From contig NC_043016.1 of the NCBI RefSeq assembly GCF_006345805.1, positions 16,306,001 through 16,370,000 of the forward strand: a stretch of 64,000 nucleotides of DNA, read 5' to 3'. This document shows positions 1-64,000 of this stretch, one piece after another (the first letter of the stretch is position 1; each line of letters begins with the position of its first letter). The DNA is from Octopus sinensis. Its lineage: Eukaryota. The notes under the pieces were generated by a model. The model saw nothing but the letters and a program-made list of their open reading frames with translations, was not told the DNA's origin and ran no database searches. A program made the position numbers and the translations under genes.

Positions 1-39
1 CACATACACACCACACACACACACACACAACACACACAC
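1..39. repeat. (CA)n microsatellite
   Basis: Direct reading of CA/CAC repeats at the window start. Confidence 0.9.
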
Positions 40-584
40 AGAATCTTTTCTGTTTGTTGCCAATTTCTTCAATTTTTGTTCCAATTGATTTCAGATTTGA
101 TATGTTGATGTAGTTTTGTATAATAATCATTGACATGACATTCATTTTCGCAATAAACCAATAAATAAAGAGTTGATAGCTTTCAAGTTTGCAAATTTTG
201 GGTAATTTTAGTCAATGGAAAGACACAAGCATATAGGTGCCTGTATCTATAGTAACAAGCCAAGCTATTACGGAAATGCTTACACACGTGGTCATTTTTG
301 CTTACTAAATGCTTAAAACAAAGGTAGTACTGAGATGTGCTAAAATAATAGCTAAATGACGTACGAAAAATTTTTTGCATAATCGTATGAATTTCTGTGT
401 GTTCAATATAAATTCGTAAAAATTTTCTAAAAATTCCCCAAAATAAAAAAAAGGTATAAAGTAAAATTCTGCCAATATTTCATTTGTTTACAGTTAATTT
501 TCTGTCATGCAGAAAATTACAGCTTCCTCATCCTGTTTTCTGACTGGGTAAAAATGATCAAACTTTAAATTTCTAACTTAAAAA

Positions 585-3390
585 AAAAAAAATGTTCTGG
601 AAAAAGACAACACGAATATATACAAAGAAGTGAACTTAGAAGCAAGAGGAATAGCTAACGATCTTAAGATTAGCGATAGGATTGAATACCTTTCACCACG
701 ACCAGCTTTTATTACTCTGAAAGACCATAAAGACAATTTTAGTAGAAACCCCAAATGTAGATTGATAAATCCGGCTAAAACTGAGATAGGAATTATTAGC
801 AAAAATATTTTGGACCGTATTTTAGTTAAGTTAGATAGTGAAGTAGACTTGAGAATTTGGAAGAATAGTAAGTCAGTTATAGAGTGGTTTAAAAGTATTA
901 GCTATAAGAATAATTGTAGTTTCACACAATTCGACATTTTTGACTTTTACCCGTCGATATCTAGGACGTTGCTCCTAAGGGCATTGGACTTCGCCAAGCA
1001 GTATGTCAACATCGATAGCTCGGAAATTGAAATTATTATGCATGCGAGGAAATCGCTTCTGTTTTTCGAGGATTCCACCTGGATTAAGAAGACTGAGGAT
1101 TCTCTTTTCGATGTACCGATGGGGGCATACGACGGGCTGAATTATGTATGCTCATAGGAGCCTTTATTCTCCATAATCTAAAATAGAATCCCCATTTATA
1201 GATGCAGGTCTATATAGGGATGACGGCCTTATAGCCACGCATAATCTAAACGGCCATGAATCAGATAGACTTAGGAAGGACCTTATAGCTTTCTTTCAAA
1301 GGATGGGCTTACGGATTACGATAGATGCTAACCTGAATAGTGTAGATTTTTTGACGTAAATTTTAATGTAAGATCGGATAGATTTAAACCTTTCCGTAAG
1401 CCCAATGAAAAGCTATCGTATATTAGCAAAGATTCGAACCTATCCACCAGTTATCCTTAGCAACTTAGTCAGCATGTAGGTAGAAGAATATCTTCAATTT
1501 CTTCGGACGAGGCAGCATTCCATAATGCTGCACCTTATTACGATAGCGCATTAAAGAATAGTGGATTCTCGGAGAAGATCCAGTTCAACCAGCTTAATGC
1601 TAATAATAATGCTGCCACGAAGAACTAGGACCAGGAAAGTTTTGGGTTCAACCCGGCTTTCAATTTGGCCGTAAAGACTAATATAGGTAAGAATTTTTGA
1701 GATTAGTCTCTAAGCATTTTAAGCAGGGTCATAAATTCTACAGAATATTTAATAGAAGAACCCTGAAGGTTAGCTATTCTTGTTGCAGAAATTTCGCCTC
1801 TTACATTAACCAACATAATAGGAAGCTAATTGAGATTAGACATGGTGCCGAGCCCATTAAGAAATGTAATTTCAAAAACGAAGCTCCTGTCCGTTAGAAG
1901 GAAATGTCTAGTGAAAGGAGTAGTTTATAGAGCCAAGGTGCAAGTGAAGGCTCATCGGAATACAAGACATACACAGGGGCTTCAGAAATTCATTTAAAAC
2001 AAGATTTTATTCTCATAAGAATTCTTTTAAATACCAGAGAGAGAATAGGAAGAAAACCAGCCTAGCAAAATATGTCTGGGAACTAAAAGAAAAGGAAGCC
2101 CCTCCTTTCAACGTGACATGGAGCATTCTGGACAGGGCGGCACCATACAGGCATGGAGCTTACAAATATAATTTCAAGTGCAGGCTTTGCTTATTAGAAA
2201 AAATGCACATCTTATTCAAAGACAATAATTCTTTGAATCAAAGAAGTGAGTTAATGAACTTATGTAGGCACACGGCTAAATTAAAATGTCGAATATAAAT
2301 ATACCATATGGATAGAGTATATATTTTGTATTGATTTTGATTTTGATTTTGACTCTTGAGCGCTACGACGGATCTATAGCAAAGTCTTATTGTTTCTACA
2401 TATATATTAGGAAAAACCTACAAACTTTGTTTTCATGTTATTGTATTGCATAGGTTACCTTGATTATTATATTACCTTGATTATTTATAAATGACCCAAA
2501 ATAGGATGTTATATTTTATTTTATATGTCTTTCGTATATATTTATTAATGCACCCATTTTTTAAGAAGCAATGATTTTTGTTTTTTTTAAAAAAAAGCAA
2601 TGTTGTCAAAATTAGAATGTTTATATAAGTATGTGTATAGCAAAGCATATGTATTTGAAGCAATGCGTATCGTGGTATGTGTAAGTGAAAGTATGCTTGT
2701 GCTTAAGCCACGCATACACACGACGGTATGTATATGTATCAATTCAAACTTGTGTATGTATACTGGCCTCTATAGATGCCAATAACATCGCTACAAGTTT
2801 TTTTCCCCACCCCTCATTCGTTCCTTTTTCTCTCTTTCCCTTTCTTTCGTTCCCCCTCCTTGCTCAGTAATGAGAATTGCTACATAGATGAATTTAGCTT
2901 GCGTGCGAGAAGTTTGCGTGAATATATGTACACATGCTTTTATGTGTATAATTTAGATTCATATTCATACGTCTGTATATGTATGTATGGCGTTTACGCG
3001 CATCCTTTTGTGTATGTTGATATATATATGTGGATTTTAATATAAATATGTATTGCAGTATTTATAACAGGTTTAATTTCTATGCTCAATTTGTACTGTC
3101 TCATTAACGGCAATAGGTTTTTTCCCTCGGATTTTATAATTTTTAAATTTTTATAAGTTTTTTTATATATATATACATATATTTTTGACCTTTTTGTTTA
3201 TCGCTCGAAGATTGACCGTTTTTTCTAAAGGGCCAATCAAACAAGTCCATTTCTTTTTAAAGGTGTAGCGTTTGTAAGAGTATAGATTGAATTAATATAT
3301 AAGTTCCATTCTAGCAAAAACTGTCTGATGAACGGCAACGAGAAACTCAGAGTAACAGATTTTGTTGAATTTTCTGCTGCTTAAAATAAA
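585..3390 (+). mobile_element. Penelope-like element (RT plus C-terminal GIY-YIG endonuclease), frameshifted, possibly Hydra-clade; long 3' region ending in (TA)n
   Basis: ORF 630-1157 has AFITLKDHKDNF..NPKCRLINPAKTEIG, FDIFDFYPSI and VPMGAYDG. GLYRDDGL reads at 1207-1230. ORF 1697-1897 has IFNRRTLKVSYSC. GIY-YIG-like VVYRAKV and YTGASE..FKTRFYSHKNSF lie near 1920-2025. ORF 2113-2298 has CRLCLLEK..LNQRSELMNLCRH. A hammerhead sits at 3321-3358. The clade assignment is from memory of these motifs. Confidence 0.85.
3321..3358 (+). ncRNA. Minimal type I hammerhead ribozyme motif in the PLE terminal repeat
   Basis: ctgt CTGATGA a-cg-gcaa-cg-a GAAAC tcaga GTA acag. Stem I is ctgt/acag, both core boxes are intact, stem III is near-palindromic (actcagagt), and the cleavage triplet is GUA. 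The base of stem II is an A.A mismatch. Confidence 0.7.
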
Positions 3391-3400
3391 GTATATATAT

Positions 3401-3451
<51 letters not shown>

Positions 3452-3473
3452 CACACACACACACACGTACGTG

Positions 3474-3525
3474 ATCCAGTATGGCCGCAGTCAAATGACT
3501 GAAACAAGTAAAAGAATTAAAAGAA
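3474..3525 (+). mobile_element. 3' tail fragment of tRNA-SINE type 1 (family of 28739-29140)
   Basis: tccagtatggccgcagtcaaatgactgaaacaagtaaaag matches 29091-29132. Confidence 0.8.
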
Positions 3526-3782
3526 TGTGTGTGTGTATGTATTTGTGTAACATGATAGAAGTTTTTTCAAATCATTAACGTCATACTTTGGTTTTTAACT
3601 AAAACGCAAGTGGCCACTGAGCTAAGAAGAAAGCGTAGTTTTAGATTGTTAATAGTTTAAAACTACGCAACTTTCCTAAAGAGCAAAAATTACAGATCGC
3701 ATCCCGAAATTAATAGTCATGTTTTGCAACTTCGCGAGTGCGAAACCCTGTAATCAGAGGTGGTCGCAACGCACCCGTACTC

Positions 3783-3936
3783 ATGTATGTATGTATGTAT
3801 GTATGTATGTATGTATGTATGTATGTATGTATGTATGTATGTATGTATGTATGTATGTATGTATGTATGTATGTATGTATGTGTGTGTGTATGTATGTAT
3901 GTATGTATGTATGTATGTATGTGTGTGTCTATCTAT

Positions 3937-3970
<34 letters not shown>

Positions 3971-4156
3971 GCCATCTATCTATCTATTATCTATCGATCT
4001 ATTTTCTATCTATTTATCTACCTACTTACCTGCCTGCCCTACCTACCTAACTACCTACCTATCTACCTACCCACCCCACCCACCTACCTCCTACCTACCT
4101 ACCTACCTATCTATCTATCTATCTCTCTCTATCTATCTATCTATCTATCTCTCTAC

Positions 4157-4191
<35 letters not shown>

Positions 4192-4229
4192 ACTATCTAT
4201 CTATCTTATCTATCTATCTATCTATCTAC

Positions 4230-4284
<55 letters not shown>

Positions 4285-4285
4285 G
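3783..4285. repeat. Compound tetranucleotide microsatellite (TATG)n-(TATC)n-(TACC)n-(TATC)n
   Basis: Direct reading. It generates the spurious MYVC/YLSI ORFs. Confidence 0.95.
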
Positions 4286-4296
4286 TCTTGATCGAT

Positions 4297-4475
4297 ATCC
4301 ATTACGTCCAATCTTACCAATCGGCTTCGTACAAGGGGTCCAACGAGGTGTTAGATAACAGCCCGATTATGTAACCGTGTTGTCTGAAGAGTGCATGGTT
4401 ACATAATCGGACTGTTACCTAACACATTGTTGAATCCTAGTGCGAAACCGATTGGTAAGATCGGCTGTAATAGAT
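4297..4475. mobile_element. Foldback/MITE-like element, almost entirely inverted repeat
   Basis: Arm 4297-4379 is the reverse complement of 4394-4475 at roughly 80 percent identity (e.g. atcttaccaatcgg / ccgattggtaagat; ccgattatgtaacc / ggttacataatcgg). Loop of 14 nt, TA-rich flanks. Confidence 0.7.
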
Positions 4476-4582
4476 ATATAATACAGTGCACTTCGATAAA
4501 ATACCCACTGTATTGACAAATATACCTACTCCTCGGCAGTTATTATTAGAGAGTCAACGCAATTTCCCGCCTTTACGATAAA

Positions 4583-4609
4583 TACGTATATATATATATA
4601 TATATAATA

Positions 4610-4677
<68 letters not shown>

Positions 4678-4682
4678 ATATA
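4583..4682. repeat. (TA)n microsatellite
   Basis: Direct reading. Confidence 0.9.
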
Positions 4683-4951
4683 CAACTCTGAGTTAAGTCG
4701 TGGTGCAACCATGATGTTCTGGTTATCTGATGAGCTATCTTCTATATTTGCATTACAATTTTATTGTATGACGTTGAGTATGTATATACGGTACACAAGT
4801 AAGTATAATCTATTCCACATTGCAATTAATACCACACGAAATTTATGCAACGCCCGTAATCCAAAGGATTCAAATGGTTAATAAGTATATATTCACTTCT
4901 CATACTTCCTTATTTTTATAGCTTATATATATTGTGTGTGTGCGCGAGTGC

Positions 4952-5090
4952 ATGACTGGCTTCTTTCGGTTTCCGTCGACCAAATCCACTCACGGGGCTA
5001 TAATAGAAAACACTTGCTCAAGATTCCTCACAGTGGCACTGAACCAAAGGCCATATGGTTGGAAAGCACAAGACCATGTCTGCGCCTACA
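4952..5090 (-). mobile_element. tRNA-SINE type 1, head/central fragment
   Basis: ggcttctttcggtttccgtcgaccaaatccactcac and acacttgctcaag match the reverse complement of 28800-28895. Confidence 0.7.
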
Positions 5091-5686
5091 CCACATATTT
5101 ACGACGATTTATTTTTATACTGCGTTTTTTAACGCCATGTTTTCTGGTGCGTGAGATTCACTGAGGTATGGAAACAACACCCACTTTTCTTTTGCAAAAA
5201 TATTTCGTTTGGAATGTTTTTTAGTGGAATGTAATTTTTTACAGAATATAATTTTTATTGCGGTAACAAACTTGTCGAATTAACTGCAGAAGATATTTTA
5301 AGAGAATTTTTATCGTCATTACAAATATTTTGATCATTAAAATTTAGTGAATGAGCTGGTTATGTTAAAGATTGCCTCTAATCTTCTTCTTATATAATAA
5401 AACGCAAAGTATGTTGCTGTCAATTACGCTGTAGGCAAAGAAGAGTAAAATAACAGGTGAAGTGGGAGTGTGTGGCAGTGAGAGGAGATTCTAAAGCAGG
5501 CGGATAACATTTAAAGGCTTTGCTCTGAAGACGCGTTCGGGAAAGAAGAGTAAAACAGATGGAGAGTCAAACAGAGGCGGCTAACTGCAGGCCAACTGTT
5601 GTGAGCTCAGAATTTGCCTGTATTTTATTGAAAAAGAAATTAAATTTTTATCGTAAATTATATTTATCAGTTTCACACACACACAC

Positions 5687-7043
5687 GGGTGTTATACCTG
5701 CGGACTGGAGAACAGCGATAATCTGCCCAATTTTCAAGAAAGGGAGCCGCGAAGACCCGCTTAACTACCGACCGGTTTCCTTTCTTACTTCAATAATCAG
5801 CAAATGTTCGAAACCATCCTTAAAAAGTATGATGCTCCACCTCCAAAACACAGCCTCTATCTCTGATTCCCAACACACTTCGTGCCGAAGAGATCATGCT
5901 TGACCAACTTACTGGTAATGGAAGAATTGGTGACGCGTATCCTCGATGATGGTGATGCTGTTGACATCGTTTTATTGGACTTTGCCAAAGCTTTTGACTC
6001 GGTAAACCACCGCCTATTACTTGTCAAGCTTCAAGCATATAGTTTCCATCCGGATATTGTACGATGGGTTGGTGCCTTCCTCTCAGATCGCTCCTTCCAA
6101 GTCCAAGTTAATGGTTCACGGTCCGACGTCTCCAGTGCGAGCAGTGGCGTGCCTCAAGGTTCAGTGCTTGGGCCCTTATTGTTCTTAGTCTTCATAGATG
6201 ACTTGCCTGATGACCTCACGCAACACACCCTTCTATTTGCCGATGATGTCAAACTGGTCGCTCCTCGTGGTGATATAGAGGATCTTCGTCGATGCCTCCA
6301 CCAAGTTTGGAGATGGTCTAACGAATGGGACCTGTGTCTGAACGTGTCAAAGTGCTGTCATCTGCCTGTTGGCTCTTCTCCTGCAACTCAACTTGATTTC
6401 GAGCCGGGTCGTCTGCTGCTGGAGAGGACCGACCAGGTAAAGGACCTGGGTATCTTGATGGATTCTTCGGTATGCTCACAGCGGCCATATTCCTACCGCT
6501 TCATGTCACGCTGGTGAGACCCATATTGGAGTACGGGATTCAAGCCTCTTCTCCTTATCTCCCCAAAGACATACATCATCTCGAAAGAGTCCAGAAGCTG
6601 GCTACCCGCATGGTTCTTGGTCTCAAACATTTGTCTAATGAAGAAAGGCTGAAGACGCTCGACCTTTATTCTCTAGAAAAACGACGACGCCGTGGTGATC
6701 TCATTCTTGCTCACAACATCATAAGCGGAAAGTGTAACCTCTCGAAAGAACTGTTCTTCACTCCTGCTCCAGAGCGGCTGCGGGGTCACTCCGAAAAGCT
6801 CTATCTGCGACGATTTCATCTCAATCGAAGGAGAGGGGCTTTCTCCTCCGTCCGTTGCGGATCCTGGGATAAGCTGTCCGACGAGATAGTGAAGATGCCG
6901 ACGACCGCTCGGTTCAAAGTCTCCCTTGACCAGAAATGGCCTGAACTCTTTGCATGGACACCACCCTGTACATAACTCCATGTCCCCCTACATGGCCTTG
7001 CTTTTTGCTTTTTGAGCCAAAAAATTAACTTAACTTAACTTAA
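5687..7043 (+). mobile_element. CR1-clade LINE, 5'-truncated, RT region with frameshifts and 3' tail (AACTT)n
   Basis: ORFs 5559-5903 (NYRPVS), 5882-6517 (SCLTNLL, LDFAKAFDSVNH, SGVPQGSVLGPLLF, LFADDVKL, LNVSKC) and 6472-6975 (VRPILEYG, LERVQKLATR, LYSLEKRRRRGDLI). The tail ttaacttaacttaacttaac lies at ~7024-7043. Confidence 0.92.
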
Positions 7044-7461
7044 CATACACACATACATACAGAGGATCTATCTGTCTGACTGTCTGTCTGTCTCTCTCTC
7101 ACACACACAAAGAGGCATATGTGTTACATACAATAAAATGGTTTCATCGATGTAAAATATGTAAAGAAACATACGTTCGTACACATGCATTCACACACGC
7201 ATATGTATGCATATATTCATAAATGTACATACAAAGGTATGCGTATGTATGAGGGTATATATATATTCAAAATGACTGGCGATTAGCATCACACTTGAAA
7301 CTCAAGAGTACCAACGAATTTGAATCAAAACTGTTTTGATCTATATATGCATGTATATATATGTGTATATATAAAGAGAGAGAGAGGGGAGAGAGAGAGA
7401 GAGAGGGAACGAAAAAGAGAAAGATGCGTGAGTGTATGCCTATATGTATGGACGTATGTAC

Positions 7462-7505
<44 letters not shown>

Positions 7506-7817
7506 TTGTATGTACTTATATGTGCACACATGTACACACACACACACACATACATTATGTGGGTGATATTTTCAACTGAGACATTACAATTGTATCTGAT
7601 TCTTCAAGTGCTTCAATTCTGTGTATGAACATATATTTACTAGATTGCTGACATTTATTAATGGTTCCCTCCATTTTGTTGGTGTGTCATTTTCTATCAT
7701 TAATAAAACTGTCGGCATCTTTGCCGACACGTGTATACTGGTAGTTATATAATGAATTATAATAACTATTCTTCGTAATTGTTGGCACAGCGTCTGTAAT
7801 TTTGAGTGGAGGGCAGT

Positions 7818-8250
7818 TATTGACTCCAGTGGTCAACGAGTAGGTATTTTATCAACCCCGAGAAGATAAGAGACAAAGTCAACTTTGGCGGAAATTGAAC
7901 TCGGAATGTGAGGAACCAAATAATAATAATCCTTTTTACAAAGAAAGCAATTGCTGAAATTTTTGGTAGGAAGAAGCTAGTCGACTACATGAACACCAGT
8001 GCTCAACTAGTAGCTTATTGTATCGATCCCGAAAGAATGACAGGCCAAGTCAGCCTCAGCAGTATTTGAATTCGAAACATATTAACCTACACCATAACGA
8101 TTCTGCCAGCTTGCCATCTTCAATCCTTTCGTGGGAAAGAGCTAGTCGTTTACATCGACCCCAATGTTTAACTGGTGCTTATTTTACCGATCTTGAAAAG
8201 ATGAAAGGCAAAGTCGACCATGGCCGATTTGAACACAAAACGTAAAGAGC
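7818..8250 (-). mobile_element. Three tandem degenerate fragments of tRNA-SINE type 2 (Deu/Nin-like central domain)
   Basis: Repeated variants of ctggtacttattttatcgaccccgaaaggatgaaaggcaaagtcgacctcggcggaatttgaactc at ~7840-7905, ~8005-8075 and ~8170-8235, matching the reverse complement of 60690-60760. Confidence 0.7.
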
Positions 8251-8551
8251 CAAATAATGATGGACTCTCCCGTCGAAGACGACCTATGTATGTTCAGCTT
8301 TCGCCGAACGACCTGCACAAATGATTTGTTTATGGTGATCAAATGTATGCGTTGTATATAAAGCTTATTCTCTCTCCATAAAAATCCGGACAGGTGCATC
8401 GTGTACCACGCGTTAGGTGCCGAAGAGATCGCAAAGCAACCTGAGCTGGGGTGTTTTGCTACAGAACATAACACAGAGCCCGGTCTGGGAATTGAAACCG
8501 CAATCTCGCGATCGTGAGTGCAACACCTTAACCACTAAGCTATGCGTCCTC
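8250..8551 (-). mobile_element. tRNA-derived SINE type 3
   Basis: The minus strand starts gaggacgcaTAGCTTAGTGGttaaggtgttgcactcacgatcgcgagattgcGGTTTCAATTCCC (A and B boxes). A fragment of its tail recurs at ~9895-9990. Confidence 0.75.
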
Positions 8552-8577
8552 AAGCCCCCCCCCCCAATAATAATAAT

Positions 8578-9135
8578 AAATGCCCTGATGCAGTACCAGG
8601 CAGTGGCTCTCATGGCTTCTGATCTTAACTGATTGGAAGTGTTATCATGTACATTGTTTTGTCTTGGTATAAAAGATGGGCTACAGCAAATATTCTGCTC
8701 AATACCACAGATTTGCTTGTCAGTTGTTTGACCTTAACCAGTTGAGCATGTCCCTTAGTGGCTGACGATATGTGCATCTCTGATCACGAGCAGAAGTAGT
8801 GGGGAAGCATCATAGCCATGTGTTGAGAGGGATTCTTTGGGGTTTGAATAATTCACCTCTGGAAACATGGGTGGTTCTTTCAACATCCTTAAACAACCCT
8901 TATTCAGGAACCGCTTGAGCGGGATGGGCTACTCAACCTGAAGAAAATTCTAAGCGGGCCCCACCTGCAAGGTCATGTGCTGTTTATCTTGATATGAGAT
9001 CACCATGTCGCGCACATATGGTTGTGATGCATGTGCCTGGTATACCCTTATCAGACGGGTAGTCATGATGGGTATATTGGGCTTCGTATATTTTACCCCA
9101 GTGTCACTTTGATGGCATGAACTGCTCTCTCACTC
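8578..9135 (+). mobile_element. ~560-bp non-coding interspersed element X, copy 1 (full length)
   Basis: aaatgccctgatgcagtacc ... gcatgaactgctctctcactc. Preceded by (AAT)4, followed by (AAT)n at 9136-9194. Near-identical to six other copies in the window. Confidence 0.9.
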
Positions 9136-9196
<61 letters not shown>

Positions 9197-9339
9197 GATG
9201 AGCTAGCGATACCAATGGGGGAGGTTATGAAGCAGATAGAAGAGACGGGCTATAAGTAGTTGGGGATTTTGCAAATGGATGGTGACAATAGGATCCATGT
9301 AAGAGAAAAATAAAAAAATAAACAACTACAACGATTTAA

Positions 9340-9640
9340 AGTGAGAAATAGGAACGCTGAGGTGAATGAAGAAAGTAGACCAAGTGCACCAATAGTAATT
9401 GGTGCACTTAGAAATAATATCAGCACTCAACTAACAACTTGGTTAAAAATAAAGACTGCTGCATGCGTGAAGGTAGAACACCCCACGAAAATCCGCATTG
9501 GTTGGAACTGCAAGAATTCTCTGCAGGGTTCTTGAAGCATGACCAGTAAACAAGAGTCACCTTAGTCTGCTGGCTGTGGACAGCTGACCACTTTCCATCA
9601 TACCCAACAAAATAAGCTGTAAGTTTTCATTACATAATAC
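9340..9640 (+). mobile_element. R4/Dong-like retrotransposon 3' end (family B)
   Basis: APIVIGAL and LVGTARILCRVLEA* RLE C-terminus. 3' UTR ccagtaaacaagagtcaccttagtctgctggctgtggacagctgac is shared with 28067-28160 and 60060-60145. Confidence 0.75.
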
Positions 9641-9650
9641 TATTAATAAT

Positions 9651-9856
9651 TATTTCAAATTTTGCCACAAGGGCAGCAATTATGGGAAGGGGATGAATCG
9701 ATTACATTGACCCAGTATATGACTGGTACTTATTTTATCAATCCCAAAAGGATGAAAAGCAAAGTTGACCTCAGCGGAGTTTGAACTCAGAACAGAACGG
9801 AGCGACGAGCGAAATACCGCTATGCATTTGGTCTAACGATCCTTCCAGCTCGCCAC
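9651..9856 (-). mobile_element. tRNA-SINE type 2, near complete
   Basis: Head ggtggcgagctgg, B-box gagttcaaactcc, Deu-like cttttcatccttttgggattgataaaataagtaccag, 3' end gcccttgtggcaaaatt. Confidence 0.8.
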
Positions 9857-9989
9857 CATAATAATAAGGATAGGACAAAATGCCGCTAAACAGTTTGCCC
9901 GTATTAACAATAATGGACTTTCCCGTCGAAGACAACGTATAATTGTTCAAATTTTGCCGAACGAACTGCACAAATGATTTGTTTACCGT

Positions 9990-10569
9990 GCTGCACATTA
10001 TCTCATTCCCTCCATCAAATCAATGGTTGCTCCATCCTTCTGTCCAATTGCTGGTTCTTGCACAAGAATGTCTGTACATTCTCTTTGATATTGTCCCTCG
10101 GTAGTCCCCAGTTGCCTCCAGAAATGTCTTTTTTTAACATTGTGTATAAGTTTTTGTCAATGGGAATAATTTCTGTATCTGTGGGTCGTTCTATTTTGGG
10201 TGTTACGAAATTTGTTTCCTGTGTGCAGATGTGTTGTGGAGTAGATTTCTGTTGTTAATGTTTATTGCTGTGTTGTGTGTGGAACTTAGTATCTTTTTTG
10301 TTGTATTTGCAGTTGTTGTTGCTGATGAGGGTTTGCTGTGATGTTGATGCTGTTTGTGGGGGTAAGCTTGGTGGTGGTAGTGATGGTGATGGTGGATTAG
10401 ATGGTACTGTGGAGATTGGTATTGCTGTTGGTGTTGTGTAACCTATGCTTGTGATGTGCATTTTACCGAACCGCTAAGTTACGGGGACATAAACACACCA
10501 ACACCGGTTGTCAAGCGGGGGTGGGAGACAAACACAGACAAACACAGACACACACACCACACACACACA

Positions 10570-10608
<39 letters not shown>

Positions 10609-11320
10609 CAACAAGTTTCTTTCGGTTTCTGCCTAGCAAATCTACTCAAGATTTTGGTCAGCCTGAGGCTGTAGTAGAAGACACTTGCTCAAGGTACCTT
10701 GCAGTGGGACTGAACCCGGTTTACTTTTTCTTTCTTTTCTTTTTTTATTCACAGTTTTCCACTCCTCACTGCAATATTCCATTCAGCGGTGCCAATCGGG
10801 GTGAGGCATGTTTTCTACTTGTGGGGTTGTTACATGTGTTGGCGTTGATTCCAGTGTGTTAGATGGTGGTGAAGCTCCTGCTGCTGTTGCTGCTGCAGCT
10901 GTTGTTGACCTTGGCAGGGGTTTTGGTGCTATTGTGACCGCTGATGGCGCCTGTGTGGGTTTTGGTGGTTTGCTGAGGGCAGAAAAGTCTTCAAGTGCAT
11001 TTTTGCATTACATGTGTGGTACTTTAGCCTTCTGTCCTCTACGGTCACGTGGAGGTGGATATCTTTGAATTATGTTTGGATTAGAAGTTCCATCCCAGAT
11101 CCTGACCAATTTTCAGTCTTTATTTTCCCCACACGAATAATGGGCGGAGAAAACAGATGGCTGGATGAATGGATTATTCATTGGGATTCAAGACTCCTTC
11201 TCTTTAATGTGAACGTAATTTCAGTTTACTGAAAGGATTTTTCCATTAAATTTGTCAGCAACGATTCTGCTGTGTTTATGATAAACAGAACGACTAAATG
11301 GGTTTTTAAAAAAATCTTTG
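9990..11320 (-). pseudogene. Degenerate Tx1/L1-like ORF1 (gag-like) remnant, interrupted by a SINE
   Basis: The minus strand reads KTENWSGSGMELLIQ..HVTVEDRRLKYHTCNAKMHLK (decayed CCHC knuckle), then a long P/T/S/N-rich tract. It parallels 51380-52135. Many stops. Confidence 0.45.
10462..10720 (-). mobile_element. tRNA-SINE type 1 with internal (TG)n, head truncated
   Basis: Reverse complement of 28780-29010: ccgggttcagtcccactgc, gcaagtgtcttctac, cttgacaaccggtgttggtgtgtttatgtccccgtaacttagcgg. Confidence 0.85.
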
Positions 11321-11339
11321 AAAAAGAGTTTTGCAATAA

Positions 11340-11960
11340 AAATGCAACTCCTGGTAATACACAATTCCCTTCCAATCCAACCATATACAGGATTTCATCT
11401 TCTTCGGATACTGACCGGCTTTTGGAGTGATTATTGGTCGTTCATTTAATTATCTGCAGGACCTTCTATTGCTCCCCATGGTTGTAAACAATCCCGTTTT
11501 CTTTCATCTGTGATTGCTCTTTATAAAAAAAATGGATCGTTTTGTTTTGTTTTGTTTGAGTTGAGAACTGCAGGTGGAAATGCATCCATTAAATTTATTT
11601 TACCATTAAATAATTTATTCTTTTTATTGGCCACAAGGGCTGTATTTTACCATTAAATAATGAGGTACCCAAATATCATAATGATTCATGAATCTAAGTG
11701 TTTTTAAATACCTTATAACAGTCGTATGTTAAAAAGGTGAAGAATATCTGACCTGGATTGTTTTTCGATTTGGTTCTCCTCAGTAACCATAGTCCTGCTA
11801 GAATGTCCTTGATCTTCCAGACCAAACTTTTCACTCCTAAACCTAGCAAAACCACTTACAGTCCCTCAGCTAAGACACCACCTCCATTAACTGCACGTTT
11901 CTTTTTTGATGTTTCTACAGTGTTTATTTCCTTTCAGGAAATGAAAAATCATTAAAAGGC
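11340..11960 (-). mobile_element. Degenerate mariner transposase remnant
   Basis: The minus strand gives KWFARFRSEKFGLEDQGHSSR (HTH region, ~11790-11860) and PKAGQYPKKMKSCIWLDWKGIVYYQEL (~11350-11430), resembling the mariner PKKVMLCIWWDWKGIVYYELL motif. Confidence 0.65.
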
Positions 11961-12170
11961 AAAGCTCTTATCCTATTTTCCGCTTTTTCTTTCACTTTTA
12001 AAGTAAAAACAGTGAAGATAAATTATTCACACAGTAATCGTATAGAAAGACGTGTTGAAATGTCAGTCGAAGTCTCACGGATCTCCTTTTGATTTCGGAA
12101 CGCCATGCTGACCAAAATCCAGTATGACATGCTAAATGGGTGATAGTCAGGATTATATTATCCCTTCAAA

Positions 12171-12172
<2 letters not shown>

Positions 12173-12225
<53 letters not shown>

Positions 12226-12425
12226 CGTGTGTGCATGAGTGTCTGTTTTGTCCTCCACCATCACTTGACAACTGGTGTTGGCGCGTTTACATCCATATAA
12301 ATTAATTGCTCAGTAAAAAGTCGATAAACAAAAGAATAAAAGTACTGGGGCCGATTCGTTCGATTCAAATTCATCAAGGCTGTGCTCCAGCATGGTCGCA
12401 GTCTCACGACTTAAACAAATAAAGA
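12173..12425 (+). mobile_element. (TG)n plus 3' half of tRNA-SINE type 1, degenerate
   Basis: catcacttgacaactggtgttgg and ctccagcatggtcgcagtc match 28960-29120. Confidence 0.7.
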
Positions 12426-12464
12426 AACGAACAAATATATATATAACAAGGGAAAAATACATTC

Positions 12465-12550
12465 ATCTATTTATATATATGTAATACACACATATAAATT
12501 GAGGAGATATTATGATCCATTTGAATTGTGCATATATATATATATGTATG

Positions 12551-12627
<77 letters not shown>

Positions 12628-12662
12628 ATATATATATATATATGTATGTATGTATATGTATG

Positions 12663-12751
<89 letters not shown>
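12465..12751. repeat. (TA)n/(TATG)n microsatellite
   Basis: Direct reading. Source of the YI-repeat ORFs. Confidence 0.95.
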
Positions 12752-12753
<2 letters not shown>

Positions 12754-13015
12754 TTAATGACGGCATTAATGACTGCATCTATTACACATAATTATGCTTG
12801 GATCAATTTTATGTAACACATTTCAAATGGTTTTTTCCTTTGAAGTAAATGCATAACAAAATATGTTTTCGGCCTAAACTGTTTCTAAACAATTTTTACC
12901 ACTAAACTTTCCCAGCAAACAATTATATTTGTCTGCCTTTTCATTGACATCATAATATCCCAATTTCCCGATGTTACCAATTAGCTACTTATGTATTTAT
13001 TTAATTATTTATTTA

Positions 13016-13071
13016 TTATGTCTGTTTTGTATTGTCCCCTTCATCATTCGGCCTGGTGGCAAATAAACCAA

Positions 13072-13075
<4 letters not shown>
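13016..13075 (+). mobile_element. Tx1/L1-like LINE 3' terminus
   Basis: ttatgtctgttttgtattgtccccttcatcattcggcctggtggcaaataaa matches the reverse complement of 61170-61224. Followed by (ATT)n. Confidence 0.7.
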
Positions 13076-13117
<42 letters not shown>

Positions 13118-13671
13118 GAGTGAGAGAGCAGTTCATGCCATCAAAATGACACTGGGGTAAAATATACGAAGCCCAGTATACCCATCATGACTACCCGTCT
13201 GATAAAGGTACACCAGGCACATGCATCACAACCATATGTGCGCGACATGGTGATCTCATATCAAAATAAACAGCACATGACCTTGCAGGTGGGGCCCAGT
13301 TAGAATTTTCTTCAGATTGAATAGCCCATCCCGCTCAAACGGTCCCTGAATAAGGGTTGTTTAAGGATGTTGAAAGAACCACCCATGTTTCCAGAGGTGA
13401 ATTATTCAAACTCCAAAGAATCCCTCTCAATACATGGCTATGATGCTCCCCCACTACTTCTGCTCGTGATCAGAAATGCACATATCGTCAGCCACTAAGG
13501 GGCATGCTCAACTGGTTAAGGTCAAACAACTGACAAGCAAATCTGTGGTATTGAGCAGAATATTTGCTGTAGCCCATCTTTTATACCAAGACAAAACAAT
13601 GTACATGATAACACTTCCAATCAGTTAAGATCAGAAGCCATGAGAGCCACTGCCTGGTACTGCATCAGGGC

Positions 13672-13675
<4 letters not shown>
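13118..13675 (-). mobile_element. Element X copy 2 (full length)
   Basis: Reverse complement of 8578-9135. (ATT)n on both sides on the plus strand. Confidence 0.9.
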
Positions 13676-13960
<285 letters not shown>

Positions 13961-13961
<1 letters not shown>

Positions 13962-16900
13962 TATATTTGACTTTTGCTTTACATTTGTACAAGTTGGCTC
14001 CAAGTCTCACCCAGAGACCTCAAGAGACAACAAGTTAGAAGTTCATGTTGGTGTTATGCCTAGGGTGCCATATATTTGGTTTTGTACAGAGTGTTGTTCT
14101 AGAGAATGTTTAAGAAACCATAAGAAAATTATGTTTGTTTTATATAATTTGAGATTACATAGAAAGTATTTTGCGTGGGATATGGGCAGTTCCCATGAGC
14201 ACTATCTTTTGAATTTCTGCCATTTTGTGGTTTCCTGGTATCTGAGTTAGGTAGCAATCAGCCCCTTTTGCTATCATTCCTAGGGCACCCATGACAACAT
14301 GTATTGTTTTAGTCTTCAGGTTTCACACTTCGTCAATTTCCAACTAAACATCTTTATACTCAGTTTTTGGTAGATCTTGACGAATACATTTACATCAATT
14401 GAGACAGTCATATCAATGAGGAGGTATGTTCTTTGTCTGAAGTCTTTCAATATGATGTCTGGCCTATTCGCATCTATCTTTCTGTCAGTTTGAACGGCGA
14501 AGTTCCAGTGGAGTGAGATGTGATCATTTTCAAGCACTGGTGGTGGTTTGTGTTCCCACAAGTTTTTATCATGGGACAAGTCCAGGTTTTTGCAAATTAC
14601 CCAGTGAATATAGTGTGCTGCTCTATCATGCCTGTTGAGATACTCTGTAGGCACAAGAAAACTGCACATTGTTAATTCCAGATGTAAAAGTCCACCGTCC
14701 CCCTCTTTTCTTAGCAGGTAAAGTCGTTCTATATCTGCCTTGGGGTGGTGCATTCTATGGATTGTCAACAATTTTTCTGTCAAGATTACATATTTCAGTA
14801 ATTGACCAGTCAATATTACATATTTCAGTAATTGGCCAGTTAATGGTATTGAAATTATAAGTCACGACTGGTATGGCAAAAGTATTGATCGCTTCGATCC
14901 TGTTTCTCGCATTCAGCTCTGTCTTGAGTATTGCTCTTACTCTGCGATAACATCCTCTCCTGATCCTTTCCTTCATCACTGAATGCCTTATTCCGTCCCC
15001 TTCAATTACCCCTAGGTACTTGTAGCTCTCCGCTGGGTCTAACTCTTTTATGACATTCTGCTGGTCGAGGTAAACGTTAGATGTTTCTATCATTTTTCCT
15101 TTGATAAAGGTAGCTTTTGCACATTTATCGAGGCCAAATTGCCTCCTGATGTCATCACTGAATTGCTTAACAACCACTAGTAAGCCTTGTAGTTGTTGGT
15201 CATTTTTTGCAAAGAGCTTTAAATCATCCATATAAATGAGATGATTTATATTTTTATCAAACATTTTATAACCGTATTGTACATCATTGAGCAATTTCGA
15301 GAGCGGTATTAAGGCTAGACAAAAGAGGTATGGTGATAGTGAGTCACCCTGGAAAATGCCACATGAAATTTTTACATCACCAGCATTTAGAGATTCATTG
15401 TCACTGTTCAAAGTTAGTGTGGTTCTCCATGATCTCATACGTACAGACAAGAAGTTTCGCAGAGTAGGTGCTATTTTATATATATCCAGACATTTCTTAA
15501 TCCAGTTGTGTGGTAGACTATCAAGAGCTTTTTTATAGTATATCCAGGCTGTCGACAAGTTTTTGTGCCGTTTGTGATAATATTCTAAGATCATCTTATT
15601 GATGAGTAGCTTATCTTTACAACCATAGGATCCACGTTTACATCCTTTTTGCTCATTACGAAATATGCTGCTTTCTATTAAAAAACTATAGGTATATTCA
15701 TTCAGGACAGATGTTAGCGTTTTACACATTGTTGTTAAGTAGGTTACGGGTCTATAGTTTTTGGTTCATTTGTTTCTTCATTTTTTGGAAGTAGGAATGT
15801 TACACCATTAACTAGCCAAGAGGGAGTCATACTAGGTTGTTGCAAAACATTATTGTAAAGTTTTGTTATCAGTTCATGGCTTTCTGGGAAGGCGTTCAAC
15901 CAGAAGTTAGGAATTGTATCCTTTCCTGGAGACTTCTATTTGCTTGATTTCCTGAGAGCAGATCTTACAACCTCTACCTTGATACCTTCCCCGCCCACAT
16001 TTGCTCTTCTAAGGAGTCTAAGTCTGTAGATATTCTATCAATTCATGAGGCCTTTTCGTTGTGTGTTTTTTCTTCTGCCCAAATTTTATTCCAAAATTCC
16101 TGCACTTCTTCTTTTGATGGGGCAGACTTTACTGTAACTGGTATTTTCCCCTATCTTCCTGTAAAAATTCCTTGGGTTATTTTCAAAAATAACCCAAGGA
16201 ATTTTTACAGGAACATGTTGTTGCCCTTGAAGAATCTAACGCGCTTTTCATACCTTGCTATGCAGGTAGCTTTAGTACTTACCTTTGCCTGATGGTTTCT
16301 ATGGTGGTATCAAAGTCAAATATGGCTTTCATATTATATTTTTTGTTTAATTTTCGGGTTTTTGTAGGTTGGATAGTCTTGTCAAGCATAAGGTTTTTTT
16401 TAATCCTTTAGCATTTAAACAGGTCAAATCTGGCCCCAAATTTCCTACATGTTTGATGTTTAAACTGGCCATATTTAGTCTTTCACACCTACTTAACAAT
16501 GTCATTATAAAAATAAAAATTTGAAATCTCAAAAAGTATGATTACAAGATAATACTGGATAAATTCAAAACAATGCAATAAATAAACATTACATTTGACA
16601 AAGTAATCTGAACACTAAAGGGTTAAACATTCTATGTCAGTCCTAAGTAGCTGAGTTTGGTGTTGAATACGCTCTTGCTAAAAAGGCTTTTTGTAGGAAT
16701 GTTGTCGTTTTCTAATCTTTTCACCACTTAGAATCGTTGAGATTTTCGCGGATGCATAGTTCAAGTGGTTGAGATCTGTAATATCAACATCATTAGCTGA
16801 AATTATATGCTTAAGTGCAAGGCGGATTTTACCAATTATTTTTAGGCTTTGGTTAGAATTACGGGTTTTTGGAAGAGTGTTGCATTCATTCATTCTGATT

Positions 16901-17702
16901 TCTTTAATTTTCAGCCATTCAATCATGATTTGATTTTTTACATCCTGTAGTTCTGTTGGGTCAATTTCTGTGTGGCTTTCTTCATCTATTTGATTTTCAT
17001 CTGTCTTAGTGTTTATGGTTGTTTCACAAAGTATTTCACTTTGCCTATCGGTTACATTAACTCTTTCAATCCTTCCTTCGTTTTCATCAGCCCTGGGCTG
17101 GTCTATAATTATTTCCTCTGTATTATCTTCTTTAGCTGCAGTTTCGATCCTTTCATCCCTTATTGATTGTTTAATTTGGTCAGTCTCTACTTCAGTTAGT
17201 AATTTCTTTTTCATAATGTTTTTTCGGACGTTGGCAAGTTTACTACCGTCTATGCAGGGTCTTACTTCAAGGTGCTTCTGTCTCCAGTTTAAGTAGGTTT
17301 GTACAGTATTAGATTTATTTGTGAGAAATACATGGCATGGTAGAAAGCCGTAAGAACTTCTTTATTATCTCTCCTAGACCATTTTTCATTCTTTTTCTTT
17401 TGGTTATTTGATGAAGAGCATGGATGGCAAACTACTGGAATATTCCGGTTGTGGGGTACTTCCAGCTCCTGTGTTTCGGGAAGATTTGAACCAGTAGCTG
17501 ATTTTTCGTGTCTAATTTGGTTAATCATTCGAGTACGTGGCCCTTGGTGTTCTGGTTAACGACCACTTCGGTTTGTAATTTGTTTCGTTATCACCGAGGC
17601 ATGACGAACTAGGACGTTGACATTAGGGGATGGATCTATCTGTTTAGGGTTAATTTTCCGACAAAACACCGTCTCCGAGTTCTCTGCATGTAAACATTGC
17701 TC

Positions 17703-17703
<1 letters not shown>
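13961..17703 (-). mobile_element. R4/Dong-like non-LTR retrotransposon, near full length, degenerate (family C)
   Basis: ORF 14755-15729 has QKGCKRGSYGCKDKLLI, WIYYKKALDSLPH, GIFQGDSLSPYLF, HLIYMDDLKLF, YKYLG. ORF 14316-14813 has HHPKADIERLY, YLNRHD, LHWNFAVQTDRKIDANRPDII..LIDM (restriction-like endonuclease). N-terminal ORFs at 16678-17214. (AAT)n flanks both ends on the sense strand. Confidence 0.9.
16404..16622. mobile_element. piggyBac-like MITE with TTAA target duplication, nested in the family C element
   Basis: TTAA(16400-16403) tcctttagcatt ... aacactaaaggg TTAA(16623-16626): imperfect TIRs starting CCTTTAG. Confidence 0.7.
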
Positions 17704-17765
<62 letters not shown>

Positions 17766-17814
17766 TATTATCCTCCTCCTCCTCCACCTCCTCCACCTCC
17801 TCATCATCATCATC

Positions 17815-18153
17815 GTTATAGTTTGGCTCAGGTCTGGTCTTATTCCTGACAGGATTTATATGGGTAGCGGATTACTACCTGTAACCTTAGGAATCCACAA
17901 GTTTTCAGCTGTCTTTCAGGTGCTTAGAACTCTCCTGATAATCCTTGTTGTCCCTAAGAGACAAACTTTCTGTAGAAGCTCTACAGAACATTCTATTTCC
18001 ATCTCATTCAGCCATTTGTCTACATCTTTCCTTACTCTTCCCAACGCACCAATTCTTATAGGAACGACCTTTACTGTCCTCATGCTCTGAATTCTTCCTA
18101 TTTCAAATTTTAAGGAATTGTATCTTTTTTGTTTTTCGTCCTCTTTTCGAAAA
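17815..18153 (-). mobile_element. R4/Dong-like 3' fragment (family G)
   Basis: The minus strand reads KYNSLKFEIGR..VVPIRIGALG..LLQKVCLLGTTRIIRRVLST*. Distinct 3' UTR. Microsatellites on both sides. Confidence 0.8.
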
Positions 18154-18243
18154 TTATTATTATTATTATTACTATTATTATTATTACTATTACTATTATT
18201 ATTATTATTATTAGTATCATTATTACTATTACTATTATTATTA

Positions 18244-18308
<65 letters not shown>

Positions 18309-18375
18309 GTTATTATTATTATTATTAATATCATTATTATTATTATTATTAGTATCATTATTACTATTACTATTA

Positions 18376-18410
<35 letters not shown>

Positions 18411-18444
18411 TACTATTACTATTATTATTATTATTATTGTTATT
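18154..18444. repeat. (ATT)n microsatellite
   Basis: Direct reading. Confidence 0.95.
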
Positions 18445-21400
18445 CAGTAGTTTTATTTTTATAGCGTGCTTTCACTTCACTACCGAGCACAGCTCTGTGT
18501 GCCTTGGGTATGTGCTGTGATTTGTTGTGATGCTCTGATGGTTATTGTATGGAAAGTGTTCTGCGTAGGATGTGTGCAGTGCCTAGTAGTGCAATTTTCT
18601 GTATGTTATATGTGTTTGTAAGTCCTGGTGTTTTTGTTATGTATTTGTCTGAATATTTTTTTATCATGCCTAATGCACCTACTATGATAGGAATTGTTTC
18701 TGTTTTCAGATTCCACATTCTAGTTACCTCTATTTCCAGGTCTTTGTATTTTGAGAGTTTCTCCATTTCTTTTAGAGACACGTTGTCATCAGCCGGTATT
18801 GATACATCAATTAGAAAGCATTTTTTTTCTTCATGATCTCTGACAACTATATCTGTCTGTTGGCCTTAATTTCTCTATCTGTGTGTATCGGCATATCCAG
18901 AGTATGGTTGCTTTCTCGTTTTCTGTGACCTTTTCTGGTGTGTGCCTATACCATCTTTTTTCTGTTGTTATTCCATAATGTTGGCATAGCTTCCAGTGTA
19001 TGTAGGTTCCAACTCTGTCATGTCTGTGAATATATTCCTTCTTAGCCAAGACTGGGCAGCCAGAGATAATATGATTTATTGTTTCTTGTCCATCTCCACA
19101 TATTCTGCAGTTACTTGTTGTAATTTCTGGTGGGGAGGCTTTGGTCTAGTGCTGCAATTAAAAATCCCTCTGTTTCTGCTTTGAGTCCTGAGCTTCTCAA
19201 ACATTCCTGGGATTTTTCTTTGTCTATTTCTTTTGCATTTAGTTTAGTCCAGTATTTACCGTCGAGGGGCTTTTCTTGCCATCGTTTTATCATGTTCGTT
19301 GCTGTTCTATGTTTTAGTTTGGATTCCATTTTTTTATAGCTTTTGTTGTTTCTTCATCTTCTTCTTCTTCTTCATGTTTATTAGGTGGTATGATTTCTTG
19401 TTTGTATTTGTCAGCTTCCTTAAATACTGAGAACAGTTTTTTGTTTTGCTCGTGTTTTGCCGCTATCTGGATCAGTTTTCCTTCCTTCTGAAGTAGATAT
19501 TTTTGCAGTCCTATGGTGGTTATTTTATAGTAGTTTTCCAGCTGTATAAGGCCTCTACCACCTTCTATACGTTGTATATTAGTCTTTCTATGTCAGATTT
19601 TGGGTGATGCATCCTAGATCCTGTCATTATTTTTCTTGTTTTCCTATCTATTTTGGTCAGTTCATTTCGTGTCCAGTTAAGGATATTGTAGCTGTAACTT
19701 ATAACTGGGACAGCTAAAGTGTTGATACCTATTATCTTGTTTTTAGCATTGACTCTGTGTTTAGTATTGATCTAACTCGTCTATAATATTCTTTTTTTAT
19801 TTTCTCTTTCATTTGTGTGTGTTGTGTCTTATCTAGTTCATGGATTCCTAAATATTTGTAAGTTTGGCTTTGGTCTAATTCTTTTATTTCATTGGTTTTA
19901 TCTAGTGTGATGTTGTTACTCTTAACTAGTTTTCCTCTTTTCAGGGTTACTTTGGCGCATTTTTCTAATCCAAATTTCATATCTATTTCTTTGGTAAATC
20001 CATGAACTGTCTTTAATAGTGTTTCCAGCTGTTTGTCATTTGCAGCGTATAGTTTTAGGTCATCCATATATAAAAGGTGGCTGATCGTTTTGCCGTAACA
20101 TTTATATCCGCATCCAGTTATATTTAGCATATCAGATAGAGGTGACAGTGCTAAGCAGAAAAGGAGTGGAGAGAGCGTGTCTCCCTGGAATATTCCTCTT
20201 CTAATGGGGATGTCTTTGGTTTTCATGAGTCCCTCTTTTGTTTGGAGCTGTAGGACTGTTTGCCATTTATTCATAGAGTGCTCTATGAATTTTATGATTG
20301 TTGGTGCTACTTTGTTAATGGCTAGTGTTTCGAGGATCCATGTGTGGGGGATGCTATCAAACGCCTTTTTGTAGTCAATCCAGGCCATACTGAGGCCTTC
20401 TTCTTTCTGTGGCTGTCTTCAGTTATGGCTTTATAATCATTAGTTGATCTTTACAGCCATATGAGCCTTTGCGGCATCCTTTCTGCTCTTCTGGAACAGT
20501 TTGTTTTCGTCCAGGTGCTTGTTCAGCCTTTGTGATATCATTGCAGTAATGCCTGAACATAGTAGGGAGGCAGGTTATTGGTCTGTAGTTTTCTGGTTTT
20601 TCTGTTTCATTTGATTTGGGAATTAAGATGGTTTTCCCCTTCGTGAGCCATTCAGGCATTGTCTCTGGCTCTGCTAGTACGTTGTTAAAGTTTTCAGCCA
20701 GCTTTTTGTGCATTCCTGTTAGATATTTCAACCAGAAGTCGGGGATCTTGTCATGCCCAGGTGCCTTCCAGTTGCTTAGTCTTTGCAGTGCCTGGGTGAC
20801 CTCTTCAGTTGTTATGGGGGTCCAAAGTTGTTCAGATGCCGAGTTTGTTATTCTGATACTCCTTTTTTTTGGTGGTTCGTTCGCCGACCATATTTCTCCC
20901 AGAATTCTTCCAATTCTTCTGCCGTTGGTGCTGCAGTGACTCTATTTTATTTTTTCCCAGTTCTTGGTAGAACTTTTTGGGGTTAGAGTTGAACTTTTTG
21001 TTTTCTTCAAAGAAGCGTTGGCGTTTCTTGTTACGGCGGATCCTTTGTGCTTTGGCAAGGATATCTTGCTTCAGCTTTTCTTTTATTTCAGGCAAATCTT
21101 TCTCTGTGATGTTATATTTGCGGAGTATTTTTGTTCTCTTTTTGTTGCTCAGTAGCGTTGATTGTTTGCTGATTTCATTAAGAATCGACAGGTCTTTTCT
21201 AATTTTTTTTATTTTGCGGGTTTGGGTGAGTATCCAGTTTCTTTTGTGGCTGCAGTGGCTGCTGCGTATATTAGGTTATTTAGCTCAGTGATATCACTTT
21301 TTTTTGATTCAGTGGCTATCAGTTCAGTGACGGCTAGGTTTATGCTGTTTATAATAGGTGTTGTTATTTTGTTTATTTTGATTCTTGGGAGGTATGGTCG

Positions 21401-21698
21401 GTGGTCCATTTTGAGCTCTGTGGTTTTCAGTTCTTTGATTATTTTATTTTTTATATTATCATAGTCATTAGGCTCCCCTTCGTTGTTTACATCGTGTTTG
21501 TTGGGAATGTTGCGTTTGTCTTCGTGTTTTACAGTTTCAGTGTTTATATTATTGGGCATTGTTGTGTGGCTTCTATCTACATTTTCCTGTGTATGTTTTC
21601 TTTTAGGTGTTCTATTCTATTCTGATATTTTTTTTTGTGTTGAGAATGTATCTTCGTACGTTAGCTAATTTATTAGGGTTCATTGCTGTATCCAAGTC
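18445..21698 (-). mobile_element. R4/Dong-like non-LTR retrotransposon, near full length, frameshifted (family A)
   Basis: ORFs 20423-20731 (NYRPITCLPT, QKGCRKGSYGCKDQLMI), 19732-20388 (MAWIDYKKAFDSIPH, RGIFQGDTLSPLLF, HLLYMDDLKLYA), 19111-19329 (LRSSGLKAETEGFLIAA), 18831-19049 (EYIHRHD) and 18542-18781 (EKLSKYKDL, IPIIVGALG, QKIALLGTAHILR). (AAT)n at both ends. Confidence 0.93.
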
Positions 21699-21786
21699 TA
21701 TTATTATTATTATTATTATTACTATTATTATTATTAATATTATTATTATTATTATTATTATTATATTATTATTATTATTATTATTA

Positions 21787-21834
<48 letters not shown>

Positions 21835-22613
21835 TTATGTTTGACTTATGCTTTAAATTTGTACAAGTTAGCTCCAAGTCTCACCCAGAGACCTCAAGAG
21901 ACAACAAGTTGGAAGTTCATGTTGGTGTTATGCCTAGGGTGCCATATATTTGGTTTTGTACATAGTGTTGTTCTAGAGAATGTTTAAGAAACCATAAGAA
22001 AATGCCGTTCTTTAATATGTTGGCCTGGTAGTTCCTTGTAGGTAGGCATTGATCTTGAGCAATTCAGATCTTAAGCAAGAGGCCATTAGCCATTGATGAG
22101 TCAGGGCTTTGTCAACATCGGCATTATTAGCTCTCTTTAGCTATTAGCCATTGAGAGGTTTTTCTTGCCATTTATCAGTCAGAATATCTAAGGCAGCAGT
22201 TTTAGCACGGGTTTTCATGCGCTTAGCTTTTTCTGCGCTTTTTTTTCGTATGTCTAATTCCGGAATTTGTTGTATTCGGAATTCACTTAGATATTCCTTT
22301 GCCTGTTTTGTTACTGAGTATGATGCTTTCTTGTTTTCATGTTTTGAGACAAGCTTTAACATCCAGTCCTCAGAGTTTTTCAGGTAGGTGTCTAGGCAAA
22401 TTGTAGCAATTTTCATTGTTATTGCCAGTTGTAAAAGTCCACGGCCTCCCTCTTTTCTTGGCAGATAAAGCCGTTCTATATCTGCCTTAGGGTGGTGCAT
22501 TCTATGGATTGTCAACAGTTTTCTTATTTTTCTGTCAAGATTACATTGACCAGTTAACGATATTGAAACCGTAAGTCACGACTGGTATGGCTAAAGTATT
22601 GATCGCTTCGGTC
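21835..22613 (-). mobile_element. R4/Dong-like family C, 5'-truncated and internally deleted
   Basis: 3' UTR at 21835-22000 is near-identical to 13961-14130. ORF 22144-22515 has HHPKADIERLYLPRKEGGRGLL..WQEKPL. (AAT)n tail at 21699-21834. Confidence 0.85.
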
Positions 22614-22958
22614 TTATTATTATCATTATTATTGTTGTTGTTGTTGTTGTTGAACATTTGGTAGATTGAGGCAAGTTTCTACTGCAACACCTGCTGCACG
22701 TCCATGTTGCTGGGGTGTGTAGCATTGTGTGTCATTTTTTGATGTTGGGTGTGTGCAAACTCTTCCTAGTATCGTATTGCATCAATTTCTTTAGTTCTTT
22801 TTTGTTTTAAAGGTGTGGTGCAGTTTTTTTGTTGTATTAGTATTTGCATTGTGTGTTATGGGTGTAATGCGTTGGGGATCCGGCTTGGCGGTGGTATTCG
22901 ATTTCACTGGTTATTAGAGTGCCTTGTGTGTGTGTGGATTGTTTTAATTTAGGTTGTA

Positions 22959-24198
22959 CGAGGAGTGTTCATTAACAATTTACTCTGACCCACTTCCCAA
23001 GGACTGGGATAAACGAAACTTGCTATAATTATTAGTACTTCTCCACATAATCACCACTAATGATGACACACTTCTCACATTGCTTTATGCAGCTGGGAAG
23101 AGCTCGTCTGTAGAAGTCGGTAGGTTGCGGCTGGAGCCATGATTTTACCTCGGAAATAAGTTCATCACCGTCCGAAAAGGTGCGAGGCTGGGAGAGTAAG
23201 GGAAATTAGGAAGGATTTCATAGCCACGGGAGTATACTTTCATCTGGGAAACATGCGCATTGTGAACTGGGGCGTTGTCCTGGTAGAGGCGGACTCCTTT
23301 GGTCAACATGCCACGCCTCTCTGTTTTGAGGGCTTTTTGCAGTTTCTGCAGCAGAGAAGCATAACATGCTCCGTTAACTGCGGTGCCCTTTGCCAGAATA
23401 ACCATCACCACTACTCCACGCTGGCCCCAAAAGACTGTGAGGATCACCTTGCCTGCTGAGGGTTGGACACGGACTTTCTTTGGAGGTGGTGAGTTATCAT
23501 GCTTCAATTGCTTCGACTGGACTTTCGTCTCAGGATCATAGTGAGGGACCGAGGTTTCATCCTGTATGATGAGTCTGTCGAAAATGTTCTCCTCGTTTTC
23601 TTGGCATGTTGCCAAAAGTTTCTGGAAGCAATTGAGTCGTTCCTGCTTTTGAAAAGGTGCGAGCATCAGAGGAATCCATCAAGCAGACAACTTCCACATG
23701 TGCAAATTGTCATGAGGGATTTTTCCTATTGACCCTACACTTATTTTCACTTCTTGGGATAGTTGCCGAATGGTTATGCGGCGATTCTCCAAAATGGCGG
23801 CTTCCACTTTATGGCTGGTATCATAGATGGCGGAATGTGGTCGTCCAGGAATAGGAGCAGTTTCCACCGATGTACGATCACATTCTAACTGGAAATGCCT
23901 ATGCTTGACTACGTCGTATGATGGTACATCGTCACAACAAACTTCTTTCATCTTAACGAAAGTCTCTTTCGGTGTACGACCTTTCAAGTATAAGAACCTG
24001 ATCACTGATCTGCATTCAACTGCCTCCATTATAACATCTTTGTCCACTTCAGCAGCCGTAAAAGACAAACGGATACTAGTGGAAAGTTGCAATTTACAAT
24101 GTGACATGCAGAGACATATATGATTATACTGGTACAAGTTCCATTTCCTGCAATAACCGGAAGTGGGTCAGGGGAAAATCTTTAATGAACACTCCTCG
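22959..24198 (-). mobile_element. Full-length mariner (Tc1/mariner) DNA transposon with disrupted transposase
   Basis: ~39-bp TIRs cgaggagtgttcattaa...tgacccacttcc at both ends, TA at 22957-22958 and 24199-24200. ORFs 23679-24137 (CRSVIRFLYLKG, PGRP, RRITIRQL) and 23145-23666 (IQDETSV, SAGKVILTVFW, LYQDNAPVH, FPYSPSLAP). Confidence 0.93.
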
Positions 24199-24200
24199 TA

Positions 24201-26640
24201 TTATTGAACTGATAGTGTACTGCATAGGATGTGGGCTGTTCCTAGCAGGGCTATTTTTTGGAGAGTGTATAGTATTGAAGTTCCAGGTCTAGCTTCTACG
24301 TTTTTGTTCATGTTTCTTTTCATACCCAATGCTCCAGTTATAACTGATATTGTCTTCACCTTCATGCTTCACATCATGAACACTTCAATTTCGAGGTCTT
24401 TCTACTTTGACAATTGATTCACTTCTTTTAGGGGTAATATTTTGGTCAGAAGGAATTGCAATGTCTATCAGTAAGCAGGTGTTTTTTTTCAATCCTTGAT
24501 TATCATGTCTAGGTGATTAGCTTTTATTTCTTTGCAGGTTTAACCAGGCATATCCCAAACAATTGGCCGTTGTCTTGTACTTTGTTTGACACATGTTTAT
24601 ACCGTTTATTGTTTGTTTTTATGTGGTAATGTTGGCATATTGCCCAGTGGATATAACTGCTTACTCGGTCGTGTCTGGATATATATATATTCAAATTTGA
24701 CAAGGACTGGATCGTCAGAGACGATGTGCTCAACTGTCTCATTGTGCTGGTTGCACATTCTGCATTTGGTGTTAGAACCTGTTTTCATTATTTTGCTTTT
24801 ATAGTTGTAAGTAATCAAATGTTGGTCTTGTGCAGCGAGAATCACTCCTTCTGTTTCAGCTTTTAGTCCAGAGCTTTTGAACAGTTGTTGGCTTTTACTT
24901 AGGCTCACATTTTCTTTGTCAAGCCTTGCAGGGTATTGGCCATGGAGTGATTTTACAGTGTTTTGTTGCTCTTTCTCTTTGTACGATTTTTTGTCTCTTT
25001 GACAATTTCTGCTATGTTCTCATCTGAGATCAGTGTATCAGTGTAGTTAGTTTCTGTTTTATATTTTGCTGCCTCCTTGTGTACAGAGGAAAGTGTTTTC
25101 TTTTTCTCGTGTTACTTTACTACATGCAGTAGTCTTCCACTCTTTGTTTCTATGTACTTTGCTAGTCCAACTGTTGTTATTTTATAGTAGTTTTCTATCT
25201 GTATCAGGCCACGGTCTCCTTCTGAGCGTAATATGTTCTGTCTACGTCTGCTTTGGGCTGGTGACTTCGGTACGCTGTTAATAGGTCTCTTGTTTTTCTT
25301 TCTCAATTCACTGACCTTCCCGTTTATTATGTTTTGGCTGTAATTTATGACTGTTCTGGCTATTGTTGTATTTTTAGCATAAGTTTAGTGTTTAATATTA
25401 GTCTAACTCTTCTTAATCTTCTCTTTCATCTCTGTGTGTTGTATTTTAGCTGTTTCTTCTATTCCTGTATATTTGTATGGGCGATTGTGGTCCAATTCTC
25501 TAATTTCTGTGCCTATGTTAAGTGCAGTGTTTCCACTGCTGAATAACTTGCCTCTTCTCAGTGTGACTTTGGCAAATTTGTCCAGCTCAATTCTCTTTCT
25601 GATGTCATTGCTGAAGCTCTGCACAATTTTAATTAAGTTTCTCTATTTTATGGTGCTTCTAGCGAAAAGTTTTAGGTCATCCATGTATAGGAGATGGTTT
25701 ATTTTTTGTTCATAGCACCTATAACCCATGGTCGTTTCATTTAACAAGTTTGTTAGTGGGGTCAGGGAAAGGCAGAACAGCAGGAGTGACAATGAGTCTC
25801 TTTTGGGAATAGGGTAGGTTTTAATAACTTGTGAGTCATTTTTAAATGATCTCTTGGCTTGTGATGGTAGGCCATATCTATTGTTTTATTTTGTTCTTCC
25901 TTTCCTTTTCCGTACTAATCCACTGAACATTTTTCTTGTGTTTTTCTTTTTGGTTTGCTCCATATTGCTTCCCAGAATGACTGAATCGCTGATGTTGTTG
26001 GCATGGCGTCTATTGATATGATCTTTCTGTTTAGCTTTTATGCGGCAAATTTTGCTGCTATACCCTGTTTAATTTTCCCCTTTAACTCCCGGGTATCTTC
26101 TTTATTTTTCATGTTGTATTGTTTTGTTATGTGGGTCTTTTTTTATTTTTCGTATTTGATCCTGCTTTCTCTAGTTCACAAAGTAGAGATAAGTCTTTCA
26201 TTTGTTTTCGAATTTTATTTATTATGATCTGTTTCCATTTTGTGGTTTGACATTTGACTGGGATTTTTTTATCTTCGTAAGGGTCAAGTCCAGTTTCCCC
26301 AGATACCATTACAGCTGTCGAGAGGATCAAGTCATTTAGTTTGTTGATATCTACTGTGTATTTTGATATGGTCACTATTACCTGTGACGCTCTATTGAAT
26401 CTCCTTTATTTTTTCTGTAGCCTGGGGACACGTTTACGCTGGTCCATATTTATCGACTGTCTGATGTTTAGGTCTTCTTCTAATTTTGTTATTTCTTCAG
26501 TCGATTCGTCTCCGACCTCCGTTTTATCTGGTCAGTTATGGTGTGTGTTATTTTGTTTGTTGTTGTTGTGTGCTTCAGTATTTTCCTATCTATATGTGAT
26601 GATTGCTGTACTGTTCTATTTATTTCTGGGTAGAGTATAA
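24201..26640 (-). mobile_element. R4/Dong-like retrotransposon, heavily degenerate; 3' UTR probably continues at ~22880-22956 beyond the mariner
   Basis: LQKIALLGTAHILCSTLSVQ* ends at the mariner. ORF 24606-24908 has KSSGLKAETEGVILAAQDQ and CRMCNQHNETVEHIVS. RT remnants at 25300-25870. N-terminal remnant at 26127-26375. Confidence 0.8.
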
Positions 26641-26711
26641 ATTTTACTTTGGTTTAGCCATTTATTTACCGTGTGCAGTGTTATATCAGTTGTGTTATTA
26701 TTATTATCATT

Positions 26712-27060
26712 ATAGACGTCGCACAGTATACAGTATCGTGAGATATTGTGCCTACCAGAGGTTTGTACTGGTTGTCAAGTCACAACAGACAGTACTTTAC
26801 GCAATATACGTGCAATTCCAAGTAATGCTGACTTTTGCAATACACCTAGTTTGTAGGGTATTTCTAAAGTTTTCAGATGTTTTTTTTTAGATTGGGTGGT
26901 ATTGAAACCAATACTCCGATGAAAATAGGAGTTCAATATGGCGGACTAGAGCAACAGCTCATATGTTGATGGCAGTCACAAGGCTCCGTAGTTGAGTTTT
27001 GATTTCAAGAGAAGTTTGAGGCACTTGAAATATGCAGTGATGGCTTTCTCTTTCATTTCT
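26712..27060 (-). mobile_element. R4/Dong-like 3' fragment (family D)
   Basis: 3' region (LQKSALLGIARILR, gacttgacaacc, ctcacgatactgtatactgtgcgacgtcta) matches 42420-42575. Confidence 0.8.
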
Positions 27061-27096
27061 TTAATAATAATGATAATAATAATAATAATAATAATA

Positions 27097-27140
<44 letters not shown>

Positions 27141-27169
27141 TAATAATAATAATAATAATAATAATGATA

Positions 27170-27230
<61 letters not shown>

Positions 27231-27268
27231 TATTATTATTATTATATTATTGATTATTATTATTAGAT
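27061..27268. repeat. (AAT)n switching to (ATT)n (self-complementary microsatellite)
   Basis: Polarity switch at ~27170. Confidence 0.9.
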
Positions 27269-27821
27269 GAGTGAGAGAGCAGTGCATGCCACCAAAGTGA
27301 CACTGGGGTAAAATATACGAAGCCCAGTATACCCATCATGACTACCTGTCCGATGAGGGTTCACCAGGTACATGCATCACAACTGTATGTGTTTGACATA
27401 GTGGTCTCGTATTAAGATAAACAGCACATGACCTTGCAGGTGGGGTCCAGTTAGAATTTTCTTCCGGTTGAGTAGCCCATCCCGCTCAAACGGTCCCTGA
27501 ATAAGGGTTGTTTAAGGATGTTGAAAAAACCACCCATGTTCCAGAGGTGAACTATTCAAACCCCAAAGAATCCCTCTCAACACATGGCTATGATGCTCCC
27601 CCACTACTTCTGCTCGTGATCAGAGATGCACATATCGTCAGCCACAAAGGGACATGCTCAACTGGTTATGGTCAAACAACTGACAAGCAAATCTGTGGTA
27701 TTGAGCAGAATATTGCTGTAGCCCATTTATAGCAAGACAAAACAATGTACATGATAACACTTCCAATCAGTTAAGATCAGAAGCCATGAGAACCACTGCT
27801 TGGTACTGCATCAGGGCATTT
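27269..27821 (-). mobile_element. Element X copy 3 (full length)
   Basis: Same termini as copies 1 and 2. The 3' flank is (AAT)n and the 5' flank is (GAA)n on the sense strand. Confidence 0.9.
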
Positions 27822-27968
27822 CGTCTCTTCTCTTCTTCTTCTTCTTCTTCTTCTTCTTCTTCTTCTTCTTCTTCTTCTTCTTCTTCTTCTTTTATTTCTT
27901 CTTCTTCTTCTTCTTCTTCTTCTTCTTCTCTCTCTTCTTCTTCTTTCTTTCCCCCCCTCGCCCTCCTT

Positions 27969-27999
<31 letters not shown>

Positions 28000-28066
28000 C
28001 CCTCCTCCTCCTCCTCCTCATCATCATCATTGTTGTTTGTTGTATTATTATTATTATTATTATTAT
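27822..28066. repeat. Compound trinucleotide microsatellite (CTT)-(CAT)-(CCT)-(ATT)
   Basis: Direct reading. Confidence 0.9.
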
Positions 28067-29302
28067 GCGATGAAAACTCACTTCTTATTTTACTGGGTTT
28101 GATGGAAAGTGTCTGCTGTCCACAGCCAGCAGACTAAACAGACACTTGTTTACTAGTCATACTTCAAGAACCCTGCGAAGAATTCTTGCAGTTCCAAGCA
28201 ATGCTGAATTTTGTAAGTGTTCTACCTTCACATTTGCACCGATCTTTTTCAGCCATGTTAGTAGTTCAGTGCTGATACTTCAAAGTGCACCAATTACTAT
28301 TCGTACCACGCCTACTCTCCTCATGGACCACGACCTTCGTATTTCCCACGACATAGTTGTTTTTGTTCTCTTCTTCTTTCACATTCATCCTGATGTCACC
28401 GGGGCAAGCTATATCGATTATCATACATGTTCTTTCTTTTTTATTCACCACAACAATGTCCGGCTTCCGATGTCTGGTCAGGTGATCACACTGGATCATT
28501 GCATCCCACAGGATTTTGTGAAAATTCTCATTTTCGGTGACTCCTTCTGGGGTTTGTTCATACAACGTCTTTGCTCTTTGTAGGCCGTGATTTCGACAGA
28601 GCTTCCAATGGATCATTCTTGCCACATTGTCATAGCGTCTTTTATATTCGCGTTGTGCCAATTTCGGGCATTCGCTAACGATGTGCCATACCGTTTCATC
28701 CTCTCACCACACATTCCGCATTTGTCGCTATCGGTAGTAGGAGTGGCGATATGGTAAGTAGTTTTCTTACTAAACACATGGTTCCGGGTTCAGTCCGACT
28801 GCGTGGCACCTTGGGCAAGTGTCTTCTACTATAGCCTCGGGCTGACCAAAGCCTTGTGAGTGGATTTGGTAGACGGAAACTGAAAGAAGCCCGTCGTATA
28901 TATGTATATATTTGTGTGTGTGTGTGTGTATGTTTGTGTATCTGTGTTTGTCCCCCAACATCACTTGACAACCGATGCTGGTGTGTTTACGTCCCCGTAA
29001 CTTAGCGGTGCGGCAAAAGAGACCGATAGAATAAGTACTAGACTTACAAACAATAAGTCCCGGGGTCGAGTTGCTCAACTAAAGGCGGTGCTCCAGCATG
29101 GCTGCAGTCAAATGACTGAAACAAGTAAAAGAGTAAAGGAGGTAGTGTTGACTATTCTGCACTTCCTGTAATTGGTGCTTAACGCCTGTTCCTGGGCTGC
29201 GCATGTGTGTGCTTCTGTCTTTATATTCAGGTCACTCCTTCTCATCCATAGCCACTGGTCCTCTCTATCTGTTCACAACTCTTTCAAACTGACCGTACAT
29301 GT
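28067..29302 (-). mobile_element. R4/Dong-like 3' portion (family B) split by a SINE
   Basis: ORF 28266-28661 (EYKRRYD, ILWDAMIQCDH..RKPDIVV..IIDIACPGD). Knuckle CGMCGE..HIVSEC near 28700. Continuation LWMRRSDLNIKTEAHTCAAQEQAL at 29147-29300. Confidence 0.85.
28739..29140 (+). mobile_element. tRNA-SINE type 1, full length, with 6-bp target site duplication
   Basis: Head aggagtggcgatatggtaag, B-box-like gggttcagtcc, internal (TA)/(TG), tail ctccagcatggctgcagtcaaatgactgaaacaagtaaaag. GGTAGT at 28733-28738 and 29141-29146. Confidence 0.9.
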
Positions 29303-29419
29303 ACTCCTCCTCCTCCTCCTCCTCCTCCTCCTCCTCCTATTCTTCTTCTTCTTCTTCTTCTTCTTCTTCTTCTTCTTTTTCTTCTTCTTCTTCTTCTTCT
29401 TCTTCTTCTTCTTCTTCTT

Positions 29420-30618
29420 CAGTAGTTATATTTTTAAAGCGTGTTTTTACTTCACTACCGAGCGCAGCTCTGTGTGCCTTGGGTATGTGCTGTGGTTTGC
29501 TGTGATGCTCTTATGGTTACCGTATTGAAGTGTTTTGCGTAGGATGTGTGCAGTGCCCAGTAGTGCAATTTTCTGTATGTTATATGTGTTTGTAAGTCCT
29601 GGTGTTTTGGTTATGTATTTGTCTGAATATTTTTTATCATTCCTAATGCGCCCTCTATGATAGGGATTGTTTCTGTTTTCAGATTCCACATTCGAGTTAC
29701 CTCTATTTCCAGGTCTTTGTATTTTGAAAGTTTCTCCATTTCTTTTAGAGAAACGTTGTCATCTGCTGGTATTGATACATCAATTAGAAAGCATTTTTTT
29801 CTTCATGATCTCTGACGACTATATCTGGTCTGTTGGCCTTAATTTCTCTATCTGTGTGTATCGGCATATCCCATAGTATGGTTGTTTTTTCGTTTTCTGT
29901 GACCTTTTCTGGTGTGTGCCTATACCATCTTTTTTCTGTTGTTATTCCATAATGTTGGCATAGCTTCCAATGTATGTAGGTTCCAACTCTGTCATGTCTG
30001 TGAATATATTCCTTCTTAGCCAGGACTGGGCAGATAGAGATAATATGATTTATTGTTTCTTGTCCATCTCCACATATTCTGCAGTTACTTGTAATATTTC
30101 TTTTCATTACATGTTTTTGGTAATTTCTGGTAGGGAGGCTTTGGTCTTGTGCTGCAATTAAAAATCCCTCTGTTTCTGCTTTGAGTCCTGAGCTTCTCAA
30201 CCATTGCTGGGATTTTTCTTTGTCTATTTCTTTTGCGTTTAGTTTAGTCCAGTATTTACCATGAAGGGGCTTTTCTTGCCATCGTTTTATCATGGTTCGT
30301 TGCTGTTCTATTTTTAGTTTGGATTTCATAGCTTTTGTTGTTTCTTCTTCTTCTTCTTCTTCTTCTTCTTCTTCTTCTTCTTCTTCTTCTTCTTCTTCTT
30401 CTTCTTCTTCTTCTTCTTCTTCTTCTTCTTCTTCTTCTTCTCTTCTTCTTCTCTTTTTCTTCTTCTCTTCTTCTTCTCTTCTTCTTCTTCTTCTTCTTCT
30501 TCTTCTTCTTCTTCTTTCTTCTTCTTCTTCTTCTTCATGTTTATTAGGTGGTATGATTTCTTGTTTGTATTTGTCAGCTTCCTTAAATACTGAGAACAGT
30601 TTTTTGCTTTGCTTGTGT
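29420..30618 (-). mobile_element. R4/Dong-like family A, 5'-truncated, with expanded internal (GAA)n at 30342-30536
   Basis: ORF 29784-30329 (WLRSSGLKAETEGFLIAAQDQ, CRICGDGQETINHIISIC, ILWDMPIHTDREIKANRPDIVV). 3' UTR as at 18445-18540. The 3' flank is (GAA)/(GAG)n and the 5' flank is (AAT)n. Confidence 0.92.
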
Positions 30619-30642
30619 TTATTATTATTATTATTATTATTA

Positions 30643-30688
<46 letters not shown>

Positions 30689-30726
30689 TATTATTATTAT
30701 TATATTACTATTATTATTATTATTAC

Positions 30727-30773
<47 letters not shown>

Positions 30774-30798
30774 TATTATTATTATTATTAGTATTATT

Positions 30799-31082
30799 GA
30801 GTGAGAAAGCATGCATGCCATCAAGGTGACACTGGGGTAAAATATACGAAGCCCAGTATACCCATCACGACTACCCGTCTGGTAAGGGTACACTAGGACC
30901 ATGTATCACTAACATATGTGCGCGACATGATGATCTCATATCAAGATAAACAGCACAAAATCTTGTAGGTGGGGCTCAGTTAGAATTTTCTTCTGATCGA
31001 GTAGCCCATCCCGCTCAAAAGGTCCCTGAATAAGGGTTGTTTAAGAATGTTGAACGAAACACCCATGTTTCCAGAGGTGAAT
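30799..31082 (-). mobile_element. Element X copy 4 (5'-truncated)
   Basis: Retains the shared 3' end next to (ATT)n 30619-30798 and stops after ~285 bp. Confidence 0.85.
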
Positions 31083-31084
31083 TA

Positions 31085-31250
31085 CTATAGTTTCACAATT
31101 ATTACTATAATTATATTATTACTTTAAGACCGAGGGGTCTTGGTATTGTCTCCCCTGATTTTTTTAGACGACAAATGATGGCAGATTTATGACCGTTGGT
31201 TTAGCTGGTGCTGGTGCTGCGGTGTTAGTTCTTAATTACCAGTTGTTCTT
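31085..31250. repeat. Unclassified interspersed repeat, second copy at ~47557-47720
   Basis: actatagtttcacaattattactataattatattattact.taag.ccgaggggt...ctcccctgattt...gttggtttagctg is shared by both loci. Confidence 0.7.
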
Positions 31251-31254
31251 TATT

Positions 31255-31665
31255 TGAAAGCAGGCAATAACAAATCACTAAACTTTTCAAGTAGTGCCCT
31301 CTCCTGTGACCCAAAGAGACAACACTACTCCCCTTAGAATGCGAGCTGTACCCAACAATATTGTCTTCTGGATCACTTAGAGCCTGACAGTAACTCCAAT
31401 ATTCTTAATATGTTTTTCAAAGTCCTTGGAAACTGCTCCTAATGCTCCAATTACCACCGGTATCACCATTACTTTCCTCTTGGCCCATAACTTTTCTATC
31501 TCGTCCCGCAGTGGATGGTATTTCTCAATCTTTTCTGTTTCCTTACATTTCACCCTCGAATCGCCAGATATTGCAACATCTATTATATTTGCTTCTTCTT
31601 CATCTTTATGGATGATCACGATATCTAACCGTCTCGCCTCTATCACTAACAATATGGCTTATACT
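31255..31665 (-). mobile_element. R4/Dong-like 3' fragment (family I)
   Basis: ORF 31377-31652 (RRLDIVII..IIDVAISGD..EKIEKYHPL..VIPVVIGALG), then IQKTILLGTARIL. Confidence 0.85.
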
Positions 31666-31841
<176 letters not shown>

Positions 31842-32436
31842 GGAATATATTCACAGAAACGATATAGTTGGGACCTACACACACTGGAAGCTATGCCAAC
31901 ACTATGGAATAACAACAGAAAAAAGATGGTATAGGCACACGCCAGAAAAGGTCACAGAAAACGAGAAAGCAACCATACTATGGGATATGCCGATACACAC
32001 AGAGAAAAATCAAGGCCAATGGGCTGGATATAGTTGTTAGAGATCACCAAGGAAAAAAATGCTTTCTAATTGATGTATCAATACCAGCAGATGACAACGT
32101 TTGTCTAAAAAAAAATGGAGAAACTTTCAAAATACAAAGACCTGGAAATAGAGGTAACTAGAATGTGGAATCTAAAAACAGAAACAGTTCCTATCATAGA
32201 GGGCGCATTAGGAATGATAAAAAAATATTCAGACAAATACATAACAAAAACACCAGGACTTACAAACACATATAACGTACAGAAAATAGCACTACTAGGC
32301 ACTGCACACATCCTACACAAAACACTTTCAATACAGTAACCATCAGAGCATCACAGCAAACCACAGCACATACCTAAGGCACACAGAATTGTGATTGGTA
32401 ATGAAGTGAAAGCACGTGATAAAAAATAAGACTACT
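31842..32436 (+). mobile_element. R4/Dong-like family A 3' fragment
   Basis: KEYIHRND..ILWDMPIHT, then ORF 32115-32339 (EKLSKYKDLEIE..QKIALLGTAHIL). Family A 3' UTR. GAA-type repeats on both sides. Confidence 0.9.
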
Positions 32437-32499
32437 AAAGAAGGAGAAGAAGAAGTAGAAGAACAACAACCACAACAACAACAAAAACAACATTACTAC

Positions 32500-33720
32500 C
32501 ATCATCCTGTAACGTCCATTTTCCATACTGGCATGGGTTGGATGGTTTGACCAGAGCTGGCAAGCAGGAGAGCTGCACCGGGTTCTAGTTTGTTTTGGCA
32601 TGGTTTCTATAGCTGGATGCCCTTACTAACACCAACCACTTTACAGAGTGTGCAGGGTACTTTTAACGTGGTACTTGGACGAGCACTTTAACGTGGTGCC
32701 GGCACAAATGTTTTTTACTTGGCACCGGCACAAGGGTCGTGGAGGCCAATCCTCTATCAGAAGGAGCGGCATTAACACTTACTCGAGGACAGCAAGGTGC
32801 AAATATCTCGGTCATTTGTCATCTCTTCTACAAGGTTAAGTGCCCTGAGGTCGTTCCTCAGTACTTCGTCCCATGTCTTCTTTCGTCTCACTCTTCCACA
32901 AGTTTCATCCACTTTAAATGGTACTTCTTTATGGAGCGGTTGACATTTATCGGATCACATGACAAAACCAACGCAGCCTCCTCTCTGGCAGACTGTATGT
33001 AATTCCTCTTATACCTAACTTCCCTCTCAAAACACTAGCACTCTGTCAAACATGTACACTTACATTGCACATCCAGTGGAGCATACTAGCTTCGTTCCTC
33101 ACTAGCCTTTGCATGTCTTCTGCATTCAGGGCCCATGTCTCACTACCATGGATCATTGCAGTTTGCATACATGCATCATATAATTTTCCTCTCTCTCTCA
33201 GAGAGAGAGAGAGAGAGAGAGACCGTTGGTCGCCAACAGACGTAAAAGCTTTCAGAATTTTCTTATTTCTATTCTTATTCTAACTATCACACTCTCCATA
33301 TATCCTCACCTACTACTAATTTGGTCCCCTAAGTACCAGAAATTGTATCCTAGCTCTAAAGAGCCTCTGGAGGAATTAAAGAAAATTTACCGAGTATCTG
33401 TAATTTTAGGGCTCCTGTGCATCTTCCACATATGAACACTACTTTCTCTGACAACCTTCCTAATATTCCACTGCACCTCTTGTGTGTCCATAACTTGAAC
33501 TGGGTACACTATATGGAGTTCCTACCTACACCTTTCCTACAAATCGTGGCGGGATGGATTCTGTGTTTTCTTGCTTACTAAAATCTTAGTCTTTGGTAAA
33601 TTAACCTCAAAGCCCTTAGATTCCAGGTTTTGCTTCCACGCCTGGAATTTCTTTTCTACTCTGATATAGAATCTCTTATGAAGGCAAGATCATCTACATA
33701 CAGAAGTTCCCAGGGGCTGC
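32500..33720 (-). mobile_element. RTE-superfamily LINE 3' part (RTE/RTEX-like), 5'-truncated at (TG)n
   Basis: The minus strand reads ELLYVDDL, ESKGFEVNLPKTKIL, CRKGVGRNSI.CTQ.KLWTHKRCSG..ICGRC, GKLYDACMQTAMIHGSETWAL, RRLRWFCHV, RKKTWDEV. Confidence 0.8.
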
Positions 33721-33739
33721 TAGTCTTGTGTGTGAGTGT

Positions 33740-33793
<54 letters not shown>

Positions 33794-33849
33794 TCTTTTA
33801 TTCTTTTCTTTTCTTCATTTTAGCCATGCGGTCATGCTTGAGCACCACC

Positions 33850-35340
33850 GTAACTTTTTCACTTTTACATATGCTTCTTCTTCGGCTGATTTTTTCAGGG
33901 TGGTTGGAGTCACATCACCACTCCTGTATGTGCCTTTGCCCTTGTTGTTGGATCATTTGGTGTGTGAGGGAGTTTGACACCGCCGCTCTCATGTACTTCA
34001 TGTCAGACCGTTGGTTTGTCCGGTATTGTGAAGAGGAGGAAGTCTAGTTCCTTATTGAAGACATCTACTTCCACCTTATGCAAATTTCTTAATTTTTGTG
34101 GCAGGGCATTGAAGAGCTGTGGGCCCTTGAACCCTAGATTATTGCAGTACCTGGTCCTGAATTTAGATGGAGTGGAGGGTACCTTTGTTGCAATACAATG
34201 GTGGCCAGTTCTGGCATTTGTATAACACTCAATGCCAAAGTTAGGTACTATCCCTTCTAGGATTTTCCATCTGTATACTATTGCATATCTCTCATGCCTT
34301 CACTCCAGGGAATAAGGTTGTAGTTTTCTCAGACTATCCCTGTAGCTCATCCGCTGCACTGTTTTAGTGTAGTAATGCTGGACCACTTCAAGCTCTTCTG
34401 TTGGTTTGTCACTAAGTGGTGACCATAGCTGAGAGTGGCAGTCCAGGCGGCTGAGAACAAAGGTCCTCTACGGAGTCAACATAACTTTTCTTGGTCTCTT
34501 GTTTTGAAGGACCTCAGTATCCATCCTGCCAGTTGCCTGCACCTTGCTGCCATCTTGCTTATGTGCATATGAAATGATGCATCATTGCACATACTGATTC
34601 CCAAGTCTCTCACTGCCTAAAACCCTGGGGTTGTAGTGCCTTCGGGCCCTGGAAATTTTCCAGCATTAACCTGCATGCTATTTACTTCAGTCTACTTGTA
34701 TATTGCATTAAGCATTCTATATTAACAGTGATAATTTTATATCCTCGACGTAGCTAGTGACAGTGGCTACCTGAGTGACCATGGGCATGTATAAGAGGAC
34801 TGTTATAAACAGCAATGACCTCAAGACAGCTCCCTAGGGGAAGCCACTCCGAATTTGAGCTTTCTGAAAGAGGACACCACTGGCTGCAATTGCCTGACTT
34901 CTGTCTTTAAGGAAGTCATGCAACAACTCATATTTTAACAGCTATGCCAAGGTCTCGCGGCTGGTGAAATATCATGTCAAGATCTACCTTATCAACAAAC
35001 CTTTGCAAAGTCAAGGTATATCACACTGACATGCGAATGGTGAAGTAACTGTTTCAAAACCCAGTCATTGTGCTGTAGGAACTGTGTGAGACAGCTTCTT
35101 GGACAAAAGCCATGCTGTGTATTATTCCATTAAGAACATTATCAGTTTCTTTTTGATGATTCATTCCATGACTTTACTGATATGTGAAGTCAGAAAGATT
35201 GGTCTGTAGTTTTTGGTCTCTGTTTTACTCATACTCTTGTGGACATGGTATATAATGCCTCCTTTTAGCTTTTTAGGAAGTTAACCACTTGCAAGGAAAC
35301 TCTGGAAAAGTCTCTGAAGTGGTTTCCCTAAAGCCTGCGT
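33850..35340 (-). mobile_element. CR1-clade LINE remnant (RT and C-terminus), degenerate
   Basis: The minus strand reads NYRPIFLTSHISKVME, QHGF..RSCLTQFL, IYLDFAKV, RSGFP.GAVLRSLLF, SYVEDIK, VRDLGI and FKGPQLFNALP. Confidence 0.8.
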
Positions 35341-35369
35341 ACGTGACTTCAGGAGAATAGCTCAGAAGC

Positions 35370-35723
35370 CATTATCACACAAGTACTTGGTTTAAATGTC
35401 TGCTGTGCATGACTGTGGCTTCGAACTGGTTGATCAGCTTCTGTATTCCCCTGATTTAGCCCATTATGGCTATCATCTGTTCCGTGACATGAAAAAACAC
35501 TTGGCTGGGAAGTAGTATTACAGTGATAATGATGTCTTATCCATTGTTGATGACTTTTTTGAGCGACAGGATGAAAGCTTCTTCACCAATGGGACGCAAG
35601 CACTGCAACACCCATGGAAAAAGTCTGTGAACTACAAGGGGGACTATGTTGAAAAATAAACCTCATTTGGTCACATTCCATGAAAGCATCTTAGTCACCG
35701 TGTGTACTTTCCAGCCAACCCTC
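35370..35723 (+). mobile_element. Mariner 3' fragment with right end
   Basis: [40 protein letters not shown]. Ends actttccagccaaccctc followed by (TA)n. Confidence 0.8.
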
Positions 35724-35728
35724 ATATA

Positions 35729-35774
<46 letters not shown>

Positions 35775-35835
35775 ATACATTCATACATACATACATACAT
35801 ACATACATACATACATACATACATACATACATACA

Positions 35836-35867
<32 letters not shown>

Positions 35868-35923
35868 CACATATATATGTGTATATTTTATATATATGTA
35901 TGTATGTATGTATATATATATAT
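35724..35923. repeat. (TA)n/(TACA)n microsatellite
   Basis: Direct reading. Confidence 0.9.
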
Positions 35924-48888: not shown

Positions 48889-50478
48889 CCAGATGGAATT
48901 CAAGGCTACTGGATCAAAAGATTTGATGAATGTCATGCACGAATAGCTGCGCAACTCAACACCTTTTTAAATGTCGACCAAGCAACACCAGAGTGGTTGA
49001 CATTGAGTAGGACAGTGCTGTGTTTGAAAAACATCGAAAAAGGCAGTACGGTAGACAATTATAGGCCGATCTCCTGTTTGCCATTTATGTGGAAGTTATT
49101 GACTGGAATACTCGCAGAGTCAATGTACGAACATCTGGAAAAAAATGGAGTCCAGCCACATGAGCAGAAGGGTTGCAAGCGTAAGTGCAGCGGTACCATG
49201 GATCAACAGAAACTGCAAGAGGAGGAAAAGTAACTTAGCCATGTCATGGATCGACTATCGTAGGGCGTACGATAGGATCCCACATTCTTGGATTATGGAA
49301 TGTATGAACCTATTTGGTATTGCTTCGAATGTTGAGCGATTGCTTGGAAAAAGTATGGCGAATTGGAGGACGGATCTGACAGCATACGGAAGAAGTTTAG
49401 GGACAGTAGAAATTAGGAGGGGCATCTTCCAAGGGGACTGCCTGCCCCCACTGATCTTTGTACTGTGCTTGACACCACTAACACTGATTCTGAAGAAAGC
49501 AAAGGGTGGATGTGTATTCAGAAGCCGCCAACAAAAAGTCAACCATTTGTTATTCATGGATGACCTCAAACTTTATGATAAAGATGAAGCTCAAGTCAGT
49601 TCCCTCATTGATACGGTGTATACTTTCAGTGCTTATATCAGAATGGTGTGTTAGTATTGAAGAGAGGCAAAATCAAATGTATGGACTGGTTAACGGTACC
49701 GTCGGGGGGATGTTATGAAGCAGATAGAAGAAACGGGCTATAAGTACATGGGGATCTTGGAAATGGATAAATTGGAGAAAGAAATGACAGAAAAATTTAA
49801 GGTGGAGTACTTACGCAGACTGTGACTGGTCCTTAAGTTGAAATTAAAGGAACAGAATAAGATCAAAGCTATCAACACCTGGGCGGTTTCACTCTTTAGA
49901 TATGGAGCAGGGGTAATTGCATGGAAACTAGACGAACTAAAACGCTTAGACAGAAAGACAAGGAAGTTGCTTACTAGATGTGGGTCACTCCACTCAGACA
50001 TAGACAGACTGTATATACCAAGACAAAGAGGAGGAAGAGGACTTATTGGATGCGAACACAGCACTAGAGCAGAAGAAAACAACATAGCATGGTATGTGAA
50101 AATGCCACAGAACCCCTGTTATTAGAAGTAAGAAGGTCAGGCTTGTGTAGGATGAAAGATTACAAAGATAAAGCACTATACAAGAAATTGAAAATGAATG
50201 AAACTGAAAATAGGTGGGTAAAGAAAGAATTCATGGTCAAGAAAAGAATTCATGTTGAAGATACGACAGACAGAGGCTCTAATCTGTGCTAATCAAGAGC
50301 AAGCATTAAGAACGTTGGGCTCAATCCCATTGAAACTTTGATTGATGTCTTGCAAAAAGCAGCCTTATTGGGCACAGTGCACTTCTTAAGGAAAGTATTA
50401 ACTGTCTGAAGTCCTTGCTGTGACTTGACAAGCGACTAAAGACTCCGGTGTATTGTTACCTACACTGTGTTACGAAGG
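48889..50478 (+). mobile_element. R4/Dong-like RT region joined to a family E 3' end (internal deletion)
   Basis: [68 protein letters not shown] and IDRLYIPRQRGGRGL. 3' UTR at 50400-50478 matches 46750-46827. Confidence 0.9.
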
Positions 50479-50480
50479 AA

Positions 50481-51255
50481 TATAAAGGTTTATGCGAAAA
50501 ATGAGAAACAGCCTGAAAGTCCGCATTTTCTCAAATGACATACGTATGGAATTTGGAATAGAAAAGTGCACTTTATTAAAGATGAAACGAGGAAGATTTG
50601 AAGTGCCCAATGAGAGCGGTTGAGAAAGGGCAGTGGTATAAGTACTTGAAATACTGGAGGCAGATGAGATAAAAAATGAAGAATGAAACAGTTACTCGTA
50701 GAGAGTACAGAAAGAGAATAAGAAAATTATTGCAGTGAAACTGAATTCGGGGAAATCTTATTGAAGCAATGATTGAAGAGCAGAAGCCTCAATCGGATAT
50801 GAAGTTGGAATTAGAGACTGGACCAGAAAGAAAAAGAATAAAGAAACTTGATAGAAACTAGGAAGTTGTTGACGACGTATGAAGCCCTCCACCCGAAAGC
50901 TGTACTCGGGGAGAGACGAGGGTGGAAGAAGCTTAATAACAAGCAGAGGGATATTATAGATGAAAAAAGAAACGTCTAGTAGAGTGTTTTACAGAGCAGC
51001 ACAGAAAATCTGCTAAAGAGAGCGAATAAAGAACAGGGGATGAAGCGCGTAATATGAGAAAAGGACAAGAACGAAATACAAAGAGAGCACGCCAGACGGA
51101 TTGAAGAGAGACCTCTGTGTAGCCAATTTTGGAGAGCAACTGAAGACGTATGTAGAACAAAATCCTGGACTTGGTTAAAAAAAAGGGGCAATTAAAAAAA
51201 GTAACACAGTGACTAATTGTAGTAGCCCAAGATGAAGTGATAAAAACATCTAAAC
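50481..51255 (+). mobile_element. R4/Dong-like RT C-terminal remnant, highly degenerate
   Basis: FSNDIRMEFGIEKC, YKYL, LNSGK and VAQDEVIK motifs in shifting frames. Confidence 0.65.
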
Positions 51256-51379
51256 CAATTGACTTGAAACCGTTGAGGAAGTGACCTTGCTTCCAAGCTG
51301 ATCCAAGGCCACATTCACACACACCACTGACAGTAGTTATGCAAGTCGGAGAAAGAAAAGGATGAAGTCACTCACCTTG

Positions 51380-52135
51380 ATTTTCGAGAAGTTGGGATCT
51401 TCCGAACTTCTCTACAGGTGAACGCTTTTTAAAAGTTCCATCTAAAAGCCTTTTGTTTGTTTTTTAAATCCCAATGCTAGCTGGAAGATTTTCATGTATT
51501 GTTTTATAAACGCCCTGCTCTTATTTCTCCATCTCATTACTGCTATTGTTAGTTTAGGGAGCAGTGCCTTCAGGAGAAGTAAATTCCTTCCTTATCTTGG
51601 TTCGGTGTGAGTGTTGGAGTTCTGGTACTTCTTCTTGATTTTGTATTTATGGTGTTTGTAGTGTTGGCAGTTATGGGTGTTTTGTGTGTGTGTGAGGGCT
51701 GAAAGCCTTTCAGTGAGTCACAGTTCCATATATGTGACATCTTGGCCCTTTACTCTCCACTACCACAAACAACTGGGTGCCATGCTGGAGGTCTTGCTAT
51801 AGTTTGTCAATATAGGTTTGGTTAGATTATATGGCCAGTTCCACACCTACTTGACCAGTTTTGTTACCCCCAAGATAGTCCCATCTTCCTCTATATTTAC
51901 TTTAGCAAGGTGTTGGCCACGATAGCAGGGGATTAACAAGAATTATTAATTCCTCAATGTCGTCGCGGAATGAATTCTGGCCTCTTCTTCAGTCCCAAAT
52001 CTCACTTTAATTGTACAATACTTCTTTCCTTGAACATTATTTATATTATTTACAATTGACGGATATTTGTCCTCATCTTGTTTGATATTTACCACATTTC
52101 GGCTGGGGAAATTTCGAACCTGGATTCTCATTGTT
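51380..52135 (-). pseudogene. Tx1/L1-like ORF1 remnant
   Basis: ORF 51946-52131 (RIQVRNFP..IKVRFGTEEEAR, RRM-like), then LFVVVESKGPRCHI (decayed zinc knuckle) and a T-rich tail. Confidence 0.5.
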
Positions 52136-52157
52136 TGTTTGTTGTTGTTGTGTTGTT

Positions 52158-52722
52158 GTTCTCTTCTTCTTCTTCTTTCTTCTCTTTCTTCTTTCTTCTT
52201 CTTCTTCTTCTTCTTCTTCTTCTTCTTCTCTTCTTCTTCTTCTTCTTCTTCTTCTCTCTTCTTCTTCCTTCTTCTCCTTCTTCTTCTTCTTCTTCTTCTT
52301 CTTCTTCTTCTCTTCTTCTTCTGTTCTTCTCTTCTTCTTCTTCTTCTTTCTTCTCTTCTTCTTCTCTTCTTCTCTCTTCTTCCTTCTTCTTCTTCTTCTT
52401 TCTTCTTCTTCTTCTTTCTTCTTCTCTTCTTTCTTCTTCTTCTTCTCTTCGTTCTCTTCTTCTTCTTTCTTCTTTCTTCTTCTTCTTCTTCTTCCTTCTT
52501 CTTCTTCTCTCTTCTTTTTCTTTTCTTCTTCTTCTTCTTCTTCTTCTTCTTCCTTCTTCTTCTTCTTCTTCTTCTTCTTCTCTTTCTTTCTTTCTTCTTC
52601 TTCTTTTCTTCTTCTTTCGTCTTCTTCTTCTTTCTTTCTTGCCTTCTTCTTCTTCTTTCTTTCTTCTTCTTCTTCTTCTTCTTCTTTTCTTCTTCTTCTT
52701 CTTCTTCTTCTTCTTCTTCTTC
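52158..52722. repeat. Long imperfect (CTT)n/(GAA)n tract, ~565 bp
   Basis: Direct reading. It occupies the position of the family A internal GAA tract. Confidence 0.95.
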
Positions 52723-53293
52723 ATATTTGTTAGGTGGTATGATTTTCTTGTTTGTATTTGTCAGCTTTCCCTTAATACTGAGAACAATTTTTTTGTTTTG
52801 CTCGTGTTTGCCGTTATTTGTAATCAGTTTTCCTTGCTTCTTGAAGTAGATATTTTTTTTGCATTCCTATGGTGGGTTTTTTGTAATAAGTTGTTCCAGC
52901 TGTATAAGCCCCTAACCACCTTCTATACGTTGTATATATAGTCTTTCTATGTCAGATTTTGGGTGATGCATCCTAGATCCTGTCATTATTTTTCTTGTTT
53001 TCCTATCTATTTTTGGTCAGTTCATTTAGTGCCCAGTTAAGGATATTGTAGCTGTAACTTATAACGGGACGGCTAAAGTGTTAATACCTATTATCTTGTT
53101 TTTAGCATTGAGCTCTGTTTTTAGTATTGATCTAACTCGTCTATAGTATTCTTTTTTTATTTTCTCTTTCGTTTGTGTGTTTTGTGTCTTATCTAGTTCA
53201 TGGATTCCTAAATATTTGTAAGTTTGGCTTTGGTCTAATTCTCTTATTTCATAGGCTTTATCTAGTGTGATGTTGCTACTCTTAACTAGTTTT
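52723..53293 (-). mobile_element. R4/Dong-like family A internal fragment (RT C-terminus)
   Basis: Near-identical to 19374-19930. Confidence 0.9.
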
Positions 53294-53294
53294 T

Positions 53295-53985
53295 CCCAAA
53301 AGCATACTCTCCACTCCGATTATGAAGAAAAGAGAGGATGAAACCGATAAACTGACCACAGTCTGTCTACCCTATGTGAAAGGCCTCTCCGAAAAGATAC
53401 AAAAGATATGCGGCCCATGTGACATCAGGACAGTATTCAAAAGCAATACCTCGCAAATATCTCATTCGGGTAAAACCACCAATAGAAGAGAATATGACCA
53501 AAAACTGTGTGTTCTCCATCCCATGCAGCTATGGTAGATTATACAAAGGCGAAACATGCCGCCCCCTCAAAATAAGAGTAGAGGAACATCGCAAAGCTGT
53601 GACGCGGGGAGATATTGATAAATCGGGTATAGCTGATCATGTATGCAAAAATGGAGACCACCTCCCCATGTGGGATGAAGTTAAAATAATAGACAGAGAA
53701 CACCACAGGAAAATACAAAAACTAAAAGAAGCAGCACATATGCTAGGACACAACAACCTCCTAAGCAGACTGAGTGTAGATATGGGAACCAGTATTAAGG
53801 AAGGAGAATATTAGATTTATAAGCCCTAAAATTCACTCTGTAATTGCTCCGAGTTCGATTCCAAGCAGTGACCTGAATAATAACAACAACATCGAAAAAT
53901 ACCTTGGGAATGAGAACCTAGGTTCGAAATTTCCCCAAGACACCTGATGAGGGCTGGAGGGTATGTCATTCAAAACGTCGGATGA
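53295..53985 (+). mobile_element. Penelope/Poseidon-type element, 5'-truncated: GIY-YIG endonuclease plus terminal repeat with decayed hammerhead
   Basis: VCLPYVKGLSEKI..IRTVFK, CVFSIPCSYGRLYKGETCRPLKIRVEEH..SGIADH..KLKEAAH (53322-53814). CTGATGA at 53944-53950 with AAAAC-GTC at 53972-53979. Confidence 0.88.
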
Positions 53986-54578
53986 TATCCGTCAATAGTA
54001 AATAACGTACATAATTCTTCATCTCTTAAATATAGAACTGTATTCTTTCCTTGAATGACGTGGGTCTTGTGTTCCCACACGCGCCCATGTCATTTTTGAA
54101 CTCGGACCGCTGTAGCATTTTCCACTCAGCGATGAAACCATGCACCTCAAAATGTTTCCAATGGCCTCGGGTGGAAGTTTGAGGGCTTCTCTTCTCGCAT
54201 TTCTTTTTGCCATTTTCTGGCTAGTTCTAAATATTCCTTATCGAAGGGAAAATCTTCCATATTTCTTGCAACAATCGTAAAGGAAATCCCCTTTCCGGAA
54301 TCTCTTGTCGTGACAGTAGCTACTTTGAGACTACAGCGGAAGTGGTGGTGTTACCGTTTCTTTCAAAATTTTCTTTTGTTTATCATTCCTTTTTTAGGTT
54401 TATTATCGGTATTATTGTTGATGTTGTTATAGTTGTTGTCGTCGTTGTTGTTATTGTTGTTGCTACTGCTAATGCCGAATGTGTTGTTCAATTGCTGCTT
54501 TCATGAAGCTGCTTACAGACAAAATGTATTAGCTTCAGGGTTCGTCTTCGCTGGCGTGGCGGTGACGTCATTTACTGT

Positions 54579-54626
54579 AGTCATCGATACGCCAGTCATC
54601 GATACGCCAGTCATCGATACGCCAGT
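54579..54626. repeat. 15-bp tandem repeat x3 (agtcatcgatacgcc)
   Basis: Three perfect units plus agt. Confidence 0.9.
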
Positions 54627-54983
54627 ATTGTCTTTTCTTTTTTTTTTCTGACAAGAAACACGTCCTTTCATCTAATATCATCATTAGTTCTTTCTCCGCT
54701 ATGATCCAAAATATTTGGATATTAACAAAATATTTGCTTTTTCCAATAGTTCAATAAAGTTAAAAAATATTGATATGCACCCCCTGCTTTGCAGGGTATG
54801 TTTCTAAAAAGAAATACTATAAGCGCAGTTCAGACAATGTTAAAAATAAGTTTGTAACAATAAAAATGAATAAACGGGGCCCTTAACGGGCGGTAAAGAT
54901 TGAAAACACTCTTATGATTTACTGAGCTTAACTTTACCGTATCTTTCCAGAAAGGTAACCAAAGTAATAATAAGAATAAAAGG

Positions 54984-56470
54984 AGCATGGTATGGATTGA
55001 CAATCGTAAAGCATACGATATGATACCACAATCCTGGATGGACAATGGAAATGTATGGAGTAGCAGAAAACATGAGAAGCCTTATATGGAACAGTATGAA
55101 ATGTTGGAGAACGGAATTGACAGCAGCGAATCAAGTATTAGGATAGGTGAAAACCAGGAGAGGAATCTTCCAGGGAGATAATGTGTCCCTACTGATCTTT
55201 GTGCAGGGAATAATCTCCTTGAGCGAGAAGGCAAAGTTGACCTTAATACAGAAGAATGAGTTGGGGTATGATGTGGGAAGCGGTAATCAAAACTGAACCA
55301 CTTGCTATTCGTGGACGACTTGAAGTTATTCACAAAAAGTGAGGCAGAACTGAACAGCCCGATCCAGTCTGTGCAGATTTTCTCCAGTGATATTACGATG
55401 GATTTTGAACTCTTAAAATGTTCTTCGATGGTGATGAGACGAGGAAAGCTTGCCAGGCCAGAAAGCATATGGTTACCATGTGATGTGGTGAAACGATGAA
55501 GGCAATTGATTCTGAATCCAATTATAAATACCTGGGAATATTTGAAGCAAATGGAATTAAACACAACGATATGAAAAGAGAAAAGAAAAATACAAAGAAA
55601 GAGTACTTCCAGCAAGTGATGAAAATATTGGCTTCAAAGCTGAATGCCATAAACATAATTTCAGCAAAAAACTCGGCGGCAGTCACAGTAGTTTGGTATG
55701 GAGCTGGAATCCTAAAGTGGACAAAGGAGGAGCTAAAGGAGATGGATAGGAAGACAAGAAAGAACCTAACGATGCATGGAGCCCATCATCCACATGCAGA
55801 TACCGACCGCCTGTTCATGAAGAGGACTGATATGTGTGGAAGACTGCGTACGTATCGAATTCGAGAGTTTAATAAGATTCCTATCCCAAAGTAAGGAAAC
55901 CTTGTTAGTGACAGTTAGGAACGAGGGTGTATTGAGAGCAGAGAAAAAATAGGAAAACAAAGAAAGAATTACACAAAGGACACGAAGAAGAAGTACGCAA
56001 GAAGGGACTACACAATCAATTCCATTCAGTCACAACAGAAGTTGCTGGAAAAATAGGTGGGATAAGGTGAAGAAAGGAACACTAAAAAAAAAGAGAGACC
56101 GAGAGCACTATAGTGGCAGTGCAAGACCAAGCTTTGACCACGAACTGGAGGGTGAACCTGAGGAATGAGCAAATGTCTCCACTATGCCGCATTTGCAATA
56201 GAGTGATTGAAACCATTGCCTATATCATGAGTGAATGCCCTAGATTTGTCCAAAACCACTACAAGTTGTGGCAACACGATCAGATAGCAAAAGTGCTACA
56301 TTGGAAACTACGAAAGTGGGGGCTAGAGAGAGGCAAGATGTGGTACGAGCACAAACTGCAGAGAGTGACAGAGTCGGAGACTAGAAAAATCCCCAGGGAT
56401 TTCCCAATCTAAACAAATCAGGTGTTAGAGCATAACAGATCGGACCTAGTGGTGGTGAACAAGATGCACC
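54984..56470 (+). mobile_element. R4/Dong-like RT to RLE, degenerate
   Basis: MVWIDNRKAYDMIPQSW, LLFVDDLKLF, YKYLGI..KLNAINIISA..DRKTRK..HHPHADTDRL, VQDQALTTNW and CRICNRVIETIAYIMSEC. Confidence 0.88.
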
Positions 56471-56699
56471 ACATCTCAATAATACTAAAACTCTATAAAT
56501 GTTTGTTTGTATCCGAAATATCTCAAAAATAATATTTTTTATCTTTTTTTGCATAATTATTTTCATATTTGCTTTCGGCTGTGCAGTACAATTTTTTATA
56601 ATATTTGGACCTCTATTTAAACGATTAAACACCATTTTTGTTTGTTATTTCTTGACGAAAAGAAGACATGGCTTCCGTGACGTCAACACACATACACAG

Positions 56700-57680
56700 A
56701 TACAAACACACACACATTTAATGAATGTCATTGCATGTCAATCAACATAAACACACGTCCGCTATCTGTGATATATATACACACAGTCTTCGCGCTCTCT
56801 AAGATAAAAAAAAACCATCGACTTTTTGACGTATAGAATATTTTAAACATTTAGAAATATTTTTAACTGAATGTGATTTCATCATCCGGAGTTCGTTAAT
56901 TTCCGTAAAAATCTTTTATTTATTTACTTTGTGAGATGAGAAAGTGAAAGATGTATGTACGTGTATATGAAATGGACGTGTGTGTGGAAGATAATGAGAG
57001 AGTGAAGAAGAGGGAGAGGAAGAAAGAAAGAGACAGAAAGAATGAGCGAAGGGGTATGTTGTCATGTATACGTACAGATATCAATGCGTATGAGTACATC
57101 TTTCTTGTATGTACGTGTGCGTGTGCGTGTGAGAGCGAGAGAGAGAGAGAGTGTGAACGTGTGTGTTTTCCTCTATAAGTGGCACTCACTCTGTCTTTTA
57201 CACACACACGTCCATTTCATATACATGTTCATACATTTTTCGCTTCCTCCTCTCTTTCACTTTAAAACAAAAGTAAATGGTGATTTTCAGGATAAAATTT
57301 GTTTAAAAAAAGCTTCTACTCGTGTAAAATTGGCACCCAAAAGTTTTCAGAATTGCCGATATGGCTAGGGGGAAAAGGTTTTCAATTTAGTTGTATTTAG
57401 CATAATTTCACTTACATATGATTAGATTTTATTAAATTTTCATTAGATTTAAGCCCTTATTTTTTCTGTAAATAGTATTTTGACATTGAAATGAGTTTAA
57501 CTTCCGGTACGAATGTTTGCATTTTCTAACTCTCTTAGTAAAAAAAAAGTCGACAGTTCCAATTAAATAAGTCCAGAAGTTAGGTTAAATATATACACAT
57601 GCATATGAATTCCCGTTCTACAAACTGGCAAACAATTCCTTGAATACTTTACCGGGCAACGCTGGGTTGTAAGGCTTGTA
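56700..57680 (+). mobile_element. Possible non-autonomous Helitron-like element
   Basis: Ends in ccgggcaacgctgggttgtaaggcttgt, resembling a Helitron 3' GC-rich hairpin plus CTAG-like terminus, with internal GA/CA repeats. The 5' boundary is uncertain. Confidence 0.3.
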
Positions 57681-57727
57681 TGTTATATAGTTGATGGTGC
57701 ATGTACTTTTGACCCAAGAATAGTCAA

Positions 57728-58047
57728 GAAGGAAGGTGAAAAAAAAAAGATAAATACAACCGTCTTAAGTACGAAATAGTCTAGCTATGAAAAATGAAGA
57801 AGGTGAAGATAGTGCCAATTACTGATGGGCCCTTGGGAACAGTATGAGAAGGCATCAAGGGGAATATCAAGGAAATTGGAATAGATTGCCCTGTAGAACT
57901 GTTACGAAAGGTTTGCTTCCTTGGCATGGCAAGAATAATCAGGAAAAGATAGTTGAGTAGAACAGATAGCATGGTAGCGTAGGCTGCAGCCAGCAAGCCC
58001 GCTACGCATGCAAGACCCCGGCAGTTCCAACAAAACCTGAGAAAAAA
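57728..58047 (+). mobile_element. R4/Dong-like 3' end (family F)
   Basis: DKYNRLKYEI..VKIVPI..LLRKVCFLGMARIIRK*. 3' UTR matches 48530-48622. Confidence 0.85.
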
Positions 58048-58085
58048 ATAATAACAATAATAATAATAATAATATAATAATAATA

Positions 58086-58143
<58 letters not shown>

Positions 58144-58207
58144 CGACGACGACGATGACGACGATGATTACAACAACAACGATGACGACGACGACGACAA
58201 CAACGAC

Positions 58208-58250
<43 letters not shown>

Positions 58251-58270
58251 ACAACACAATAATAATAATA
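58048..58270. repeat. (AAT)-(GAT)-(GAC)-(AAC)-(AAT) compound microsatellite
   Basis: Direct reading. Confidence 0.95.
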
Positions 58271-58747
58271 TGCAAAGATCCTGTGGGATTTTATGAAATG
58301 CAAAGACCCTCTGGGATTTTATGATCCAGTGCGACCATGAGATAGAGAATAGGAAGTCGGACATAGTGTTAATTGAGAAAGAAAACAAACTATGCTGGAT
58401 CATAGATATAGCATTCCCAGCTGACAACAAGGTATGCGATAAGGAAGAAAGAAAAGTCGGGAGATATGACAGGTTAGCTTGGGAGGTAAAACAGTTGTGG
58501 TCGATAAAAAGGTGGCAGTGGTACCAATAATTGTCTGAGCCCTGGGAACAGTGAGTAAAAATCTCGAGAAGTACATGGAACAAATAGGGGCTGCAATAAG
58601 GGTGGAGCACTTGCAGAAAACAGCACAGCTTGGAACTGCTCGAATACTCTGAAAGGTGCTCGAAAAATAAGAGGTATTACCTTAGTTCATTGGTAGTGAA
58701 CAGCTGACACTGTAATACATCTCCAGCGTTAGAAGCTGTGCAAAGGC
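58271..58747 (+). mobile_element. R4/Dong-like 3' fragment (family H)
   Basis: LWDFMIQCDHEIENRKSDIVLI..IIDIAFPAD (58321-58530) and LQKTAQLGTARIL. Tail of AAT/GAT repeats at 58748-58892. Confidence 0.85.
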
Positions 58748-58757
58748 AATAATATTA

Positions 58758-58823
<66 letters not shown>

Positions 58824-58841
58824 GTGGTGGTGATGATAATG

Positions 58842-58891
<50 letters not shown>

Positions 58892-58949
58892 TAAATCCCA
58901 AATTCACTGAAACAGCAAACCCACAAAATTACAGACCAAATTGTCTCCT

Positions 58950-60010
58950 TACAATTTGTATCAGTTCATTTAGAGTCCAGTTAAGAATATTGTAGCTGTA
59001 ACGTATAACTGGAACAGCTAGAGTGTTGATACCTACAAATTGTAGGGAGACAATTTGTAAATTGTCTCCCTATAATTTAGAAAGCCTTTACTGCAAGAAT
59101 ATTGCAAAGAATGAGCAAATATCTAGAAGAAAGCAACTTGTTTCCAGTAGTGCAGAAGGGATGCTGCCAGGGCTCATACGGCTGTAGAGATCAGCTACTG
59201 ATCAATGAAGCAATAACTGAAGACAGCCGCAGAAAGAAGAAGAGTCTAAGTATGGCCTGGATTAATTATCGAATGGTTTTTGATAGTATTCTCCATATAT
59301 GCATCCTAGAAACACTAGCCATGAACAAGGCACCAATAATCATAAAATATATAACACATTCTATGAATAAATGGCAGACAGTGCTACAGCTCCAAACAAA
59401 AGAGGAACTCATAAATACGAAAGCCATCCCCATCAGAAGAGGAATATTCCAGGGAGACATGCTCTTTCCACTCCTTTTCTGCTTGGCACTGACATCTTTG
59501 ACACGCTAAGCAGAAATGGATGCGGATACAAAACGGATGCAAAACGATCAACCATCTGTTGTATAAAACTGTACGCTGCAAATGATAAACAGCTGGAAAA
59601 ATTACTACAAAGAGTCCATGGACTTATCAAGGAAATAAACATGAAATTTGGCCTAGAAAAAGCAACACTGTAAAGAGGAAAACAAGTTAAGAGTAGCAAC
59701 ATCACAATAGATAAAGCAAATGTTATAAGAGTATTCGACCCAAGCCACTCATACTAATACTTAGGAATCAATGAACTAACTACGATACAACACACATAAA
59801 TAAAAGAGAAAATAAAGAAAGAATACTACAGAGGAGTTAGAATAATACTGAAAACAGAGCTCAATGCGAAAAACAAGATAATAGGAATCAACACTCTAGC
59901 TGTCCCAGTTCTACGTTACTGCTACAATATTCTTAACTGGACTCTAAACGAACTGATCAAAATAGACAGAAAAAAAAAACTAATGTCAAAATTTAAGATA
60001 CACCTACCAA
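58950..60010 (+). mobile_element. R4/Dong-like family A RT fragment with an inverted duplication at its 5' end
   Basis: ORF 59102-59509 (QKGCCQGSYGCRDQLLI, MAWINYRMVFDSI, RGIFQGDMLFPLLF). ~58960-59035 is the reverse complement of ~59880-59960. Confidence 0.85.
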
Positions 60011-60147
60011 AATCAGTATTGCTTGGAACTACAAGAATTCTTTGCAGGGTTCTTGAAGCATGACCAGTAAACAAGAGTCACCTTAGTCTGCTGGCTGTAG
60101 ACAGCTGTCACTTTCCATCATAAACCAGCAACATAAGCTGTAAGATT
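60011..60147 (+). mobile_element. R4/Dong-like family B 3' end
   Basis: KSVLLGTTRILCRVLEA* and a 3' UTR matching 9540-9625. Confidence 0.85.
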
Positions 60148-60598
60148 TCTTGGTATAAAAGATGGGCTACAGCAAATATTCTGCTCAATACCACAGATTT
60201 GCTTGTCAGTTGTTTGACCTTAACCAGTTGAGCACGTCCCTTAGTTGCTAACGATATGTGCATCTCTGATCATGTGCAGAAGTAGTGGGGGAGCATCAAA
60301 GCCATGTGTTGTGAGGGGTTCTTTGAGGTTTGGATAATACATCTCTGGAAACAACCCTTATTCAGGGACCTTTCGAGCGGGATAGGCTACTCAACCTGAA
60401 GAAAATTCTAACTGGATCCCACTTGGAAGGTCCTGCGCTGTTTATCTTGACATGAGACCAGTATGTCGCGCTCATATGGTTGTGATGCATGTGCCTGGTG
60501 TACCCTTATCAGGCGGGTAGTCATGATGGGTATACTGGGCTTCGTATATTTGTATCCTGGTATTTGTTACTCTGATGGCATGCGCTGCTCTCTCACTC
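60148..60598 (+). mobile_element. Element X copy 7 (5'-truncated, more diverged)
   Basis: Matches 8660-9135 and ends ctctcactc plus (AAT)n. Confidence 0.85.
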
Positions 60599-60619
60599 AA
60601 TAATAATAATAATAAAAAA

Positions 60620-60845
60620 GGCGGCGAGCTGGCAGAAACGTTAGCACGCTGGGCGAAATGCGTAGCTGTATTTCGTCTGTCGTCACGTTCCGAGTTCAAA
60701 TTCCGCCGAGGTCGACTTTGCCCTTCATCCTTTCGGGGTCGATAATTAAGTACCAGTTACACACTGGGGTCGATATCGACTTAATCCGTTTGTCTGTCCT
60801 TGTTTGTCCTGTCTGTGTTTAGCCCCTTGTGGGTAGTAGAGAAAT
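60620..60845 (+). mobile_element. tRNA-SINE type 2, full length (Deu/Nin-like domain, Tx1-like 3' tail)
   Basis: ggcggcgagctggcagaaacgttagc head, gagttcaaattcc B box, cttcatcctttcggggtcgataattaagtaccag central domain, tail gccccttgtggg. Confidence 0.85.
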
Positions 60846-61033
60846 AAATAATAATATAATAATAATAATAAAATAATAATAATAATAATAATAATAAAAT
60901 AATATAATGATAATGATGATGATGATGAGATGATGATGATAATAATAATAATAATAATAATAATATAATAATAATAATAATAATAATGACGATGATGATG
61001 ATGATGATGATGATGATGATAATAATAATGATG

Positions 61034-61068
<35 letters not shown>

Positions 61069-61164
61069 TAATAATAATAATAAATAATAATAATGACGAT
61101 GATGATGATGATGATAATATAACAACAGCAACAACAACAAAAACGACAATAATAGTAATCATGA
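60846..61164. repeat. (AAT)/(GAT)/(AAC) compound microsatellite
   Basis: Direct reading. Confidence 0.9.
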
Positions 61165-64000
61165 TTTCATCTATCTGCCACAAGGGCGAAGGATGAAGGG
61201 GGACAATACAAAGACAGACATAAAATGTGGGGTTTTACATGTAATGAAATGATAAAAAGGAAGAAAGTATACACGGTATACAGTGAGAAAGAAGGGACAT
61301 ATGCATAGCATACAAAGGTTAAAAAAGTGGCGAGGAGGATGACAGAGATGTGGCCCTCCTGATACAGGAAGGCCTCTATGGATAATCGAGGAATCCCACT
61401 ATGCGAGATTTCCCTGAAACCCCTGGAGCAAATGCCCTCTCCAATTCCTTCTCTCCGACTCATAGATCTACACTTAGAGAGGTACCATCCACTCTTGCCA
61501 TTTTCGCAACTTTCACCCACCTTTCCATAAACTCACTCCAGGACAGCATTTCTCTCTCCATTCGCAATTTCCTTTTCAAGTGAAACTTGAAAAAGTAAAT
61601 GAGAGCTCTACCAAAGAGGAATGTATCGGTCCTGATGCCTTTCAGCCTTGTCCACCAAATAACCTTTTTGGCCACAGCCACCAGGCAAAGGAAAACTGCC
61701 TTTCCTGCCCGATTGAAGGAGGGCGGCTGTGCGATCTTCACTACAGACTCGGCCGACAAACGAATCCGTTTCACACGTGACAGCAGCTGTTCGACATAAT
61801 CCCACAAGTCAGCAATGCCCGGATACTGAACGAGTGCGTGCAGAACGGTTTCGTCACTCTGCGCGCACCTCTGACAGCACATCCGTGCCTGTAGAGTTTA
61901 TCACGAACTAGTAGCCCCCTACCCCGGTAGCACTGCCAGGCCAAGGATATCTGGAAATTATCCACGATAGTTCCTGACCGGAAAGTCCTCCGGAACAGAC
62001 TAGCTTGTTCGTTCTCGTCAGCACCCAGAGTCTCCCGGAGAATGTCGTCGCACTTCCCCGCCGCTAATCTTCTATAAATTTCTAAAGCAGAACATCCATC
62101 GATCCCATTGCTCGACTGGTAGAGGGCTGTGAGTGCCTAACATCATTCTAGATGCCAGGCGCCCAGTCTCGCTCTTTTATTCACCCAGGATTGCAGCTCC
62201 ATCAAGGAGACGAGCTGCAGAAAGACGAGCCTCACAAACAGAGCCCACACACGCTCACTATCCAGAAATCATTGCCGGTGGCGTAACCTAAAAGCGTGTC
62301 TGCGCAGTAGCAGCCACGGCATACCTAATCCGCCACTCAGAGGATGCTAGCAGCATACTGACCGCCTGACCATTGGAACGCGTCCCTTCCACAAGATTTT
62401 AAATAAGAGAAACTCCAGCCTGGTCAAGGCACGACGGTCAGGTGATAAATGATAACAGAGGTGGTGTAAGCATGCGCCACCTCTGCCAGATCTTTCAGGG
62501 TAAGCTTCCTCTCAGCCTATTTTTGGGTAAAACTGGTCACCTTGTTTGCCACCTCTTCCCAGTTCTTATCAACCTGAAGGTCAGGAACAAACCAGGCCCC
62601 GAGCAGTTTAACTGGTTCATCGGTCCAGTGTCCGACGACACCGTCCCATGGTATCGTCCTGCCTCTCCAGGAACCCAATCACAAAAGCCACTGATTTGTC
62701 GGCGTTGATCTTGCAACTGACTTAGATTCCTTTAGGATGGTGCCAATCGTCTCCACTTCAGAGGCGTCCATGGCGGTGATGTCGTCCGCGTATGACGACA
62801 CTGCTCTTCCTTTTCCCAGTTCTAAAGGGATGCCCCTTAGCTGTTCCAACTTCTGCAGCAGTGGCTGGCTCGAGTGCCAACTCATACAGAAGAGGCGACA
62901 GTGGCAGCTCTGACGGACCGAGTATGCCAAACGGCCCCGACAAGCCGTCGTTTAGTTTGACCATTGAAGAGGTGCCGCTGCGCATTGCAGCGATCCAGCC
63001 TCTGAAAACGGGCCCAAGTAGCGATGGTCGACCCTATCAAATGCGTTTGATTGATCCAAATTGATCAGAGTACCCCAACCTCTCTATGATGTATCGCATG
63101 AGGTGGAGGTTGTCGTGGATAGAACTGCTCGGGATTGCGCATGTTTGCGCTTCTCTGACCAGGCTACCGACGACAAGCGCCAACCATTTCGCTAACACCT
63201 TGGCTAAATCTGAAACTTTGGGTTTAGCAGAGTTATGGGCGGAAAATTTTCTAGTACGTCCCCATTGTCGGCGTCCTTCGTCAGCAGTATTACGACATCT
63301 CTGCTAACAGCACTAGAAATTCTTCCGTTCTGTTGCCAGTTGCGGTAAACTCTGCCAAGAGGTCGCCAAAAAAATCTGGCATGAATACATAGGACAAACC
63401 ATCCAAACCGGGTGATCTGCGACTTGTGCACTCGCTCATCGCGTCCCGTGTTTCGGAGGCTGTTTTCGGCCTTTCACGTAACTTCGTGTCAGCTGCCGAC
63501 AGTCGCGACAAGCCACCCAAACACGAACTAAAGCCCAGTACCGTCGTCTACCTATCACCCCCAAACAGCTGCGCAAAGTGCTGCTGAAAATCTGCACACA
63601 TCTGCTGGGAGGGGCGTAGCACGCGCCCACCCCGATCCATCAAAGACATGGCCGTGGTTTTGTTTCCACCGTTCAGACAGTTTTAGTTCCTTCTTGTTTT
63701 AGCGCACGAGCCCTTAGCACTACTAACGCAACCTTCGTATTCGCTTCGAAGATATGGTCAAGGGTCATTCTCGCCGCTAACACATCGGTCGCAATGACCT
63801 TTTTAATCGCCTCTTTTAATTTGCTAACAATTATAATCTATTCCTTTCTGTTGCTAAACGCTATCGATTCTACTCTCATCGCCCTCTTCAGGGCAGCCCA
63901 CAACCGGTTGTTGACAACGGCTCCGTCAACTGCCACTTAACTAGTTCACTAATTCGGTCCCTGTAGTCTTTGCGTGCCGGAAAGGACGCCGATAACTTCC
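61165..64000 (-). mobile_element. Tx1/L1-clade LINE ORF2 (RT plus C-terminal zinc finger) and 3' UTR, degenerate, continuing past the window end
   Basis: WKLSAS motif near 63990, SPGLDGLSY, ILLTKD..NFPPITLLN, PLSPLLYELALEP, SSYADDIT and CQRCAQSDETVLHALVQ (61460-61882). The 3' UTR ends gcccttgtggcagatagatgaaat. Confidence 0.88.

What the first reader, a model, noticed from the sequence alone, without database searches (positions are those of the whole stretch)
8578..9135. Candidate non-autonomous, (AAT)n-targeting retroposon (element X) that may hijack R4/Dong machinery
Seen: 7 copies in 64 kb (8578, 13118, 27269, 30799, 40096, 47886, 60148). All keep the same 3' end (ctctcactc, or a variant of it in copy 6) followed by AAT- or AAC-type repeats. 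Three share an identical 5' end (aaatgccctgatgcag) and four are 5'-truncated. I see no long ORF, no TIRs and no convincing Pol III A/B boxes. About 63 nt from the 3' end is a hairpin ccc-tt-atca-gac[GGGTA]gtc-a-tgat-ggg (9045-9072), whose 5-nt loop resembles the loop in the Dong-like 3' UTR hairpins. Known: a fixed 3' end with variable 5' truncation is the signature of target-primed reverse transcription, and Dong of Bombyx (R4 clade) targets TAA repeats. Inference: X is a SINE-like parasite of the R4/Dong RT/RLE protein that mimics its RNA recognition hairpin and inherits its microsatellite targeting. I do not know of this partnership being described.
Basis: partly seen in the sequence, partly recalled or inferred. 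Interest (0 to 1): 0.82.

Follow-up and report, generated by a model that had tools for sequence, protein, structure and literature searches.

The report
Octopus microsatellite-targeting non-coding retroposon
A 558-base non-coding mobile element in an octopus genome copies itself into (AAT)n microsatellites, very probably by borrowing the enzyme of neighbouring Dong/R4-type retrotransposons, a partnership I could not find described but could not prove here.

Summary
BLAST finds exactly seven copies of a 558-bp unit, X. Three are full length with the same 5' end and four are 5'-truncated. All end in CTCTCACTC (or a variant) followed by (AAT)n in one polarity. X has no ORF, no terminal inverted repeats, and no tRNA or Rfam match. 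It resembles nothing else in the window.

The window is octopus DNA, crowded with restriction-like-endonuclease (RLE) LINEs of the Dong/R4 type. These LINEs also end directly in same-polarity (AAT)n.

Three of seven X copies have perfect (AAT)n on the 5' side as well (p about 8e-5). The other four sit in or at microsatellite tails or ends of Dong-like copies. So X targets the repeat rather than merely carrying a tail.

It has the same architecture and position as a covariation-supported hairpin in the Dong-like 3' UTRs. However, it has no sequence homology to them, and covariance models built from the Dong hairpins do not find it.

Verdict: X is a non-autonomous TPRT retroposon that targets (AAT)n. 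Dong dependence is likely. Hairpin mimicry is plausible but unproven. No further copies could be retrieved, and Repbase/Dfam could not be checked.

The parts
8578..9135 (+). X copy 1, full length (558 bp, reference)
   Evidence: Flanked by (AAT)4 on the 5' side and (AAT)20 on the 3' side.
13118..13675 (-). X copy 2, full length, 97% identical
   Evidence: Lies inside the (AAT)n tail of Dong-like copy D1a, with (AAT)96 upstream and (AAT)15 downstream.
27269..27821 (-). X copy 3, full length, 93% identical
   Evidence: The 5' flank is the (AAG)n end of the compound trinucleotide tail of Dong-like D5a. The 3' flank is (AAT)32.
40096..40635 (-). X copy 5, starts at nt 17, 97% identical
   Evidence: The 5' flank is the 1.3-kb (AAT)n array at 40634-41959. 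The 3' flank is (AAT)13.
60148..60598 (+). X copy 7, starts at nt 85, 85% identical
   Evidence: The 5' junction lies about 10 nt before the 3' end of a Dong-like D5 copy. The 3' flank is (AAT)5.
30799..31084 (-). X copy 4, starts at nt 272, 89% identical
   Evidence: The 5' flank is a degenerate AAT tract after a Dong-like 3' UTR (RLE ORF at 31380-31658). The 3' flank is (AAT)60.
47885..48098 (-). X copy 6, starts at nt 342, 90% identical
   Evidence: Joined head-to-head with the 5'-truncated Dong-like D2 copy at 48099-48625(+). The 3' flank is (AAC)4(AAT)n.
9035..9082 (+). Long bulged hairpin of X: 13 bp, UU bulge, 7 bp, loop GGGUA. Its base lies 53 nt (9083-9135) from the (AAT)n junction.
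   Evidence: Free energy -24.7 kcal/mol, z = -4.9.
9136..9195 (+). (AAT)20 directly 3' of copy 1. This is the target remainder and/or the tail.
8566..8577 (+). (AAT)4 directly 5' of copy 1. This is the upstream remainder of the target.
13961..17703 (-). Dong-like LINE copy D1a (candidate source of RT/RLE). (AAT)n lies on both sides.
   Evidence: RVT_1; best PDB hits are R2 proteins.
18445..21699 (-). Dong-like LINE copy D4a with RT, CCHC and RLE motifs. (AAT)n lies on both sides.
46250..46827 (+). Dong-like D3 3' part: RLE ORF and 3' UTR, ending in (AAT)20.
28065..28703 (-). Dong-like D5a 3' part. Its hairpin is at 28107-28147 and it ends in (AAT)7.
9196..9637 (+). 5'-truncated Dong-like D5 copy, directly after the (AAT)20 of X copy 1.
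46747..46784 (+). Example of the covarying Dong-like 3' UTR hairpin. Others are at 13993-14031(-), 21867-21905(-), 42471-42508(+), 50398-50435(+), 39703-39741(+), 44154-44192(+) and 45754-45792(+).

Best explanation
X is a family of about 558-bp non-coding, non-autonomous non-LTR retroposons in an octopus genome.

Shown:
- X forms a discrete unit with a fixed 3' end and 5' truncations, which is the mark of target-primed reverse transcription (TPRT).
- X sits in (AAT)n arrays in a single polarity, often with (AAT)n on both sides.

Inferred:
- X RNA is copied in trans by the reverse transcriptase / restriction-like endonuclease protein of co-resident Dong/R4-type LINEs.
- That protein nicks the bottom strand of (TAA)n/(AAT)n repeats and primes cDNA synthesis at the 3' end of the bound RNA.

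More speculative:
- The protein is recruited by the 20-bp bulged hairpin about 50 nt from X's 3' end.
- This hairpin copies the shape of the Dong 3' UTR hairpin (lower stem, 2-nt 5' bulge, 6-7-bp upper stem, 5-nt loop closed by C-G) but not its sequence.

How X RNA is transcribed and how its exact 5' end is made is unknown. No Pol III head and no ribozyme were detected.
For: The family and its ends are documented. X has no ORF and no RNA family or tRNA match.

Targeting:
- The 3' flank is (AAT)n in the same polarity in 7 of 7 copies.
- The 5' flank is perfect same-polarity (AAT)>=4 in 3 of 7 copies, against 1.34% of window positions (binomial p = 8e-5).
- Copy 4 follows a degenerate AAT tract after a Dong-like 3' UTR.
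- Copy 7 starts about 10 nt inside the 3' end of a D5 copy.
- Copy 3 lies in the compound microsatellite tail of D5a.

Candidate partner:
- The window's LINE fragments have RVT_1 domains.
- Their best solved relatives are R2 proteins (E = 4e-13).
- They carry a C-terminal CCHC and PD..D..EK..KY motif. This motif aligns weakly with the R2 RLE (E = 0.16).
- At least six families end directly in same-polarity (AAT)n.
- Several copies have (AAT)n on both sides: D1a, D4a, D7a and the D5 fragment.
- Where the junction is unambiguous, X and the Dong-like families share the junction phase N|AATAAT.

Organism and literature:
- The window is octopus (Octopus vulgaris protein at 87% identity; 88% nucleotide identity to O. 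vulgaris chromosome OX597814.1).
- Dong elements target (TAA)n in Bombyx, Anopheles and the snail Biomphalaria (PMC3812793).
- O. vulgaris has 5 recently active Dong-R4 families with 1129 recent insertions (PMC13282606).

Hairpin:
- MFE structures of the X, D5a, D3a, D1a and D2b hairpins line up bracket for bracket.
- The Dong-like hairpin covaries. 84-89% of cells are paired, against 26-48% with slid partners, and 10 of 16 pairs change on both sides.
- A descriptor with the Dong-like dimensions matches 6 X copies, 5 Dong-like 3' UTRs and only 8 other non-microsatellite sites in 128 kb.
- In shuffled sequence, matches of at least 15 bp occur at 1.8e-6 per nt. None of at least 20 bp occurred in 1.7 Mb.
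- The hairpin base lies 53 nt (9083-9135) from the junction in X and about 37-45 nt in the Dong-like families.
Against: - X shows no sequence similarity to any Dong-like 3' or 5' end in the window or in the O. vulgaris locus L001.
- Covariance models R1 and R2, built from the Dong hairpins, do not report X at E<=10. They also miss the bona fide Dong-like D2b hairpin. D5a appears only with R1, at a non-significant 10.4 bits (E = 3.3). Their reach across families is therefore poor.
- The structural descriptor was written after I had seen X, so its p-values are post hoc.
- Only seven copies, all from one AAT-rich and Dong-rich window, could be studied. No further copies were retrievable.
- Co-location with Dong copies may reflect nothing more than a shared target.
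- One Dong-like copy (29420-30618) has (AAT)n on its 5' side but (AAG)n on its 3' side. The origin of the 3' arrays (target or RT-made tail) is therefore not fully settled.
- Clade assignment of the LINEs to R4/Dong rests on the RLE architecture, the (TAA)n association and published octopus annotation. It does not rest on an RT phylogeny.
Confidence: 0.6

Rival explanations
1. X descends from a Dong-type LINE rather than mimicking one. It would be a short internally deleted element (SIDE), or the 3' module of an autonomous Dong family that is not present in this window. Its hairpin would then be that family's own 3' UTR hairpin.
For: Dong-like families differ so much in 3' UTR sequence that even true members (D5, D2) are not significantly detected by models built from other families. 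D5a reaches only E = 3.3 with R1, and D2b is missed. An unsampled family with X's hairpin is therefore possible. R2 SIDEs set the precedent (PMC3414825). X's hairpin dimensions are closest to those of D5 and D2b.
Against: Neither end of X resembles any Dong-like copy in the window, in L001 or in L002-L012. None of the seven copies continues upstream into coding sequence. Three copies share one exact 5' end.
Confidence: 0.2
2. X is mobilised by another LINE, for example an APE-type CR1, Nimb/I, RTE or Tx1 family whose copies end in an (AAT)n tail. The (AAT)n after X would then be an RT-made tail, and the link with Dong copies would be a coincidence of AT-rich, repeat-rich DNA.
For: Many stringent-type LINE/SINE pairs carry microsatellite tails. 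Known mollusc SINE partners are CR1, CR1-Zenon, L2 and Nimb (PMC11481361). Three of the seven X copies have no AAT at the 5' junction. One Dong-like copy has different arrays on its two sides.
Against: The 5' flank is enriched for AAT (p = 8e-5). No target-site duplications are seen around the copies with non-AAT 5' flanks. No APE-type LINE end was found next to (AAT)n in the window, and every coding 3' end at (AAT)n is RLE-type.
Confidence: 0.12
3. X is a DNA-level element, for example a non-autonomous Helitron inserting at A|T inside AAT repeats, or it was spread by segmental duplication of microsatellite-rich DNA.
For: Helitrons target AT dinucleotides and some families sit in microsatellites (PMC3812793). 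X has a small hairpin about 8 nt before its 3' end.
Against: X has no 5' TC or 3' CTRR termini and no terminal inverted repeats. Four of the seven copies are 5'-truncated at different points with an intact 3' end. Flanks beyond the microsatellites are unrelated.
Confidence: 0.03

Closest known systems
R2 SIDEs (short internally deleted elements of the rDNA-specific RLE retrotransposon R2; Eickbush & Eickbush 2012, PMC3414825)
   Same: Both are non-coding, non-autonomous elements that insert at the same specific target as an RLE-type LINE. Both are presumed to use that LINE's protein through a structured 3' end.
   Different: SIDEs are recognisably derived from R2 (or R1) at both ends and keep its 5' self-cleaving ribozyme. 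X shares no sequence with any Dong-like copy available and shows no ribozyme. X's target is a microsatellite, not the 28S gene.
Dong and related R4-clade LINEs, (TAA)n-specific (Xiong & Eickbush 1993; Kojima & Fujiwara 2004, as cited in PMC3812793 and PMC4640811)
   Same: Both use the same target repeat, the same polarity and the same junction phase. Both show a fixed 3' end with 5' truncation.
   Different: Dong is autonomous and carries RT and RLE. X is 558 bp with no ORF.
SINEU / Tx1-Mar and other SINEs that inherit the target specificity of a site-specific LINE (Kojima 2015, PMC4494074)
   Same: Both are short non-autonomous retroposons whose insertion sites mirror those of a target-specific LINE.
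   Different: SINEU has an snRNA-derived head and a LINE-derived tail, and its partner is an APE-type Tx1. X has no recognisable small-RNA head and no LINE-derived sequence, and its presumed partner is RLE-type.
Classical tRNA-derived SINEs of molluscs and cephalopods
   Same: Both are under 700 bp, end in a microsatellite and occur in high copy number.
   Different: X has no tRNA, 5S or 7SL head and no A/B boxes at proper spacing. Known mollusc partners are CR1, CR1-Zenon, L2 and Nimb (PMC11481361).

Membership tests
Non-autonomous non-LTR retroposon (TPRT-mobilised) | Fixed 3' end with variable 5' truncation among copies | tested here: met
   There are seven copies. Four are truncated, at nt 17, 85, 272 and 342. 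All keep the 3' end.
Non-autonomous non-LTR retroposon (TPRT-mobilised) | No coding capacity of its own | tested here: met
   The longest stop-free stretch inside X is about 60 codons. No protein homologue was found.
Target-specific ((TAA)n/(AAT)n) retroposon | Target repeat on both sides, in one polarity, more often than chance | tested here: met
   The 3' flank is (AAT)n in 7 of 7 copies. The 5' flank is perfect AAT in 3 of 7, against 1.34% expected (p = 8e-5). The sample is small and comes from one window.
SINE (strict sense) | 5' head derived from tRNA, 5S, 7SL or snRNA, with an internal Pol III promoter | tested here: not met
   ARAGORN found nothing. Rfam found nothing at gathering threshold and only noise at E<=10. 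An A-box-like GGCAGTGG lies 9 nt from a poor B-box-like motif, which is the wrong spacing.
SINE (strict sense) | 3' tail homologous to the 3' end of the partner LINE | tested here: not met
   Searches (blastn, word size 7, against the X-masked window; other loci) found no similarity. Only LINE copies in the window and in 11 of the 12 fetched loci could be compared (L003 was a bacterial chance hit).
SIDE (internally deleted derivative of the partner LINE) | Both ends collinear with the 5' and 3' ends of an autonomous element | tested here: inconclusive
   X does not match D1-D7 or L001.
Dong/R4 clade (for the presumed partner LINEs) | RT followed by a C-terminal CCHC motif and a restriction-like endonuclease, with no APE domain | tested here: met
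   RVT_1 domains. zf-RVT is weak. The best solved relatives are R2 proteins. The RLE motif is visible and aligns to the R2 RLE at E = 0.16. The RLE domain has hundreds of homologues.
Dong/R4 clade (for the presumed partner LINEs) | Insertion into (TAA)n microsatellites | tested here: met
   D1a, D4a, D7a and the D5 fragment have same-polarity (AAT)n on both sides.
Dong/R4 clade (for the presumed partner LINEs) | RT phylogeny groups with Dong/R4/Rex6 rather than R2, NeSL, CRE or HERO | not tested
   No reference RT set was on hand. Published RepeatMasker-based annotation calls the abundant octopus RLE LINEs Dong-R4 (PMC13282606, PMC8967140).
Helitron (non-autonomous) | 5' TC and 3' CTRR termini, a hairpin 10-12 nt from the 3' end, insertion between A and T | tested here: not met
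   X starts AAATGCC and ends CACTC. Truncations are at the 5' end.
Dong 3' UTR hairpin RNA motif | Match to a covariance model built from Dong-like hairpins | tested here: not met
   R1 and R2 do not report X at E<=10. The Dong-like D5 and D2b hairpins are not significantly detected either.
Dong 3' UTR hairpin RNA motif | Same architecture (lower stem, 2-nt 5' bulge, 6-7-bp upper stem, 5-nt loop closed by C-G) at 35-55 nt from the junction | tested here: met
   The descriptor was fixed after X had been seen, so this is a post hoc test.

The most novel reading that the evidence does not exclude
X would be the first described parasite of Dong/R4-clade RLE retrotransposons. It would be a microsatellite-specific non-autonomous retroposon that recruits the LINE protein by imitating only the shape of a conserved bulged 3' UTR hairpin. 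It would share no sequence with its host LINE and would have no Pol III head. This would imply that Dong-type RT recognises RNA shape, and that a template of about 560 nt or less is enough for insertion aimed at (TAA)n.
Probability: 0.3. Interest if true: 0.62.

Novelty: new variant of a known kind. Interest (0 to 1): 0.48.

Why it matters
Non-autonomous partners are well documented for APE-type LINEs. Among RLE-type, site-specific LINEs, they are documented essentially only for R2 (the SIDEs).

A Dong-dependent, microsatellite-targeted passenger would have three consequences:
- It would help explain how (AAT)n arrays and their interruptions spread in cephalopod genomes, where Dong-R4 is among the most active LINE groups.
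- It would provide a natural minimal template for studying what RNA feature an R4/Dong protein recognises.
- It would be relevant to efforts (my own knowledge: R2-based transgene insertion) to use RLE retrotransposon proteins for targeted insertion at repeated "safe" sites.

If X is merely an unannotated SIDE of an unsampled Dong family, it is a routine addition to a repeat library.

Tried and rejected
Attempts to find more copies of X all failed:
- A protein search with X's longest antisense ORF found nothing.
- A scan of metagenome contigs with a 22-nt X motif gave one chance hit in a bacterial gene.
- Scans of genome contigs and viral contigs gave none.
- Exact look-up of seven window ORFs showed none are in the collection, so other places in the same assembly could not be fetched.
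- The 11 eukaryotic loci fetched through Dong-like proteins contain no X. These are O. vulgaris OX597814.1 and three ENA assemblies of another species. The twelfth locus (L003) was the bacterial chance hit.

Tests of sequence relatedness and known RNA classes were negative:
- Sensitive blastn of X against the X-masked window found nothing better than E = 0.28. This argues against a SIDE of any local Dong copy.
- Rfam at E<=10 on copy 1 with its flanks gave three noise hits. It found no HDV-like or hammerhead ribozyme and no tRNA, 5S, 7SL or snRNA.
- A manual check of the first 100 nt for an HDV-like P1/P2/P3 layout did not fit.

Tests on the hairpin gave limited information:
- Among X copies there are 0 of 49 double changes. 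In the long hairpin, 9 single changes keep the pair and 5 break it, which is no better than neutral.
- Region-wise identity shows the hairpin slightly better kept than the 3' tail in the two oldest copies (45/48 against 44/58 and 42/53). This is too weak to use.
- CM R1 (5 sequences) and CM R2 (9 sequences) find new Dong-like hairpins but not X.
- MAFFT could not align the D5 and D2b hairpins with the others, so no all-family model was built.

Other checks:
- Pfam scans of other window ORFs looked for an APE-type LINE with an AAT tail. They found none, only a mariner transposase remnant.
- A literature search for a Dong/R4 non-autonomous partner found none in the held library.

Full report
**Observation.**
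- Three copies are full length: 8578-9135(+), 13118-13675(-) and 27269-27821(-).
- Four are 5'-truncated, starting at nt 17, 85, 272 and 342.
- Identity to copy 1 ranges from 97% down to 85%, so the family has been active over some time.
- Oriented flanks show one 3' end, CTCTCACTC (CTCGCTCA in copy 6). It is followed in all seven copies by (AAT)n in the element's own polarity.
- The three full-length copies share one 5' end, AAATGCCCTGATGCAG, and have unrelated DNA upstream.
- X has no ORF and no terminal inverted repeats.
- It has no tRNA-like part and no Rfam match, even at E<=10.

**Context.** The window is octopus DNA.
- A reverse-transcriptase ORF at 14758-15765(-) is 87% identical to an Octopus vulgaris protein.
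- The surrounding element is 88% identical in DNA to a stretch of O. vulgaris chromosome OX597814.1.
- The window is crowded with decayed LINE copies that have RVT_1 domains.
- The best solved relatives of these LINEs are R2 retrotransposon proteins (E = 4e-13).
- Their C-terminal parts carry a CCHC knuckle and a PD..D..EK..KY restriction-like-endonuclease motif. This motif aligns weakly with the R2 endonuclease and has hundreds of homologues across animals.
- Listing everything that lies just upstream of each (AAT)n array shows at least six such LINE families, which I call D1-D7. Their short 3' UTRs end directly in same-polarity (AAT)n.
- Several copies have (AAT)n on both sides. These are D1a 13961-17703, D4a 18445-21699, a 190-bp D7 fragment at 39585-39773, and a D5 fragment at 9196-9637.
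- This is the behaviour described for Dong, which targets (TAA)n in Bombyx, Anopheles and the snail Biomphalaria (PMC3812793).
- Published octopus repeat annotation counts Dong-R4 among the most active LINEs, with 5 families and 1129 recent insertions in O. vulgaris (PMC13282606).
- I did not run an RT phylogeny, so "Dong/R4-type" rests on architecture, target and literature.

**Target or tail?** A 3' microsatellite alone could be an RT-made tail.
- Only 1.34% of positions on the two strands of this AAT-rich window are preceded by 12 nt of perfect same-polarity AAT.
- Three of seven X 5' junctions are preceded in this way (binomial p = 8e-5).
- The other four are not in random DNA either:
  - Copy 4 follows a degenerate AAT tract behind a Dong-like 3' UTR.
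  - Copy 7 begins about 10 nt inside the 3' end of a D5 copy.
  - Copy 3 lies at the (AAG)n end of the compound trinucleotide tail of D5a.
  - Copy 6 is fused head-to-head to a 5'-truncated D2 copy.
- No ordinary target-site duplications are visible.
- I conclude that X integrates into (AAT)n arrays, with the variable 5' junctions typical of R2-like integration.
- One caution remains. A D4-type copy (29420-30618) has (AAT)60 on its 5' side but (AAG)26 on its 3' side. Not every 3' array here is therefore a simple remainder of the target.

**What X is not.**
- Sensitive blastn of X against the window with X masked finds nothing (best E = 0.28).
- None of the fetched loci holds X or anything like it beyond one 22-nt chance match in the bacterial contig L003.
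- X is thus not an internally deleted copy of any Dong-like element I could see.
- It is not a strict SINE, because it has no small-RNA head.
- It does not have Helitron termini.

**The hairpin.**
It consists of 13 bp, a UU bulge on the 5' side, 7 bp with a 1-nt bulge on the 3' side, and the loop GGGUA (-24.7 kcal/mol, z = -4.9).
- Among the seven X copies there is no compensatory change. That says nothing either way, because the copies are close relatives decaying neutrally.
- Folding the last 120 nt of each Dong-like family shows that each has a hairpin with the same plan. The plan is a lower stem, a 2-nt bulge on the 5' side (UG, UA or UC), a 6-7-bp upper stem that sometimes carries a 1-nt 3' bulge, and a 5-nt loop closed by C-G.
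- The base of this hairpin lies 37-45 nt from the (AAT)n junction in the Dong-like families and 53 nt (9083-9135) in X.
- The MFE brackets of X, D5a, D3a, D1a and D2b line up.
- For one group of families, including copies from another species (L002, L004), the hairpin covaries. 84-89% of cells are paired, against 26-48% with slid partners, and 10 of 16 pairs change on both sides. The Dong-like hairpin is therefore very probably functional.
- A descriptor with those dimensions matches 6 X copies, 5 Dong-like UTRs and 8 other non-microsatellite sites in 128 kb.
- In shuffled sequence, matches of at least 15 bp occur at about 2e-6 per nt, and none of at least 20 bp were seen in 1.7 Mb.
- Against this, two covariance models built from the Dong hairpins recover all members and several new ones but not X. 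They also miss the true Dong-like D2b hairpin. D5a reaches only a non-significant 10.4 bits (E = 3.3) with R1.
- My descriptor was fixed after I had seen X, so its statistics are post hoc.
- The resemblance is therefore one of shape and position, not of sequence. It fits either mimicry or descent from an unsampled family.

**Mechanism proposed.**
- Shown: X is a discrete non-coding unit with TPRT-type truncations, and it inserts in one polarity into (AAT)n.
- Inferred: the Dong-type RT/RLE protein nicks the bottom strand of the repeat. The junction phase N|AATAAT is shared by X and by the Dong-like families with unambiguous junctions. The protein then reverse-transcribes bound X RNA from its 3' end.
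- Speculative: binding is through the bulged hairpin.
- Unknown: how X RNA is made. I found no Pol III boxes at proper spacing and no ribozyme at the 5' end, unlike R2 SIDEs (PMC3414825).

**Comparison and novelty.**
- The closest known things are R2 SIDEs (non-autonomous, same target as an RLE LINE) and SINEU/Tx1 (a SINE that inherits the target of a site-specific LINE, PMC4494074).
- X differs from both in three ways. It has no recognisable LINE-derived sequence, it has no small-RNA head, and it targets a microsatellite.
- Known mollusc SINE partners are CR1, CR1-Zenon, L2 and Nimb (PMC11481361).
- I found no report of a Dong/R4 passenger in the held literature. I could not query Repbase or Dfam.
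- The curated O. vulgaris library lists hundreds of unclassified SINE families among the recently active elements (893; PMC13282606), and X may be among them.
- I rate X a new variant of a known kind, of moderate interest.

**Limits.** The study rests on seven copies from one window. No genome-wide flanks, empty sites, transcripts or RT phylogeny were available.

Noticed in passing
window 13993-14031(-), 21867-21905(-), 46747-46784(+), 42471-42508(+), 50398-50435(+), 39703-39741(+), 44154-44192(+), 45754-45792(+); L001 11916-11944; L002 12155-12185: A bulged hairpin with real covariation lies in the 3' UTRs of the Dong-like LINEs, 37-45 nt before the (AAT)n junction. It is conserved between octopus and another species' assemblies. 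It is probably the RNA element their RT recognises.
   Followed up: partly
window 30342-30536 and 52162-52722 (compare 19358-19372, minus strand): The large (AAG)n arrays are expansions of a short internal (AAG)5 coding tract of the D4-type Dong-like ORF. They are not independent microsatellites.
   Followed up: partly
window 29304-30618 (-): A D4-type Dong-like copy has (AAT)60 on its 5' side but (AAG)26(AGG)12 on its 3' side. Its sister copy at 18445-21699 ends in (AAT)n. The 3' array is therefore not always the remainder of the target. This is unexplained.
   Followed up: no
window 47885-48625: X copy 6 (minus strand) and a 5'-truncated Dong-like D2 copy (plus strand) are joined head-to-head at their truncation points, with microsatellite tails pointing outwards. 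This resembles a twin-priming product made from two different RNAs.
   Followed up: no
window 31670-31799 and 27062-27265: Palindromic microsatellite junctions, (TTA)32(TAA)12 and (TAA)37(ATT)32, with nothing between the arrays.
   Followed up: no
window 39585-39773: A 190-bp unit lies between two (AAT)n arrays and carries a Dong-like (D7) hairpin. It is either an extremely 5'-truncated Dong copy or another short passenger. A 75%-identical relative is at 44036-44214.
   Followed up: partly
window 8430-8565 (-): A tRNA-derived SINE with clear A and B boxes, preceded by a run of 11 G (C11 on the plus strand), lies directly upstream of X copy 1.
   Followed up: no
window 60620-60860(+), 9640-9857(-), 39850-40040(-), 7818-7914(-), 8154-8243(-): A second tRNA-like SINE family has the head GGCGAGCTGGCAGAA. 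At least one copy (60620-60860) ends directly in an (AAT)n array, so X may not be the only short element associated with this repeat.
   Followed up: partly
window 23148-24167 (-): Remnants of a mariner-type transposase (Transposase_1 and the HTH domain of Mos1).
   Followed up: no
window 40634-41959: A 1.3-kb (AAT)n array of about 447 units lies directly upstream of X copy 5. The element at its far end (41960-42300, minus strand) is unidentified.
   Followed up: no
window 38565-38817: A tandem repeat with a 103-bp unit, 2.5 copies, 83% match.
   Followed up: no
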